Of a DNA stretch of 64,000 nucleotides, positions 1 to 64,000 are shown in pieces; the first letter of the stretch is position 1, and each line of letters opens with the position of its first letter. This DNA is from a virus. Location of the stretch: positions 2,402 to 66,401 of IMG/VR virus record IMGVR_UViG_3300025759_000085. One strand, 5' to 3'. Both the position numbers and the translations under genes were made by a program. The notes beneath the pieces were generated by a model. That model was not told where the DNA came from. It did no database searches and saw only the letters and a list, made by a program, of their open reading frames with translations.

Positions 1-252
1 CCTGATGCTAGCACAGAGTCTCTAAATGAGACCTTTACCATAGGTAAAATTATACCCATAAACGGTTCTGGCTCTGCAATTACCACCCAAGAAACCTTTA
101 CACTACCTACATTAAAGTTAGTGCCTGATTCGGGAGGGCCTGATAACGTTGAAATGCGCGTGCAAATACTCATGGGGCCTGTAAGTAACGTGGGATCATT
201 TACATTTAACGTGTTACAAGTAGACCAAACAAACGTAACAAGGCCAGTATAA
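1..252 (+). CDS. 3' end of a probable tail/structural protein (partial)
   Basis: Frame 1 is open from base 1 to TAA at 250-252, which overlaps the next ATG (TAATG). Composition is beta-rich. Confidence 0.55.
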   Translation, partial: PDASTESLNETFTIGKIIPINGSGSAITTQETFTLPTLKLVPDSGGPDNVEMRVQILMGPVSNVGSFTFNVLQVDQTNVTRPV

Positions 253-458
253 TGGAAGATAGCAGAGAAGCCCTACTTAAATTAGAAGCTCACGAGCGCG
301 AATGTGCTCAACGCATGAAAAACATACAATTTCAATTAGATACTGTTGATAAGCGTTTAGATCAAGGTATGCACAAATTTAAGAGTATAGAACGCCTATT
401 ATGGCTTCTCTACCCGCTAATTTTAGGATTAGATGTCATTGGTCAAAGACTTTTGTAA
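252..458 (+). CDS. small coiled-coil protein with C-terminal membrane helix (XhlA/holin-like lysis-region protein)
   Basis: 68 aa, HERECAQR coiled-coil N-terminus, hydrophobic LLWLLYPLILGL C-terminus, lies in the lysis region. Confidence 0.55.
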   Translation: MEDSREALLKLEAHERECAQRMKNIQFQLDTVDKRLDQGMHKFKSIERLLWLLYPLILGLDVIGQRLL

Positions 459-1095
459 AATTTGTTTCTTATTGTTTACATTGTTTACTACAGTTGCCAT
501 AGCAAACCAACAAGATGGGTCACTAAATACATATAATGGTGATGGTAGCAACGTAAATAGTAATAACAACACGGAAGACAAGTCCGTTAGCAATACATAC
601 AACGGTGCAGGGTCTAGCAGTGAAATGCCTGTAGGAAGTGCGATTAGTCCTAGTTATATGAGTAATGGCATGGATACTTGTCTAAAAGGTACAGGGGGGT
701 CATTACAAACTGTAGGTGTTGGTATTAGTAGTGGTAGCTATGACGTTGATCCTGAATGTAACAGACGTAGAGATGCTAAAGTATTATCTGATTTGAACAT
801 GAAAGTAGCTGCTGTAGCTAGAATGTGTCAGTCAGTAGATGTGTGGAAAGCTATGTTTATATCAGGCACGCCCTGTCCTATACTTTCAAATGGTAGATTG
901 ATTGTAGGTAAAAGAGCTTTTCTTGTTATGAAGATGAACCCTGAAACTTATATACCAGACTATAATAAAAAGACAAAGGAGTGGTACAATACAATTCTAA
1001 AGATAGGAGAAACTGTTGAAGATGAAGAAGAAGATACTAGCTCTATTAGCGATAAGTTCCGTAGCTCAATCAGACCAACTGGACAATCTGATTGA
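433..1095 (+). CDS. exported Cys-containing protein of unknown function
   Basis: Signal-peptide-like N-terminus (FLLFTLFTTVAIA), N/S-rich linker, conserved-looking C..C..C..C core (CNRRRDAK...MKVAAVARMCQ...GTPCP). Confidence 0.6.
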   Translation: MSLVKDFCKICFLLFTLFTTVAIANQQDGSLNTYNGDGSNVNSNNNTEDKSVSNTYNGAGSSSEMPVGSAISPSYMSNGMDTCLKGTGGSLQTVGVGISSGSYDVDPECNRRRDAKVLSDLNMKVAAVARMCQSVDVWKAMFISGTPCPILSNGRLIVGKRAFLVMKMNPETYIPDYNKKTKEWYNTILKIGETVEDEEEDTSSISDKFRSSIRPTGQSD

Positions 1096-1858
1096 TACAT
1101 CCAGTGCGATTGTAGATCAGATAGACAAAGGAATTGCGTATGTTGGTTCTGCCTCTGAGTATTCTTATCTTGGTACTTCTCTCTCTGATGGCAGTGTTTC
1201 AGAGTCCGCGCATATTACCTCACAACAGATTCAAGCATACAATGATGCTCTTTCTGGTATGGCTAGTTACATGCCTTATGGTGATGTACTCGCTGTCTTA
1301 AACGAACAAGCAAATACAGAACTTGAACTTATGGATCAGGCTGTAGATGTGTTTACTGAAGCTGTTGTAGAAATGGTACAAGTAGTACAGGTAGCTGAGA
1401 TGGCAGAAGAAGCATCTACTCCAGACGAAGAAGCTCAGGTACAAGAATTTGTAGCAAACAACCAAGAAGTTCTAACAATCACACAAGAAGAAGTTACCGA
1501 ATATAACCAGTCTATAGATGACATTGAGACGCACGCGAACAATGCTAGCGCATTTATTGCAGTAGCCGCAAACACAGATGCGGTGGACTTTTTACAACAA
1601 GGTGCTGAGAACAACAATACGACAGCAGAACAAGCTACTTTGACTTATAGCGCAAATAACCAATGGGTAAAGATGCAATGGTCTGGTACTACCAACGCGT
1701 CTGCTGTATACCTAAATGGACAATCTTTTGGTCTAGATATGTACGTAAGTGAGGCTGACATACTAATTGCTGGACAAGAGTCTGAGTTTTACCTGACAGG
1801 CCCTACAGCGCAAGGATATGATTGCTTTATGTACGGAGACTGTAACTATGAGCCTTGA
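1016..1858 (+). CDS. exported acidic helical protein of unknown function
   Basis: MKKKILALLAISSVAQS is a classic Sec signal peptide; the mature part is very acidic. Confidence 0.65.
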   Translation: MKMKKKILALLAISSVAQSDQLDNLIDTSSAIVDQIDKGIAYVGSASEYSYLGTSLSDGSVSESAHITSQQIQAYNDALSGMASYMPYGDVLAVLNEQANTELELMDQAVDVFTEAVVEMVQVVQVAEMAEEASTPDEEAQVQEFVANNQEVLTITQEEVTEYNQSIDDIETHANNASAFIAVAANTDAVDFLQQGAENNNTTAEQATLTYSANNQWVKMQWSGTTNASAVYLNGQSFGLDMYVSEADILIAGQESEFYLTGPTAQGYDCFMYGDCNYEP

Positions 1859-2324
1859 GGATACGGAACTAAAGATTGGCGGTACATCGTTTAAGGGTGT
1901 ATGGATTGCCATAGTTTTAGGTATCGGTTCTACTATTGGTGGTGGAGTATGGACAGCAAGCAGTTTGTACTCTAGACTAGAGTCTGTGGAAGCTAGGGTA
2001 ATACCTGATGTAGCGCCTATTGAAGAGAAAATATCGCTTATAGAAACACAACTAAGAGATAACAACGTAGCGCAGTTACAAGGTAAGCTAGCTGAATTGG
2101 GTACTAACTTAGTTACTATCAAAGATAATTACGATAAGATGTTAGAGTTCAAAGAAGATATAGGTGAACTAAAACAGAAAGTAACCAAGATGGAAACTGT
2201 AGTACAAAAAGCTGAGTTAGTTACAAAAGAAGTAAAAGAATTTGAGGACGACATAAAGATAGTCAAGAAAGAGATTCAAGATCTCTGGGATGGAATGGAC
2301 TACTTATCTAATCCTCTAAAGTGA
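1818..2324 (+). CDS. membrane-anchored coiled-coil protein (possible i-spanin-like); likely start 1848
   Basis: N-terminal TM segment (GVWIAIVLGIGSTIGGGVW) followed by a long heptad coiled coil, upstream of holin and endolysin. Confidence 0.5.
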   Translation: MIALCTETVTMSLEDTELKIGGTSFKGVWIAIVLGIGSTIGGGVWTASSLYSRLESVEARVIPDVAPIEEKISLIETQLRDNNVAQLQGKLAELGTNLVTIKDNYDKMLEFKEDIGELKQKVTKMETVVQKAELVTKEVKEFEDDIKIVKKEIQDLWDGMDYLSNPLK

Positions 2325-2331
2325 GGTACGT

Positions 2332-2703
2332 ATGTTACAGAATCTTATCGGCCCTATAGCTAATATAGCTGGGGGTTACTTAAAAAATAAAGCCGAAGAA
2401 AAACAGGCTAAACACAAAGCCAAGATGAAAGTCATTGAGAATGACGGTGAGTGGGAATCAAAGATGGCTGATGCCTCTGCCCATAGCTGGAAAGACGAAT
2501 TTTGGACAATTATTTTATCTGTGCCCATCTTTATGATAGGTTATTCTATCGTAGTAAATGACCCGTCTGTGGTTGATAGAGTAGAATCAGGGTTTGCTGC
2601 GTTATCTCAACTTCCTGAGTGGTACCAATATTTGCTTTTTATTGCCATAAGTTCTAGTTTTGGTATTAAAGGTGTTTCTAAACTAATGAGTCTAAGAAAA
2701 TGA
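2332..2703 (+). CDS. holin (3TM/GTA-type holin-like)
   Basis: SWKDEFW...TM...LPEWYQYLLFIAISSSFGIKG pattern with a basic C-terminus; adjacent to the endolysin; GAGG RBS. Confidence 0.7.
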   Translation: MLQNLIGPIANIAGGYLKNKAEEKQAKHKAKMKVIENDGEWESKMADASAHSWKDEFWTIILSVPIFMIGYSIVVNDPSVVDRVESGFAALSQLPEWYQYLLFIAISSSFGIKGVSKLMSLRK

Positions 2704-3047
2704 ATTTAAAGTATTTTAAGGTAGAAGATTTTAACTGTCAGGAAACTGGTGAGAATGAGATGTGTCCTGACTTCTTGCAGAAACTTGATGCACTGCGTGA
2801 GGTGTGTGGGTTTCCGTTTATTATAACTAGTGGGTACAGATCGCCTAACCACAGTATTGAAGCTGCTAAAGCTAAGCCGGGAACACATGCACAGGGCATT
2901 GCCGCAGATATTAAAGTAACTGGTGGGGCACAGCGTATGGCTATTATACGTAATGCTTCTATTATGGGCTTCAACGGTATTGGTGTCGCTAAAACTTTTG
3001 TACACGTGGACACGCGAGAGACTACCCCAGTAGCTTGGAAATACTAA
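2700..3047 (+). CDS. endolysin, peptidase M15A family
   Basis: Motifs ITSGYRS, H-x6-D (HAQGIAAD) and FVHVDTR typical of M15A zinc peptidases. Confidence 0.85.
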   Translation: MNLKYFKVEDFNCQETGENEMCPDFLQKLDALREVCGFPFIITSGYRSPNHSIEAAKAKPGTHAQGIAADIKVTGGAQRMAIIRNASIMGFNGIGVAKTFVHVDTRETTPVAWKY

Positions 3048-3048
3048 T

Positions 3049-5445
3049 ATGCCACTAAGTAAACTTCAGTTTAATCCCGGAATAAACAAAGAGATAACTC
3101 AATATTCCAACGAAGCGGGCTGGAACGACTGCGACAAGGTGCGCTTTCGTCAAGGTTATCCTGAAAAAATTGGTGGGTGGCGTAGATATGGTAAGAACAC
3201 GTTTACAGGTGTTTGTAGATCACTACATCAGTGGATTAGTAATGCTTTTGTAAAGTATATTGGTCTAGGTACAAATGTTAAGTTTTTTGTAGAAACGGGT
3301 ACTGTGTACTACGATGTCACACCTATAAGACTTACCGCTACTTTGGGGTCTAATCCTATAACAACAGCCAATACTTCTAAAATAGTGACTGTAGCACATT
3401 CTAGTCATGGGGCTACGTTAGGTAGCTATGTCACGTTATCAGGTGTATCTGGCACTATAAACAATGTACCGGCATCAGACTTAAATAAAGAGCATGTAAT
3501 TAAAAGTGTGGCGGCTGATGGTAATTCGTATACTATTGAAGTGGCTACTACAGCTAACGGAAATGGAGCTGGTGGGGGTGGTTCAGTAGTTGCTACATAC
3601 CAAATAAATGCTGGCCCTGACTTTCAGATACCTACACAAGGTTGGGATTCTTTAGATTGGAACGACAGCACATGGAATGGTAGTGCTGGTGGTACAGAAG
3701 AGTTACGTGTGTGGAACCAAGCTAATTTTGGTGAGGACTTAATTATAGGCCCTCGTGGTGGTGAATTATACTATTGGGACACAAGTGCAGGTACAGGCAC
3801 TAGAGCAGTAACTGTAAAGGACGTAAACAATGGCACGGCTGTAAGCCTCACTAAAACGTCAACTGGCTCTATAATTGAGAGTGCCCCATATATAACTAAC
3901 ATAGATGCAGCTGTTGGTAAAACAATTAGAATAGGGGCTGTAGTTACATGCACCACTGCGGATAGAATACCTGCGGGTACAACTGTTGTATCTGTAAGTG
4001 CTAATGGTCAAGTTGTTAATATAAGTCAGAACCCTATAAACACAGGTGTAAACCCTATACACGGCTTAACTTACAATTTTGATGACAACCCTATATCAGT
4101 TGTTGGAAACTCTAAAACAATAACTGTATTTGATCCTACATTAGAAAGAGTCTATGAAGCTGGTCAACACGTAACTTTAGCTGGAGCTACTACCATATAT
4201 GGGATTACTGCGAGTGTAATAAACCAAAGACATAAAATAGCTACGGTAGACTCTGCTGCTAATACTTATACTATAGACATAGCTGATGCGGAACCTGCTT
4301 CTACTTCAGCTTCTGGGGGTGGATCAAGTGTTACAGCGCAGTATGAACTTTCTGCGGAAGTACCTGTCGTACAAAATCACTTGATAGTATCTGACTCTAG
4401 CCGTTTTGTATTTTGTTTTGGAACTAATGAGTTTGGAGACACTACAGAAACACTTAACCCCATGTTAATACGCTGGTCAGATCAAGAAGATATGTTTGAC
4501 TGGCGACCACGCTCTACTAACCAAGCGGGAGACATACAGCTATCACAAGGCACCGAGATCGTAACTACACTCCAATCACGCCAAGAAATATTGGTTTTCA
4601 CCGATGCTGCGCTGTATTCGTTGCAGTATGTTGGAGCGCCAGTGGTATGGAGTTCTACGTTGATGGGATCAAACATGTCAGTTATTTCATCGAAGGCCGC
4701 TGCTTACGCCAACGGAGTCGCGTATTGGATGGGAGTGGGCAAGTTTTACAAATACGATGGCACGGTGCAACCCTTGAGATGCGATGTAAGAAAGTTCGTG
4801 TTTGATGACATGAACCCCGGACAACAAGGGCAAGTATTTGCTGGCTCGTTAGAAGAATATCACGAGATATGGTGGTTCTATGTATCTAAGTCAAACACAA
4901 CTAAAATAGCGCCAGACAAGTATGTAGTCTATAACTATGCCGAAGACGTTTGGTATGTAGGTACGCTAGATCGTAGTGCTTGGTTAGATTCGCCTATAAA
5001 TGATTTCCCATTAGCAGCTACTAATACATATAACTTAGTAGAACATGAGAATGGTAACGATGATGGTCAAGCTGCTATAACCTCTCCTATAAATGCTCAC
5101 ATAACATCAGGTAGATTTGGTATAGAGTCTGGTAATAGTTTTACGTTTGTAGATAAATTAGTTCCTGATATGTCTTTTGTTGGTTCTGATTCGGATGCCC
5201 CTAGCGCTGATTTTACTGTAATAGCGGGTAACGAGCCGGGATCTTTAGATCATGCTTCTATGGGTGGCGATAGTGAACGAGAAGTACAAGTATCTACTGA
5301 GATTAACAACTATACAGACATAGTAAACATACGCATGCGTGGTAGAGATATGGCTCTTAAAATATCTTCTGACTCTCTGGGCACAAGGTGGCAGTTAGGT
5401 ACGCCTAGATTGAACATGCGTCCAGATGGTAGAAGAGGTAAGTAG
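3049..5445 (+). CDS. tail nozzle / packaged-DNA stabilisation protein (P22 gp10 / T7 gp12-like) with inserted beta-domains
   Basis: 798 aa; VRF..G.PEKIGGW N-terminus, IRWSDQE and EIWWFY beta-propeller-type motifs, RW.LG..R...PDGRR C-terminus; two inserted NPI..V..H.VTL.G modules. Confidence 0.7.
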   Translation: MPLSKLQFNPGINKEITQYSNEAGWNDCDKVRFRQGYPEKIGGWRRYGKNTFTGVCRSLHQWISNAFVKYIGLGTNVKFFVETGTVYYDVTPIRLTATLGSNPITTANTSKIVTVAHSSHGATLGSYVTLSGVSGTINNVPASDLNKEHVIKSVAADGNSYTIEVATTANGNGAGGGGSVVATYQINAGPDFQIPTQGWDSLDWNDSTWNGSAGGTEELRVWNQANFGEDLIIGPRGGELYYWDTSAGTGTRAVTVKDVNNGTAVSLTKTSTGSIIESAPYITNIDAAVGKTIRIGAVVTCTTADRIPAGTTVVSVSANGQVVNISQNPINTGVNPIHGLTYNFDDNPISVVGNSKTITVFDPTLERVYEAGQHVTLAGATTIYGITASVINQRHKIATVDSAANTYTIDIADAEPASTSASGGGSSVTAQYELSAEVPVVQNHLIVSDSSRFVFCFGTNEFGDTTETLNPMLIRWSDQEDMFDWRPRSTNQAGDIQLSQGTEIVTTLQSRQEILVFTDAALYSLQYVGAPVVWSSTLMGSNMSVISSKAAAYANGVAYWMGVGKFYKYDGTVQPLRCDVRKFVFDDMNPGQQGQVFAGSLEEYHEIWWFYVSKSNTTKIAPDKYVVYNYAEDVWYVGTLDRSAWLDSPINDFPLAATNTYNLVEHENGNDDGQAAITSPINAHITSGRFGIESGNSFTFVDKLVPDMSFVGSDSDAPSADFTVIAGNEPGSLDHASMGGDSEREVQVSTEINNYTDIVNIRMRGRDMALKISSDSLGTRWQLGTPRLNMRPDGRRGK

Positions 5446-7151
5446 TGGCTACTAAGATACGCAATACAGCTAGAAATTTTCATGCTCCCGTATTACCAAA
5501 TCCTCCTGCAGAATATAGTCAGGCGTTAACGCATCAACGAGATACGACGCTTAGAGTTTACTTTCAGAGTATAGACGAAGCTATTACACAGGCGTTGCAG
5601 TATGATACCAGTGATATAATTGATGGCTCTATACCCAATAGTAAATTAGAAAACTCTACAATATCTTTTGGTGGTGTTACGTTATCCCTAGGCGGCTCTG
5701 ATGCTACTCCTGCGTTTAACCTTGCTGACGCTACTGGATACCCTACATCTAGTCTTGTGGGTACTATAACGAACGCGCAACTAGCTGGCAGTATAACTAA
5801 CGCTAAACTTGTTAATGATAGTGTATCTTATGGTGGTGTATCTCTTGATTTAGGTCAGACTGATGCTACTCCTGCATTTGATCTAAGCGATGCTACTAAC
5901 TATCCTACATCTAGTCTAAGTGGGACTATAACGAATGCGCAACTAGCTGGCAGTATAGCAAATGCGAAATTATCTAATTCCACTGTCTCTTACGGCGGTG
6001 TTCAGTTGGCTCTTGGAGCATCAGACGCAACTCCTGCATTTAATCTAAGTGATGCTACTGATTACCCTACATCTAGTTTAAGTGGGACTATAGCTACCGC
6101 ACAAATAGCCGATGACGCAGTAACAGATGCAAAACTTGCAGATTCAATAAACTCAGCTATTACAGCCAATTCAGCTAAAGTAACTAACGCCACACATACA
6201 GGTGAAGTTACAGGAGCTACAGCCTTAACTATTGCCGACAACGTAGTAGATGAAGCTAACCTTAAAGTATCTAACTCTCCAACTGATGGTTATTTCTTGT
6301 CTGCGCAATCAGGTAACACAGGGGGTTTGACTTGGGCACAAGTATCAAGTGGCATATCTGCAGTAGTTGATGATACAACTCCAGAACTTGGCGGCACATT
6401 AAATGCTGGCGGTAATGACATAAAAAATGTAGATCAGCTAAGTATTGGTACATCTACACTTACCTATGATTTTTGGATAAGTGGGTATAAAACGTCTGAA
6501 GAAGGCGAGTTGTTTAGAATGACTAACAACAACTCCTCTACTAGTGCTGATGGTAGGTATATAACCTTTTATACTGGCACTAATCACTACGGTAGTCTTG
6601 GTACTAAAGCTGTATCTTATGGTCAGGGTATATTCTTTTCTAGTAACGGTTGTGGTCTTAGGGCTACTAGTCAGTTTTCAACCGACATTGTTGGCCCTTG
6701 CGATGGCATTGGTGACGATAAAGATAATGATGTTGATTTAGGCCAATCTAATAATAGATTTGATGATGTGTACGCTACTAATGGTACTATACAAACATCA
6801 GATAGGAACTTAAAACAAGACATAACAGAACTATCTGATGCAGAAAAGAGAGTGGCAGTAGCTGCAAAAGGCTTATTACGTAAGTATAGATGGATAGACG
6901 CAGTTGCAGAAAAGGGTGATAATGCTAGAATACACTTTGGTATCATCGCTCAAGACCTAGAAGCTGCTTTCACTGCCGAGGGTCTAGATGCTGGCAGGTA
7001 CGCTATGTTTATTAGCACTACTTGGTGGGAACATGAGGGTGAAAAATATAATGAGCAAGCCCATATACCAGAAGGCGTGACCGCCACAGAGGTAACAAGA
7101 CGCGGTGTTCGGTATCCCGAACTACTAGCATTCATAATATCAGCTCTCTAG
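5445..7151 (+). CDS. tail fibre/spike with C-terminal intramolecular chaperone (peptidase S74)
   Basis: TSDRNLKQDI autocleavage motif, HFGIIAQD and GVRYPEL; internal 54-aa repeats. Confidence 0.8.
   Translation: MATKIRNTARNFHAPVLPNPPAEYSQALTHQRDTTLRVYFQSIDEAITQALQYDTSDIIDGSIPNSKLENSTISFGGVTLSLGGSDATPAFNLADATGYPTSSLVGTITNAQLAGSITNAKLVNDSVSYGGVSLDLGQTDATPAFDLSDATNYPTSSLSGTITNAQLAGSIANAKLSNSTVSYGGVQLALGASDATPAFNLSDATDYPTSSLSGTIATAQIADDAVTDAKLADSINSAITANSAKVTNATHTGEVTGATALTIADNVVDEANLKVSNSPTDGYFLSAQSGNTGGLTWAQVSSGISAVVDDTTPELGGTLNAGGNDIKNVDQLSIGTSTLTYDFWISGYKTSEEGELFRMTNNNSSTSADGRYITFYTGTNHYGSLGTKAVSYGQGIFFSSNGCGLRATSQFSTDIVGPCDGIGDDKDNDVDLGQSNNRFDDVYATNGTIQTSDRNLKQDITELSDAEKRVAVAAKGLLRKYRWIDAVAEKGDNARIHFGIIAQDLEAAFTAEGLDAGRYAMFISTTWWEHEGEKYNEQAHIPEGVTATEVTRRGVRYPELLAFIISAL
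5650..6110 (+). repeat. about 3 tandem 162-bp (54-aa) repeats in the tail fibre shaft
   Basis: S.GGV.L.LG..DATPAF.L.DAT.YPTSSL.GTI..AQ recurs with a 162-nt period (about 5700, 5862, 6024). Confidence 0.85.
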
Positions 7152-7159
7152 GATAAGTA

Positions 7160-10100
7160 ATGGCCTTTACTGGGAACACCGCACAAGAATTCGTCACCGC
7201 CATAAAAGACGTAATAGTAGACCCTGTAACGGGCCTCCAAAAGCCTTCTGGCATGCTAATTATAGATGCCATTAAAGAGGCTTTCCCTACTGAATTGCAC
7301 GAATTAGCGTATGAGTTCGTACTCACCGGCACTGACATGCAAGCGCTGCTGTTCTTTAAAGAACGAAATCCAGACGAATGGACTGATGACGCGCAAGCGC
7401 AGTTAGACGCTATATTCACCCCTAATACACTATACAATGTAATCAAAAAAGCAGTAGATAACAAAACGGACAGAGGTCAAGACGACTATTCATCCAGAAG
7501 AAGGAAAATAGGAAACGCTATATCCGACGTGGAAGACTACTTAAATACTGTAGAATCCGGTCAAGAGCCTAGCCTTTTAAGTAACATATACTACCCAACA
7601 GGGTTTGAGGAAAACCCCGCAGACTTTTCTGACGAACAGGTACAGCGTTATGAAGGAGTCTATCTTCCTAGTCAGTGGACGGGGCTCTCATCCAGAAACA
7701 TACAACAGATACTTGATAACGGCGTAGAAAACTATGGCTCTATCCCAACTATACATTATGATTTTGACGGGGATGGCAAGTTAACCCAATCAGACGTTGA
7801 CAACGCTGCTAGATGGGAAGCGCGATACAAAGAAATTACTGGGGAACGGTATGATCCCAAAATTACAGGATTTTCAACTAGCGACCCAGAAACAACCGAA
7901 GCTGAAGTGCCTGATAATGAAGGTTTTGGTACCGCAGTTAACTTATTAGATTTTGACGCAAACGGCGTAGTAGATGCTTTAAGTGATGGTGTATTATATC
8001 TACGATACTTGTTCGGGCTAAGAGGCGAACAGCTATTTCCCGGGGCAGTCGCCGAAGACGCTACACGAAGCACAGAAGAAATATTAGCGTATTTAGAAGA
8101 CGAAGACTCTCCTATACGGGCATTTCTTGACCTAGATGGTAACGGCGTATCAGATGCTCTAACTGATGGTGTATTATTACTACGTCATGCTTTTGGGTTA
8201 ACCGGCAGCATGCTTACTTCCGGTGCCTCCGCAAAAAACAGCCCGTTAACTGAGCCAGAAGTAGAAGCAAAAATAAAAGAAATGATAACTCTACTTCCTA
8301 AAAAGGATATAGATGGTAATTATTTTGTAGTAGATAAAGAGGGTACGAGAAAGATAATTGGCGCTTCCGGTAAAATAGTTGATGCGCCAGATTCAGACTC
8401 AGATCCAGTATTTTGGGACGGCGCTTCTTCACAAGCCATAATGGAGGCTGCAGGTAATCCAGAGATAAACCTTCACACGAGAGCGGCATATAAACGATAT
8501 GCGGAAAGTTTGGGGCTTTCTCTTGAAGAGTTCATGGCGCAATACGACTATACCGGTGACGGGGAAGTAAACATTGGTGACGTATTAAATGTACAAAAGT
8601 ATGAATTGGGCACCCAAACACAAGAGCCGGGTTGGGATTTCGACAACTATAAAGAGTTTAGATTAGACAGAGACGAAGATGGTGTTGATGATGATAATGA
8701 CTATTTCCCTGACGACCCGCTATATCAAAGAGAACAACAGTATTTTGAAGTCCTAGACGAAAACAGGACAAAGTCAGATGCCATATATGCTGCAATAGAC
8801 TTTCTTAATAACAAAGATAAATCAAATCAAACACTTTATATTCAAGGCCTACAATCTCTTTCAACCGAAGAAAAAGCGTTAGTAGAACAAATACGAAAAC
8901 TGCCGCAGTATGTGCAGGGTTTGTATAGAAGAAGAAATAAAGTTATAACTGATGCAGATAGAGAACTCTTTTTTAATCTTGTACAGACAACCCCTGATAA
9001 CGATGTCTTTTCTGAGTATAAACTTACACCTCCAGCTATAACTGATTATGATCCAGATTCCGATGGTGACGGAGTGGTTGATTCGGAAGACGCTTTTCCC
9101 AATAATCCAAGAGAAACTGCGGACAGCGATGGTGACGGGTTTGGTGACAACAATGATGCGTTCCCAAATGATCCAAACGAAACCCTTGATTCGGATGGTG
9201 ACAGCTACGGTGACAATGCGGATGCCTTTCCTACCGATCCAAATGAGTGGGTTGATACTGACAAAGATGGAGTTGGTAACAATACTGACGAATTTCCGCA
9301 AGACCCAAATGAGTCGGTAGATACTGATAATGATGGCGTTGGTAACAATGCTGACTACGATATAAATAATCCGGACATTAAAAGCGAAGAGGATTATTTA
9401 GACACTATTGATACTGACGAAGATGGTACGCCCGACTATAAAGATTTTTTACCGTCAGACCCTAAATATCAAACTAAAGAGCAGCAAGATAAACAGTTTG
9501 ATATGAATCGTTTTGCCGATGATAATTCTAGGGCTTTCATTGGCGTATATAACATAGAGCGTTACAAAGAACACATGGGCGACTCGCTAGGGACGTACGA
9601 TTTTTCTGACCCTAAACTACAAAAATTTCTTAAATGGAAAAACGCTTACGTTAAAAACTGGCGTAAACTTAGTCGGGACAAAGGTAATTACCCTAGGTTT
9701 GGCGTAGACACGGCCGCCGCTAAAGCTCTGCGAGAGTGGCTAATGGATAACACTGAGAGTTACTCTACACGCCAAGGCAAAAATAAGACTATATATCACT
9801 ACGACGAGGAGGCTAAGTTTTTCAAAGCGTTCTTAGCAGCCGAGGGTGATTTTTTTATGGAAGGCCGCGTTAGCGAACGAGAAGCCATGCAAGACGCGGT
9901 CATGGAGTGGCAGCTTGATGGTGCTCCGGATGAGTACATGCAAATTCTTAACACTCAAGGACTTGTAATACCAGAATCGCTTGGTGGGGTTGCTGATGTA
10001 GTAGAAAGACACGCAACTGCTAGAAAGGTTAGGGAAGAGCAATTAAATATGCTCTTTGATGCTATGGAGAACGCGTGGGAGACGGCTGGTAGTTTCTTTA

Positions 10101-13100
10101 GTCCAGATTCCGGTATGGGCGGTTCTATGCGTCACATGGAGCTTGCGTGGGGGCCGGTATATCAGGAGGGAGGCGACCTTGCTATAGGAGAGCGTGTTAC
10201 TGGGCCAGATGATCCTAGAGGTGAAGGACGTGTTATTGAGCTAGATGGCCCATTTGAGTATGCGCCAGAAAAATTAGAACCTTTCAATGACTTACTACCT
10301 AACCCTGCTACAAGAAGAGACTGGCAGAACATGGGATTAGGCAAGTTTATAAATGATTTTGTAGATAAGTATGGCGAAGAAGAGTTTGTAAAGTTTGCTA
10401 CAGAATATAAAGACCTAATAAACGATCCTCTAAACCTTAATTCTGGTGAGAATGCCGTTACCCATAGTAGTGGTGCATCCGGTATTGAACATACTTGGGC
10501 TAACGGTACGGGCGGCCCTATATTAAAGTTCTTAGAAGAAGACTACAAAGATGAAGAAATAAACAAGTGGAAAGAAGTACCCAGAATAACTGAAGACGAA
10601 GAAATAATTATAGATAGGTACACTGAGGCCACTGAAGAGGTACTTCTTTCAATAGAGTCAGGCACCACGGCATTTGATAGAGAAATAGCTGTAAATCTAG
10701 GTGGAGCTCTGCGTTTAGGTGATGCTTGGGCGGGTAGAAAAGAAAGCCAAAAATACAAAGAGCTTTTAGCAGAGGGAGGTGAAGAATACGCAGAAGAAGA
10801 GTATACAAAACTTTGGTTGGCATCTATACCCGACTATGAAGTAGACGCTTATATTGAGTTACCAAACGCCTTTCAACCGGAAACAATACAGACAAATATG
10901 GGGTGGGATACTAATAGACTATACATGAAAATGCCCGGGGATGATGACATAACCTTTGGTAAGTATGGTGACTGGGTAACTCCCATGTATCTTAATGATG
11001 CTACTGTAAGAAATAGTTTTGCAAATGTTAGTGAGGACAGCGCATTTCCTCATGGCGCGGGTAACGGCGCGGGGTATTTTGTAGATATAGGCACTGAATC
11101 TCAGGTCGGCGATTATACTATGATATGGGTTCAGCTCAATGATTCTCCTAGCACCCTAGAAAAAATATTGGACGATTTGGGCCCACTAAAAGCAATTGTT
11201 CAGATAGGCTTAACCATATTTGGTGGCCCAGCCGGAGCAAAACTAGCTTTAGATATAGAATTAGCTACCATAGCCTTGAAAGTTTTAGATGGGCAAACTT
11301 TGCATGGTGAAGACTGGGCAAGTTTAGCGATTTCTGGACTTGTAAAACTAGGCAAAATTACCATGCCAGTTCCTGAAGAGGTGGCTAAAGCTGAAGCGGC
11401 TGCACGTGGGTTAGCAGAAGGTTCAAAAGCCTATGTGGACTACATGAACGTTGCGCAATCAGGTATTGGTATTGCAGGGATGAATTATAGCCAAACCATA
11501 ACTGTACTTAGAGCTGCAGGTGCGGGAAACCTAGAAGATGCTATATTGCCGGTATTAGTAGATTTTGGTGATGATTGGATTAAAGGCGGACTATCGGCAC
11601 TTGGCGCTTCCGATGAATTTATATCTAACATGACTAAGGAACAGTTCGCTGCTATCAACGGCGTTGTTGAAAAGATGGCTAGGGGAGATGATTTTGACGA
11701 GGCCATTCTTGGTGAAACCATTGACTTTTTAGGAGATTATTTAGGAGATTTATACACCGGCAGTGAGACTCAGAATAAACTTAGAACTTTCTTTGAGGGT
11801 ATGGAAAATGACATAAAAAATATGATGCGGGTTGCGCAAGAATTCATGGGTGACAGTGACCTAGCTAACCTTGGAGACTATCTACTAGGTCAAGTGGAAC
11901 AAATACCTTTTGGAGACATACTGGCCACTATAAATGAGGATTTTGAAGCTACAATGGCTAAACTTCAAAAGGTGTTGGATGAGTCTGAGCTTGTTCAGGG
12001 TATCGACAAATATGTAATAGATAACATAGATAAAGCAATAGATAGTTTTGTAGTGCCGGTAATAGCCAAAGGGAAGTTAATGTATGAAGACCTACCCGAT
12101 GGCGTTAAAAATCAAATAGAAAAATTAGACGAAGACCTAGAAAAATATGTGGGAGCAGCTAATTCACAGTTAGATCCTGCTATTAAAGAAGCAGTTAAGG
12201 TAGGTTTAGTACAGGAACTTCTTGGTCAAGGCGGCACTTTACAATCTAAAGCTCAAATTGTCAGTGCGTTTACACGAGAACTTATAACTGTAGAGCAGTT
12301 AAAGAAAATGGACGCAACTACGGTGGATATACTAACTGCGCCAGTTGCTGCAGCTGGTATAAGAGCGGCGTTAAACACCGTACTACAGGGCAATCCAAAC
12401 GCAGGTGATAACGCGTTACGTGCTATGGCGGCAACGGCGGAAAATGCTATTAGAACTAGTGTAGAGGGTGGTACTTTCCCTTCAGATTTTAAAAACTATA
12501 TGGATAACGTATCCGGCAATTTTGACATAGTTGTCGCAAAAAGGTCGGAATTAGACGATATACAGAAAGAAGGCGATCAGCTATCTATAGATATGGAAAA
12601 CGCGGAAAAAGTGTTGGCTGATCTAAAGAAACAACGAACTGATTTACTCGCCGCCGCCAATGCTCCTGATGCTACTGAAGACGACCAACGTGCCCTAGCT
12701 GAATTACAGCAAGACCCGAACTACAACGCTGCACTAGCAGAGGCTACTAACGAAATAGTTAAAATAAGCACCGAAATAAAGAATTTGGACGCAAAAGAGA
12801 ACGCGTTAGCAGATGAGTATGAAACGCTTAGAGATGATCTAGGACTGCAAAGTCAATTTGATCCAGCGGTTAAAAAATTTAATGGCGATGTAATGCAAAT
12901 AATAATGGAGGCCAACGCTCCAGAAGTTATTAACAACCCGGAAGGATACAGACAACTTAATGGGCTGGGCCCAGATGTTGATGTGATACAGCATTATTTG
13001 TCAGAAGGTATATTTAATGGCGCACCAACAACCGCCGAAGAGTATAACGGGCGTGTAGATGCTGGCGTAGACACTATATATACAGCAGTTATAACTGAGT

Positions 13101-16100
13101 CTGGGATAGACGATTCAAAACTAACATCTGGTGAAAGACTATCTATCCGTAATCAAATAAAACACACAATAGTTACCAATAGGAATCTAGACGACGCAGG
13201 TACTCTCACTGATTTACAGTATGTAGAACGAATAGCAGGGGATGACTTAACTATAGATGTCAACGCTTCCACTGGAGAGATTAGTATTGTTAGCTCTACA
13301 CTAGTCCTTAGTGATTTAGATGGCGCGGTGCTAGCAGGTATTAATAACGCGTACGTTACAGAAGATGGACAACCAGCGGGCTTTACAAACCTAGAACAAG
13401 TAGAAAACCGTATTAAAGCTAGAGAATATGTAGCTAATGAGACCGATCTTTTAAGTTATACTGGAATTCCATTGCAGTTTGACACCCCGGAGGAACAAGA
13501 ACAGTTTTTTCAAACACTCATCAAGGATGGGCAGGTAAGGGTAATTAATGATGCGGGTGAATATACTTGGACAACACCACCATCAAGTATACAACTTGAC
13601 GTAGACACGCAGAGTGTGAATTCAGTACCACAGACACAAGCCGCTACAACTCTAAATGACTTAGTTAATACAGATCCAGATGCGTACCTAAGTATATTGG
13701 GAGGGATGGACAACCAATCTGCTATGGATGCGGTAAATTCCTATCTAGAAAGTGCAGGTATGCCACCGTTAACTCCTACCAATATACTAGGGGTACCTAT
13801 AGAGGGCATACCCAAGGACGAAGACATGCCTTGGATAGTCAGGACAGCTAAAAGGTATTTAGATTGGAAACAACAAGATGTAACTGAACTGCAAGATAAA
13901 ATTAAAGAAATAGAAGACATACCTGAAGACGAAAGATCGTGGTGGCAAAACAATCGTTTAGGCGTATATAAAAACCAACTTGAATATGGCATAGACGCTG
14001 TAGATGACGCAGCAAAATTTGTTTCTACTTCGGCAGCGTTTTTTGGTTACGGAAATACTGCGTTTAGGTCACTAGCTGTTAGTGATGAGGTTATAGCAGC
14101 GCAAATGGAGGGAGAGAAAGCATACAGAGATAAGTTGGTCGAGCTAGCTATAGAAAATGACATAGTAGATAGTGACGTTAACTTTTACACCGATGTACAG
14201 CTTTTTGCTTCTGCACCTTGGGCACAAAGTTTTGTCTATATGATGGAAAACGAGCACCCAGATTTATATGAAGAAGCAAGACTTGCGGGAGTTAAACATA
14301 CAGAGACTCTTTACAAAGACATAGGTTTAGAGTCAATAACAAACAATGAGTTTAGCAATACAGTTGACATGTTGATTGATGTGTCTGAAGGATATTTATC
14401 TTCTACCTATACGGACGAACGTGACGCTATGTACGCAAGGATGAACGAAGCGGAAGGTCAAGGTGCTTGGGCAAATGTTAAAGCGGTGTTTGGTGCGGCT
14501 GTTGAATTTCCGACTATGTTTTACAAAGAGGTAGTTCGAGAAGAGTTAGCCGAAATAGGATGGGAAGTATTAATAGCTAGAGGCGCAGGTAGAGTTGTTA
14601 AGGAGTTTAGTCCTGACATTGCTAAAGACATTACACTTAAAATAGGTATTACAGGTGACGCTAGCGTAGAGTTTGGTTCTACATGGTCAGAGGCAGAATC
14701 AACTATAAGAAACACATTAGAAAACGCAAATATACAATCCCAAAATGCGGGTGGGCCAATTCTCTACACTGAGGATGAGATAGACTACCATTCTGTTAAA
14801 GGTGCTTACGACGCTGCTACCACCACTGTGGCAATAATGGCAGGTACTAACAAGTTTACCTTTAAATTAGATAGACAAATACTAGGTGAAAGCGCTTCAG
14901 AAGTCATAGAACTTACAGGCGACAAGATGCTACGCGTTGGAAATCTTGTTGGAACATCTCTTGCTGAAGGTGCCGGTGAGTTCTTTACAGAGGGTGGAGG
15001 AGCACTAGTTACATCGAGTTATTTGTATGGTCTAGGATTTACAGATATAGACCCACTAGGAGAGGCTGCAAGGTCTGGTACTTTAGGGTTTATAGCGGGA
15101 ACAACTACATCTGCAACTGTAATGGGGTTATCTACTCCCCTAAACGACGTTTTTGGCGGTGATAGTAACGATCCTATTGCTAACACACTTGTTACTCAAT
15201 ATGAACCGCTAAAAGTGGCTATAGAAAATAAAGACGTTCTAACTACAAACGCCCTACTTACGGATATAGGGGTAAGCTCTATGGACTTTCCACAGGTATA
15301 CAATGCAGTTATGAACACAGTAGACGATGAAAACTATGTAACTGTTTTGGAAGCGGAAAGAGCGTATGAATACATAGGGTTTGAACCTTCCGGATCAGAC
15401 ATAGAAGTTGCGCTTACCATGCAAGATCAATTTAGTGCTCCCGGACTTACAGTTAATCTGTCCGATAGGCTGACCGATTACGTAGTAGATAGTTATGGAG
15501 AAGACAAACTTGGGACAGGTCGCACAACAGCACAAAACTATGACATAATAAAGCATCTAGAAGACATGCGAGATGGCATTGTACCACTAGATGCTACGTT
15601 TATTGACGCGCAGACTGGAGAGTCTACACTTACACAAGATGTAATAGACGCTTATGTGGCTGGATTGCCACTAAGAGAACAAAGCCTGTTGGCACAGTAT
15701 AATGAGGATAATCACGTACCCACAAATATAGTGGAAGAACTTGGCGGATCACTTATGACACAAGCAGAAATTGATAAAATCAACACCGCAATTGCAGATT
15801 TGCAAGCCCGCCCCGATTCTCCCACAGCACAGGAGGTTTTAGAAATACTTTTAGCTGATACCAGTATTAGCGGTATTCCAAACCAAGTAAAGAACCTTGT
15901 AGATGCTGCATTCCAAGACGCTACAGCACAGGCCAATTTTGCTGCTGCGGTAGTGCAAAAATTAGTAGATGACGGTTCTTTAGAGACTTTAGCTACAGGT
16001 GAGGTATCTGAGGCTCTAGGTAGCAGTGTAGAAGGTGACGAGTCAGGCATATATTTACTACTTAAAAACTTATCAGCAGACATAGCATCAGGCGATAGCG

Positions 16101-19100
16101 ACGCGGCGACCAACCTAGCCAACGCCGTTGAAGCGTTAAATACAGCGTTAACAAATCAAGGCGTGGCTGATGCTAACGCTAGAGCGGCAATAACAGATTT
16201 ATTGGGTAGTAATGAGGCGGGCAAAGAATCTGGCATATTTAAGGTTCTAAAAGAACTAGACGCAGGTCAAACTACTACAGATCAAGCGGTAGCAAGCGTT
16301 GAAGCTGCATATAAAGCAGCCAACACTGCGCAGGACACAACAATAGCCAGTTTGGCTACAAACTTAGGTAGCCCTGCTACGGACGAAAAGAAAGCCTCGG
16401 GCGTATACTTAGTTATAGAAACCGCTATAGCTGCCGAATCAAGCGCTAGGGAGGAAATACTAGGCGATTACACGGACATTGCTGCGTTTGAGACCGCTTT
16501 AAACTCTACTATGGATGAAAAAGTTAGTGCCTTAAAAACTACTATTGGTGTTCCGGGCGAGTATAAGATAAACGCCGATGGCACCATAAAATATAAAGCA
16601 AACGGTGATCCAGATTGGAAGACCGCACCTACAGGGCATTTTTTAGATGTATACAACGCGTCTAAACTAGAAGGTATTGAGCGTGAAGCAGCTTTATTAG
16701 CGGTGCAAACTAAGTTAGACGCGGACATAGCCAGCGCTAGAGGTCTTGCTACTAGTGAGGCAACTAGAGTAAAAGACGAAATAATAAACACGTATTTCCC
16801 TGCTGCTCCTAGCATTAATCCTGAAGATAACGCAATTATACAACGTATAAACTACATGCAGTCGATTCTAGCTGATGGGCCCGTCCCAAACAGAAACGAT
16901 CCTAGATACGACCCTGTAGCGGACTTTAATGAAAATGGATACATTGGTGTGGGGGATGTTGACAACCTATATAAATCTCTTGGGGCAGAGCAAAGAACTC
17001 GCGTAAGAGACTATATGGTGTTTTTGGATGGTGATACGTTGTTAGGTCAACTAAGGAAAACTCAGCTAGATGCAGACATGCAATTCAACACTTTTGATAA
17101 CAAGTTGACCCTTGCTGTAGATTCTATAAATAACACCATAACCAATGATGTACTAAATCAAATTGGTAAATCGGCTGAAGATAATGATGGTACGGCTACA
17201 GGGCTATACGCAAGAATAGAAGCAGGTGATTCAGATATACTAACAACTCTGGGGGCTATTGGAGAAGATGGTTCAGGTATTTTACGTGATTTAGAGTTAG
17301 CGGGACTTAGTATAAATCAAATACAGCAGTTTTTGGACGATAATATAGGAAAACCTGCCGAAAATAATAACGGTACAGCCACAGGACTTTTTGCTGCAGC
17401 TAAACAGAACGCTGATGCGATTACTGGACTTACATCGGACATTGCCACTATAAATCGGACGCTGTCGAGAACAGCAAGCCAATCCGCTCTAAATAGCACA
17501 AATCAAAGATTATCCACTGCTGAAACCGATATAGATAATTTACAGTCTGACCTAAAAACTGAGCAAGGTAAAGTAACTACCGCGCAAGGTGATATTTCTA
17601 CTCTACAAACTGATTTAACTGCAGCTACTACCAGATTAACTACTGCAGAGGGTAATGTATCTACGCTACAGTCTGACTTACAAACTGAGCAAGGTAAAGT
17701 AACTACCGCGCAAGGTGATATTTCTACTCTACAAACTGATTTGACCGCAGCTACTAATACATTAACTACCGTAGTGGATAATTATGCTTCCTTGGTAGAA
17801 TCAGGTGCAGCTACACAAGCTGATTTAGATAAAGCAGAGGAGGCAGTAGTACAAGCGCAAACAGACATTAGTAATCTAAGAATAGACCTAACTAGCGCTG
17901 AAAGTAGTTTGACTACCGCTCAAGGTAATATTTCTACTTTACAGACTAATCTAGGACTTGAGCAAAGTAAAGTAGCTACCGCGCAAGGTGATATTGATGA
18001 TCTGGAAGATGATTTAACCGAAGCTACTACTAGGTTAACCACTGCGGAAACTAATATAACTACTATAAACGGCAACATTAGCACTTTGCAAAATGATGTT
18101 TCTGGCATGAAAACAACCATTGCTCAGCTAGAGAATGATATAGCAAGTAAAGCGTCTACAGCAGATTTAACCGCCGCTTTAACTCGCGTTAGCTCAGCGG
18201 AAAATGACATTGGCACTCTAGAAACAGAAATGGATGCCGCTGAAGGTAGGTTGCTTACTGCGGAAAATAATATAACTACTATAGAAGGTGACTTACAAAC
18301 TGAACAGGGTAAAGTTTCTACTCTACAAACTGATTTAACTGCAGCTACTGGCAGAGTATCTACCTTAGAAACTAATTTACAAACTGAACAGGGTAAAGTT
18401 TCCACTCTGCAAACTGATTTACAAACTGAACAGGGTAAAGTTTCTACTCTGCAAACTGATTTGTCTTCAGCTACTGGCAGAGTATCTACTCTAGAAACCG
18501 ACCTGACCGCAGCTACTACTAGGTTAAGCACTGCTGAAGGTAAATTAACAACTTTACAAAATACAAGTGCTACTAAAGAACAACTCGACGCAGCAAAAGC
18601 TGATATAAAAACTGAACAGGATAATGTAGATAAGCTACAAACTGATTTACAAACTGAACAGGGTAAAGTTTCTACTCTGCAAACTGATTTGACTGCAGCT
18701 ACTGGCAGAGTATCTACCTTAGAAACTAATTTACAAACTGAACAGGGCAAAGTTTCTACTCTGCAAACTGATTTACAAACTGAACAGGGTAAAGTTTCAC
18801 AGCTACAAATTGATTTATCCAACGCTAATAGCAAAGTTACTAAATTACAAACAGACTTAAATAATGCTGTTGCAAGAGTAACTACTGCAGAGGATGACAT
18901 TGACACCCTAGAAACAGAAATGGATGCCGCTGAAGGTAGGTTAGATACGGCAGAAACTACGTTGGATACCGTACAGACTTCGCTGGGTCAAAAAGCGTCT
19001 GTAGAGTCTTTGAATAATGCCACAACTAGACTTACTACAGCAGAAGGTAAAGTATCCACCCTAGAACAAGAAATGGATGCCGCTGAAGGTAGGTTGGCTG

Positions 19101-22100
19101 ATGCAGAAACTAAGTTAGACAGCGCCGCCACATCTAAACAAATTGATGACGCGAACACACTAATTGATGCTGCAGAAAAAGATATTAAAGAGCTAACAAC
19201 TGCGCTAGATACAGAAAAAGGTAAGGTAACTAAAGCGCAAACTGATATAAATGCAATACAAACATCACTTACCAAGAAAGCAGCGCAAACTGATTTAGAT
19301 AGTGCTAAAGACAGAATTACCGACGCTGAAGCTGAGGTAGATACTCTACAAACTGATTTACAAACTGAACAGGGTAAAGTTTCACAGCTACAAACTGATT
19401 TGACGGCAGCTACTGGTAGATTAACTACTGCAGAAACTGCGTTAAAAACTTTACAAGAATCAGGCGCAGCTACACAAACTGATTTAGATACAGCAGAAGC
19501 TGATATAAAAATTGAACAGGATAATGTAGATAAGCTACAAACTGATTTGTCTTCAGCTACTGGCAGAGTATCTACTCTAGAAACCGACCTGACCGCAGCT
19601 ACTACTAGGTTAAGCACTGCTGAAGAAAACATAACTAGCCTACAAGGCGCGTTAGGAAGACTTTCCAGCGCTGAATTGAGCTTAGCTCAAGCACAATTAG
19701 ATCTTGGCAACGCTGCTACAAAAGAAGAATTAGAAACTGCTAAGCAAAGATTAAGCACGGCTGAAACTAGTATATCCACCATAACCGGTGACATCACGAA
19801 TTTACAGACTCTAGTAGGTACAAAAGCCAGCACGGAAGATTTAGAGGCCGCTAAACTAAGATTAGCTACTGCAGAGGGTAAAGTAGAAACTCTAGAAAGT
19901 GAAATGAATGCCGCTGAGCAGAGGCTGGATAAGGCAGAAACTGATGTTGAAAATCTAGATGAAACTTTAACAAATACTACAAACGCGCTAACAACCGCTA
20001 CTGACAGAGTATCCACATTAGAAACTGATTTACAAACTGAACAGGGTAAAGTTTCTACGCTGCAAACTGATTTGACCGCAGCTACTACTAGGTTAAGCAC
20101 TGCTGAAGGTAAATTAACAACCTTACAAAATACAAGTGCTACTAAAGAACAACTCGACGCAGCAAAAGCTGATATACAAACTGAACAGGATAATGTAGAT
20201 AAGTTACAAACTGATTTGGGTGCTGCGCAGACAAATATAACTAACCTACAGTCTGACTTAGAAATTGAGAAAGGTAAAGTAACTACCGCGCAAGGTGATA
20301 TTTCTACTCTACAAACTGATTTGACCGCAGCTACTGGTAGATTAACTACTGCTGAAGATAACGTTACTAATTTACGACTAGACTTATCAACTGCTGAAAC
20401 TAACCTATCCGAAGCTCAAAACGATATTGCGAAAATACAGACATCTTTATCCGGAACACAAGATGATTTAGATAAGGCTGTAACTAGAGTTACTGACGCT
20501 GAACTCGAGATAGATACTTTACAGTCTGACTTAGAAACTGAACAGAATAATGTAGATAAAGCTCAAACAGACATTACTAATCTACGAACTGATTTGACTG
20601 CTGCTGAAACTAGATTAACCACTGCTGAAAGTGAGTTAACGGCTTTACAAGGATCAGGTGCAGCTACACAAGCTGATTTAGATAAAGCAGAGACGGCAGT
20701 AAAACAAGCACAAACAGATGTTGATACCATTAAAGGAAGGTTAACTAGCGCTGAAGGAAGATTAAATACTGCAGAAGACAATATTACTTCCCTAACTGGA
20801 CGCATCACTAGTGCGGAGAGCGATTTAACTACTGCAAAAGATGATCTTACAAATTTACAGACAGAAGTAGGTAAGAAAGCAGCGCAAACTGATTTAGATA
20901 ATGCTAAATCTAGAATTGCCAACGCTGAAACTAATATAACCAATCTACAAACTGATTTACAAACTGAACAGGGTAATGTAGATACGCTACAAACTGATTT
21001 AGAAGCTGCTGAAACTAGACTGACTACTGCAGAAGCTGCGTTAGTAACTTTACAAGGATCAGGTGCAGCTACACAAGCTGATTTAGATAAAGCAGAAGCT
21101 GATATACAAACTGAACAGGGTAAAGTTTCTACTCTGCAAACTGATTTGACTGCAGCTACTGGCAGAGTATCTACTCTAGAAACTAATTTAGAAACGGCTA
21201 CTAACAATTTAGCACAGGCACAAGAACAACTACTTGAAATAACGACTTCGTTAGGTACAAAAGCCGAACAAGCTGACCTAGTGCTTGCCCAAGGAAGATT
21301 AACTGACGCTGAGACTAAAGTAGGTCAGCTACAAACTGATTTGACTGCAGCTACCACCAGATTGACTACTGCAGAGAATAATTATGCTTCATTGCTAGAA
21401 ACCGGCACGGCTACACAAGGCGATCTAGACACGGCTGAAATAGCCATAGAAATTGCAAAAGGCGACATTAGTGATTTAGAAACTGCCTTAGAAACTGAGC
21501 AAGGTAAAGTAACTGCCGCCCAACAAGATATTACTACCCTACAAGCTGATGTTGCAACTAAAGCTGCGCAGACTGATTTAGAAGCGGCTGAAACTAGACT
21601 GACTACTGCAGAAGCTACGTTACTATCTTTACAAGAATCAGGTACAGCTACACAGGCGGATCTAGACAAAGCAGAGGAGGCAGTAGCACAAGCACAAACA
21701 GATGTTACTAATCTAAGAACTGATTTGGGTACTGCGCAAACAGATATTACTACCCTACAAGCTGATGTTGCAACTAAAGCTGCGCAGACTGATTTAGAAG
21801 CTGCTGAAACTAGATTAACCACTGCAGAAAATAATTATGCTTCATTGCTAGAAAGCGGTACAGCTACACAGGCGGATCTAGACAAAGCAGAGGAGGCAGT
21901 AGCACAAGCACAAACAGATGTTACTAATCTAAGAACTGATTTAGGTACTGCCCAACAAGATATTACTACGCTACAAGCTGATGTTGCAACTAAAGCTGCG
22001 CAGACTGATTTAGAAGCTGCTGAAACTAGATTAACCACTGCAGAAAATAATTATGCTTCATTGCTAGAAAGCGGTACTGCTACACAGGCGGATCTAGACA

Positions 22101-23068
22101 AAGCAGAGGAGGCAGTAGCACAAGCACAAACAGATGTTACTAATCTAAGAACTGATTTAGGTACTGCCCAACAAGATATTACTACCCTACAAGCTGATGT
22201 TGCAACTAAAGCTGCTCAAGACACAGTAGACACATTGCAAACTGATTTGACTGCAGCTACTGATAGATTGGCTACTGCAGAGAATAATTATAGTTCATTA
22301 CTGGAAAGCGGCACAGCTACACAGGCGGATCTAGATACGGCTGAGGACGCTATTACTACAGCTCAGACGGATATTAAAAATATTCAAGGGCAATTGCAGG
22401 ATTTGGCTACTCGAGGAGACATAGAATCGGTTAGCGGAGAGATACAAGTATTAGCCAACTTAATAGGAAAACCTGCTAACGAATTAACACAAGAAGAAGT
22501 TAATCTAGCAGAATCGTATTTAGAAGCTGCGACGGATGAATATAATGCGTTGTATGATGTTAATAATGATGGTACATTTGACAGTGAAGACATAAGATTT
22601 ATGCAGGATGTGGTAGATACTGGAGATTATTCTACCATTGCGGATTCTCAGTTTACTCCTGCCACGGGGTTATTTGCAGAACAAGAACAAGCTGAATTGG
22701 AGTTTGAACAGCAATTAGAGCAGCAACGCCAACAAAATTTAGAAGCGCAGCTAAACATGCAAACTGAATTCCAAAACATGTTAACCGCGCAAACAGAAGA
22801 AAGACAGCGTGAAGAGTTGGTTAGAGCCATGCAACAAGAGCGTAAGGTTACGGAACAACAAGCACCGCTAACCAACATAGATTACATATATGATTTCGCT
22901 GGCGATAATGTGTTCGCTACTGACCAGCAAAAAGGGTTTTATGAAAGTGCTTCTATGTATGGAGATAACTTTTTAAATGATATAATACTGCCACAACAAA
23001 GGCGTGCGAAAGGTGGTATGATTAAAGATAAGACTGACGAAATACTTAAAATTATTGGAGATAAGTAA
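7160..23068 (+). CDS. giant 5302-aa virion-associated protein: dockerin/EF-hand-like and thrombospondin type-3 Ca-binding repeats, hydrophobic ejection-protein-like middle, about 1700-aa heptad coiled coil
   Basis: Uninterrupted ORF; Dx[DN]xDG loops (7757, 7950-8290, 8543, 16922, 22553); DSDGDG..D..DAFP.DP.E repeats at about 9050-9470; heptad repeats at about 17400-22450. Confidence 0.8.
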   Translation: MAFTGNTAQEFVTAIKDVIVDPVTGLQKPSGMLIIDAIKEAFPTELHELAYEFVLTGTDMQALLFFKERNPDEWTDDAQAQLDAIFTPNTLYNVIKKAVDNKTDRGQDDYSSRRRKIGNAISDVEDYLNTVESGQEPSLLSNIYYPTGFEENPADFSDEQVQRYEGVYLPSQWTGLSSRNIQQILDNGVENYGSIPTIHYDFDGDGKLTQSDVDNAARWEARYKEITGERYDPKITGFSTSDPETTEAEVPDNEGFGTAVNLLDFDANGVVDALSDGVLYLRYLFGLRGEQLFPGAVAEDATRSTEEILAYLEDEDSPIRAFLDLDGNGVSDALTDGVLLLRHAFGLTGSMLTSGASAKNSPLTEPEVEAKIKEMITLLPKKDIDGNYFVVDKEGTRKIIGASGKIVDAPDSDSDPVFWDGASSQAIMEAAGNPEINLHTRAAYKRYAESLGLSLEEFMAQYDYTGDGEVNIGDVLNVQKYELGTQTQEPGWDFDNYKEFRLDRDEDGVDDDNDYFPDDPLYQREQQYFEVLDENRTKSDAIYAAIDFLNNKDKSNQTLYIQGLQSLSTEEKALVEQIRKLPQYVQGLYRRRNKVITDADRELFFNLVQTTPDNDVFSEYKLTPPAITDYDPDSDGDGVVDSEDAFPNNPRETADSDGDGFGDNNDAFPNDPNETLDSDGDSYGDNADAFPTDPNEWVDTDKDGVGNNTDEFPQDPNESVDTDNDGVGNNADYDINNPDIKSEEDYLDTIDTDEDGTPDYKDFLPSDPKYQTKEQQDKQFDMNRFADDNSRAFIGVYNIERYKEHMGDSLGTYDFSDPKLQKFLKWKNAYVKNWRKLSRDKGNYPRFGVDTAAAKALREWLMDNTESYSTRQGKNKTIYHYDEEAKFFKAFLAAEGDFFMEGRVSEREAMQDAVMEWQLDGAPDEYMQILNTQGLVIPESLGGVADVVERHATARKVREEQLNMLFDAMENAWETAGSFFSPDSGMGGSMRHMELAWGPVYQEGGDLAIGERVTGPDDPRGEGRVIELDGPFEYAPEKLEPFNDLLPNPATRRDWQNMGLGKFINDFVDKYGEEEFVKFATEYKDLINDPLNLNSGENAVTHSSGASGIEHTWANGTGGPILKFLEEDYKDEEINKWKEVPRITEDEEIIIDRYTEATEEVLLSIESGTTAFDREIAVNLGGALRLGDAWAGRKESQKYKELLAEGGEEYAEEEYTKLWLASIPDYEVDAYIELPNAFQPETIQTNMGWDTNRLYMKMPGDDDITFGKYGDWVTPMYLNDATVRNSFANVSEDSAFPHGAGNGAGYFVDIGTESQVGDYTMIWVQLNDSPSTLEKILDDLGPLKAIVQIGLTIFGGPAGAKLALDIELATIALKVLDGQTLHGEDWASLAISGLVKLGKITMPVPEEVAKAEAAARGLAEGSKAYVDYMNVAQSGIGIAGMNYSQTITVLRAAGAGNLEDAILPVLVDFGDDWIKGGLSALGASDEFISNMTKEQFAAINGVVEKMARGDDFDEAILGETIDFLGDYLGDLYTGSETQNKLRTFFEGMENDIKNMMRVAQEFMGDSDLANLGDYLLGQVEQIPFGDILATINEDFEATMAKLQKVLDESELVQGIDKYVIDNIDKAIDSFVVPVIAKGKLMYEDLPDGVKNQIEKLDEDLEKYVGAANSQLDPAIKEAVKVGLVQELLGQGGTLQSKAQIVSAFTRELITVEQLKKMDATTVDILTAPVAAAGIRAALNTVLQGNPNAGDNALRAMAATAENAIRTSVEGGTFPSDFKNYMDNVSGNFDIVVAKRSELDDIQKEGDQLSIDMENAEKVLADLKKQRTDLLAAANAPDATEDDQRALAELQQDPNYNAALAEATNEIVKISTEIKNLDAKENALADEYETLRDDLGLQSQFDPAVKKFNGDVMQIIMEANAPEVINNPEGYRQLNGLGPDVDVIQHYLSEGIFNGAPTTAEEYNGRVDAGVDTIYTAVITESGIDDSKLTSGERLSIRNQIKHTIVTNRNLDDAGTLTDLQYVERIAGDDLTIDVNASTGEISIVSSTLVLSDLDGAVLAGINNAYVTEDGQPAGFTNLEQVENRIKAREYVANETDLLSYTGIPLQFDTPEEQEQFFQTLIKDGQVRVINDAGEYTWTTPPSSIQLDVDTQSVNSVPQTQAATTLNDLVNTDPDAYLSILGGMDNQSAMDAVNSYLESAGMPPLTPTNILGVPIEGIPKDEDMPWIVRTAKRYLDWKQQDVTELQDKIKEIEDIPEDERSWWQNNRLGVYKNQLEYGIDAVDDAAKFVSTSAAFFGYGNTAFRSLAVSDEVIAAQMEGEKAYRDKLVELAIENDIVDSDVNFYTDVQLFASAPWAQSFVYMMENEHPDLYEEARLAGVKHTETLYKDIGLESITNNEFSNTVDMLIDVSEGYLSSTYTDERDAMYARMNEAEGQGAWANVKAVFGAAVEFPTMFYKEVVREELAEIGWEVLIARGAGRVVKEFSPDIAKDITLKIGITGDASVEFGSTWSEAESTIRNTLENANIQSQNAGGPILYTEDEIDYHSVKGAYDAATTTVAIMAGTNKFTFKLDRQILGESASEVIELTGDKMLRVGNLVGTSLAEGAGEFFTEGGGALVTSSYLYGLGFTDIDPLGEAARSGTLGFIAGTTTSATVMGLSTPLNDVFGGDSNDPIANTLVTQYEPLKVAIENKDVLTTNALLTDIGVSSMDFPQVYNAVMNTVDDENYVTVLEAERAYEYIGFEPSGSDIEVALTMQDQFSAPGLTVNLSDRLTDYVVDSYGEDKLGTGRTTAQNYDIIKHLEDMRDGIVPLDATFIDAQTGESTLTQDVIDAYVAGLPLREQSLLAQYNEDNHVPTNIVEELGGSLMTQAEIDKINTAIADLQARPDSPTAQEVLEILLADTSISGIPNQVKNLVDAAFQDATAQANFAAAVVQKLVDDGSLETLATGEVSEALGSSVEGDESGIYLLLKNLSADIASGDSDAATNLANAVEALNTALTNQGVADANARAAITDLLGSNEAGKESGIFKVLKELDAGQTTTDQAVASVEAAYKAANTAQDTTIASLATNLGSPATDEKKASGVYLVIETAIAAESSAREEILGDYTDIAAFETALNSTMDEKVSALKTTIGVPGEYKINADGTIKYKANGDPDWKTAPTGHFLDVYNASKLEGIEREAALLAVQTKLDADIASARGLATSEATRVKDEIINTYFPAAPSINPEDNAIIQRINYMQSILADGPVPNRNDPRYDPVADFNENGYIGVGDVDNLYKSLGAEQRTRVRDYMVFLDGDTLLGQLRKTQLDADMQFNTFDNKLTLAVDSINNTITNDVLNQIGKSAEDNDGTATGLYARIEAGDSDILTTLGAIGEDGSGILRDLELAGLSINQIQQFLDDNIGKPAENNNGTATGLFAAAKQNADAITGLTSDIATINRTLSRTASQSALNSTNQRLSTAETDIDNLQSDLKTEQGKVTTAQGDISTLQTDLTAATTRLTTAEGNVSTLQSDLQTEQGKVTTAQGDISTLQTDLTAATNTLTTVVDNYASLVESGAATQADLDKAEEAVVQAQTDISNLRIDLTSAESSLTTAQGNISTLQTNLGLEQSKVATAQGDIDDLEDDLTEATTRLTTAETNITTINGNISTLQNDVSGMKTTIAQLENDIASKASTADLTAALTRVSSAENDIGTLETEMDAAEGRLLTAENNITTIEGDLQTEQGKVSTLQTDLTAATGRVSTLETNLQTEQGKVSTLQTDLQTEQGKVSTLQTDLSSATGRVSTLETDLTAATTRLSTAEGKLTTLQNTSATKEQLDAAKADIKTEQDNVDKLQTDLQTEQGKVSTLQTDLTAATGRVSTLETNLQTEQGKVSTLQTDLQTEQGKVSQLQIDLSNANSKVTKLQTDLNNAVARVTTAEDDIDTLETEMDAAEGRLDTAETTLDTVQTSLGQKASVESLNNATTRLTTAEGKVSTLEQEMDAAEGRLADAETKLDSAATSKQIDDANTLIDAAEKDIKELTTALDTEKGKVTKAQTDINAIQTSLTKKAAQTDLDSAKDRITDAEAEVDTLQTDLQTEQGKVSQLQTDLTAATGRLTTAETALKTLQESGAATQTDLDTAEADIKIEQDNVDKLQTDLSSATGRVSTLETDLTAATTRLSTAEENITSLQGALGRLSSAELSLAQAQLDLGNAATKEELETAKQRLSTAETSISTITGDITNLQTLVGTKASTEDLEAAKLRLATAEGKVETLESEMNAAEQRLDKAETDVENLDETLTNTTNALTTATDRVSTLETDLQTEQGKVSTLQTDLTAATTRLSTAEGKLTTLQNTSATKEQLDAAKADIQTEQDNVDKLQTDLGAAQTNITNLQSDLEIEKGKVTTAQGDISTLQTDLTAATGRLTTAEDNVTNLRLDLSTAETNLSEAQNDIAKIQTSLSGTQDDLDKAVTRVTDAELEIDTLQSDLETEQNNVDKAQTDITNLRTDLTAAETRLTTAESELTALQGSGAATQADLDKAETAVKQAQTDVDTIKGRLTSAEGRLNTAEDNITSLTGRITSAESDLTTAKDDLTNLQTEVGKKAAQTDLDNAKSRIANAETNITNLQTDLQTEQGNVDTLQTDLEAAETRLTTAEAALVTLQGSGAATQADLDKAEADIQTEQGKVSTLQTDLTAATGRVSTLETNLETATNNLAQAQEQLLEITTSLGTKAEQADLVLAQGRLTDAETKVGQLQTDLTAATTRLTTAENNYASLLETGTATQGDLDTAEIAIEIAKGDISDLETALETEQGKVTAAQQDITTLQADVATKAAQTDLEAAETRLTTAEATLLSLQESGTATQADLDKAEEAVAQAQTDVTNLRTDLGTAQTDITTLQADVATKAAQTDLEAAETRLTTAENNYASLLESGTATQADLDKAEEAVAQAQTDVTNLRTDLGTAQQDITTLQADVATKAAQTDLEAAETRLTTAENNYASLLESGTATQADLDKAEEAVAQAQTDVTNLRTDLGTAQQDITTLQADVATKAAQDTVDTLQTDLTAATDRLATAENNYSSLLESGTATQADLDTAEDAITTAQTDIKNIQGQLQDLATRGDIESVSGEIQVLANLIGKPANELTQEEVNLAESYLEAATDEYNALYDVNNDGTFDSEDIRFMQDVVDTGDYSTIADSQFTPATGLFAEQEQAELEFEQQLEQQRQQNLEAQLNMQTEFQNMLTAQTEERQREELVRAMQQERKVTEQQAPLTNIDYIYDFAGDNVFATDQQKGFYESASMYGDNFLNDIILPQQRRAKGGMIKDKTDEILKIIGDK
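9050..9470 (+). repeat. thrombospondin type-3-like Ca-binding repeats
   Basis: About 5-6 copies of DxDGDGxxDxxDAFPxDPxE. Confidence 0.8.
17400..22450 (+). repeat. mosaic heptad coiled-coil repeats, including near-perfect 216-bp (72-aa) tandem units at about 21520-22330
   Basis: Modules LQTEQGKVSTLQTDL and TAATGRVSTLETDL recur many times; CA[AG]GATATTACTAC recurs at about 21524, 21740, 21956 and 22172 (period 216). Confidence 0.9.
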
Positions 23069-24996
23069 TGTCAACGTATTTAGGTGGTACAGGAGTAGTC
23101 CAAGAGTCCACGGGCGGCGGTTCTAGTGCTGCAGCTGTGCATGGTAATCAAGACAACTCGCTAACTCAAGGTAGTACGGGGCAAAACAATAGTCTTACAG
23201 GCACTATAGGCGACCTGTTAACTAGTATTGGTGGCTCGGTTCTAGATCTTGGCGATGGCATACTAGAACGAATGGGTGATCCCAATGATCCTGTAGGGCA
23301 GCTACTAAACATAGGCGCTGCGTCTATGATAAGCAAATACACACAGCCAAACCGCCCTGAAGTAGGGTATCAGGGTGGTATTGATAGGCTTCAGAAAGTA
23401 AGAAAACGTGTAGATCAAGATAAGGACTATCGCACAGAAGGAAGTAGATCAGGCATATTAACTACTCAAGATCTTACTGGCGACAAGAAAATGATGAAGG
23501 GCGATTTTAGCGACCCGGACAGTTTAGAAGAAATGAGTGATGCTGAACTAAACTCACAGCGTTTTGGGGGAGATCGCTATAAGCGCGGGTATGAACGTAG
23601 GCCCGGAGGTAAAGGCAGACGTTACTTTACAGACACCATATACGCTAAACCTGAAGAAGAAAAGTTTACTCCCATGTCCGTAGCTGACGCAGAGAAAAAA
23701 TCTCAGAGACAAAAGCTAGAGATGGAAGGTAAGAGTCCAGAAGAAATCGAATCAATTATGAACCCTGCTCCTGCTGCAGATGATACCAGTGGTATGGCTA
23801 TGGGTGGTAGTGTACGCAAGTATGCTGGTGGGGGTCTAGCCTCTATGCAAAGTGGTCAGTTGTTTAATAATGGTTACTACTTAGGTGGTAAGACTGATGG
23901 CATGGCTGACAAAGTACCTGCACGTATTGATGGTAAGCAAGAAGCACGTTTGAGCGATGGTGAGTTTGTAGTACCTGCAGATGTAGTAAGTCACCTAGGT
24001 AATGGTAACTCTGATGCAGGTGCACAACAGCTACATAATATGATGGATAATGTTCGTACAGCACGCACAGGTAATCCAGAACAAGGTAAACAAATAGATC
24101 CGCAAAAGTTTATGCCTAAAATGGCTGGCGGTGGCATTGTTGGTTTTTCTGAAGGTGGGCCAACAGGCACATACGATGCTCAAGAAGAAACTCCAGTAGG
24201 TCAGGAGGTAGGGCAGTCGGGAGCACTTGCAAACTGGGCAGGTGATTATGTAACTGACATGCTATCTTATGGTAGGGCAGAAGCTGAAAGTCCGTATGAA
24301 GCATACACTGGCCCGCTAACTGCGGGAACTAGCACTTTGCAAGATCAGGCTATGACCGGTGTTATGGCTCTAAACAACCCACTAAGTAGTAGTTCTGTAA
24401 CCAAACAAATGGGTGCATTTGACCCTAATGATGCAACTAGGTTTATGAACCCTTATGAGCAGAATGTTATTGATCGCACCGCTGCTGATATGCGCAGACA
24501 AGACCAGATTACTCAGCTACAAAATAGACAAGCGTTAACTAGTGCGGGCGCTTTCGGTGGTTCAAGAGACGCACTACTGCGTGCCGAAGCTGCTAACAAC
24601 CTAACTAGAAGTATCGGTGACATGGCAGCGACACAGCGAGCGCAAGGCTTCACTCAAGCTATGGATAGAGCGCAACAAAACCAACAAAACATTAATCAGT
24701 ATGGTTTTGATACCCTAGCAGCACAAATGAATGCAGGTCAAACACAACGTGATATAGCTTCTGAAGGTATAGCTGCGGACTACGGACAGTTTAGAGAAGA
24801 ACGTGATTACGACGCTAAGATGGTGCAGTACATGCAGTCATTGCTACAGGGGCTACCAGTTTCGGCTAGGACTACTAGCTACACAGAGCCCAGCGCGTTA
24901 GGAGAGCTTCAGCAAGGACAGGCTGGCATGGAATACTTACTAAAACTTTTCGGGTACCAACAAGATCCCACTAATATAAATACGGAGACTACATAA
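23068..24996 (+). CDS. internal virion / DNA ejection protein
   Basis: Contains GG..DGMAD.VPA....ARLSDGEFVVPADVV (tape-measure C-terminal-like motif) and MNPY...GAFGGSR typical of podovirus ejection proteins; Q/A/G-rich. Confidence 0.65.
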   Translation: MSTYLGGTGVVQESTGGGSSAAAVHGNQDNSLTQGSTGQNNSLTGTIGDLLTSIGGSVLDLGDGILERMGDPNDPVGQLLNIGAASMISKYTQPNRPEVGYQGGIDRLQKVRKRVDQDKDYRTEGSRSGILTTQDLTGDKKMMKGDFSDPDSLEEMSDAELNSQRFGGDRYKRGYERRPGGKGRRYFTDTIYAKPEEEKFTPMSVADAEKKSQRQKLEMEGKSPEEIESIMNPAPAADDTSGMAMGGSVRKYAGGGLASMQSGQLFNNGYYLGGKTDGMADKVPARIDGKQEARLSDGEFVVPADVVSHLGNGNSDAGAQQLHNMMDNVRTARTGNPEQGKQIDPQKFMPKMAGGGIVGFSEGGPTGTYDAQEETPVGQEVGQSGALANWAGDYVTDMLSYGRAEAESPYEAYTGPLTAGTSTLQDQAMTGVMALNNPLSSSSVTKQMGAFDPNDATRFMNPYEQNVIDRTAADMRRQDQITQLQNRQALTSAGAFGGSRDALLRAEAANNLTRSIGDMAATQRAQGFTQAMDRAQQNQQNINQYGFDTLAAQMNAGQTQRDIASEGIAADYGQFREERDYDAKMVQYMQSLLQGLPVSARTTSYTEPSALGELQQGQAGMEYLLKLFGYQQDPTNINTETT

Positions 24997-26852
24997 TGTT
25001 AGGCATAATGGGAAACATTGACCAACAGGTTAACGATAAAGCAGATAGTATGCAGATGCGAGGTAAAACTAGCACTGTATCTAAAGATCTACTTGACGTT
25101 ATGGCTACTCAAAAAATAGCTCGTGAAAAAGACACGGCGCTCAAAGAACTGCAAATGGCGCAACAGCAAAATCCTAACACTATTAAAGACCAGCTAGAAC
25201 AAAAAGTCATGGGTATGACGCAGAATGAAATGACCAATCAGACTGCGGGTATAATGGCGCAACGCGCCGCGCAAAAAGGTCAACCTCAACGCCCGCCGCA
25301 ACAAGGTGGTATTGCAGGTGCTCGTCCTCCTATGGGTGGCGCTCCTAAACCTCCTATGCCAATGGCTGGTGGTCGTCCTCCTATGGGTGGCGCTCCCAAA
25401 CCTCCTATGGGTGGCTTACCCGCTATGGCTGGTGGTCGTCCTCCTATGATGGCTAGCGGGGGTATTGTTGGTTTTTCTGAAGGTGGGTCAACAGATCCAG
25501 CAAAGAAAGCGGTACTCAAAGATAGTCTAATGCAGAGGTTAAAGCAGGAGCGGGAAAAACTTGCAAAATTCCCTCAGCAACCCACTCGTGACATAATTAG
25601 CGAAAAAATACAAGTTCAGAAAGAAATAGAAAGACTTCAAAAAGAGTTAAAAAGTCTAGATGTAGACCCTAACTCTTTGCAGGACACCTCTAGCACAACC
25701 CCGGGGCCAGTGGTAACATCTGCTGAAATAGCTAGAGGTCAGGAATATAAAAAAGATCCTATGTACGAAAAAGTTTTGTCTGCTATGAGTAGCAATCAAG
25801 GCGGGCCTCAAATGACCGACACTACTGCGGTGCTTGAAAAAATTGCGGGGATGGATACCGCGATAACCCCAGAACAACAAACTGCTATAAAGTCTAATAT
25901 GGCTAGTGATGCTGTCGGTGAGGATACTATGGGTACCCTTGGAGATATGGCTAAGAAGGATGTATTTGGTGAGGGTGGTATACAAGACGTAGCGCAGAAA
26001 AGGTTTGATGAGCGCTACGGCATAGCTGATTTAGATAAAGGCCAAGACCCCAAAACAGGAGAAATGGGTTTAAAAGGTTTACAAGATGACTTAGCTAAAG
26101 AGCAAGACCGTCAGATGTCTCCTGAAGTACAACGTGCACAGATGCTACAAGATATGCGTGCAGGTAGTGGGCTAGGTAGACGTATTGCAAATGCGTCAAG
26201 AACTCAGAATGAAAAAACTTTAGAGTTTAAACAAAACAAGATAGACCAATATAAACAACGATTTGATACTAAGGTAGCTGCGTTGGAGAAAGCCGATAAT
26301 CAGGTTGCTAAAGCAGTTGAACTTAGCCAAAACACTAAAGTAGCTGCACTACAATCACTTGCAAACATAGGCGCACAAAACGCAGAACTGTTGCTTGGAC
26401 AAACGCAAATGTACATGGAGCAAAACGCTGAGCGTATTAGCGCGGCACTTAAAGCTGCAGGTATAAGTGAACAGCAAAATTTCCGTCTAGAAATGAAGAA
26501 CATAGACACCAAAAACTATTTGCTTGGAATGTTGGAAAAAATTGACGCTGAACGAGCAAAAGAGAAGCAAAAATTCTTGGAAAGTAGACAGGTGGAAATT
26601 GATAATCTAGACCTGAGTAAACTAGACGATCGAGAAAGATACGACATGATAATAGCGCTAGCTAATTTAATTTCAGGCACAGTTGCTGAGCCTACACGTA
26701 AATTGGTAATGGCCGAGATAGGTAAACTTTACAATGTTAATTTTGAGGAAAGTGATCTGAGTTCTACGAACCCGAAAACTGAGCCTGACATTTTAGACGG
26801 CGATATAGATCTTGGTGAAAAAGGTGAAGACCTAGTAGAAAGTTTAAAGTAG
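24996..26852 (+). CDS. internal virion / DNA ejection protein
   Basis: Q/M-rich helical protein with a PPMGG low-complexity tract and ASGGIVGFSEGG motif; lies between other ejection genes. Confidence 0.55.
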   Translation: MLGIMGNIDQQVNDKADSMQMRGKTSTVSKDLLDVMATQKIAREKDTALKELQMAQQQNPNTIKDQLEQKVMGMTQNEMTNQTAGIMAQRAAQKGQPQRPPQQGGIAGARPPMGGAPKPPMPMAGGRPPMGGAPKPPMGGLPAMAGGRPPMMASGGIVGFSEGGSTDPAKKAVLKDSLMQRLKQEREKLAKFPQQPTRDIISEKIQVQKEIERLQKELKSLDVDPNSLQDTSSTTPGPVVTSAEIARGQEYKKDPMYEKVLSAMSSNQGGPQMTDTTAVLEKIAGMDTAITPEQQTAIKSNMASDAVGEDTMGTLGDMAKKDVFGEGGIQDVAQKRFDERYGIADLDKGQDPKTGEMGLKGLQDDLAKEQDRQMSPEVQRAQMLQDMRAGSGLGRRIANASRTQNEKTLEFKQNKIDQYKQRFDTKVAALEKADNQVAKAVELSQNTKVAALQSLANIGAQNAELLLGQTQMYMEQNAERISAALKAAGISEQQNFRLEMKNIDTKNYLLGMLEKIDAERAKEKQKFLESRQVEIDNLDLSKLDDRERYDMIIALANLISGTVAEPTRKLVMAEIGKLYNVNFEESDLSSTNPKTEPDILDGDIDLGEKGEDLVESLK

Positions 26853-26859
26853 GTAACAA

Positions 26860-29800
26860 ATGGCTACCTTACAAGACATAAGAAGTGCGTATAACAACGC
26901 CAAGGCGCAAGGGTTGGAGAGCGAAGCTAGAGAACTAAGCGAGCTCTATGAAAAAGCCTACAACGAACTACAGCGCAAGAAGTACCCATCTTTAGAAGTG
27001 GGACGTGAGGAAGAGACTGGTGTGATTGGTAACTTCTTTAAAGGTATACCCACGGGTGCTGTGGGTTTATATAGTTCAGCCGCGCTAGGCGCTATTGCTC
27101 CTCTTGAAGAAGAGGCAGAACTTGCCGCACGCAAAAAGATCCTAGCAACTCAAGAAGCCCTTTCTTTTGATAACGTAGACGAAGATTCTATAGCGTATAA
27201 CTTAGGCCAAGGTGTTGGTTCTATATTAGGACTTGTACCTGCAGCGTTTGCGGGCCCTGCAGCCATACCAATAGCAGGTGTAGTGTCAGGTGCAGCAGGT
27301 GCGGGAGAATCTAGTGAGCGTGCTAGAGCCGCAGGTGCAACCGAAGAAGAGCGTAATTTAGCCGCCCTGAAAGGTGTAGGTGTTGGTCTAACCGAAATGA
27401 TACCTCTCGGAAGGCTTGCTACTAGGCTAAAAATTCCGGGATTGTCTGATGTAATGGACAAACTGGTAAGTAGGATAGACAGTGATACTGTTAACGGGAT
27501 TGTTACTAGATTACAACGTATGGTCGGTACGGGCATAATAGAAGGTGGCCAAGAAGCATCTGCCGCTATACTACAAAACTTAGTACAAGCAGGGTACGAC
27601 CCCGAACAAGAACTTATTAATATGGGCGTGCTAGAAGAAGGCTCTTATGGCGCTGGTTCTGGTGCTATAGTACAGGGACTTAAAGACGTTTTAAGTAGAA
27701 AAGGTAGAAGAGCTAAAGTAACAGACGATAGTATTGATACTACTGAAGAACGTGTAGAACAAAGAAAGTTTGATGAGCGACAAGAAAAAGCCCGAGAAGA
27801 GCGTGATGATATACAGGGCGATATGTTTGCAGAAGAATTAAATGTCGCTGAACAAGAAGAACGTGATAAACAAGGGCCCCCAAAACCTGTTCAAGATTTA
27901 AAAGAACCGTTGACTGAGCGCGATACTAGTACACGGGATATGATAGACGAGCTAGAAACCGCCGAACTAGAATCTATGGTGGAGCAAGATAAAATAGACT
28001 CTACACGTAAAATAGATACGGCTAGAGATAGGGCTCGAGAAGAGCGCACTATGATAAATAGAAGAACGATACTTAACCGAGTGTTAGATTCTTCTACCAC
28101 CACTAATTCTAGAGCGTTAACTAAGAAGTTTGAAAAAGCCCTGCAACAAGACGGCTACAGAAACCCAAAAGCAACCAAGGCTGAAGTGGCTAGTTTGGAA
28201 TCATACCAACGTACTCAGCGTGCAGAAAAGCCACAGCGTGTTACAGAAGCGGCGAAACAAAAACAATTTGACGATAGGCAAAAAGCTGCTAGGAAAAACC
28301 GCAATACTGAACAAATGGATATGTTCCCTGCCGAACTACAAGAGATGGAAAGTAGACAACCTTTCTTGCCTTCTGACTCAGATCTTAGTAAATTAGAAGC
28401 TAAGATAAAGGAGCAAATCGGAAATGTTGGAAAGCAAACTGCTAGAACACCTGACGAGAGAAGAACTAGAGACCGCATTCAAAGTCGTTCAGAATTCATG
28501 GGACAGAGACGTGCTGATGGTACCCCCAGCGCTGGAAAGCCTCTCCAAGGAAGATTGGATGGTCGTAAGCGTAACACTAGAAGATCTACTAGACGAAAAA
28601 GAGAGCCAGTCTTTGCACTAGGTAGTCAACAGGAACTACAACTAGGGGCTCCACGCCTCCGAACAAAACCAGTCAGACCCGCTACGATGGAGCCTGTTGA
28701 AGCTCCGTTAATTGATACACCCACCACAAAAGAGCGTGTTCTAGATTCTGGTAGAAAAGTAGACCTAGTAAAGTACCCTACTAGCAGTACGCTAGTTCCT
28801 GAACACAGAAAACTAAATCAAGATCGTAGAGCATTAAAAAATGTATACGACCTACCAACCACAAAAAGAATTCAAGATGACTCCTTAGAACGTGCTATAC
28901 CTGCAGATGTTAAAGAAGTATCTATTTACATGCAGAAATTTGATAGCCCAATGAGCGCTTTGTTACATGCCACATATCAAGTAGCTAGCCCTAACAATAA
29001 CCCAATTAAAACTGCTGGAATAACCACTAGAGGGCTAACTCCTAAAAAAGCCGCTAAGGTCTTGGCATGGGCTAAAAAGAATTTAAGTCAAGAAACTAAC
29101 AAAGCCCTACGTACTAAGGTACAACAGTTGCGTGAAGCAGATGCTAAAGCGGCGCAAGAAAAATCTGAAAAAGCTGCTGCTAAGAAAGAGACTGCGGACA
29201 CAGCTAAAAAAGCTGTTAAGACGCGTAAGGCTAAGGTAACTAGGAAGAAAGCACAACCTAAAGCTGAAGCACAACCTAAACCTAAAGCACAGCCTAAAGC
29301 TAAAGCACAACCTAAACCTAAAGCACAGCCTAAAGCTAAAGCACAGCCTAAAGCTAAAGCACAGCCTAAAGCGGAGCCAGCTAAAAAAGGAGTTGAGATA
29401 GACCAAGAGGCTGTAGATAAAAGAAAAGTAGAAGAGGCCAAGCGCGAAATAAAAGTAGAGGTGATGCAACAGATAGCCAAAAAGTGGAAGGACACTGGGG
29501 TATCTTATGGCGCATTGCGACGCATGCTTGATGACTACGGCTCAAAGTACATGCTAAATGAAGCTACTAAAGAAGACATAACTACTGTAGGTAAGCAGTA
29601 CGAAGGTGAGGTAGTTAGAGAAGCTAAAATATCCAAAGCAGATGCCAAGGTATTACTACGTATGGTATCTGACAAAGTAGATAAGTTACTACGTGCAAAC
29701 AAGTTAAAAGAAGCATTGTTAGAACTAGCGAAAACTGCAGAGAGTTCTGAGTTACGAGCTAACGCAAGAAACTTTGCTAACAAGATAGCTGATACAAAAG

Positions 29801-32800
29801 TAGAATTTGTAACTGGTGAAGAAACTGTTAAAAGGTATCCACAGGCTTATAAAAACGCTGATGAAGTGCCATTTGCATACTATGACTACAGAACAGATAC
29901 CATAACCTTAAAAGAAGGTTTCAACACAACTACGCACTTTGTATTGCACGAAACTAGTCACGCATTGAGTGAAGTAGCCATAGAGAAGAATCCTAACTCT
30001 CCTGCTGTCAAGGCTCTATACAAGCTGTTCAATGACCTTGAAGGTAAGTTAGGCACTGCATACGGCACGACAGACATACATGAGTTTTTAGCTGAAGGGC
30101 TTAACAATCGTGTGTTTAGAAAAGAATTAGGTAAGATTAAAGTAGATGGTAAAGAATACACGGCGCTAGATAAATTTATCAATATCATTAAAAACATTTT
30201 ACGTATGTTGCGTGGAGATCCACCTAGACAATTAGGTAGCGCTTTACAAGAAATAGATAGATTAGCAGAAGCTATACTAGAACCTAACCTAGATCCTAAC
30301 TTTAGGTATGTACGTTCCGATAGAGGTTCTATAAGAGAGATGGCTAAATCTACAACAGATAGATTAGAAGAAGCGCGTCTTGAAGTAAAAGAACATCAAC
30401 CCGGAATGTCAGACTTTTGGAAGAACATGAAAGCCCGAGGTGGAGGCCTTAGAAACTTCGCTAAGTTCATACACCTTTCCACACTGGCAGATATAGCTAC
30501 TGTAACAGGTTTTGGAGATCTGGGACACAAGCTACATAGGGAGATAAACAAACAGCGCGGGAGTAGTGATGCCGCTATTGCTAGAAGCGACAAGTTTATA
30601 GAACAACAAAGAAAGTTTTTTGAAGGTGTAGGCGCAAAAGTATTTGCTGCATTTAACCGTATTGTTTACAGCCCAGACTACGGTGCTACCATCTATGACG
30701 TAGACCCTTTCGGCAAGCGTTCAGACTACGAAGGTAAAACACTTGAAACTGTAGATCTAGCAGAAGTATTTGATGAGTTACAACGCGAACTAAACGAGTT
30801 CCCAATTGACGTACAACGAAAAATGAAAGAACAATATAACAGGGAAAAAAGTTATTACGCTTCTACATTTAACGACATTGAAAAAGCTATGGACGTTGAG
30901 ACTGATAGAATTATAAAAGATTCAGGTAACGAGGCAGGTAGGAAGTTATTACGGGATATAAACAGAAAACTGCTATCCAAAGCTAAAATAAAAAACTACT
31001 TTCCATTAGTGCGGGACGATGGTGAGTTTAGAATATGGTTTACTTATACAAGACGAGACCCTAAGACAGGTGAAGCACTTGGTGTTGAGAACGCCTTACT
31101 TACATACGAACATGTAGCGCAACGCGATGCTATGGTGGAAAGACTAGAAGCTGACCCTGACGTAGATAACTCCACTATCAGTAAATTTAATGGAGAACTT
31201 ACAAGACCTTTGTTTGAGAAATCTCCTAGTGGTACATTTGTATCAGATATATTGGACATGTTACAGAAAGAGAACGTTTCGGAATCTATACAAGACCAAG
31301 TGATTCGCATGTATGCCGCTACAACTCCAGAGAATTCTTTTGTGCGTTCACTAATTGCACGTAAGGGAGACTTTGGTTACGACCAAAATGTGATGACTGC
31401 CGCGCAGACAAAGGGTAAATCTTTGGCTTTACAAGCCGCTAAAATAAGATCAGCCGCAGAGATTCGTATGGCAGTTAGAGATATTACTGATAGGGCGACA
31501 GAGTTAAGCAAAGAGGAACCAGACAACGCTAAAATTAATGCTGTCAGAGATGCGCTCATACAAGACCACGCCAATTTTGCATTGATGGGAGCTAAAGATA
31601 AGGGTAAAGAATACTTTATTAAACATGCAAACCAAGTAGCGTTTTTGTACACACTAGGCTTTAACTTATCATCCGCCATTGTAAACATGACACAGGTTCC
31701 ATTATTTGTTATGCCGTACCTAGCGCCACGGTTTGGTGTACAAAGGACTATCGACGAGTTTATGCGATCAGCACGTATGGTTGGTGGCTCCAGAATGTCC
31801 ATAAAAGAATTTTATGATATAAAAGGTACAGGTGAAGGGGCTACCTACACGCTAAAAGAAAGCCACAAGAAGAAGATACGCGAACACGCTATGGACGAAA
31901 AGGCCGCGTTAGAAGAAATAGAACAGCTAGAATCTTTGATACCAGTGATAAAAGAAGCTGATTTACAAGGTAAATTGTTTGGCACAAACATAAACCGAGA
32001 GTTGGGTGTTGACGAGAAGACTAGTAGGTATGACAAACTAATGCGAGCGTCTGCATACTTCTTTGTACAAGGTGAACGCTTTAACACCCAGACAGTAATT
32101 ATAGGCTCTTACAACTTAATACGTCAGCAAATGGCTGAACAGTTTAAGGCAGGTAAGAAATACTACAGCCCTCGTTTGGGTAAAGAAATTGACGTACCTC
32201 CAAATGTAAACGAGTTACGTAAGATAGCCGCTTTGGATGCCATATACCTAACACAAGAAACCAACGGTGGTTCTACCTTAGAAACTACAATGCCCGTAGC
32301 AAAACAAGATGTTGGTAGGTTGGCACTCATGTATAAGAGTTATGGTGTGCTTATGAACTCAGCTATGATAAAAGCGGGTATAAAAGGTATATTACGTATA
32401 TTCTCTACCCCACAAGAAAGAAAAATAGGGCTACAACAATTAGCGGGTATACATTTAAGCGCGGCCTTTTTTGCGGGTATTGGTGGTACTCCCCTGTGGG
32501 GCATAATATCTACGCTTTGGGATCTATTCTTAGATGATGACGAAGATGATGCAGATACAAGGTTACGTAAGTTTATAAAAGAGGATTTCTACAAAGGGCC
32601 GGTATCTACACTTACAGGCATGTCTATATCTGATCGTGTTAAACTAAATGATTTAATATTCCAGTCAAGACGCTACATGCGAGATCCTAGTGTAGAAGCT
32701 AACTTTGGTTACTACTTAGGTGGGCCATTTGTTAGCACTCTAAGTAGATTCCAAAGGGGTATGAAAGACTTTGCGGATGGTAACTTCCTTCGTGCGACAG

Positions 32801-33264
32801 AGTCGTTTGCTCCTGCGGGTGCATCAAATGTGCTGACTTCATTCCGATATTACGATGAGGGTGTGTTAACTAGGGCAGGTGAACCTATGCTTGATGATAT
32901 TAAAGGTGGTGAAATCTTCTCTAAATTCCTAGGCTTTATGCCAACTGACTTGGCATTTAACAGCGAAAAGAGCGCTAGAGACACCAAAGTCACCACTGCT
33001 ATAGCAAAAGAGCGTAAGAAACTTACTGGTAGATACTACAAGGCGTTACGAGATAGAGACTACCAAGAAATGGCTGATACGTGGGAAGACATAAAAGAAT
33101 TTAACAAAAGGCATAAAGGTCAAAAGTTTGTTATATCGCGTGATAATATTAAGGCTTCGGTGAAAGCTCAACATAGATCTGCGGCTACTAAACATAATGG
33201 AGTTGTTGTATCTGCTATGTATAGAGAAGCCTTAATGGATAGTTGGAAAGAATACAGTAAATAA
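26860..33264 (+). CDS. large internal virion (ejection/polyvalent) protein with zincin-like HExxH domain
   Basis: 2134 aa; N-terminal Gly/Ala hydrophobic segments, LHETSHA...HEFLAE zincin signature at about 29944-30100; last gene of the late operon. Confidence 0.7.
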   Translation: MATLQDIRSAYNNAKAQGLESEARELSELYEKAYNELQRKKYPSLEVGREEETGVIGNFFKGIPTGAVGLYSSAALGAIAPLEEEAELAARKKILATQEALSFDNVDEDSIAYNLGQGVGSILGLVPAAFAGPAAIPIAGVVSGAAGAGESSERARAAGATEEERNLAALKGVGVGLTEMIPLGRLATRLKIPGLSDVMDKLVSRIDSDTVNGIVTRLQRMVGTGIIEGGQEASAAILQNLVQAGYDPEQELINMGVLEEGSYGAGSGAIVQGLKDVLSRKGRRAKVTDDSIDTTEERVEQRKFDERQEKAREERDDIQGDMFAEELNVAEQEERDKQGPPKPVQDLKEPLTERDTSTRDMIDELETAELESMVEQDKIDSTRKIDTARDRAREERTMINRRTILNRVLDSSTTTNSRALTKKFEKALQQDGYRNPKATKAEVASLESYQRTQRAEKPQRVTEAAKQKQFDDRQKAARKNRNTEQMDMFPAELQEMESRQPFLPSDSDLSKLEAKIKEQIGNVGKQTARTPDERRTRDRIQSRSEFMGQRRADGTPSAGKPLQGRLDGRKRNTRRSTRRKREPVFALGSQQELQLGAPRLRTKPVRPATMEPVEAPLIDTPTTKERVLDSGRKVDLVKYPTSSTLVPEHRKLNQDRRALKNVYDLPTTKRIQDDSLERAIPADVKEVSIYMQKFDSPMSALLHATYQVASPNNNPIKTAGITTRGLTPKKAAKVLAWAKKNLSQETNKALRTKVQQLREADAKAAQEKSEKAAAKKETADTAKKAVKTRKAKVTRKKAQPKAEAQPKPKAQPKAKAQPKPKAQPKAKAQPKAKAQPKAEPAKKGVEIDQEAVDKRKVEEAKREIKVEVMQQIAKKWKDTGVSYGALRRMLDDYGSKYMLNEATKEDITTVGKQYEGEVVREAKISKADAKVLLRMVSDKVDKLLRANKLKEALLELAKTAESSELRANARNFANKIADTKVEFVTGEETVKRYPQAYKNADEVPFAYYDYRTDTITLKEGFNTTTHFVLHETSHALSEVAIEKNPNSPAVKALYKLFNDLEGKLGTAYGTTDIHEFLAEGLNNRVFRKELGKIKVDGKEYTALDKFINIIKNILRMLRGDPPRQLGSALQEIDRLAEAILEPNLDPNFRYVRSDRGSIREMAKSTTDRLEEARLEVKEHQPGMSDFWKNMKARGGGLRNFAKFIHLSTLADIATVTGFGDLGHKLHREINKQRGSSDAAIARSDKFIEQQRKFFEGVGAKVFAAFNRIVYSPDYGATIYDVDPFGKRSDYEGKTLETVDLAEVFDELQRELNEFPIDVQRKMKEQYNREKSYYASTFNDIEKAMDVETDRIIKDSGNEAGRKLLRDINRKLLSKAKIKNYFPLVRDDGEFRIWFTYTRRDPKTGEALGVENALLTYEHVAQRDAMVERLEADPDVDNSTISKFNGELTRPLFEKSPSGTFVSDILDMLQKENVSESIQDQVIRMYAATTPENSFVRSLIARKGDFGYDQNVMTAAQTKGKSLALQAAKIRSAAEIRMAVRDITDRATELSKEEPDNAKINAVRDALIQDHANFALMGAKDKGKEYFIKHANQVAFLYTLGFNLSSAIVNMTQVPLFVMPYLAPRFGVQRTIDEFMRSARMVGGSRMSIKEFYDIKGTGEGATYTLKESHKKKIREHAMDEKAALEEIEQLESLIPVIKEADLQGKLFGTNINRELGVDEKTSRYDKLMRASAYFFVQGERFNTQTVIIGSYNLIRQQMAEQFKAGKKYYSPRLGKEIDVPPNVNELRKIAALDAIYLTQETNGGSTLETTMPVAKQDVGRLALMYKSYGVLMNSAMIKAGIKGILRIFSTPQERKIGLQQLAGIHLSAAFFAGIGGTPLWGIISTLWDLFLDDDEDDADTRLRKFIKEDFYKGPVSTLTGMSISDRVKLNDLIFQSRRYMRDPSVEANFGYYLGGPFVSTLSRFQRGMKDFADGNFLRATESFAPAGASNVLTSFRYYDEGVLTRAGEPMLDDIKGGEIFSKFLGFMPTDLAFNSEKSARDTKVTTAIAKERKKLTGRYYKALRDRDYQEMADTWEDIKEFNKRHKGQKFVISRDNIKASVKAQHRSAATKHNGVVVSAMYREALMDSWKEYSK
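28424..28621 (+). CDS. putative overprinted 65-aa protein nested out of frame in the 2134-aa gene
   Basis: AAGGAG RBS 10 nt upstream of ATG; amphipathic acidic helical sequence; the host frame is anomalously Arg-rich here. Confidence 0.5.
   Translation: MLESKLLEHLTREELETAFKVVQNSWDRDVLMVPPALESLSKEDWMVVSVTLEDLLDEKESQSLH
29251..29376 (+). repeat. 7 x 18-bp tandem repeat encoding AQPK(A/P)(K/E)
   Basis: GCACA[AG]CCTAAA[GC]C... seen directly. Confidence 0.9.
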
Positions 33265-33298
33265 AAAAACTCCCCAATGCCTCGGAACAAAGGGGAGT
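33263..33298 (-). terminator. intrinsic terminator closing the early/replication arm
   Basis: On the - strand: ACTCCCC-loop-GGGGAGT followed by a T run, at the convergence of the two arms. Confidence 0.65.
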
Positions 33299-33345
33299 CA
33301 AGGGAGTGACAGAAGCAACAAAGGGGAGGAAGTTACTTCTTTTCC
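33263..33345 (-). ncRNA. candidate three-hairpin small RNA with C/U-rich (anti-SD-like) loops
   Basis: Stems AGAAGUAAC/GUUGCUUCU (loop UUCCUCCCCUUU), GUCA/UGAC (loop CUCCCU), then the terminator; TG-n-TATTAT just upstream at 33347-33355. Confidence 0.4.
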
Positions 33346-33352
33346 TATAATA

Positions 33353-33568
33353 TCACACGATCCTCCAAAAGCGTACACCTAACTTGTTACTCTCTATGGA
33401 GGTTAGGGCTTTGTATTTCCAACCTCTTCTTTTAAATATTACGTTAACTTGTTCTCGTGCTTTACGAGCATTGATACATGGGACGAAGACTGAAGCGCCA
33501 ACGCCCATCTTATCCCAACGTACGATAATGCGTACGCCATCAGGTGCTATGTCATCAAGTTTCAGCAT
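33353..33568 (-). CDS. small hypothetical protein (possible DNA-binding)
   Basis: 71 aa, W..M.VG.SVFVP...GVRFWR pattern common downstream of phage primase-helicases; overlaps the end of the upstream gene. Confidence 0.6.
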   Translation of the reverse strand: MLKLDDIAPDGVRIIVRWDKMGVGASVFVPCINARKAREQVNVIFKRRGWKYKALTSIESNKLGVRFWRIV

Positions 33569-36359
33569 CTTCGTCTAAATCAACTTCAGAACAATCTACA
33601 CAAAACACGTGTGTTAGTGGCATCTTGGTTGATGTACCTTTAGTAAGCCTTATCTTTTCATACTTACCTTTAAACTTAGCTTTCAATTCGTCTATCAATG
33701 AACTGTAATTTATCTGTTGTTTAGCAGCCCATGCTTTCAATACTTTAGGTATTATGTATAACTTCTTAACGTCAGTCTCATAACGACCTACCAAGCGAAT
33801 ACGAGGATCAGCTTCAGGTATAACTAGGTCGTCCATACCATTGCCCTGATTCTTACGCATATCATCAGTGCTTTTAATTTTTAGTATGCTACCCCAATGC
33901 TCGTGCACAAAGTCATTCAATGTGTCAGCCGTAGAAGCTATCATATCGCTAGCCATAGTCTTATTCTCTTTTAATAAGCGTAGGGCGTACCTAAAAAAGC
34001 CTTCTTTGTCATACTCTAAGAACCCAAGTTCACTAGCCAACATAAACCCTGCTACAGTAACGGTAGAACCTGCTGACCAATGCCTTTCCTGTGCAGTAAG
34101 CTGTGCTCCTGCATCTAACTTCTGCTGTACTTCTTGTAGTAGGTTTATAACTCTATCCATGTTCTGCATCAGGTATTGCAGATAAGGTACGCCTACAATC
34201 CCATATATGTTTTGAGAGTTAGACTGGTGTTTGTCAGTCAGGTGCTTAGTCTTTGTCTCATCAAATAACTTAACAGCTTTTGTTTCTAGCATACGAGCCG
34301 CTTCGGCCTTCGGAGCATTCTTGAAAGCACTTATTCGTTCAATGACACTAGTGTTACCTGTAGATATAGATAGTAAACTCCACGGCTCACCCCGATGTCT
34401 CTCTGTGTTCGCGCTACCTGCCATCCTGTTACGTTGCCTACCACTAGATAGTTGATATATTAAGTCAGATAGTTCTTCACCCTTGGCGTTTGTTAACTCA
34501 TCAATGTAATAAGGTAAGTTCTTGTATACCTCACCACGTAACATCAATGAATTCTGCGTATCTTTTGCTTCGACTACTAAGGTCTTTGGATTGCCCCAAA
34601 CAGACGCTCCTACGTACATAGCAGTGGTCTTACCTAGTCCAGACTCCTTACTATGAACGTGTAAGCTCGAACATGCGATGGGCATTAACGCCATAAGTGG
34701 TGAACCGAAAGCACTAGCTACTATATATTGGTGTAACTCAAAGCCATCACGGTTATAGAAGTTAGCCATTTCTTTCCACTGCTCTAGCGTACCTTTTGGT
34801 TTGAACGCACTCATCAAACCTGCTGTAGCTTTAGATGGTGGGTTACTCTTTACACCATTTCTTGATATTTCTTGATTGCCTAAAATGAATGCACTGTGTG
34901 TATCATCAGTCCAACCAAACTGGGTACGAGCCAAGTCAGCTTTTGTAGTAGCTTGCAACTCGTTAATCCAAGTAGTCATATAAGTCATAAGTTTATCCAT
35001 CTTTGTTATTGCCACGCCTTGCATGGACATCTGTTTTCTAAATTCTTCTCTTGAAGTTACTGCTGTAAGTGGAACTGTAAATTCACGTACACCGTCCTGT
35101 GGTAGGTGTAAACGTATTACCACAACTTCCCCTAGTTCGACATCTACAATACGACTGACGATGTAAATGTCGTTGTGGTATATAAGTTCCTCAGTAGGAT
35201 CACCTTCTTCATCTGTGGTACGTATATATACACCACCACTAGCGCCACGTATATATGGCTTTGGGTATGTAGGAATTACATACGTAGTAGTAGGTGTGTT
35301 TGGTAGATCAAGTGCAGGTACTTCTACTATATTATCTTCTTCGGTAGCTTCTTTTATGCTACCACCTAACGATATAGGTGACTTGATCTTGCCCCAGTGC
35401 GGACACTTGGTACATACATCAGGCTTGAACTCATCAAAGTGTGCACATTGATAAGGCCCTTTAATTTTGTCAAACTTATCCTGTGTTTCTTCTGCTGAAT
35501 ACTCAGGGTGATTCTTAGACATAACGTGTGCGGCTTTCTGCCCATCAGAACAGAACTTAGCTATAGACAGCCCTGCTCGCCACATAGGCTCACTACACTC
35601 ATCCTGATTTACTACTATGTTAACTAACTGCGCACAGCTAGATTCTCTAGCAATAATATCTTTAAATTTGAATTGTTTGTTTCCCATCAACGCATCCATA
35701 ACTGCGCTGTTAGGCATAGGCTCAAGTGACTTTGTTTCTACCTTATCCGCACCAATGCACTTAGCAAACTCATCTAGCGTCACATACTCTGGTACATGCT
35801 CACTAAAGAATGTTACTTCTGTTGGTGGTTCAGTCTTATGATTGTGCGTAGTAGGTATACGCAGTACACGAGCCGCATCGGCAGTTACTGATGGGTCAAC
35901 AATAAACCCATGATTTTTACATAGCTGTTTAAGGTGCTCGGCTACAGGCTTCCACGTTTCTTTGCTAACAGGTTCAGACAAAGGCCAGTAACAATGTACC
36001 CCTCTACCTGAATCAACTAACAAAGGTCTTGGTAGTTCAACCTTCTTACAAAATCTTTGTAGGGCTTGTAATCCCTCTTTCTTCGTTGGATAATCTCTGC
36101 CTTCCCCGCAGTCGATGTCCATAAAGAAAGACTTTAACTGTTTTACGTTGTCAGCTACACGAGTACCACTTTCTTCAAACGTAGCCAGTGCAAAGTATGG
36201 GCTATACCCACGAGCATCTAGCTTACGTGCTTCTTGTAGTAACGAATCATAGTCTGTATGAAACGTTTGTGGCCTGTCATTTTGTCCTAGCTTAACAGCA
36301 AATAAACAGTAGTACCCGTCTTCCCCTGTGACGTGCCGCAAAAATACTTCTGCATCCAT
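33555..36359 (-). CDS. primase-helicase fusion (AEP/RepB-like primase + DUF927 superfamily helicase)
   Basis: FMDIDCG and VDSGRGVHCYW primase motifs, ARVLRIP; C-x-x-C zinc site; Walker A SKESGLGKTT and Walker B YYIDE. Confidence 0.85.
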   Translation of the reverse strand: MDAEVFLRHVTGEDGYYCLFAVKLGQNDRPQTFHTDYDSLLQEARKLDARGYSPYFALATFEESGTRVADNVKQLKSFFMDIDCGEGRDYPTKKEGLQALQRFCKKVELPRPLLVDSGRGVHCYWPLSEPVSKETWKPVAEHLKQLCKNHGFIVDPSVTADAARVLRIPTTHNHKTEPPTEVTFFSEHVPEYVTLDEFAKCIGADKVETKSLEPMPNSAVMDALMGNKQFKFKDIIARESSCAQLVNIVVNQDECSEPMWRAGLSIAKFCSDGQKAAHVMSKNHPEYSAEETQDKFDKIKGPYQCAHFDEFKPDVCTKCPHWGKIKSPISLGGSIKEATEEDNIVEVPALDLPNTPTTTYVIPTYPKPYIRGASGGVYIRTTDEEGDPTEELIYHNDIYIVSRIVDVELGEVVVIRLHLPQDGVREFTVPLTAVTSREEFRKQMSMQGVAITKMDKLMTYMTTWINELQATTKADLARTQFGWTDDTHSAFILGNQEISRNGVKSNPPSKATAGLMSAFKPKGTLEQWKEMANFYNRDGFELHQYIVASAFGSPLMALMPIACSSLHVHSKESGLGKTTAMYVGASVWGNPKTLVVEAKDTQNSLMLRGEVYKNLPYYIDELTNAKGEELSDLIYQLSSGRQRNRMAGSANTERHRGEPWSLLSISTGNTSVIERISAFKNAPKAEAARMLETKAVKLFDETKTKHLTDKHQSNSQNIYGIVGVPYLQYLMQNMDRVINLLQEVQQKLDAGAQLTAQERHWSAGSTVTVAGFMLASELGFLEYDKEGFFRYALRLLKENKTMASDMIASTADTLNDFVHEHWGSILKIKSTDDMRKNQGNGMDDLVIPEADPRIRLVGRYETDVKKLYIIPKVLKAWAAKQQINYSSLIDELKAKFKGKYEKIRLTKGTSTKMPLTHVFCVDCSEVDLDEDAET

Positions 36360-36390
36360 AATACATTCCTAATTCCGAGGGTGGAGATAG

Positions 36391-36413
36391 CAGGGGGGCA
36401 GTTGCCCCCTTTT
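36391..36413. terminator. GC-rich intergenic hairpin (possible terminator/attenuator)
   Basis: GGGGGCA-GT-TGCCCCC followed by TTTT on +; lies between the SSB and primase genes. Confidence 0.4.
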
Positions 36414-36440
36414 CGGTTATACCTAGCTAAGTTTGTGGGA

Positions 36441-37142
36441 CTAGTCGTCCCAGTCGTCTACGATTGATGCAAGATCAGCGTCAGTCTTTTTTGGTTTAGG
36501 TGTTGCTTTTTTACTGACTTTCTTTGGTTCAGGTGTATCACCAAACTCACCTTCAATAACATTGGTAGTAGGTTTAGCTTCAACAACCTCAAAAGGGTTA
36601 TCATCTTTCTGGAATGTAAAGCCACCTTCAACCTTACCGAATGGCGTGCTAGATTCCATAGGTACATATTTAATTACTTGTACCGCTTTCAAACGTAGTG
36701 AGATTCCTGCTTCACGCATGTTATAGGGCACAAAGATTACAGCCACATTGACTGTACTGCCTGTGGTTAACATGAAATCTTCTGGTAGTTTACTCCCATT
36801 CGAGTCCACTTGTACAGGTTTAAGTGTAGCCTCTTTACCATACGCACCTTTCAACGTGGCTTTGTACACATACATACCATCGTCATCTTTGGTGAATGGA
36901 TTATCAACTTTCTCAGGCCACCCTTTTTCTTTGCGTTCCTCATACGCCTTACACATTTCAAGATACAAAGCCTTAGCTTGATCTTTTGTCATACGAAATT
37001 TAATCTCGTATTTAGCACCATCGTCAAACGCGGTACACGGTACAGTGCGATTTTCTGCGTTATCAAAACGGTATGGTTTATTGATACGAGGCCAAAGAGC
37101 CTCAACGTTTTCTATAATATAACTGCTATTTGTATTAGCCAT
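36441..37142 (-). CDS. single-stranded DNA-binding protein, T7 gp2.5-like
   Basis: LTTGSTVNVAV...GISLRLKAVQVI OB-fold pattern and acidic/aromatic tail IVDDWDD. Confidence 0.7.
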   Translation of the reverse strand: MANTNSSYIIENVEALWPRINKPYRFDNAENRTVPCTAFDDGAKYEIKFRMTKDQAKALYLEMCKAYEERKEKGWPEKVDNPFTKDDDGMYVYKATLKGAYGKEATLKPVQVDSNGSKLPEDFMLTTGSTVNVAVIFVPYNMREAGISLRLKAVQVIKYVPMESSTPFGKVEGGFTFQKDDNPFEVVEAKPTTNVIEGEFGDTPEPKKVSKKATPKPKKTDADLASIVDDWDD

Positions 37143-37153
37143 AATTAATTACC

Positions 37154-37813
37154 TTAGTTTGCATTTATATCAAACCCACCTTCCACTTTACCGAAGGGTG
37201 AGGGTTCACTAGTTACAGGGACGAATGATGTGATAGCACGTTTTGTATCTTCGTGTACCACCATCTCTGCTATCTTTAGCCCATCACCTTTGTCAATAGG
37301 TCGCATAGGTTTAAAATAAAGTTTTGGAACAACACTATCTTTATCAAACGTAATGTTTGTAACGACAGCAATAACAGACGTATCATGTGAAGATAGGTGG
37401 CGAGCATACTCTTGCATACCCATGTTACCGCCTTGCGCTCTGCCGAATATAGAACTGGCAGGTATCTGCAACTGATACACCTCTTCGAGATCTCCTTCAA
37501 ACACAACAGCAAGTCGTTGTTGAAACCGACAAGCCCTACCACCATGCTCACCAGAACCACGTACATTCTGTGTACAGTCCATACACCTACGTGATTGCAC
37601 GTTATCCTCTGATACCTTGGTAGAGGGTCGTTGTGTATCATCAGACCAACAGACTGGCGCAGTAGACTTGTTAGGGTCAAACTCATTACCAAAATATGAT
37701 CTTGATACAGGCGCGGCATTCACGATGATTACATTTACCATATCACCTAAAGGGGTTTCTTGCCCATCAGCAATATCAGTAAACGTACCACCACGTATGC
37801 TCAACCTTCTCAT
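37154..37813 (-). CDS. zinc-binding SSB/recombination-associated protein
   Basis: RRLSIRGG..., PVCWSDD...C..C.QN..GSG...RAC pattern; lies in the replication cluster. Confidence 0.5.
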   Translation of the reverse strand: MRRLSIRGGTFTDIADGQETPLGDMVNVIIVNAAPVSRSYFGNEFDPNKSTAPVCWSDDTQRPSTKVSEDNVQSRRCMDCTQNVRGSGEHGGRACRFQQRLAVVFEGDLEEVYQLQIPASSIFGRAQGGNMGMQEYARHLSSHDTSVIAVVTNITFDKDSVVPKLYFKPMRPIDKGDGLKIAEMVVHEDTKRAITSFVPVTSEPSPFGKVEGGFDINAN

Positions 37814-38061
37814 TAGAAGTCCTCGTCTAACATGTCAGTGCCAAACTCGTAGTCACTGACCGCCTCTTTTTCTACCGAATCTTTATTGGTATTCAAAAAG
37901 GCGTTTTCAATCCCTTGAAGGTTGTAACGATAAGTGTTACCGATCTTCACATACATATCCGCAGGGATCTTGCCTTTACGCAACCACTGCCTGACTGTGT
38001 GTTTAGATACACTAAACTTATCTGCTACGTCACCGATTGGAACAAAATTATCTGACATCAT
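37813..38061 (-). CDS. helix-turn-helix DNA-binding protein (excisionase/HTH_17-like)
   Basis: IGDVADKFSVSKHTVRQWLRKGKIP...KIGNTYRY. Confidence 0.8.
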   Translation of the reverse strand: MMSDNFVPIGDVADKFSVSKHTVRQWLRKGKIPADMYVKIGNTYRYNLQGIENAFLNTNKDSVEKEAVSDYEFGTDMLDEDF

Positions 38062-38534
38062 TTTCTCCTTACTGATACAACGTATTCAGAATCTACGTTA
38101 AGACCTTTAGGTACAAGGTCGGGGTTCTCTTCCAAAAACTGTTTCATGTTGCCCTGATTCACACGTTTATCTAACAGTTCAGGCGCTTCATGCTCAAGAA
38201 TAAACTCGTGCATTGAAGACCAATCACTAGTCCAATAGCGTGTACGAGCAGAACGGTAAAACAATCCCGCAGAAGTTCTTACACTATCGACACCTTGATC
38301 TTCACAGTAGTCCAGTAAAGCACGCTTTACCTTATCCAACTGCTCCAATAACTCAGCATCTTTCTCTTTAAACTCTGCCGATAACTCGCTACGCTTATCT
38401 TTTATCTTCAAATAAACAGTAGTTAACTTCTCAGCAGTCAGTTTTTCTTCACTCATTTTACGCTCCTTTACAAAAGGGATAGACAACATAGCGTATGATT
38501 GTGTACTAGTCAAGTATTTCTTTATATAAGTCAA
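38058..38534 (-). CDS. conserved phage coiled-coil protein; true start probably MSEEKL at about 38456
   Basis: YLKIKDKR..., SVRT.AG...DW..FILEH...LLDKRV pattern; AAGGAG precedes the internal ATG. Confidence 0.65.
   Translation of the reverse strand: MTYIKKYLTSTQSYAMLSIPFVKERKMSEEKLTAEKLTTVYLKIKDKRSELSAEFKEKDAELLEQLDKVKRALLDYCEDQGVDSVRTSAGLFYRSARTRYWTSDWSSMHEFILEHEAPELLDKRVNQGNMKQFLEENPDLVPKGLNVDSEYVVSVRRK
38484..38513 (-). promoter_or_regulatory. sigma70-like promoter
   Basis: TTGACT-17 nt-TATGTT on the - strand upstream of the 38456 start. Confidence 0.45.
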
Positions 38535-40041
38535 TCATTTTTGTGTGTATGTCTATTCTATTGTCCAATAATGTGTAAACACGTTTCTCTACGTAAGATC
38601 CTTGTAGGTGGACAACTGTACACTTTTGATCCTGACCTGATCTGTGCACCCTAGCATTCGCTTGCGCGTACGTTTCTAACGAACTGGTGGGCGACCACCA
38701 CACCACAGTGTTTGCCGCTGTAAGTGTTACACCGTGTGCCGCAGACTGTGGTTGGATAACTAAAACTTTTGGGTCGTCTTGTTCTTGAAAGCGTTTAAAT
38801 ATATCAGTACGTTTGGGTGCAGGTACATCACCATTGATTACCTCTGTGGTTATACCATCTTTCCTTAACTTGTCAGTGAGTAACTGTATGGTATGTCTGA
38901 AAGGTACAAAGACTAGAACTTTCTTACTTGACTCATCAATGACCTCACGTAGCACCTTATATCTTTTAGTTATATCAAACTCTAATGACTCACCAGTATC
39001 GGTATATACAGCGCCAGATGATATTTGGAGTAACTTGTTCATGTTTACTGCCGCATTTGCAGCGGTGATTTGCTCTCCTGCTGCTTGCATAATCATCTTA
39101 TTCTTTAATTCTTTGTAGTATTTATTTTGTTGCGCAGTCATGTCGACTTCACGCTTAACATAAACCATAGGTGGTAAATCTAGGCACTCTTCTTTGGTGT
39201 AACGTATGGCAGGTTGTAAGACTCGATGCACCCTGTCAGTAGCATCATCTTTTGGTATCCACTTAAAGTTTGTTACCTTGACCATGACTTGATCTCGGAA
39301 AGACCCAAAGAAACGAGGTAGTGCTGTTGGGTTTACAAGTTTGGCTATACCAAACGCATCGGTTGGGCTTTGTGCCGCAGGTGTACCTGTCATCATCCAC
39401 AGCCAAGTATCTTTACCTACTAACTTGTTTAGTGTCTTCCACCGTTTAGTCTGTACATTCTTATAGTGTGTAGCTTCATCTACAATAATTAAATCAAAGC
39501 CACCACATTGTACAGATTCTTGTACAATCTCCACACCATCGTAATTTATTATCACGTACTCAGCGTCACCTTCTATTATCTCTTTACGCTTCTTAGCTGA
39601 ACCATACGCTACGTCAACCTTGCGGTGCATAGCAAAGTTAAACAAATCGTTACGCCATGCTGATTCCATAATAGATAGAGGACATATAACTAGCACTCTG
39701 TTTATCTTGCCCTGATCTAATAAATAATCTGATGCCCAAATAGCACTGGCTGTCTTACCTGTACCTTGCTCGTTAAAACAAAATGATTTTTTATTTAGTG
39801 TAAAGAAACTTGCTGTGGCTTTTTGGTGTTCGTACGGATCGTATCTACCTGTCCACTCATACTTACCTTCAATAGGTGAAGGCGCGTTGATACCTATGTT
39901 ACGTAATACTTGCACTTCATCAACTCCCCAATTAACTAATACTTCATGTTCTGATAACTTCTTACTCTTTGGTATAACACTCGTAACCCGCCCGGGTGAT
40001 CTCAGGTTAAGTAACAGTGCGCGGTTATCTACTATCTTCAA
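38506..40041 (-). CDS. SNF2-family helicase
   Basis: EQGTGKT, IVDEAT, MTGTP, AAHGVTLTAA and QANARVHRSGQ motifs. Confidence 0.9.
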   Translation of the reverse strand: MKIVDNRALLLNLRSPGRVTSVIPKSKKLSEHEVLVNWGVDEVQVLRNIGINAPSPIEGKYEWTGRYDPYEHQKATASFFTLNKKSFCFNEQGTGKTASAIWASDYLLDQGKINRVLVICPLSIMESAWRNDLFNFAMHRKVDVAYGSAKKRKEIIEGDAEYVIINYDGVEIVQESVQCGGFDLIIVDEATHYKNVQTKRWKTLNKLVGKDTWLWMMTGTPAAQSPTDAFGIAKLVNPTALPRFFGSFRDQVMVKVTNFKWIPKDDATDRVHRVLQPAIRYTKEECLDLPPMVYVKREVDMTAQQNKYYKELKNKMIMQAAGEQITAANAAVNMNKLLQISSGAVYTDTGESLEFDITKRYKVLREVIDESSKKVLVFVPFRHTIQLLTDKLRKDGITTEVINGDVPAPKRTDIFKRFQEQDDPKVLVIQPQSAAHGVTLTAANTVVWWSPTSSLETYAQANARVHRSGQDQKCTVVHLQGSYVEKRVYTLLDNRIDIHTKMIDLYKEILD

Positions 40042-40055
40042 TTTTTATTCTCCAT

Positions 40056-40345
40056 AAGTTAACCTCGTAAAACGGTGTCCGTTTACGATAACTTGTTACG
40101 ACGTACATACTTACATTTCTTGCGCCCGTAAAAATAGCGCAAACCAAATAACCCAGATAACCCAAATAACCGTGGAACCCAGTGATGGCCCCTTGTCGCT
40201 ACAGATGGGGCTAGGTCTGCTATGTGGGACTTTAATCAATACCCAAAGCTAACTCGATTTTTGTGGTTATACAGCACCGCAAAGGAGGAGGAACGAACCA
40301 CGTTGTTTAACGACGCATCAAGCTAAGCGTCTGACACACCAAGCA
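40056..40345 (-). ncRNA. candidate structured non-coding RNA in a 290-bp intergenic gap
   Basis: Several hairpins (GACGC/GCGTC, GTGGTT/AACCAC, GCCCC/GGGGC, TCGTAAA.CGG/CCGTTTACGA) in an otherwise gap-free operon. Confidence 0.35.
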
Positions 40346-40349
40346 AAAA

Positions 40350-40589
40350 CTATTTCTTGGGCTTATGCCCATTCCTAGATCTATTCTTACTAGGACTTTC
40401 TAATCTATATCCGTCCTTGTTACTGCCACCATTCTTTAACATCTTGTTGTGGCTTATATCTTTACCTTTGCGTGCGGCTTTACCATTCTTTTTATCAAAT
40501 GCACGCCTAGCACGTTGGCGTTCCATACGTGCCTCGAATGCTTTACTCCCTACTGGAGCGTTTACTTGTTTGGCTCTTTTACGTCTCAT
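40350..40589 (-). CDS. small basic HNH-like protein
   Basis: GKDISH..ML.NGGSN......S.SKNRSRN resembles a minimal HNH motif. Confidence 0.6.
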   Translation of the reverse strand: MRRKRAKQVNAPVGSKAFEARMERQRARRAFDKKNGKAARKGKDISHNKMLKNGGSNKDGYRLESPSKNRSRNGHKPKK

Positions 40590-41260
40590 TAGTGTCTACC
40601 ATTATGCACGCATTCTGTAACAATGCAATGTCGTTTACATAACCCACTTTGGTGAGCATTCCATACATCTTTTTTCCAAGCCTGTTCCATGCGGTTGTAA
40701 TCAGCTAACCACTTCTCCCACATCTTACCAGCTTGATCTTTGCCATACGTTTCACGTATTAACTCGTTACATACTACAAATAAAAGACCGCCACGTACAG
40801 TCTCAATGTCAGGAAAATGTTTAAATACACACAACGCCATAAGTTCTAACTGTCCCTTGTCAGCATAACGTGTGTTCTTGCTTGTCTTGTAATCTATTAC
40901 CCAAGCAGTTTTGTTTTCTTCGTCAAGTATAACTAAATCAGCTATACCCCTGTACCAACAGTTATCGTCCCAGAACCCACAAGGTTCGAGGTCAGCCGTC
41001 AACCCCATCTCGTATTCACAAAGTTTGTTCCCCTGTTTCATGTTCAATGAATCTAGTGGGGCTTTTATATAATCGTACTCAGGGGGTAACGGCTTTCCAT
41101 CTCGAATGTACTCCTCTGCCGCTTCGTGCACAGCAGTACCATAAAGCATCGCCTCAGTCTCAGGCTCTTTATAATCCTTTGCTACCTTTAGATGATAAAA
41201 CTTCTTAGGGCATTGTTCAAAGGATTTAATTTTACTGAATGACCAAGGCGTAATACTCAT
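40589..41260 (-). CDS. PD-(D/E)XK Cas4/RecB-like exonuclease
   Basis: WSFS....FEQCP, GTAVH, RGIAD, VIDYKT and QLELMA motifs; C-terminal C-x3-C-x4-C completes a probable Fe-S site. Confidence 0.85.
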   Translation of the reverse strand: MSITPWSFSKIKSFEQCPKKFYHLKVAKDYKEPETEAMLYGTAVHEAAEEYIRDGKPLPPEYDYIKAPLDSLNMKQGNKLCEYEMGLTADLEPCGFWDDNCWYRGIADLVILDEENKTAWVIDYKTSKNTRYADKGQLELMALCVFKHFPDIETVRGGLLFVVCNELIRETYGKDQAGKMWEKWLADYNRMEQAWKKDVWNAHQSGLCKRHCIVTECVHNGRH

Positions 41261-41463
41261 TACATGCTACCTACAGCCCAGATTATTGCCAATACACCTA
41301 GACCTGCTACAAGAAGTTCAGCTTGCTTGAAAGTGCGTTCCGTGTGTAGCCATTCCATAACAGAGTTACGTGCCTCTGTAATATCCTCTTGTAGTTCATC
41401 AATAGCTTCATCAGCCGCTTCATGTGCTTCTTTAATTGCTTTTTCTATTTTGTCTTTAGCCAT
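41260..41463 (-). CDS. small membrane protein
   Basis: Acidic helix plus C-terminal TM segment; translationally coupled on both sides. Confidence 0.6.
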   Translation of the reverse strand: MAKDKIEKAIKEAHEAADEAIDELQEDITEARNSVMEWLHTERTFKQAELLVAGLGVLAIIWAVGSM

Positions 41464-43283
41464 TATTCACAGTCTCCATAAGATTTACCAATGCCAGACT
41501 CACATGTTATAGGCATACCCTCTGCCCAAGATGGTGTTGTACTCATACAATCTTCTATGTATTGTCTAGCTTCGTCTAACTCATCATCAGGTACACAGCA
41601 TACCACAGAATCATGCACTGTAAGTACAGGCTTGTATCTCTTAGCAATAGCCAACATCTGTTCACCCATGATGCACCTAGCGATAGCTTGGCATACATTC
41701 TCTGTAACCTTACCACCGTAGATCCTTGTGCGACCACGCCTTGTCATGTAACTAAACTCTAAACCGCGTTCGCCTTGTTCATAATTTAAGTCACCATACC
41801 GCATACGCAGACCACTTGGCAACTTTATCGAGTTATCTCTGTAGGTAAGTAGGTTGTTTGTACCCACTGCACCTGCCTCTCCTCGAGACATACTCACTAA
41901 CATGTTCTGACACTCACGCCAGAACTGAGCTATTCTCCAATTTGTATCTCTGTAGATAGATATAATCCTACGTGCCTCATCTACCTCTATCTTTGTACCA
42001 AACGCTCGCAACTGCTCAGCAAACCGAACCGCACCCATGCCGTAACCTGCACCGAGTATCGTACTTTTACCTACAAATCGTTGTTCTTTGGTAACGTCTT
42101 TCTCTTTGACGTGGTATATCTTTGCCGCCATTTTGACATACACATCTTCGTTGTTAGCAAACGCTTTGACTAGGTTGTCTTCCCCTGCTAACCATGCAAG
42201 TACACGCGCCTCGATCTGTGATGAATCACAATCAACTAGTGTGTAACCTACTGGCGCGATGATACTGGACTTCAACTTCTTACCATTAGCACCACGACTG
42301 GGTAGGTTTTGTATGTTTATCTTGTCATCACCACCCCATCTACCTGTATGCGCGGCATAGTACCTCACTGGGATAGGTATTAATCCACGTTTAGCAATAC
42401 CTATAAACCTCTCAGTACGTGATTCTTCTAACGTGCTCTTTGTACCCAAACGTGCAGTAACAAGTGCCTGTACACGTGGGTCTTCGTGTTCTTGTAACGC
42501 TTTAAATCCCTCATCACTTTTTGCGAATGCGTAGGTTTCTTTGCGTGTTGTGAGACTTATTTTCATCGGGGGATCGACATTCATTGATACCAGTAGTTCG
42601 GCAAATTTGGGGTTACTCATTAGCTGTTCACGTGTGACACCACTTGAATGTATCAAATCTTCTTTTATCTTGATGGTATTATCTAGGTGTTCTTGAAGTA
42701 GTCCAATGTCTAGGTCTAGCATTGGTTCGGTGAACATGCGCAATGTCATGTCAATGATGCGCATCTCTTGTTTAGGAAAGTTCTTACCCATAAGCATGAA
42801 CAACTTATAGGTTAACTCTACATCGTTGACACAGTAGTCACCATACCTACTAAGTTCTTCTGGTGTAAAGTCTTCTCTACGTTTACCTACGGCATTTAAA
42901 ATTTCCGTGCCTTTAGTTCCAATATTATACCTTTTACTAAGGACGTGCAGAGATCCACCAACCTCGACACCGTGTAGTGCGCGAGCAATGCAAAGAGTAT
43001 CAGCATAGACGCGAGGTTGTATATCAAAGAGCCAAGAAATAATAGCACCGTCAAACAAAGTGTTATGGCAAAGGAGCATAGCGTTGCTCCAATCAAAAGA
43101 ATGTAGATACCTACTAATCTGCTCATGCGTACCACTTGCCCATTCAGTCTCACCACTATTCAGTTTAACACCTACACCGATCACCTCAAAGCGAGGGTCA
43201 CGAATGTAGGCTTCCATTGTCATCTTACGTAGCGAGAAATCTTTGTCGTAGTACGTCTCAAAGTCTAACGTAATAAGATCCAT
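41463..43283 (-). CDS. polA: DNA polymerase family A with N-terminal 3'-5' exonuclease
   Basis: LDFETY exo I, motif A DSSQIEAR, motif B RFVGKSTILGAGYG, motif C TVHDS. Confidence 0.9.
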   Translation of the reverse strand: MDLITLDFETYYDKDFSLRKMTMEAYIRDPRFEVIGVGVKLNSGETEWASGTHEQISRYLHSFDWSNAMLLCHNTLFDGAIISWLFDIQPRVYADTLCIARALHGVEVGGSLHVLSKRYNIGTKGTEILNAVGKRREDFTPEELSRYGDYCVNDVELTYKLFMLMGKNFPKQEMRIIDMTLRMFTEPMLDLDIGLLQEHLDNTIKIKEDLIHSSGVTREQLMSNPKFAELLVSMNVDPPMKISLTTRKETYAFAKSDEGFKALQEHEDPRVQALVTARLGTKSTLEESRTERFIGIAKRGLIPIPVRYYAAHTGRWGGDDKINIQNLPSRGANGKKLKSSIIAPVGYTLVDCDSSQIEARVLAWLAGEDNLVKAFANNEDVYVKMAAKIYHVKEKDVTKEQRFVGKSTILGAGYGMGAVRFAEQLRAFGTKIEVDEARRIISIYRDTNWRIAQFWRECQNMLVSMSRGEAGAVGTNNLLTYRDNSIKLPSGLRMRYGDLNYEQGERGLEFSYMTRRGRTRIYGGKVTENVCQAIARCIMGEQMLAIAKRYKPVLTVHDSVVCCVPDDELDEARQYIEDCMSTTPSWAEGMPITCESGIGKSYGDCE

Positions 43284-43588
43284 TACTTAATCCGTTCTAT
43301 TAGCAGATTGAGATACCATTGAGCCTTTTCTAAATCCTCAAGGGGTTTACCCTTGTATTCATAACGCCACATATATTTCATACAGTTACCCTTGAGATAA
43401 CCTAGAAACGCGTTAGGACTCATACTAGACTCGATACCCTCAATACATTCTACTCCACCTGTATTGTAATGGTTCGGATTATTTACTGGATCGTCACCCA
43501 CCTCGTCCAAAAAGTTTTCATACTTCTCTATAAGTTCAGGGTGCTTCTTTCTTAGTTCGTCCCACTCTTTTGGGCTTGCATCTACCAT
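43283..43588 (-). CDS. DUF3310 / T7 gp1.7-like nucleotide kinase domain protein
   Basis: DPVNNPNHY...ECIE...GNCMKY.WRY..KG..EDLEKAQWYL. Confidence 0.85.
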   Translation of the reverse strand: MVDASPKEWDELRKKHPELIEKYENFLDEVGDDPVNNPNHYNTGGVECIEGIESSMSPNAFLGYLKGNCMKYMWRYEYKGKPLEDLEKAQWYLNLLIERIK

Positions 43589-43597
43589 AGTGTTCTC

Positions 43598-43819
43598 CTA
43601 AAAGTTTAATACAATGTGCTGTACGCCACGCGCCTTTTCAGCTAACAAGTAATCAAGCCAACTATAACTAGGATCTAAATCTTCATCTTCTAGTTTCCAT
43701 AGGCGGTTGCGCTCTCTACGTATTGCCATATCAATACTTTCTAATTCAGCCTCGACCACAGGCTTACCCTCAATCAAAGTCAAACTCCAATTGGTTAGGG
43801 TCAGGTTCGGGTAAACCAT
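43598..43819 (-). CDS. hypothetical protein (true start probably further downstream)
   Basis: Fills the gap in the operon in the correct orientation. Confidence 0.45.
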   Translation of the reverse strand: MVYPNLTLTNWSLTLIEGKPVVEAELESIDMAIRRERNRLWKLEDEDLDPSYSWLDYLLAEKARGVQHIVLNF

Positions 43820-44099
43820 TCAATATATATTGAAGGGTGTGTATTGTATCCTCATTGGTTACAGTTGCAATACCACCTGCTTGGGCGATTTGCTTTAACT
43901 CGTTCTTCTGTAACTCAGTAGGCTTGTTGCTACCTGCCTTACATTCAATACCAAAGAACTTGCCCTTGTAACAACCAACTATATCAGGCACACCACTTCT
44001 ACCATACCCACCAGTTGCGGGGTAGAAAAAGTATGCACCTATACTTCTTAGATAGTCAGCCACTTTCTTCTTCACCTTTCTTTCAGGTGTCATAGCCAT
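43770..44099 (-). CDS. VRR-NUC domain nuclease (Holliday-junction resolvase-like)
   Basis: TPE.KVK..., GVPD...IECKA...PTELQ. Confidence 0.85.
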   Translation of the reverse strand: MAMTPERKVKKKVADYLRSIGAYFFYPATGGYGRSGVPDIVGCYKGKFFGIECKAGSNKPTELQKNELKQIAQAGGIATVTNEDTIHTLQYILNGLPEPDPNQLEFDFD

Positions 44100-44122
44100 A
44101 CGTCACTCCTTACATTATTTTT

Positions 44123-44139
44123 GTTCTACAGTGTAGAAC
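44123..44139. promoter_or_regulatory. palindrome GTTCTACA-N-TGTAGAAC, copy 1
   Basis: Seen directly; upstream of the VRR-NUC RBS. Confidence 0.8.
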
Positions 44140-44144
44140 TTTTA

Positions 44145-45137
44145 TTATTCTGGGTATCCCCAGTCATATCTAACGTAATATACACTATCTGATAACTTAA
44201 CGCCAACATCATATACAAAATCATTAACACCTAAGACATCTAACACAGCTACCCTATCCGCCACACTATCTGGTAACTCGTTACGCGGTATTGTACAAGG
44301 GAAACGTCCAAAGCTCTCGTCCCAAGGTGCTTGACCACGACTTACTCTAGTGGCTTGACTGGCATGTCTGTAGTGTACATCGAATGGGTGCATCTGTATC
44401 TCATCATTCTTTATCCACACACAAGTCATGTACTCGTCATCTTCACCAAGTAGTGCATAGTAGTTCTCAATGGCTTCGTACAGCTTGCCTAGCTTTCCAT
44501 CTAACTCCTCATCTACAGTCATCAAACCCATTCGGTGCATGTCCATGACTGTTTGTGCTATGTCAGGCAAGTCACCTACACGACTTACCTCGAATCCCAC
44601 CTCGCGTGCTCGATTTGCACGCTCACTAGTTACGTCACCACGATGCTTCATAACTCGTTGTTCCACGTTATCATGTGTTGACCTAGCAATATCGGACATT
44701 GTATTGGGACGCAAGTATTTACGCGCATTGGCTACGGCTTTCGATATATTCTTGCTCGATAACGTGTGGTAGTCATCGGGTGAATTGTGTGGGCAGTATC
44801 GTTGGTTCTGTATGACGTGACTCTGTACGTGATATTGCAAGTTACCATCGTAGTACGTGGTACTCAGTCTACCCATCTCACACAAATCATCGTTGTAAAA
44901 CACCACTACCTCATATTTAGTTGTTGATACTGAACTCATAACAAACTCTACGTTGGGTAGGTGCATCGTAGCTTTGTACACAAAGTCATCAAAGAACTGG
45001 CAGAACTTACCCCACTCGTACTCGTGGCGTTTGTCGTTCTTCGTAGCTTCTCTCAAGGCTTTCACTGAACTTATTGGTCGAGAAACATCACCCTTTTTGT
45101 GGTAGTTTATTGCTCTTGGTATGGCAGATAAAAACAT
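44145..45137 (-). CDS. hypothetical early protein
   Basis: 330-aa ORF with GGAG RBS; no recognisable motif. Confidence 0.7.
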   Translation of the reverse strand: MFLSAIPRAINYHKKGDVSRPISSVKALREATKNDKRHEYEWGKFCQFFDDFVYKATMHLPNVEFVMSSVSTTKYEVVVFYNDDLCEMGRLSTTYYDGNLQYHVQSHVIQNQRYCPHNSPDDYHTLSSKNISKAVANARKYLRPNTMSDIARSTHDNVEQRVMKHRGDVTSERANRAREVGFEVSRVGDLPDIAQTVMDMHRMGLMTVDEELDGKLGKLYEAIENYYALLGEDDEYMTCVWIKNDEIQMHPFDVHYRHASQATRVSRGQAPWDESFGRFPCTIPRNELPDSVADRVAVLDVLGVNDFVYDVGVKLSDSVYYVRYDWGYPE

Positions 45138-45147
45138 TTCATATCTC

Positions 45148-46119
45148 CTATTTGTAGTCTTGATACTTGATTTTGAAGTTGGCTAACTTGTCAACCTGTG
45201 ACTTGAACCTACTCATAAACTTCTTCTCATCTTCTGGTGGTGATGACGTTTGAGTCTGCCAGTCATACTCGGATATTTCACCCAGTATAGCTATGGCTAC
45301 AGGCGAACGTCGCTCATCGGTAGGGTCTTTCAACATATCACGAAACACATCACTGTCAGTTATCGCATCACCACACTGTTGTCGTATGAGTCGTTGGTGT
45401 TCCCAGTCGTAGTGATCGCGGTTCATCAATATGGTTTGCATTACCCAAGCCCATTCGGCATACTCACGTATAGCTTCGTAATACTTACGCTTTTCTGGAC
45501 TAACCTTGATACGTGTTACAGGTTGTTTGTGGCGTTCGGTTGTACATGTCCACTGTTCATGTGACTTGAATGGATCACGCTGAAAGTCTAGGTACTTACC
45601 ATCATCAGTCTTTGTCATAGGCTGTGTATTCCATGCTGTCTCGCCATGACTTGTACGCATATCAATTAGCGATTTATACATGTGACTGTTGACCCACGTA
45701 GACTTGGGTAGGTAATGATTAGTGCCACCATGTACGACGTATTGCTTACCCTGTTGAACCAGAAAATCCATACACCTCGGTAGTGCACGTGCTAAGAATG
45801 AATAGCGTTGATTGTGACACGTGTCACCATAGTCGTTGCGGACTCGGATTTTCTCGATACCAGTATGCGCACATCTTGTCCATGTAACAGGCGCACGTGC
45901 TATCTCTTCTTTGGTGCTACCACACCAGAACCTGTTACCCTCATCGTCGGGTATCTTGTCCATGAGTACGTACTTGTTCTTGTTGACCTTGATGATGTGC
46001 TCCCACTTACGCGCACGATCACCGAGTGGTACTTGACCTGTAGTACGTATTGGTTTGACGCTGTCGTAGAGTCGTCTTACTTCTGCGAAAGTATTTAGAT
46101 TGTAATGATACATAGCCAT
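45148..46119 (-). CDS. hypothetical early protein
   Basis: 323-aa ORF with GAGG RBS; no recognisable motif. Confidence 0.7.
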   Translation of the reverse strand: MAMYHYNLNTFAEVRRLYDSVKPIRTTGQVPLGDRARKWEHIIKVNKNKYVLMDKIPDDEGNRFWCGSTKEEIARAPVTWTRCAHTGIEKIRVRNDYGDTCHNQRYSFLARALPRCMDFLVQQGKQYVVHGGTNHYLPKSTWVNSHMYKSLIDMRTSHGETAWNTQPMTKTDDGKYLDFQRDPFKSHEQWTCTTERHKQPVTRIKVSPEKRKYYEAIREYAEWAWVMQTILMNRDHYDWEHQRLIRQQCGDAITDSDVFRDMLKDPTDERRSPVAIAILGEISEYDWQTQTSSPPEDEKKFMSRFKSQVDKLANFKIKYQDYK

Positions 46120-46138
46120 AGTTTAGTTCCTCAATAAA

Positions 46139-46155
46139 GTTCTACACTGTAGAAC
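46139..46155. promoter_or_regulatory. palindrome copy 2
   Basis: AAGTTCTACACTGTAGAACTT; immediately upstream of the RBS of 45148..46119. Confidence 0.8.
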
Positions 46156-46197
46156 TTGTTATCAGTTGTTTAGTTACGTTAGGGGGTAAGATGTACC

Positions 46198-46383
46198 TTA
46201 TCCCTGTAATAGTCTTGCCCATGCTTGCGCTAGGCGTTCTCTATCTTCTTCGGTTGATTTGTCATAACGTGTTGTCATAGCATCTAACCGAAACTCCACT
46301 GCCTTTTGTACTTCTTGGACTGCTACGTCCCACTCCATGCGTCGATGTACGGCTTCCATGCCCATACCAAATGACTCACTCAT
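46198..46383 (-). CDS. small hypothetical protein
   Basis: 61 aa, AGGAG RBS, ATGA overlap with the upstream gene. Confidence 0.6.
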   Translation of the reverse strand: MSESFGMGMEAVHRRMEWDVAVQEVQKAVEFRLDAMTTRYDKSTEEDRERLAQAWARLLQG

Positions 46384-47615
46384 ATCATATCTCCTGATTT
46401 AACATGTACTGTTGAACCACAGTTAGGTGTTGCACTGCGGTTATCTAGTATGCACCACAACACTGGGTTTGACCAAGAACCCCAACCGCCATACAAATAA
46501 CCATCAGTCAGTACGATTGATGCTTGCGGGCTGATGTTGTTCTCTGCCATGTAACTTGTTACACAGTTAACATCTGTACCACCACCACCCTCGGGCTTGG
46601 TAGACTCGACCATGTCATGTAGTTCGTGCATCTCATACTTCTCGTCACGACATACCTCAGTGTCCCAATACAGTACACGTAGACACTTGGGGTGTACTGT
46701 CTCACAGATAGACTTGATCTCGGATAGGAACACCGATAACTCACGCTGACCGATAGAGCCTGACGTATCAATAGCAACCACTAACTCGTCAACCTGCTCG
46801 GATATACCGCTAGGTAAATACATACCTGTGTGCAATCGTCTGCGGTTGGGTCGGTTGTATGTAGCATAGTCAGAGCCACTACAGTGTGTGGTAATGTAGT
46901 CACGTAACACCTCACGCCAATCAACCTGTGGTTCGAGTAGGTCGGCTACTGTACGCTCACCACCACTGCCCATCTTACTTGCACTGATAGCACCCTGACG
47001 TATCGCATCGTCAATCTCTTTGGATAACTCTTTCTGCTCCTCGTCGGTCATCTCTTGCGCACCTTCCCAGTCATGCTCATCGAATGGCTGTTGGCTAGAC
47101 TGTTGCGACGAACTGGACGACTGTTGCCCATCATCTGTTGACTCGTTACCACCAGAACCATTATCTTCTTGCTGTTGCTGGTAGATGTCATTGAACACTT
47201 TGGGTGTAGCCCAACCACGATACTTGGTGTCGTAACACATACCATCAATACCCTCGACAAATCCGTCGTCTTTGTGTGCGTCGAGTATCTGTATGTTGAT
47301 GACATAGTCCATCGCTCTGTTGGCTGTCATAGCACAGCGTAGCCACAGGTGATGCCACGTTGTAAGATGCTTGTACATCTTGTGGTAACACTCATGCAGT
47401 ATTACAAAACGTAACTGCGCATCAGTCAGACTGTCAACAAACGCACGACCATAGAACTCGTCACGACCATTGGTACACGCTGTCGGTATATCGTCACGTA
47501 CCTCACGCTTGCCCACCATCAGTACACCTGCTAGTGCAAAGTACAATGGGTGGTTGACGATAGACACAATCGCTTTGTGTATGCGTTGTTCTGCTGTCAG
47601 ATTAGAGACTAACAT
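46380..47615 (-). CDS. DUF2201-type metallopeptidase + VWA domain protein
   Basis: PTACTNG, HExxH (LHECYH), N.A.D..IN; MIDAS IDTSGS, GGGGTD and LTDG. Confidence 0.85.
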   Translation of the reverse strand: MLVSNLTAEQRIHKAIVSIVNHPLYFALAGVLMVGKREVRDDIPTACTNGRDEFYGRAFVDSLTDAQLRFVILHECYHKMYKHLTTWHHLWLRCAMTANRAMDYVINIQILDAHKDDGFVEGIDGMCYDTKYRGWATPKVFNDIYQQQQEDNGSGGNESTDDGQQSSSSSQQSSQQPFDEHDWEGAQEMTDEEQKELSKEIDDAIRQGAISASKMGSGGERTVADLLEPQVDWREVLRDYITTHCSGSDYATYNRPNRRRLHTGMYLPSGISEQVDELVVAIDTSGSIGQRELSVFLSEIKSICETVHPKCLRVLYWDTEVCRDEKYEMHELHDMVESTKPEGGGGTDVNCVTSYMAENNISPQASIVLTDGYLYGGWGSWSNPVLWCILDNRSATPNCGSTVHVKSGDMI

Positions 47616-48688
47616 TTGTCTGCACCGAACATGTAGTTGTTCTCACGACACCAAACAGTAAAACTCTTGTTGGTGGTAACGAGTGACTTGTTCTTGTATG
47701 TGTCGGGTTTGATACCAAGTGCGAACAGACCTTGTGCTTCCTTACTCAACCTGCCCATGTACTTGAACCAAGCATCAATCCACGTTTTGTCGAGTGATGC
47801 AAGCGCACGATACACGACCATACATACGGCACTGGCACTGTCGGGTACGATTGCATTCATTGGGTCAGTCTTGATGGACTCGAGCGTTGGTAGCTTGTCG
47901 GCTAGTTTGACAAACGCCATCATGTCGAGTGCTCCACGCTCACCGATAGTACCAATCAATGCGCCTGTTAACGTGTCATCGGATAGGTGCTCGCGTTGGT
48001 GTAGTATGTCAGATGCACACTCGAGTGAACGTGGTGTACAGAATGATTTAGATTGTCGCTTGGGGTGATAGATGTATGGGTTGTCATCGGGGTTGTTAAC
48101 CTCAGTGAATGACTGCATGACTTGTGGAAACTCACGTACGAAACCCATGACTGATGGGTGTACGTCGTTGTTGATAGCGTAGTTGTTGATCCACTCATCA
48201 GATGACGGCTTGCGCATACGTACTGTGATGATACGATTGCGTGCATGTGGTGGTAACATATCACCGACACCCTCAGCACCCAGATTGGTAGTTGCAAACA
48301 CAATGCTACCCTCGGGTAAGTGTTGGTTGCCAATCATGTGCTCGAGCATGACAACAAGTAACGCGTTCTTGACTGATGGGTTAGCTTTGCCCAGTTCGTC
48401 AAGCATGAGTATTAACGGCTTACCAAGATGTACACCAAACTGCTCGTTGGGTAGGAATGATACACAACCTGCTTCACGATTGAGATCGGGTATAAACAAG
48501 TCACCAAGATCTTTGGTGGTACAATCAAACAAACATGCAATGTGATCGGGTAACAATCGCTTGAGTGTTTTGAGTAGGCTAGACTTACCAATACCCATGT
48601 CACCCTCGATTAGTACAGTGCGTTTACCACCTACGTGTAATAGTAGTTGGACTATCTCTTCAATACTGCTTACATATACGTTATTCAT
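47609..48688 (-). CDS. MoxR-like AAA+ ATPase
   Basis: Walker A GDMGIGKS, Walker B LMLDE, ATTN sensor, arginine finger ARNR, TPRS. Confidence 0.85.
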   Translation of the reverse strand: MNNVYVSSIEEIVQLLLHVGGKRTVLIEGDMGIGKSSLLKTLKRLLPDHIACLFDCTTKDLGDLFIPDLNREAGCVSFLPNEQFGVHLGKPLILMLDELGKANPSVKNALLVVMLEHMIGNQHLPEGSIVFATTNLGAEGVGDMLPPHARNRIITVRMRKPSSDEWINNYAINNDVHPSVMGFVREFPQVMQSFTEVNNPDDNPYIYHPKRQSKSFCTPRSLECASDILHQREHLSDDTLTGALIGTIGERGALDMMAFVKLADKLPTLESIKTDPMNAIVPDSASAVCMVVYRALASLDKTWIDAWFKYMGRLSKEAQGLFALGIKPDTYKNKSLVTTNKSFTVWCRENNYMFGADKC

Positions 48689-48843
48689 AGCTTCGTTCCT
48701 CGGTTAGAAGTTCTACACTGTAGAACATTTTTAGGTAGATGCTTGGTGCGCTTGAGTATTACCCTGCGCACGTTCGCATTCTCGTTAACGTGGTACAGCT
48801 TGTTACCACGCCACATCTCTTTGCATCGTGTATTAGTCTGCAT
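48685..48843 (-). CDS. possible 52-aa basic protein (not in the ORF track)
   Basis: MQTNTRCKEM...RGTKL; fills the gap exactly and ends in an ATGA overlap with the ATPase; no clear RBS. Confidence 0.3.
   Translation of the reverse strand: MQTNTRCKEMWRGNKLYHVNENANVRRVILKRTKHLPKNVLQCRTSNRGTKL
48710..48726. promoter_or_regulatory. palindrome copy 3
   Basis: Seen directly; upstream of the AAA ATPase RBS. Confidence 0.8.
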
Positions 48844-48845
48844 AG

Positions 48846-49724
48846 TTAGATGTCCAGTGATGGTAGTGACTTGAGTATGTCATCTACCTTAGATTTAGTT
48901 TCGGCACGCAAGAACTCGTCATCACGTAACCCCTCGGGTGTCACACCACGTAACGTAGACTCGAGCCGTTGGCGCATAGCTTCCATCTGACTGTCACCTG
49001 TCACGTTACATGTAGTCAACAAGTCAACCATTGATAACGCGTTACTGACTAGCGTATCGCGGAACACTTGCTTCTTGCCGTTGCTGTCGGTCAGCTTGTC
49101 CGACATGTTAGACAATGCAGTGTGCATACGTTTCCACACATCACCCATCGCCTTGCTTAGTTGGTCGGAGTAGAACTTGTCATACTCTGCTTTGAGTTGC
49201 GTGCTTGCTTCGTTGCCAATGTCCACACGAAAATCACCTGCATCAGGTAGTGGTGTGTAGTTGACACTGACACCGAACTTACTGCGTATCTGCTCGGACG
49301 TTGGATAGTCATCACGTACAAACAAGTTACCGAGCTTTGCCTGTGCACGTGACACTGCAAAGTCATAGTCATCAATGAACTCGTCAACCAGTGCATCGAA
49401 CGCATTGATTGCCTCACTCATCTGTTGGTTGTAGTCAAAGTACACTGCGGTAGGTAACAACCTCAACCCACTGTCTGACCAAGGCATAGTCATCGGGTAA
49501 TGTATGTGGTTGCGTATCTTGCCACGTATCTCATTGATAGCTTTCAGCTTGTCACAGTCACCGAGTAACATCTTATTGACTGACACCACGCCATTGTCTG
49601 CGTAGTTCTGATCTGCGACTGTCTTGGACTCGCGCCTGTCTTTCTTGCGTCCTGTCCACACACTGATATTTAACTCTGTAAGCATCGCGCTTGATGCTAG
49701 GCTTGGGGCTTGGATATTATCCAT
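48846..49724 (-). CDS. DUF3150-like protein
   Basis: L.ISVWTGRKKD N-terminal motif and YP....IR.KF; adjacent to the AAA/VWA pair. Confidence 0.6.
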   Translation of the reverse strand: MDNIQAPSLASSAMLTELNISVWTGRKKDRRESKTVADQNYADNGVVSVNKMLLGDCDKLKAINEIRGKIRNHIHYPMTMPWSDSGLRLLPTAVYFDYNQQMSEAINAFDALVDEFIDDYDFAVSRAQAKLGNLFVRDDYPTSEQIRSKFGVSVNYTPLPDAGDFRVDIGNEASTQLKAEYDKFYSDQLSKAMGDVWKRMHTALSNMSDKLTDSNGKKQVFRDTLVSNALSMVDLLTTCNVTGDSQMEAMRQRLESTLRGVTPEGLRDDEFLRAETKSKVDDILKSLPSLDI

Positions 49725-49941
49725 TGTCGTTCTCCTCGTTGTTTTGTTCTACAGTTGTAGAACTTTGATTTAGTGCGTACTCTTTATTGAGACGCACACG
49801 CTCTGCCCAGTAGGTGTCATTGTCCACTGGGGTTTGTTGCTCGATATACTCACGCAATACCTCGCGCCACTCTGCACCGATCTCACTCATCGCCACTCTC
49901 CTCATCAATGTACCACTTGATCTCACGCATGATGTAGTCAA
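49717..49941 (-). CDS. small hypothetical early protein (start probably at 49890)
   Basis: GAGGAG precedes the internal ATG (MSEIGAEW). Confidence 0.5.
   Translation of the reverse strand: MTTSCVRSSGTLMRRVAMSEIGAEWREVLREYIEQQTPVDNDTYWAERVRLNKEYALNQSSTTVEQNNEENDNG
49746..49763. promoter_or_regulatory. palindrome copy 4 (2-nt centre)
   Basis: GTTCTACA-GT-TGTAGAAC inside a coding 3' end, upstream of the DUF3150 RBS. Confidence 0.75.
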
Positions 49942-50089
49942 GTTCTAGGTTAAAGTTCTTGCGCATCTGACTAGGCATATTGTCAATAGAATCGACGTAG
50001 TTCTGTAACGCGTCCATATTCATTAATGCACGCTCAAAGGGAATGTTATTTGTCATTGTCGTTATCCTTTTTAAAGTAGGGTGAATCAA
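49883..50089 (-). CDS. small hypothetical early protein (start probably at 50056)
   Basis: AAGGA precedes MTNNIPF. Confidence 0.5.
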   Translation of the reverse strand: MIHPTLKRITTMTNNIPFERALMNMDALQNYVDSIDNMPSQMRKNFNLELDYIMREIKWYIDEESGDE

Positions 50090-50243
50090 ATACTGCTACC
50101 TTTGGCTCTTGATCGCGTAGCAGATCGTCAAACATCTGGTCAACGCTACAACCTGCTAGTCGCTGTCCGTCTGTCTCGTCGAGTACATCTGCGTGCTCCA
50201 TCAGCAGATAGTACAAACTGTTGTTGAAATCTAATTTGTTCAT
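50046..50243 (-). CDS. small acidic early protein (MNKLDFNN...)
   Basis: GAGG RBS before the ATG at 50243; first gene after the strong promoter. Confidence 0.55.
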   Translation of the reverse strand: MNKLDFNNSLYYLLMEHADVLDETDGQRLAGCSVDQMFDDLLRDQEPKVAVFDSPYFKKDNDNDK

Positions 50244-50262
50244 AGTTAGTACCTCAATAAAA

Positions 50263-50279
50263 GTTCTACAGTGTAGAAC
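50263..50279. promoter_or_regulatory. palindrome copy 5
   Basis: Seen directly; in the 5' leader of the early operon. Confidence 0.8.
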
Positions 50280-50342
50280 TAAGTTAGTTATCGTTGCGCA
50301 CGGCAACACCTGCGAACGAGTTATCACCCGATCACTTAGATT

Positions 50343-50370
50343 AGTATACCACAGTGGGTTGTTGTGTCAA
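50343..50370 (-). promoter_or_regulatory. strong sigma70-type early promoter
   Basis: TTGACA-16 nt-TATACT with extended -10 TG. Confidence 0.75.
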
Positions 50371-50383
50371 GTTATGTAAATAC

Positions 50384-50883
50384 GTGTGGGAATGTGTGTG
50401 GTGTTGATATTGTTACAAAATGACTGTTACAGAAACGCTGTAATGTTACTCGATTGTTACTTTTTGTTTTTGGCTACAGACCAGTGGTGATGCGGAATGT
50501 TACTTTGTTACCAACTTTTGGGAAAATGAGAGGCGATATTTATTTTTAAGTTCTACATTGTAGAACAAATCTGCCAGAGTGCCCTCGAATAAACGCCATA
50601 TATATATTTTCTTAAAAAGGTAACATTATAAATATATTAATTAATAGATAGATAGAAACATACAATCGCACACATTGCTAATATCATGCGCGTTCGCTAT
50701 ACCACACGATCCCACACAAAGCTGTTTTGTTACCTTTTTGCAAAACATTTGGTAACAAATGGGTAACATTAGGGTTACATTGGTAACATTACAAAGTAAC
50801 ATTCGCTCAACACTATACAATCTACTGGTATCACGTACGAACGTGTAACTACTTGCTCAACACGATTCAATTTACTGGTATCA
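50384..50883. other. putative replication origin (inverted TGTTAC/GTAACA iteron arrays around an AT-rich core)
   Basis: TGTTAC at 50411, 50425, 50444, 50455, 50498, 50506 and 50728; GTAACA at 50620, 50752, 50763, 50783 and 50796; AT-rich tract at about 50598-50660. Confidence 0.65.
50550..50566. promoter_or_regulatory. palindrome copy 6
   Basis: Seen directly, inside the putative origin. Confidence 0.8.
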
Positions 50884-50899
50884 AAAGAAAAAAATAAAA

Positions 50900-50916
50900 G
50901 TTCTACAATGTAGAAC
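50900..50916. promoter_or_regulatory. palindrome copy 7
   Basis: AAAGTTCTACAATGTAGAACTTT (23-bp perfect dyad). Confidence 0.8.
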
Positions 50917-50924
50917 TTTGAGGC

Positions 50925-50951
50925 AAAAAAAAGCCACCCCGAAGGGTGGCT
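50925..50951 (-). terminator. intrinsic terminator
   Basis: AGCCACCC-TTCG-GGGTGGCT followed by a T run on the - strand, just after the 178-aa gene. Confidence 0.85.
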
Positions 50952-50967
50952 CTGTTGGTGGGTTGGT

Positions 50968-51504
50968 TTACTTGGTGACTCTTACCGATAAGATGCGTTG
51001 AGCATCGTTGAGCGCTTTGGATAGCGCGACTACATCATACTCAGGATTGTCGTCTTTCTCTGCAATCTTGAGCGCCTTGTTGATAGCCTCGCGCATTTTG
51101 ACGATGTCGCTAACTGGTGCGCTTGGCGCTTTTTCCTTGTTAGGATTTTCTAACTCGTCTAGCTTGTTAGCGATTCGGTCGATGTAAGTACCAACATCTT
51201 GTTGCACCGATTTGCGCTTGGCTTTTTTGGTGTCGTCCCATTCTTTGGCTACTGACTTCGGTGCACTGTATAGCTTGTAAGACTCAGCGCCTAGTCCGAA
51301 CGCTAGCGCATCGCGTCGCGCCTCGTATTGCTCAGGCGATGCAGTGCTAGTGTACTGCTTAGACTTTGGCGACCTAAAGTCTGTAGCTTTATGGGTCTGA
51401 TGAATTTCAAGAATGATGCTCGCCAAAGTTTTCTTAGCTTTGCTATCAGTCTTCGCGTAGTTTGACAAGGCTGTTTTCTCAGCGCTAGTGATTAAGTTAT
51501 TCAT
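50968..51504 (-). CDS. hypothetical basic helical protein, monocistronic first early gene
   Basis: 178 aa, AAGGA RBS, its own promoter and terminator. Confidence 0.75.
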   Translation of the reverse strand: MNNLITSAEKTALSNYAKTDSKAKKTLASIILEIHQTHKATDFRSPKSKQYTSTASPEQYEARRDALAFGLGAESYKLYSAPKSVAKEWDDTKKAKRKSVQQDVGTYIDRIANKLDELENPNKEKAPSAPVSDIVKMREAINKALKIAEKDDNPEYDVVALSKALNDAQRILSVRVTK

Positions 51505-51559
51505 ATCATCAAATATCCTTTAGTTAGTAGCCAGTGCGTTATTGCTCTGACTTGTTTAT

Positions 51560-51589
51560 ATAGTAATACATTAGGACGTATAAAGTCAA
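51560..51589 (-). promoter_or_regulatory. sigma70-like promoter
   Basis: TTGACT-18 nt-TACTAT. Confidence 0.55.
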
Positions 51590-51623
51590 CACTTTCTTTC
51601 ACTATCTTACACAAGATTACAAA

Positions 51624-51640
51624 GTTCTACACTGTAGAAC
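51624..51640. promoter_or_regulatory. palindrome copy 8
   Basis: Seen directly, about 35 bp upstream of the -35 box. Confidence 0.8.
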
Positions 51641-51800
51641 TAATTGACCCCCCACCCCCCGTTTCGTCATTTTGGAGTCCCATCTATCTAGTAATACCAA
51701 TTTACTCAAATAAATCGTATTTTTCTGAAACCCCCCACCTTGTTTAAAAAAGGCTAGGCAAAAAATTTTTTGTGTGTTACTTTTGAAAACTGATCCATAA

Positions 51801-52268
51801 GTGTATAAGGAACGTATGGGGCAAAAGTTAGTCGAAGGAGAATCGAGTCACGTCGGACGTGTAGGTGAGTTCTTTGCCATATATAAATTAGAAAAATATG
51901 GTATAGAGTGCCACCATGTAGATCGTTCCGGCATAGACTTGTGGTGCCAATCGTTAGACAATTCGTTATTCACAGTTCAAGTCAAATCATCAAACATCTG
52001 CCATTTCAATCAGCATAACAAAAGACCAAACTTTTCGGGCTACGCATATAACCTAAGAGCAGATCATGTAGCAGATTTCTATGTATTTGTAGCATTAGAT
52101 ATAGAACGTATGATTGTAAAACCTGTTGAGGAGCTAGAAGGAAAGACACAGCTACGGTTAACCGCCTCGGATTTTACAAGGGAAGAAGAATTAGAAGGCG
52201 TGAGTCTACTTAGATCCTTTAAAAGGGAAGATCATCTTCAAAGTAAATGCAAACAAGTCCTAAACTAG
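51801..52268 (+). CDS. PD-(D/E)XK endonuclease-like protein
   Basis: G.VGE....., GIDL, VQVKSS and DFYVFV motifs. Confidence 0.7.
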   Translation: MYKERMGQKLVEGESSHVGRVGEFFAIYKLEKYGIECHHVDRSGIDLWCQSLDNSLFTVQVKSSNICHFNQHNKRPNFSGYAYNLRADHVADFYVFVALDIERMIVKPVEELEGKTQLRLTASDFTREEELEGVSLLRSFKREDHLQSKCKQVLN

Positions 52269-52308
52269 TTACTAAACAAGCAGACAATAGGAACATATCC
52301 GGATACAT
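52219..52308 (-). CDS. 29-aa hydrophobic peptide MYPDMFLLSACLVTSLGLVCIYFEDDLPF (not in the ORF track)
   Basis: GGAGG RBS 4 nt upstream of ATG; TATAAT at 52347-52352 on the - strand. Confidence 0.5.
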   Translation of the reverse strand: MYPDMFLLSACLVTSLGLVCIYFEDDLPF

Positions 52309-52476
52309 AATACCTCCAGTTGGTAATGGGTTTTGGGAATGCCGCTATTATATACCTATTACAATATATACTCTAATACATATTGTTTATATTTCGCATG
52401 ATTTTTGGTAATGACTTGTACTTCTTATAACTTTTTGGTATATATACACCTACGGTTAATAACCTGCGACTAAAAT

Positions 52477-53043
52477 ATGACAATAAAGCTCGAGCCAGAG
52501 AATGGCGTACCAGTGTATGACGATGATCCAAACGTGGATTTGTCTGTGCGTGCGCGGGCTGCTACCGTAACGGCAAAAGAATTAGAAAAAGAAGGTCTAG
52601 ATCTGACTCCGACGGCTGAAGATGAGGCTGTAGCGAGCATGTTGACCATGTCATACGCAGAAGATCCTGAAAAAACATCCAAAAAAGCCACAAAAGCGCG
52701 TGTTGCAGAGCTGACACCGGCATCTTTGGTACTTACAAGTAATATTTTGAGTGAATTTGGCCGTTCTGTTGTCGAATCTGCTACCTCAGTGCGTCACATG
52801 ATAACAAACAAGTTGATTTTAGAGACAGAAAACCCTGATGCTAAGATAAGGCTACGTGCGTTGGAGTTATTGGGTAAAATTTCTGATGTAGGACTGTTTG
52901 CTGAGAAGTCAGAAGTGACAGTTACACACCAATCAACAGATGATTTGAAGAAAAACCTCCGAAAAAAGCTAGAAAAACTCGTAAATCCGCCTGAAGTTGA
53001 TGACGACGTAGTCGTAATCGACGCGGAGTCGGTAGATGAGTGA
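52477..53043 (+). CDS. probable terminase small subunit
   Basis: Directly upstream of TerL; IRLRALELLGKISDVGLF..K.EVT.H pattern. Confidence 0.65.
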   Translation: MTIKLEPENGVPVYDDDPNVDLSVRARAATVTAKELEKEGLDLTPTAEDEAVASMLTMSYAEDPEKTSKKATKARVAELTPASLVLTSNILSEFGRSVVESATSVRHMITNKLILETENPDAKIRLRALELLGKISDVGLFAEKSEVTVTHQSTDDLKKNLRKKLEKLVNPPEVDDDVVVIDAESVDE

Positions 53044-54577
53044 TTTCACACAAGAAGACATCCAGCAAATGTTGGACAATCTAGACGAATTTACCGAAAC
53101 AGAGGTGGTAGAGATTGAAAAAATGGTGGATGAGCTAGCAAATCGTCGGAAAAACAAGGCAGCGTACGATGATTTGATAGAATTTTGCAAAAGAATGATG
53201 CCTGACTTCATTGTAGGTAAACATCACCGTATTTTGGCGGACATGTTGATGGGTTTAGAGGATGGAAGTAAGGATCGGGCATGTGTAAACATCCCTCCTA
53301 GGCACGGAAAGTCTCAATTAGTGTCAATTTTCTTCCCAGCATGGTTTTTAGGTCGAAATCCAGACAAAAAAGTGATGATGGTGTCACATACTACCGATTT
53401 AGCGGTAGATTTTGGTCGAAAAGTGCGTAATTTGCTTGGTTTACAGGACTATAAGGACATATTTCCTACAGTACAATTAGCTACAGATTCTAAGTCTGCA
53501 GGGCGTTGGAACACCAATATGGGCGGTGAATACTACGCATGTGGTGTAGGATCGGCACTAGCTGGTCGTGGTGCACACCTATTATTGGTAGATGACCCAC
53601 ATTCTGAGCAAGATGTTATTAATGGTAACTTTAGTGTGTTTGAGAAAGCGTACGAATGGTTTACATTTGGTGCTCGTACACGTTTGATGCCCGGTGGTAG
53701 GGTAGCAATTATCCAAACTAGGTGGCACATGGATGATCTAACAGGTCGTGTAGTTAAGGATATGAGTCAGAATGATAAATCTGACCAGTATGAAGTTGTG
53801 GAGTTTCCTGCAATTATTGAAGTAAAAGATAAGGAAAGTGAAGAACTTATAGAGAAACCGTTGTGGCCTGAGTTTTTTGATTTAGCTGCGTTGGAACGTA
53901 CAAAAGCGTCAATGCCTTTGTTCCAATGGAATGCACAATATCAGCAACAGCCAACAGCAGAAGAAGCGGCTATTGTAAAGAGAGAGTGGTGGCAGATATG
54001 GGAGAAAGAAAATCCTCCTATGTGTGAGTATATTATTATGTCACTTGACTCCGCAGCCGAAAAACACAACAGAGCTGACTTTACTGCGCTGACTACTTGG
54101 GGTGTATTCTTCAATGAAGAAACAAATGCACATAACATCATACTATTGAATAGTATAAAAGAGCGTTTAGAGTTTCCTGAGTTAAAAGAATTAGCTATGG
54201 AACAGTATAGTATGTGGGAGCCTGATGCGTTTATTGTAGAGAAAAAGAGTTCAGGTGTTGCATTGTATCAAGAAATGCGGAGAATGGGACTTGTTATACA
54301 AGAATATACCCCTCACCGTGGATCTGGTGATAAACTAGCGAGATTAAATTCTGTATCTGATATTATTGCATCTGAACTTGTTTGGGTACCACAGACGCGA
54401 TGGGCAGAAGAAGTTATAGAAGAAATAGCGGGATTCCCATTTATGAGTAATGATGACTTGGTGGATTCTACAATTATGGCGCTTATGCGATTTAGGCAGG
54501 GCGGATTTATACGGCTACCTTCAGATGAGCCAGATGAGATAAAATACTTCCAAAGACGAAGTGTCGGATATTATTAG
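53036..54577 (+). CDS. terL: terminase large subunit
   Basis: Walker A PPRHGKS, Walker B LLVDDP, IQTRWH..D coupling motif, nuclease D...DDLVD. Confidence 0.95.
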   Translation: MSDFTQEDIQQMLDNLDEFTETEVVEIEKMVDELANRRKNKAAYDDLIEFCKRMMPDFIVGKHHRILADMLMGLEDGSKDRACVNIPPRHGKSQLVSIFFPAWFLGRNPDKKVMMVSHTTDLAVDFGRKVRNLLGLQDYKDIFPTVQLATDSKSAGRWNTNMGGEYYACGVGSALAGRGAHLLLVDDPHSEQDVINGNFSVFEKAYEWFTFGARTRLMPGGRVAIIQTRWHMDDLTGRVVKDMSQNDKSDQYEVVEFPAIIEVKDKESEELIEKPLWPEFFDLAALERTKASMPLFQWNAQYQQQPTAEEAAIVKREWWQIWEKENPPMCEYIIMSLDSAAEKHNRADFTALTTWGVFFNEETNAHNIILLNSIKERLEFPELKELAMEQYSMWEPDAFIVEKKSSGVALYQEMRRMGLVIQEYTPHRGSGDKLARLNSVSDIIASELVWVPQTRWAEEVIEEIAGFPFMSNDDLVDSTIMALMRFRQGGFIRLPSDEPDEIKYFQRRSVGYY

Positions 54578-54587
54578 AGGTTAAGAG

Positions 54588-57044
54588 ATGGCTATTGAGA
54601 AAAGTTTGATGACGGAAGCTCCGCAAGGCGAAGATCTAAACAAAGAAGAAGGTTTAGAGATAGAAATTGTAAACCCTGACGCAGTTATATTAGATGACGG
54701 CAGCGCAGAGATAATCCTCATGCCGGGGGATGAAGCCGATGAAATGATGGATTTTGACGGTAATCTAGTTGATATGCTAGATGACAGAGAGCAGCAAATC
54801 CTAACTGATGAACTAATAGGGTTAGTAGAATCCGACATACAGAGCCGTAAGGACTGGGCTGATACTTATGTAAAAGGACTGGACATCCTTGGATTTAAGT
54901 ATGAGGAGCGTACCGCACCGTGGGAAGGAGCTTGCGGGGTACACTCTACTGTATTGGCAGAAGCAGCTATTAGATTCCAAGCAGAAGCTATGGCAGAGAC
55001 ATTTCCTGCACAAGGCCCAGTAAAAGTAAAACTTCTAGGTAAAGAAACAAAAGAGAAAGAAGAAGCAGGTGAACGCGTACGTGCGGACATGAACTACGAG
55101 TTAACAGATCGTATGGTGGAGTATCGTCCTGAACATGAGCGTATGTTATATAGCCTAGGACTTGCAGGATCGGCGTTTAAGAAGGTTTACTTCGACCCTA
55201 ACCTAGATCGCCAATGCGCTATCTATATCCCAGCAGAAGACGTTATAGTGCCTTATGGAGCGTCTAACATAGAAGAAGCAGAACGTGTTACTCATGTAAT
55301 GCGTAAGACTAAGAATGAAGTGCGTAGACTACAGGCAAATGGGTTCTATGCAGACAAGGATATGGACGACCCAGCACCATATCAAACTGATATTGAAGAG
55401 CGTAAAGCTGAAGAAGCTGGCTTTGAGATGAATAGCGATGATCGCTATACCTTGTATGAGATTCACGCAAACCTAGTTATTGATGGTATTGATGACGAAG
55501 AAGACCTAGCTAAACCATACGTGGTTACTCTAGAGCGTAGTACAGGCGAATTACTATCTATTAGACGTAATTATGAAGAGGGTGATGAGTTAGAACGTAA
55601 GCGTCAACATTTTGTACATTACGTATATGTGCCCGGATTTGGCTTCTACGGCCTTGGGCTGATACATATAATAGGTGGGTACGCTAAAGCAGGAACGTCG
55701 CTTATACGTCAATTGGTGGACGCTGGTACACTATCTAACCTTCCGGGCGGTCTAAAATCACGTGGTTTACGCATCAAAGGTGATGATGAGCCTATCGAGC
55801 CGGGTGAGTTTAAAGACGTAGATGTACCATCAGGTAGCATACGTGACAACATCATGCCGCTACCATATAAAGAGCCTAGCCAAACTCTACTAGCGTTACT
55901 TAATCAGATTACTACAGAAGGCCGTAGACTAGGTGCAGTAGCTGATATGGACATCTCTGATATGTCTGCGAACGCGCCAGTTGGTACTACACTAGCTTTA
56001 TTAGAGCGTACATTGAAGCCTATGGCTGCTGTACAGGCTCGTGTGCACTATGCGATGAAGTTAGAGTTCCGTATGTTGAAAGACATCATGGCAGAGAATG
56101 CGCCAGATGAATATGGATATGAGCCACATAGAGGTGAGATGACTGCTCGTAGACAAGACTATGAGATGGTCGAGGTGATACCAGTAAGTGACCCTAATAG
56201 TACGACTATGGCACAGCGTGTAGTTCAGTATCAGACTGTATTGCAGATGTCACAGCAAGCTCCACAGATTTATAACCTACCCCAGTTACACCGTCAGATG
56301 ATTGAGGTGTTGGGTGTGAAAAACGCGGACAAGTTGGTACCTACGAAAGACGATGTAAAACCAACAGATCCGATCAGCGAGAACATGAACGCGCTAACGG
56401 GTACTCCTATAAAAGCGTTCTTGAATCAAGACCACGAAGCCCACATTGCTACGCATACTGCGTTCTTACAAGATCCTATGGTCGGTGGCACATTGGGTAA
56501 AAACCCTGCAGCGCAGCAGATGATGCAAGCGTTACAGGCGCATATAGCAGAACACGTTGGATTCCGTTACAGAGCACAACTAGAGAAGAAACTAGGTGCA
56601 CCGTTGCCACTACCAAACGAAGAGCTAGTACCAGAGATAGAAGTAGAACTATCGCGTCTGGCTATGGAAGCAGGTCAACAGCAATCAGCGCAGAACCAAC
56701 AGCAAGCAGCAGCGCAGCAAGCGCAAGCTAAAGCACAAGATCCTATCATCCAACTCAAGCAACAAGAGATGCAAATCAAGCAACAAGAAGTGCAACTCAA
56801 AGCGCAGAAAGACCAGCTTGAGGCTCAGATCAAACAAGCTGAGGTACAACGTAAAACTCAGAAAGATCAGATGGATGCCCAAATTGATTTACAACAACTG
56901 GATATTGAACGTCAGGAGTTGGAGATTGATGCCCAGAAAGCGGGTGCGAAACTGGCGGCAGATAGACGTACCGCTAACACTAAACTAGATCTAGACCTGA
57001 TGAAGGCTAGAACTGATGCGATGAATAAACAACGTAAGGAATAA
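54588..57044 (+). CDS. portal protein (P22-like, long Q-rich C-terminal barrel)
   Basis: Follows TerL; GSAFKKVYFD, PG.GFYGLGL; C-terminal coiled coil. Confidence 0.85.
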   Translation: MAIEKSLMTEAPQGEDLNKEEGLEIEIVNPDAVILDDGSAEIILMPGDEADEMMDFDGNLVDMLDDREQQILTDELIGLVESDIQSRKDWADTYVKGLDILGFKYEERTAPWEGACGVHSTVLAEAAIRFQAEAMAETFPAQGPVKVKLLGKETKEKEEAGERVRADMNYELTDRMVEYRPEHERMLYSLGLAGSAFKKVYFDPNLDRQCAIYIPAEDVIVPYGASNIEEAERVTHVMRKTKNEVRRLQANGFYADKDMDDPAPYQTDIEERKAEEAGFEMNSDDRYTLYEIHANLVIDGIDDEEDLAKPYVVTLERSTGELLSIRRNYEEGDELERKRQHFVHYVYVPGFGFYGLGLIHIIGGYAKAGTSLIRQLVDAGTLSNLPGGLKSRGLRIKGDDEPIEPGEFKDVDVPSGSIRDNIMPLPYKEPSQTLLALLNQITTEGRRLGAVADMDISDMSANAPVGTTLALLERTLKPMAAVQARVHYAMKLEFRMLKDIMAENAPDEYGYEPHRGEMTARRQDYEMVEVIPVSDPNSTTMAQRVVQYQTVLQMSQQAPQIYNLPQLHRQMIEVLGVKNADKLVPTKDDVKPTDPISENMNALTGTPIKAFLNQDHEAHIATHTAFLQDPMVGGTLGKNPAAQQMMQALQAHIAEHVGFRYRAQLEKKLGAPLPLPNEELVPEIEVELSRLAMEAGQQQSAQNQQQAAAQQAQAKAQDPIIQLKQQEMQIKQQEVQLKAQKDQLEAQIKQAEVQRKTQKDQMDAQIDLQQLDIERQELEIDAQKAGAKLAADRRTANTKLDLDLMKARTDAMNKQRKE

Positions 57045-57047
57045 CTT

Positions 57048-57242
57048 ATGGCTACTACCGTCTTAGACGTGCTTATGGAGAAGATAGATGATGGTGTTAA
57101 AAACACTGAATACTATCTTGCTGCAGGTAATGCCAAAGACTACGCCCAGTACAAAGAAACTGTAGGTGTAATCCGAGGCCTAAAATCTGCAAAAGACTTT
57201 ATTGCAGAAATGCAAACACATTTGGAGGACGATGATGAGTGA
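57048..57242 (+). CDS. small head-cluster protein
   Basis: G.A.DY..YK..VG.IRGL pattern between the portal and GroES genes. Confidence 0.65.
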   Translation: MATTVLDVLMEKIDDGVKNTEYYLAAGNAKDYAQYKETVGVIRGLKSAKDFIAEMQTHLEDDDE

Positions 57243-57621
57243 TTTAAAAATTGTCCCTAAAGAAGCAGAAAGCCCAGAAGAACTAGAAAATCAAATCCCT
57301 TCACCGGTAGGTTATAGAGTGCTTATTGCTCTACCTGAAGTGGAAGAGACTTATGGTGAATCTGGAATTATTAAGTCTGCAAAAGAGCAAAACCTTGAAC
57401 ACATCATGTCTATTATTGGACTTGTCGTTGATATGGGTGACGAAGCGTACTCAGACAAAGAAAGGTTCCCTCATGGGCCGTGGTGTAAAGAAGGCGATTA
57501 TGTAATGTTCCGTGCTAATTCTGGCACGCGATTTAAAATAGGTGGTGCTGAGTTTAGATTGATGAATGACGATTCAATCGAGGCAGTAGTACCCGATCCC
57601 CGTGGTGTAACACGAGCGTAA
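57202..57621 (+). CDS. groES: GroES-like co-chaperonin (start probably at about 57235)
   Basis: P.GYRVLI...SGII...GLVV.MG...WCKEGDYV.F...G......FRLMNDD.I.AVV. Confidence 0.8.
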   Translation: MQKCKHIWRTMMSDLKIVPKEAESPEELENQIPSPVGYRVLIALPEVEETYGESGIIKSAKEQNLEHIMSIIGLVVDMGDEAYSDKERFPHGPWCKEGDYVMFRANSGTRFKIGGAEFRLMNDDSIEAVVPDPRGVTRA

Positions 57622-57631
57622 GGAGATAGAG

Positions 57632-58642
57632 ATGGGTTTTCAAAAAGTTGAGTTTGAGTTTCCTGATGATAAGGAAGAGAAAGGCCTCGAAGTCGAGGAT
57701 ACTAGTGCAGTAGAAATTGATCTGTCTGGAAAGAAGACAGAAGAAGATTATAAAGAGTCAGAGCCAGAGCCAGAGGTTGAGGCTAAAGAAGACGTTGAAA
57801 TAGAGGTTGTAGACGACACCCCTAAAGCTGACCGCAAGCGCAAGGCTTCTGAACCACCTGAAGACGTTACGGAGGAAGAGTTAGAAAATTACTCTGAAAA
57901 AGTACGTAAGCGTATTCAGCATTTTAGCAAGGGCTACCATGACGAGCGTAGAGCGAAAGAAACAGCCGAGCGCGAACGCAAAGAGCTTGAGCGATATGCT
58001 AAACAGTTAGCAGATGAGAACAAAGCACTGCAAGTTGCAAAAACTAAGAGTCAGCAAGCGTTACTTGAACAGTCTAAAAAACAGGCTGAAAAAGACGTTA
58101 ATGTAGCTAAATTTGCATACAAAAGAGCGTATGATGCTGGCGACTCTGAAAAAGTATTAGATGCACAGGAGAAGTTGACTGACGCTAAGATGAAACTTAG
58201 TAAGTTACAAGAAGTCGATATACCTTTACAAGAGGAAGAAACTCCTGTACAAAGTGAACAAAGGGCAGCACAACCTGACGTAAAAGCTGAAAACTGGGCA
58301 AAAGAGAACACTTGGTTTGGCTCCGACGAGGAAATGACTGCTTATGCTATGGGTGTACACAATAAGATTGTTAAAGACGGTGTAGATCCTAGTAGTGATG
58401 AATACTACGAGAAAATTAACTCTCGTATGCGTTCTACCTTTTCAGATTATTTTGGAGAGGATGAACCCCAAACAGAGCAAGAAACTAAGAAGCGAAAGTC
58501 TAATGTGGTCGCTCCCGCATCGCGGAGCACGTCGCCCAAGAAGGTGACATTAACGCGGACACAAGTAGCTATCGCTAAGAAATTAGGAGTACCGCTTGAA
58601 CTATACGCCAAAAAGGTTGCTGAAGAGATGAGGAAAGTGTAA
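57632..58642 (+). CDS. capsid scaffolding protein (probable)
   Basis: Acidic N-terminus, coiled coil, W...N.WFG, and C-terminal VTLT..QVAIAKKLGV..E.YA. Confidence 0.7.
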   Translation: MGFQKVEFEFPDDKEEKGLEVEDTSAVEIDLSGKKTEEDYKESEPEPEVEAKEDVEIEVVDDTPKADRKRKASEPPEDVTEEELENYSEKVRKRIQHFSKGYHDERRAKETAERERKELERYAKQLADENKALQVAKTKSQQALLEQSKKQAEKDVNVAKFAYKRAYDAGDSEKVLDAQEKLTDAKMKLSKLQEVDIPLQEEETPVQSEQRAAQPDVKAENWAKENTWFGSDEEMTAYAMGVHNKIVKDGVDPSSDEYYEKINSRMRSTFSDYFGEDEPQTEQETKKRKSNVVAPASRSTSPKKVTLTRTQVAIAKKLGVPLELYAKKVAEEMRKV

Positions 58643-59097
58643 TGGCTGAGAATAAACTAAACCGTACAGATCGTGAGTTAGAAACTCGAGAAGTTACAAA
58701 ACGTAAAACTACATGGAAACGTCCAGATGTTTTACCAAGTCCAACGCCCGAAGAAGGGTATGCGTACAGATGGATTAGGGTAACTTCGGTTGGTCAAACC
58801 GATGCTATGAACGTCTCATCAAAATTAAGAGAAGGTTGGGAGCCAGTAAAAGCGGCAGATCATCCAGAAATCACTGTAGTAGCAGTAGAACACGATAAGT
58901 TCGCTGACAACATTGTGATTGGTGGTTTGATGCTATGTAAGGCTCCAGTCGAGCTTGCTGAAGATCGTAACGCTTATTATAACAATCAAGCGCAACAACA
59001 GATGCACGCTGTAGACAACAACCTTATGAGGGAAAATGATCCTAGAATGCCTCTGTTTAACGACAGAAAGTCTAAGGTCACTTTCGGTAAAGGTTAA
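58642..59097 (+). CDS. conserved head-cluster protein
   Basis: P...GY.YRWIR...N....REGWEPV...IGGLMLCK.P; lies between scaffold and capsid genes. Confidence 0.65.
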   Translation: MAENKLNRTDRELETREVTKRKTTWKRPDVLPSPTPEEGYAYRWIRVTSVGQTDAMNVSSKLREGWEPVKAADHPEITVVAVEHDKFADNIVIGGLMLCKAPVELAEDRNAYYNNQAQQQMHAVDNNLMRENDPRMPLFNDRKSKVTFGKG

Positions 59098-59119
59098 ATT
59101 TTTTTATTAGGAGTTTAAG

Positions 59120-59737
59120 ATGGCTTATCCAACTCTTGATTCTGCGTACGGGTTCAAACCAATCAACTTGACTGGTGGTACTTCTTTCGCAGGATCTACT
59201 CGTAGGATCCCCATTGATAGTGCTTACAGCACTAAAATGTACAATGGTGATCTTGTAACAATAGCTGCAAACGGTACAGCTACAAAAATTACCGGTGAGA
59301 CTGGTGTAAAAATCGCAGGTGTTTTCCTTGGTTGTGAATACACAAATGCAAACAGTCAACTAGAGTTCGATCAAATGTATCCGGGAACTAGTGTGTCTAA
59401 CGCGTTTGCTGTTGTTATGGACAACCCTTCGATACTTTGTAAAGTTGCTCTTGTTGACACTGCTGGTGCTATTGATGATGATGTTGCCCTACGCACTGTT
59501 GTAGGTTCTAACGCTAAAATCGAACAGGCATTAACTGCTGATGCGTCTCAAGACACAACTAAAAACTCAAAAATTGGGCTAGATATTGCTAACACAGCTA
59601 CAACCAATAGCTTCCCACTTCGTATCATTGATCTTGTTGAAGACACAAAAGTTGCAAATGCGGATGGTAATTCGTATTACGTAGAAGCTATTGTTAGATT
59701 TAACACGCATCAGTATACCGATGCTACTGGCGTTTAA
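59120..59737 (+). CDS. capsid decoration/cement protein (probable)
   Basis: Beta-rich; YGFKP...GD.V...GVFLGCEY; immediately before the MCP. Confidence 0.55.
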   Translation: MAYPTLDSAYGFKPINLTGGTSFAGSTRRIPIDSAYSTKMYNGDLVTIAANGTATKITGETGVKIAGVFLGCEYTNANSQLEFDQMYPGTSVSNAFAVVMDNPSILCKVALVDTAGAIDDDVALRTVVGSNAKIEQALTADASQDTTKNSKIGLDIANTATTNSFPLRIIDLVEDTKVANADGNSYYVEAIVRFNTHQYTDATGV

Positions 59738-59749
59738 GGAGAGTAATCA

Positions 59750-60658
59750 ATGGCTATTTCAAGATCACAACTGTTAAAAGAGCTACTCCCCGGACTAAAC
59801 GCTTTGTTTGGCTTAGAGTACGCTAAGTATGGTGAAGAGCACAAAGAGATCTACGAACAAGAGACCTCTGACCGTTCTTTTGAAGAAGAAACTAAATTGT
59901 CAGGCTTCGGTGCTGCTCCTGTTAAGCAGGAAGGTGGCGCTATTGAGTATGACGCAGCGCAAGAAGCGTTCACTGCACGCTACACGCACGAAACTGTTGC
60001 TATGGGCTTCGCATTGACTGAAGAAGCAATCGAAGATAACTTGTATGACTCTTTGTCAGCTCGTTATACCAAAGCACTAGCTCGCGCTATGGCGTACACA
60101 AAGCAAGTTAAAGGTGCATCTATCCTTAACAACGCTTTCGCTTCTGGTACTACTTACGGTGACGGTAAATCTCTATGTGCTACTGACCACCCATTAGTAT
60201 CTGGCGGTACTAACTCAAACCGTCCTTCTGTTGCAACTGACCTTAACGAGACTTCTCTTGAAGCACACGTTATTCAGATTGCTAACTGGACTGATGAGCG
60301 CGGTCTTCTTATTGCTGCACAGCCTAAGAAGCTAATCATCCCACCAAACCTACAGTTCGTAGCGACTCGTTTGCTTGAAACTGAAGGTCGTGTGGGTACT
60401 GCTGACAACGACGTTAATGCTCTGGCGAACAATGGTTCGATCCCGGGTGGTTACGCAATCAATCACTATCTAACAGATACTGATGCGTATTTCTTGACCA
60501 CTGATATTCCAAACGGATTGAAGCACTTCGTTCGTGCCCCAATGGCTACATCTATGGATGCAGACTTTGATACAGGCAACAGCCGTTATAAGGCTCGTGA
60601 GCGTTACTCGTTCGGTGTATCTGACCCATTGGCGATCTTCGGATCTCCGGGCGCATAA
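59750..60658 (+). CDS. major capsid protein (HK97 fold, Mu gpT-like family)
   Basis: MAISRSQLLKELLPGLNALFG, S.RSFEEE, EEAIEDNLY and YKARERYSFG; strong RBS; followed by a terminator. Confidence 0.9.
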   Translation: MAISRSQLLKELLPGLNALFGLEYAKYGEEHKEIYEQETSDRSFEEETKLSGFGAAPVKQEGGAIEYDAAQEAFTARYTHETVAMGFALTEEAIEDNLYDSLSARYTKALARAMAYTKQVKGASILNNAFASGTTYGDGKSLCATDHPLVSGGTNSNRPSVATDLNETSLEAHVIQIANWTDERGLLIAAQPKKLIIPPNLQFVATRLLETEGRVGTADNDVNALANNGSIPGGYAINHYLTDTDAYFLTTDIPNGLKHFVRAPMATSMDADFDTGNSRYKARERYSFGVSDPLAIFGSPGA

Positions 60659-60674
60659 TCTGCGTTGGGTTACT

Positions 60675-60698
60675 AAGGGAGCTTCGGCTCCCTTTTTT
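60675..60698 (+). terminator. intrinsic terminator after the MCP gene
   Basis: AAGGGAGC-TTCG-GCTCCCTT followed by Ts. Confidence 0.9.
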
Positions 60699-60734
60699 AT
60701 TGTCTTTTATATTTTACTGTGATAAGTTATGACA

Positions 60735-60813
60735 AACCGGGAAAATTTATCGGTGGACTTGACAGCCCCGGCTGACGACATGTAGACAAGTTCACTTTAA
60801 CTCACATGTGAGG
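60735..60813 (+). ncRNA. pseudoknotted RNA element downstream of the MCP gene, resembling the Mu-gpT-DE motif
   Basis: Crossed pairings CCGGG/CCCGG, GTGGACTTG/CAAGTTCAC and ACATGT/ACATGT; position after a Mu-gpT-like capsid gene. Confidence 0.5.
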
Positions 60814-60823
60814 CTCATATAAA

Positions 60824-61288
60824 ATGGCTACTACTACATTTTCAGGCCCAGTCGTATCTACGAACGGGTTTACATCACAATCAATTCTTACTCCTGTTGT
60901 TCTTGCTGACGGGAACATTACTATCACTAAAGCTACTCATGGTGGTCGTGTTAACCTAGTTCCAGACGGCGGACAAGATAACACTTACACTTTACCTGCT
61001 CCAGAAGCTGGCGTTGCTTATACGTTTGTTTATGGTGGTGGCGCAGCAGATGCTACTGACGCTATCTTCGTAACTCCGGGCAACACTAACTTCTACAAAG
61101 GTGGTGTAACTTTCCTTGATACTGACAACGAAGTTAGCGCAGTGTTTTCTGATGGTAACTCTAATAGCTCATTTAAAGCTAATGTACCAGCGGGTTTCCA
61201 AATTACTTTCATTGGTTTGGATAGCACTAACTATCAAATTTTCGGTACTGTAACTGGCGCTACTGCTCCTGCATTTGCTGACCAATAA
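60824..61288 (+). CDS. virion structural protein (head fibre/decoration-like)
   Basis: MATTTFSGPV.S.NGF N-terminus; TLPA..G..YTF beta-domain. Confidence 0.6.
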   Translation: MATTTFSGPVVSTNGFTSQSILTPVVLADGNITITKATHGGRVNLVPDGGQDNTYTLPAPEAGVAYTFVYGGGAADATDAIFVTPGNTNFYKGGVTFLDTDNEVSAVFSDGNSNSSFKANVPAGFQITFIGLDSTNYQIFGTVTGATAPAFADQ

Positions 61289-61300
61289 TAGGAGGTTGAC

Positions 61301-61603
61301 ATGAGTCACTCTTCTGATATTAAAGCTAAGAAGTTACTCCAAGCGAATAGTGGGGCGCTAGGTATAGGCCCAGCCCGTATACGTCAATTACAAGTTCTCA
61401 CTCATGCAGATGGTGGTTCTGACACTTACACTGTTGTAATTAAAGATGGTGGTTCTGGTGGCGAAACTATTCTTGATATGCAAGTTGATAACGTAAAAGA
61501 CATATACCACGTAAACATACCTGCAGACGGCATACGTTCTGTAGCTGACCCTCACGTTACGTTGGGTACAGGTATTGTTCAAGTAGTGGTGTTCTATGCG
61601 TAA
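61301..61603 (+). CDS. small beta-rich virion protein
   Basis: AGGAGG RBS; GPARIR...IP.DGI...VFY pattern. Confidence 0.6.
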   Translation: MSHSSDIKAKKLLQANSGALGIGPARIRQLQVLTHADGGSDTYTVVIKDGGSGGETILDMQVDNVKDIYHVNIPADGIRSVADPHVTLGTGIVQVVVFYA

Positions 61604-61922
61604 CGATTACGGAGTCTGCTACAAGTACAAGAAAGGCGGTAAAGTTGGTACCGGCATGAAAGGTATGAGCCAGAAAAGTGGGGACAAGCGCCCCACTAAA
61701 TCTGGTGCTGGTATGACTGCTAAAGGTGTTGCGAAGTACAGACGAAATAACCCCGGTAGTAAATTACAAACTGCAGTGACAGAGAAGAAGCCAACTGGAA
61801 AGAGAGCGTCTAGACGTAAGTCATACTGTGCACGTTCTGCTGGACAGATGAAGCAATTCCCAAAAGCTGCAAAAGATCCAAATTCACGTTTAAGACAAGC
61901 GCGTAAGCGCTGGAGGTGTTAG
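61596..61922 (+). CDS. small basic internal head protein (DUF6321-like)
   Basis: GMTAKGVAKYRR.NPGSKL.TAVT...RRKSYCARS...DPNSRL..ARKRW.C. Confidence 0.7.
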   Translation: MRNDYGVCYKYKKGGKVGTGMKGMSQKSGDKRPTKSGAGMTAKGVAKYRRNNPGSKLQTAVTEKKPTGKRASRRKSYCARSAGQMKQFPKAAKDPNSRLRQARKRWRC

Positions 61923-61925
61923 AAA

Positions 61926-62459
61926 ATGCCAAATGTAGGCGGAAAGAAATTCCCTTATACCAAACAAGGTATGAAAGACGCTGAAGAAGCGAAAGATAAG
62001 ATGGGCTACAAAAAAGGTGGCGATGTCAAAAAGAAAACTGCTAAGAAAAAGAAAGCCAAAAAGAAGCCAATGAAAATGATGGCTGATGATGGTGGTTCTA
62101 TTACGGGTAAAATGAACCCCAAGAGAAAGAAAGTATTAGATGCTATCGAGGCTAACAATAGTAAGCCTACCCCATCTATGAACAATACTAGTGCTCCTAA
62201 GCCACCAACTCCACCACAAGTTGCTATGGGTGGTGCTGCGGGTGCTGCTGCGGGCGGCGCTATGGGTGCTTCTAAGCCTCCAATGGGTGGTGGCGCTGCT
62301 GCTATGGGCGGTGCTGCTGGTGGTATGGGTATGCCTCCTAAGAAGCCACCTATGCCGGGCATGAAGAAAGGCGGTAAGGTTAAGAAGTACAAGTCTGGCG
62401 GTAAGGTTCGCGGTGCGGGTATTGCCAAGAAAGGCGTTAAAAAGTGTAAGATGCGGTAA
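61926..62459 (+). CDS. Lys/Gly/Met-rich basic protein with repeated KKGG motifs
   Basis: Low complexity; YKKGGDV, MKKGGKV, YKSGGKV. Confidence 0.65.
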   Translation: MPNVGGKKFPYTKQGMKDAEEAKDKMGYKKGGDVKKKTAKKKKAKKKPMKMMADDGGSITGKMNPKRKKVLDAIEANNSKPTPSMNNTSAPKPPTPPQVAMGGAAGAAAGGAMGASKPPMGGGAAAMGGAAGGMGMPPKKPPMPGMKKGGKVKKYKSGGKVRGAGIAKKGVKKCKMR

Positions 62460-62599
62460 TGCGTAGATACTACAAAAAAGGTGGTTCCGTAAAGGACGCA
62501 TGCTACCATAAGGTTAAGGCTAGCTATAAGGTCTTTCCTTCTGCGTATGCGTCTGGCGCTATTGCTAAATGCCGTAAGAAGAAAGCGGGTAAAAAGTAA
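62459..62599 (+). CDS. 46-aa basic protein MRRYYKKGGSVKDACYHKVKASYKVFPSAYASGAIAKCRKKKAGKK (not in the ORF track)
   Basis: TAATG overlaps at both ends; the DACY.KVK..Y.V.PSAYASGA..KCRK motif is recalled from marine phage head proteins. Confidence 0.75.
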   Translation: MRRYYKKGGSVKDACYHKVKASYKVFPSAYASGAIAKCRKKKAGKK

Positions 62600-62901
62600 T
62601 GCGTAGGTACTACAAGTCTGGGGGCGGCATCCGAAAAACAGAAAAGGGTGCTGCTCTAAAGCGTTGGTTCAAAGAAGATTGGAAAGACGTTAGTACAGGC
62701 AAACCTTGTGGTAGAAAGAAAGGCGATGGACGCGGTACACCATACTGTCGTCCTAGCAAACGTGTATCTTCTAAGACTCCTAAAACGTCAGGCGAAATGT
62801 CTAGTTCAGAGAAGGCTAAGAAGGTAAGAGAAAAGAAAAGTTTAGGACAACCTGCAGGTGCTCCACGCAGAGTCAAGTCACTAAAACGTAGAGGTAAGTA
62901 A
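62599..62901 (+). CDS. small basic internal head protein
   Basis: LKRWFKE.W.DV..GKPCGR....PYCRP..RVS.KTP.T..E. Confidence 0.7.
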   Translation: MRRYYKSGGGIRKTEKGAALKRWFKEDWKDVSTGKPCGRKKGDGRGTPYCRPSKRVSSKTPKTSGEMSSSEKAKKVREKKSLGQPAGAPRRVKSLKRRGK

Positions 62902-63587
62902 TGGCTACATCAGGTACTTCATCATTTAACATGGACTTCCCAGAGATTGCTGAGGAAGCATGGGAGCGTGCTGGGCGTGAGATGCGTTCTGGTTATGACC
63001 TAAGAACAGCTAGAAGATCTATGAACTTGCTTACTATTGAGTGGGCAAATCGTGGTATTAATCTGTGGACTATACGAGAAGCGACAATATCTTTAACAAA
63101 AGGCACTATAGCGTATGGTTTGAGCACTAACGCTATAGATGCTTTAGAAGTAAACTTGCGTACAGATGATGGGGCGCAAGCTAAACAAAGAGATCTCCCC
63201 TTAACACGTACCAGTGCGAGTGTCTACGCGGGTATTCCTAACAAGTTAACACAAGGTAGACCAACACAGGTTTGGGTTGACAGACAGAAATCTAATCCCG
63301 TTGCCCGCGTATGGCCTGTACCAGATAAAGATACATACAAAATAAATTATTGGTACCTAATACGCATAGAAGATGCAGGTGAAGGTAGCTATGACGCTGA
63401 TATGCCATTTAGATTCTTACCTTGTCTAGTGGCTGGTTTAGCGTATTACATTGCTATGAAGACTCCCGAATTGTCTGATAGAGTAGTAATGTTAAAACAG
63501 ATTTATGATGAGCAGTTCCAGTTAGCTGCTGATGAAGATAGAGAGAAAGTTGCGGCTAGATTTGTACCACGTATTGGGTACCCATAA
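62901..63587 (+). CDS. head-tail adaptor / tail tubular protein A-like
   Basis: EEAWERAG...GYDLRTARRS.NL...EWANRGINLWT, GRP.Q, WPVPD, P.RFLPCLVAGLAY. Confidence 0.7.
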   Translation: MATSGTSSFNMDFPEIAEEAWERAGREMRSGYDLRTARRSMNLLTIEWANRGINLWTIREATISLTKGTIAYGLSTNAIDALEVNLRTDDGAQAKQRDLPLTRTSASVYAGIPNKLTQGRPTQVWVDRQKSNPVARVWPVPDKDTYKINYWYLIRIEDAGEGSYDADMPFRFLPCLVAGLAYYIAMKTPELSDRVVMLKQIYDEQFQLAADEDREKVAARFVPRIGYP

Positions 63588-63928
63588 TGAGAAAGTTTGC
63601 TACTGGCAAGAAAGCGTTTGGCTTCTGTGATATATGTGGGTTTCGTGAAAAGTTACGAGACATGAAAGAAGTCGTAGTTAAACGTCAGGGCACAGGTTTA
63701 TTGGCTTGTAAGTCGTGCTGGGACAAAGATCATCCACAAAACTTTCAGGGTGAGTATCCAGTCAATGATCCAGAGGCGTTACGCAACCCACGCCCAGATC
63801 GAAGTTTAAGTGCAGACTCTGCTGATACCAGTAGTCGAGCAGTAGATTGGGGTTGGAATCCAGTAGGTACAGGGCCTAACACATTAATAGAAATTAAAGC
63901 GGGCACAGTTACGGTGACGGTAGAATAA
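63587..63928 (+). CDS. small zinc-finger-like neck-region protein
   Basis: CDICG...C..CWD..HPQ...DP.ALRNPRPD. Confidence 0.65.
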   Translation: MRKFATGKKAFGFCDICGFREKLRDMKEVVVKRQGTGLLACKSCWDKDHPQNFQGEYPVNDPEALRNPRPDRSLSADSADTSSRAVDWGWNPVGTGPNTLIEIKAGTVTVTVE

Positions 63929-63929
63929 T

Positions 63930-64000
63930 ATGGCTATGACATACAGCGCATTAAAGAGTAACGTAGAACAGATCACTGAGATGGATTTTACTAATGCTCA
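63930..64000 (+). CDS. start of a probable second adaptor/neck protein (partial)
   Basis: MAMTYSALK..V...TE is open to the window end. Confidence 0.5.
   Translation, partial: MAMTYSALKSNVEQITEMDFTNA

Follow-up and report, generated by a model that had tools for sequence, protein, structure and literature searches.

What are the eight copies of a strict palindrome in the early arm of this virus for, and what reads them? The window analysed is a stretch of 64 kb, bases 2402-66401 of a 66,401-base virus record. A pattern search of the window for GTTCTACA-N(0-4)-TGTAGAAC gave exactly eight matches, at 44123, 46139, 48710, 49746 (2-nt centre), 50263, 50550, 50900, and 51624, all of which fit GTTCTACA-N(1-2)-TGTAGAAC and all of which had been placed there in the preliminary description. 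No match was present in any of 100 dinucleotide-preserving shuffles. When up to three mismatches were allowed in the 1-nt-centre pattern, only the same seven copies were recovered, against 0.41 expected by chance, therefore degenerate copies are absent. Outside the palindromes, the 8-mer half-site GTTCTACA occurs once and TGTAGAAC twice in the 64 kb. It had also been claimed that the motif is absent from the rest of the sequence; a scan of the whole 66.4-kb record supports this, finding the same eight copies and no further one, all within one 7.5-kb stretch. The 17-bp duplex form of the palindrome is GTTCTACAGTGTAGAAC. The copies, labelled S1 to S8, are located among the following features of the early arm.

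51624..51640, no strand: S1 palindrome, in the intergenic region between the divergent early and late genes, 5′ of the first early promoter
51560..51589, minus strand: P1, sigma-70-like promoter of the first early gene, TTGACT-18-TACTAT
50968..51504, minus strand: first early gene, 178 aa, proposed cognate palindrome-binding protein; predicted homodimer of a putative new all-alpha family
50930..50953, minus strand: intrinsic terminator 3′ of the first early gene; 10-bp stem, 6 GC pairs, T-run
50900..50916, no strand: S2 palindrome, directly past the terminator; the dyad reaches 11 bp per arm
50280..50899, no strand: origin-like non-coding region of 620 nt, 35.5 % GC, containing S3 and promoter P2
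50550..50566, no strand: S3 palindrome, within the origin-like region, with no adjoining gene start
50343..50370, minus strand: P2, strong sigma-70-like promoter of the early operon, TTGACA-16-TATACT with TG, 11/12 matches
50263..50279, no strand: S4 palindrome, in the P2 transcript leader, 18-19 nt before the ATG at 50243
49746..49763, no strand: S5 palindrome, 18 bp with a 2-nt centre, 21 nt before the ATG of the DUF3150 gene (48846..49724)
48710..48726, no strand: S6 palindrome, 21 nt before the ATG of the MoxR-like ATPase gene (47609..48688)
46139..46155, no strand: S7 palindrome, 17-19 nt before the ATG of a 323-aa gene (45148..46119)
44123..44139, no strand: S8 palindrome, 23 nt before the ATG of the Hjc-like nuclease gene (43770..44099)

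The five ribosome-binding site cassettes quoted previously were found as written on the minus strand, and the five copies in them end 17-23 nt before the ATGs at 50243, 49724, 48688, 46119, and 44099. The other three are also placed as described, two flanking the first early gene (S1 and S2) and one within the origin-like region (S3). The centre of S1 is approximately 80 nt upstream of the predicted P1 start, and a promoter equivalent to P1 is kept in the related lineages L005 and L080. S5 to S8 are inside the early operon, S8 starting 5 nt past the stop of a 330-aa gene; only S1 and S4 are near predicted promoters. The reported extension of the dyad by AAA/TTT is not significant, since it is seen in 4/8 copies versus about 2/8 expected by chance. 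Within the origin-like region there are 14 GTAAC/GTTAC pentamers, versus an average of 2.07 per 620 nt, and a 29-nt repeat occurs twice (50805-50833 and 50855-50883), both times with the family-conserved ATACCAGT motif. Among the ORFs scanned with PHROGs and Pfam there is no integrase, ParA/B, or repressor family, which does not in itself prove a lytic lifestyle. Rfam 15 gave no match at the gathering score over 43500-52300; the single sub-threshold match, STnc100, is over the terminator (19.7 bits versus a gathering score of 47, E 0.71).

These palindromes belong to a family-wide system of aquatic phages. A dominant palindrome of its own, in at least three copies, is present in 72 out of 80 related loci (73 out of 81 counting the window arm), each locus reaching at most 10 kb to either side of the ATPase gene. 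About 15 palindrome sequence types occur across the family, of approximately 17 bp and at orthologous positions in the same architecture: around the first early gene, which adjoins the origin-like region in all lineages, in the origin-like region itself, and shortly 5′ of the ribosome-binding sites of early genes. Genomes have 5-11 sites each, and in three near-complete relatives every copy of the genome's own palindrome is within 7-10 kb of early arm. The 373 distinct sites of the family are mostly outside long ORFs (328), and 168 of them are 12-23 nt (the modal range) before a start codon with a Shine-Dalgarno (SD) sequence, compared with 7 out of 373 in the antisense control. In spacers of at least 100 nt, 99 out of 125 sites are nearer to the downstream start than to the upstream stop. 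Beyond phages, the exact palindrome was found in 88 stretches in 596 Gb of bacterial and archaeal genomes, where approximately 139 would be expected by chance for 16 fixed bases; 87 of the 88 are single copies in unrelated taxa, and none of 185,579 species genomes has multiple dispersed copies.

Co-variation was assessed in the 46 loci for which a palindrome type and the full length of the first protein are available. First proteins are at least 50 % identical in 142 of the 195 same-type pairs and in only 6 of the 840 different-type pairs, all six being GTCTACA versus GTATACA, half-sites that differ by one base. Among pairs with ATPases at least 95 % identical, the first proteins are 64-100 % identical when the type is the same (31 pairs) and 0-24 % identical when it is different (8 pairs). 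Three independent near-isogenic pairs, with DNA 89-98 % identical, have a non-homologous first gene and most or all palindromes replaced. In the case of L048 and L058, the DNA is 89-93 % identical over approximately 18 kb except for approximately 1.1 kb containing the first gene, and L025 and L029 are 97.4 % and 94.7 % identical outside this gene. Likewise, L066 and L067 are 91-98 % identical, with flanks identical to the edge of the palindrome and the palindrome itself swapped.

This co-variation supports the earlier proposal of a dedicated cis-acting network with a phage-encoded cognate factor, for which the 178-aa gene (50968..51504) had been named as a candidate. The HTH gene (37813..38061; HTH_17), also named, is ruled out, as its HTH region stays almost the same from one palindrome type to another and does not co-vary with the type. 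The swapped block also contains the promoter, leader, terminator and, in some lineages, a second small ORF, any of which could in principle be the co-varying partner, and the near-isogenic pairs leave room for a second co-varying gene beyond 10 kb of the ATPase gene. In the mosaic genomes L027 and L012/L013, the palindrome type changes along the arm and non-cognate sites are present, as they are in L029; not every site needs its cognate protein at all times.

Based on structure prediction (pLDDT 89.9, all-alpha), the 178-aa protein is likely to represent a new all-alpha family. Searches of Pfam, PHROG, and PDB with it gave no match, and the family itself comprises 630 clusters (representatives) at 50 % identity, all labelled hypothetical. 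The first early gene is fast-evolving. A symmetric homodimer is predicted, with a score of 0.84 against a best control of 0.00, a symmetric interface, at least 91 % of contacts shared between runs, and a partner pLDDT of 85. The mark for this score was reached by 20 out of 30 proteins solved as pairs and 1 out of 23 solved as single chains, counts that hold only roughly because an own alignment was used. Residues ~73-102, outside the interface, carry the best-conserved basic motif of the family, K-x-K-R-x-x-Q-Q. In VIA-align, approximately 13 of 50 weak structural rows put residues ~52-116 on a sigma region 4/LuxR-type helix-turn-helix (Z 4-5), a resemblance that is taken as a lead only. No DNA-binding family or fold was above noise in the sequence and structure searches, with no Pfam match at E <= 1 beyond noise and nothing from Foldseek at E <= 0.001.

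Most lineages have a 17-bp element in which the outer 6-8 bp are fixed and the central 1-5 bp are free, for example GTTAGT-N5-ACTAAC, TTATGC-N5-GCATAA, and GTTCTA-N5-TAGAAC. Within genomes the length can differ by 1 bp, as in S5 of the window and in 5 of the 11 listed sites of L070; a change of this kind is easier for a hairpin than for a rigid dimer. The sites of L029 are five cognate, one unconverted, one intermediate palindrome, and one hybrid, GTTAGTG..CACTACC, which would have a T·C mismatch if folded as a hairpin, and GTTAGGG..CACTAAC hybrids are present in L072. The half-sites behave independently. One-mismatch variants comprise 5 that would give a G·U pair on the sense strand, 6 that would do so on the antisense strand, and 25 others. 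Some copies fall outside the predicted early transcripts: S1 precedes P1 in the window, in L005 and L080, and in several further lineages, whereas S2 and S3 are past the terminator and ahead of P2. Double-stranded DNA is favoured over an RNA hairpin as the probable ligand because of the constant 17-bp geometry with its free centre, the hybrid sites, the lack of G·U bias, and the copies outside predicted transcripts.

The first early protein might nonetheless recognise the palindromes in early mRNAs, folded into hairpins with a 7-bp stem and a 3-4-nt loop, and either control translation of the gene 12-23 nt downstream or act in antitermination or processing like lambda N at nut sites. This is unlikely, yet it would suit the placement of sites just 5′ of an SD sequence and start codon and the start-proximal bias in long spacers, and a 1-nt change in centre length would be harmless to it. 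Every copy in the window folds as a hairpin (-6.9 to -9.7 kcal/mol, z -2.8 to -5.3), T-runs follow S2, S4, and S7, all three of which score as weak terminators, and in several lineages S1 is in the 5′ leader of the first gene, which is also where lambda nutL is found. Hairpin-binding proteins, however, usually read the loop and not the stem base, whereas the present elements have a free loop and a fixed stem base. S2 and S3, and in the window lineage also S1, fall outside the predicted sense transcripts, the hybrid and one-mismatch sites break pairing without a G·U preference, and the predicted symmetric dimer would present two equal reading heads, suited to a DNA dyad, a single hairpin being pseudo-symmetric only. 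In antitermination of the lambda N/nut type, an arginine-rich peptide reads a conserved hairpin loop at a small number of sites in early leaders; this does not agree with a free loop, a fixed stem, 5-11 sites, and S1-S3 outside predicted transcripts. It is highly improbable that the elements are protein-independent structures (weak bidirectional terminators, for instance, or hairpins that stabilise mRNA) or boxes for a host factor. As hairpins they are stable and AT-flanked, and 5/8 copies pass a terminator-like scan on one of the two strands; a purely structural element, however, needs neither sequence identity within a genome nor co-variation with a phage gene. No single host factor fits, because each lineage has a different palindrome sequence, and a host transcription-factor box is ruled out by the lineage-specific co-variation and the chance-level occurrence in bacterial genomes. 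Intrinsic (Rho-independent) terminators were likewise rejected, the stems holding only 3 GC pairs and the sense strand passing the scan in 2/8 copies (S2 and S4); A-runs follow S5 and S8.

Alternatively, the protein could be an origin-organising, partition-like, or DNA-entry factor, binding the origin-flanking sites and others along the part of the DNA that acts first in the cell. Dimers that bind identical palindromes at dispersed positions are known from parS/ParB and the KorB operators of IncP plasmids, S2, S3, and S4 bracket the AT-rich region with its pentamers and duplicated conserved element, and the first early gene always adjoins this region. However, the iteron-like GTAAC/GTTAC and ATACCAGT are kept across lineages with different palindromes, therefore the origin's own recognition does not co-vary, 5/8 sites are at gene starts far from the origin, and no ParA/ParB-like or initiator family was matched; such a role in replication or genome handling is quite improbable. 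Even less credit is given to the palindromes being recombination points that shuffle early-gene cassettes, as had been suggested, with uniformity within genomes arising through gene conversion and the first gene merely linked. Homology breakpoints are enriched near the palindromes, 80 out of 388 being no more than 40 nt away, where a null that drew random positions, not intergenic ones only, gave 28.8 on average and 47 at most; the breakpoints are not independent. Two extra small ORFs are inserted directly after S5 in L005, L027 and L012/L013 switch type along the arm, and the phage has genes for a gp2.5-like annealing protein and a PD-(D/E)XK exonuclease. Conversion between sites with unrelated flanks cannot explain how a 17-bp element is replaced exactly within flanks 97-100 % identical, nor that in each of the three independent contrasts the type follows one and the same gene. 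What stands, in part, of the earlier suggestion is the enrichment of homology breakpoints near the palindromes, as a side property.

By a modest balance of probability, the palindromes are the binding sites of the predicted dimeric 178-aa regulator, in an operator- or stoperator-like network with many specificities. This corresponds best to the operators for a dimeric phage regulator that were one of three mechanisms offered in the preliminary description, leaving aside the coupling of early shut-off to origin firing that had been attached to them. A homodimer would read two 6-8-bp half-sites, about one helical turn apart, on duplex DNA. The protein would be made first, from a host-type promoter, and would then occupy the site at its own promoter, both sides of the origin-like region, the early-operon leader, and four downstream intergenic gaps. 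Most likely this would bring about autoregulation together with throttling or timing of early transcription, the sites serving as operator and roadblock in the manner of stoperators; repression or a roadblock is the presumed effect of binding. The sites may additionally mark the origin.

Because protein and sites appear to form a specificity pair that differs between near-identical phages, each lineage would have a private code. Rather doubtfully, this code might confer immunity or incompatibility during lytic growth, a resident protein silencing later genomes that have the same sites. If so, rare specificities would be favoured, since newcomers sharing the resident's sites would be silenced, and the family could have diversified into its hundreds of protein clusters as rare specificities gained. 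New types would arise through a swap of the regulator gene, after which the dispersed operators would be converted site by site; L029, L027, and L012 may have been caught in mid-conversion.

If binding by the first early protein is correct, a function and a ligand would be provided for a large unannotated family of phage early proteins, and the '17-bp dyad repeats of unknown function' known in other phages would gain their first candidate factor. Regulator-operator co-evolution can be followed here at unusually fine resolution, in near-isogenic natural genomes that differ almost only in the regulator and 5-11 operators, and transitional genomes with half-converted sites exist. Two long-standing questions are therefore open to direct tests: by what route the specificity of a dispersed regulon can change with no dead intermediate on the way, and whether there is immunity-like exclusion in virulent phages. 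In practical terms, many orthogonal protein-site pairs of identical architecture would be ready-made insulated regulators.

Repeated intergenic stem-loops at gene boundaries that coincide with mosaic junctions are shared with the PeSL cassettes of T4-type phages, which include an early promoter and have no dedicated protein, and with REP/RAYT systems, in which REP palindromes flank the cognate gene, as S1 and S2 flank the first early gene here. RAYTs are relatives of HUH-tyrosine transposases; a REP/RAYT origin (REPtron) was rejected, the 178-aa protein being all-alpha by prediction and matching no transposase family. KorA/KorB of IncP plasmids and ParB-parS combine dispersed identical palindromic operators with a dimeric autoregulated protein. 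The present sites are like these in being at promoters, far from promoters, and near an origin on a mobile element; the protein, however, matches neither ParB/KorB nor KorA in sequence or fold, and the setting is a phage early arm and not a plasmid backbone. In lambdoid heteroimmunity (repressor/Cro and operators; N and nut), the operators form a cluster next to the regulator gene, and one recombination swaps both together. Near-identical phages with a swapped early regulator and its sites, and a first early gene product with sites in early leaders, are common to both, but here the sites are dispersed over 7-10 kb among conserved genes and are replaced one by one.

The stoperators of Cluster A mycobacteriophages such as L5 and Bxb1 are asymmetric, 13 bp long, and aligned with the direction of transcription; they are present genome-wide at 20-30 per genome and are bound by the monomeric immunity repressor of temperate phages (PMC6550527, PMC9283540). 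The similarities are the many copies of a short phage-specific site, mostly off promoters and in short intergenic gaps, and a site consensus that co-varies with a single binding phage protein and defines specificity groups, binding being proposed in the present case (PMC6550527, PMC9283540). By contrast, the sites here are perfect 17-18-bp palindromes, at 5-11 per genome and in the early arm only, and the candidate protein is the product of the first early gene, a predicted dimer of an unrelated unannotated family (PMC6550527). The Cluster A phages are temperate, whereas here no integrase or partition gene was found in the ORFs scanned with PHROGs and Pfam. The 17-bp dyad repeats of Cluster O mycobacteriophages, TGTTCGG-NNN-CCGAACA, are reported in more than 30 copies genome-wide, about one-third inside genes (PMC4351075). 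A dimeric DNA-binding protein is predicted there, its identity and the function of the repeats being left unknown, and five genomes share one common motif, so that co-variation is not visible (PMC4351075). The two systems agree in the 17-bp length, invariant 7-bp arms, free 3-bp centre, and many copies between genes or close to their starts, and in neither case are the phages obviously temperate; unlike in Cluster O as described there, a candidate cognate gene is picked out here by co-variation (PMC4351075).

The pattern GTTCTACA-N(0-4)-TGTAGAAC has exactly eight matches in the window (S1 to S8, listed below), the same eight that the preliminary description had reported, and none of 100 dinucleotide-preserving shuffles contained any match. 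Tolerating up to three mismatches gained no copy (chance expectation, 0.41), and the lone 8-mer half-sites occur one and two more times in the 64 kb. The window comprises bases 2402-66401 of the 66,401-base virus record, and a scan of the entire record added none, in agreement with the earlier statement that no full copy lies elsewhere. Five copies had been placed before ribosome-binding sites, and on the - strand these five end 17-23 nt 5′ of the ATGs at 50243, 49724, 48688, 46119, and 44099. All particulars of the preliminary description thus hold except the extension of the dyad by AAA/TTT, which is present in four of the eight copies and so not above chance.

The record is a tailed-phage genome, with structural and packaging genes on the + strand.

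Features of the early arm and its surroundings (window positions)
54588, + strand: portal gene
53036, + strand: terminase gene
51624: palindrome S1, 5′ of the first promoter
51589-51560, - strand: predicted sigma-70-like promoter opening the early arm
51504 down to 33353, - strand: early/replication arm
51504-50968, - strand: first early gene, encoding the 178-aa protein
50953-50930, - strand: strong intrinsic terminator after the 178-aa gene
50900: palindrome S2, directly after the terminator of the first early gene
50550: palindrome S3, within an AT-rich non-coding region
50370-50343, - strand: predicted, near-consensus second promoter
50263: palindrome S4, in the leader of the second promoter
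49746 (2-nt centre), 48710, 46139, and 44123: palindromes S5 to S8, in intergenic gaps of the operon

The arm carries the 178-aa first gene, small ORFs, DUF3150, a MoxR-like ATPase, a DUF2201/VWA protein, two unknown proteins, an Hjc-like nuclease, DUF3310, PolA, a PD-(D/E)XK exonuclease, an SNF2 helicase, an 82-aa HTH_17 protein, a gp2.5-like SSB, and a DUF927 primase-helicase. The trio of DUF3150, MoxR-like AAA ATPase, and DUF2201 metallopeptidase/VWA protein (46380-49724, - strand) is found in the early operon of all relatives. No ORF scanned with PHROGs and Pfam matched an RNA polymerase, an integrase, or a partition gene. On the + strand, a single ORF (7160-23068) encodes 5302 aa, which is exceptionally long for a virion protein of a 66-kb phage; minor-head, tail-needle, and fibre-like PHROGs match its C-terminal half repeatedly, and nothing matches its N-terminal 2613 aa. 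In a 2134-aa ORF (26860-33264, + strand), DarB-like antirestriction PHROGs match the last 750 aa (E 8e-39); its product is probably an injected anti-defence protein.

Relatives were collected by searching IMG/VR with the ATPase. Out of 127 stretches returned, the analysis used the 80 best, with ATPases 97% to 54% identical to that of the window, as loci reaching at most 10 kb to either side of the ATPase gene. The GTTCTACA..TGTAGAAC palindrome is present only in the closest relatives, and nearly all others have another palindrome in 3-11 copies. Among these types are GTGTAACA.N.TGTTACAC, TACTGCGA.N.TCGCAGTA, TGTATACAT.ATGTATACA, TGTCTACAT.ATGTAGACA, GTTAGTG.NNN.CACTAAC, GTTAGT-N5-ACTAAC, TGTAGTGA.N.TCACTACA, GGTAGTCC.NN.GGACTACC, GTTAGGGA.N.TCCCTAAC, GTTATAACG.CGTTATAAC, GTTATACA.N.TGTATAAC, TTATGC-N5-GCATAA, and TGTAA-N4-TTACA. 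A dominant palindrome family of three or more copies was detected in at least 73 of the 81 sequences (80 loci and the window), a lower bound because detection missed short-armed types such as TGTAA-N4-TTACA in locus L042. Every lineage with enough upstream sequence has the orthologous order of palindrome, first early ORF (168-235 aa), palindrome, origin-like region with one or two palindromes, and then palindrome and ribosome-binding site before shared conserved genes. In three near-complete relatives (62, 58, and 59 kb) every palindrome copy falls inside 7-10 kb. A Shine-Dalgarno sequence and start codon lie within 50 nt downstream of 168 of the 373 distinct sites, mostly at 12-23 nt, against 7 of 373 in the antisense control; 45 of the 373 are inside long ORFs.

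Beyond this family, the window palindrome was found in 88 stretches of 596 Gb of bacterial and archaeal genomes, 87 of them single copies in unrelated taxa, where about 139 would be expected by chance; these numbers give no indication of a host box or of prophage copies. A contig of the planctomycete Stieleria mannarensis has four exact copies about 109 nt apart (136938-137482), which probably form a tandem or CRISPR-like array with no relation to the phage. Within IMG/VR the palindrome occurs in 55 stretches, and the contigs with several copies are pieces of the window's own lineage. Sequencing runs labelled as freshwater and as marine metagenomes, from nine or more studies, contain near-identical DNA (0.67-0.99 of sampled words), which means either that the phage lineage occurs widely or that the labelling is loose. 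In a search for cultured relatives, the early arm had no megablast match among 50,697 phage records, and protein searches returned distant relatives only, with best identities of 36% (PolA) and 29% (DUF3150). A full-text literature search found no description of the phage group or of the first early protein, although one may exist.

The preliminary description had named two candidates for the cognate factor, the 178-aa gene and the HTH gene (37813-38061, - strand). The first early proteins form one divergent family (mean column identity 24%), and an HMM built from their alignment found exactly one member in each of 50 loci. It found none in the four loci of the TTATGC-N5-GCATAA type (L077, L079, L081, and L083), for three of which the upstream region is outside the locus, while the upstream 204-aa ORF of L083 escaped the HMM. 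Pairs were counted over the 46 loci with a full-length first protein and an assigned type, leaving out L055 and L070 (partial proteins) and L042 and L043 (no type assigned). Among 195 same-type pairs, the first proteins are at least 50% identical in 142, 30-50% in 51, and less than 30% in two. Among 840 different-type pairs, identity reaches 50% in only six, all between the GTCTACA and GTATACA types, half-sites that are one base apart. When the ATPases are at least 95% identical, the first proteins are 64-100% identical in the 31 pairs of the same type and 0-24% identical in the eight pairs of different type, which represent three independent contrasts.

Loci L048 (TGTAGTGA type, 11 sites) and L058 (GTTAGT-N5-ACTAAC type, 10 sites) share 89-93% DNA identity along about 18 kb, except for about 1.1 kb without similarity that contains the first early gene, its promoter, and its terminator. 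Likewise, the first gene differs between L025 and L029, which are 97.4% and 94.7% identical, and between L066 and L067, which are 91-98% identical. In the alignment of L066 with L067 the flanks are the same up to the palindrome edge, with the palindrome replaced and its length sometimes changed. The 178-aa gene thus co-varies with palindrome type over the 46 loci and in three near-isogenic contrasts, and its protein and the palindromes are very probably a cognate pair. The second candidate, the 82-aa HTH_17/MerR-like protein, was rejected as the specificity factor because its HTH region is almost the same between lineages of different palindromes. It has homologues in 17 loci and a conserved acidic C-terminal tail (..LDEDF/LDEDL) resembling those of T7 gp2.5-type SSBs, which suggests docking on a replication protein rather than a classical repressor role.

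Protein and sites are exchanged between phages with 89-98% identity in the rest of their sequence, and mosaics occur: in L027 the left-hand sites are TGTAGTGA and the right-hand ones GTTAGTC, L012 and L013 have TACTGCGA sites together with one GTTCTACA site, and L029, described below, is a further case. A co-adapted set of specificities in a population that recombines is expected to show this pattern, which resembles heteroimmunity, although here the operators are dispersed and replaced one by one. It had also been proposed that the palindromes are recombination sites by which cassettes of early genes are shuffled. Of 388 homology breakpoints between relatives, 80 lie within 40 nt of a palindrome, about 2.8 times the mean of 28.8 (maximum 47) under the null; that null used random positions, uncorrected for intergenic position, and cassette shuffling is therefore considered possible as a side effect only.

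Neither Pfam nor PHROGs has a family for the 178-aa protein, and its sequence profile had no significant match in the PDB (best E 0.16). A word-indexed search identified 55 homologues, all 'hypothetical' or unnamed and from metagenome collections. With an E cutoff of <= 0.001, an exhaustive profile search gave representatives of 630 clusters (50% identity), 368 of them at E <= 1e-10; among the 150 listed, nearly all are 160-220 aa long. AlphaFold2, with a 29-sequence alignment, gave a confident all-alpha model of eight helices (pLDDT 89.9). Foldseek found nothing above noise (best E 2.6 in the PDB and 1.7 in BFVD), VIA-align reached Z 6.3 for the C-terminal hairpin only and then 5.9, and the ESM Atlas returned unnamed viral clusters only, the nearest named cluster (score 0.80) being within the chance range. 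Residues 1-124 modelled alone (pLDDT 92.7) gave about 13 weak rows in 50 (Z 4-5) to sigma-factor region 4 or LuxR-type helix-turn-helix structures at residues ~52-116, a likeness that is treated as a lead.

Two copies of the protein are predicted to form a symmetric dimer (score 0.84; highest of three controls, 0.00); runs share at least 91% of contacts and the partner pLDDT is 85. Among proteins solved as pairs, 20 of 30 reached the dimer mark, as did 1 of 23 among those solved as single chains; these counts hold only roughly here because a custom alignment was used. The predicted interface consists of the N-terminal helix and the C-terminal helical hairpin, leaving outside it residues ~73-102, which include the most conserved basic motif of the family, K-x-K-R-x-x-Q-Q. 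Comparison of within-type and between-type identity per column, which is confounded by phylogeny, gave no reading helix.

In most lineages the element is 17 bp long; each arm is fixed over its outer 6-8 bp, the 1-5 bp at the centre vary freely, and the half-sites are therefore about one helical turn apart, a geometry that favours recognition of duplex DNA. A hairpin-binding protein is expected to read the loop, and that the free part of the palindrome is the would-be loop argues against the possible alternative that the first early protein acts at the RNA level on palindrome hairpins. Three results favour RNA: the stability of such hairpins (-6.9 to -9.7 kcal/mol), their close spacing to start codons, and the 1-bp length variation within genomes (S5 in the window and five of the 11 listed sites of L070). 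In favour of duplex DNA, however, wobble bias is absent, as the 36 one-mismatch variants comprise five sense G·U, six antisense G·U, and 25 neither. Half-sites also vary independently in L029, in which a GGTAGTCC-type protein was acquired in an L025-like (GTTAGTG-type) background: five sites are cognate, one is an unconverted GTTAGTG, one is an intermediate palindrome GGTAGTGCC.GGCACTACC, and one is a hybrid GTTAGTG..CACTACC, which would place a T·C mismatch in a stem. In addition, some copies fall outside the predicted transcripts: S1, in the window lineage and in a number of others, is 5′ of the first predicted promoter, and S2 and S3 follow the terminator but precede the second promoter. 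In four RNA-library runs only 6-8% of words were present, in short contigs from relatives that are silent on ends, strand, and level. One contig begins at the S6 centre beside adapter letters and one fold-back contig begins inside S8, but such single low-depth records were left out of the evidence. The stretch 43500-52300 has no Rfam match at threshold. Duplex DNA is probably the recognised ligand, rather than RNA, and the full statement, that the 178-aa protein binds the palindromes as duplex DNA and controls early transcription, is considered moderately probable.

In the proposed mechanism, the first gene would be transcribed from a host-type promoter, stopping at its own terminator, and its product would find the sites by its own promoter, giving autoregulation. 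The same protein would occupy the sites around the origin-like region, in the main early-operon leader, and in the four gaps along the operon. A class II activator site for the downstream gene is excluded on geometric grounds, since the centre-to-ATG distance is only 20-32 nt and a +41.5 start would be intragenic. Because the sites cannot activate the gene immediately downstream, operator and roadblock action, as shown for Cluster A stoperators (PMC6550527), would be the simplest reading. Hairpin promoters for a phage RNA polymerase, as in N4, were also rejected: no ORF, including those of the 5302-aa and 2134-aa proteins, matched such a polymerase, and the palindromes end 2-10 nt before the Shine-Dalgarno sequence, leaving no room for a start site.

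It is also possible that the protein-site pair has an origin or partition-like role. The 620-nt non-coding region after the terminator is 35.5% GC and contains 14 GTAAC/GTTAC pentamers, against an average of 2.07 per 620 nt and a maximum elsewhere of seven. Just after S2, a 29-nt element with ATACCAGT is present in two copies (50805-50833 and 50855-50883). Its core (GATACCAGTT ... GCGCCGAGCC in many relatives) is kept 3′ of S2 in L005-L084, across lineages with differing palindromes; the element has no Rfam match and may be the true origin or a primase-helicase recognition element, or a small RNA. On the - strand upstream of S1 (51641-51735) are a motif with a run of G (GGGGGGTGGGGGG in the early-sense orientation) and a conserved box resembling 'ATTAGTAATATATAG', located in most lineages (L005, L008, L011, L036, and others) between S1 and the divergent late/packaging genes. 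This stretch could be a genome end, a packaging signal, or a late promoter region.

Lambdoid immunity modules and the KorA/KorB regulons are among the near systems, and what the window shares with the nearest known systems is a single phage protein that goes with many identical sites, their specificities co-evolving. In the stoperator/repressor network of Cluster A (PMC6550527), the sites are asymmetric, the repressor is monomeric, and the phages are temperate. The 17-bp dyad repeats of Cluster O have the same layout as the palindromes here, and PMC4351075, which describes them, assigns neither a factor nor a function. The system in the window differs in the symmetry of its sites and their confinement to the early arm, in its new protein family, in the likely virulent lifestyle of the phage, and in the fine grain at which dispersed sites are replaced among near-isogenic genomes.
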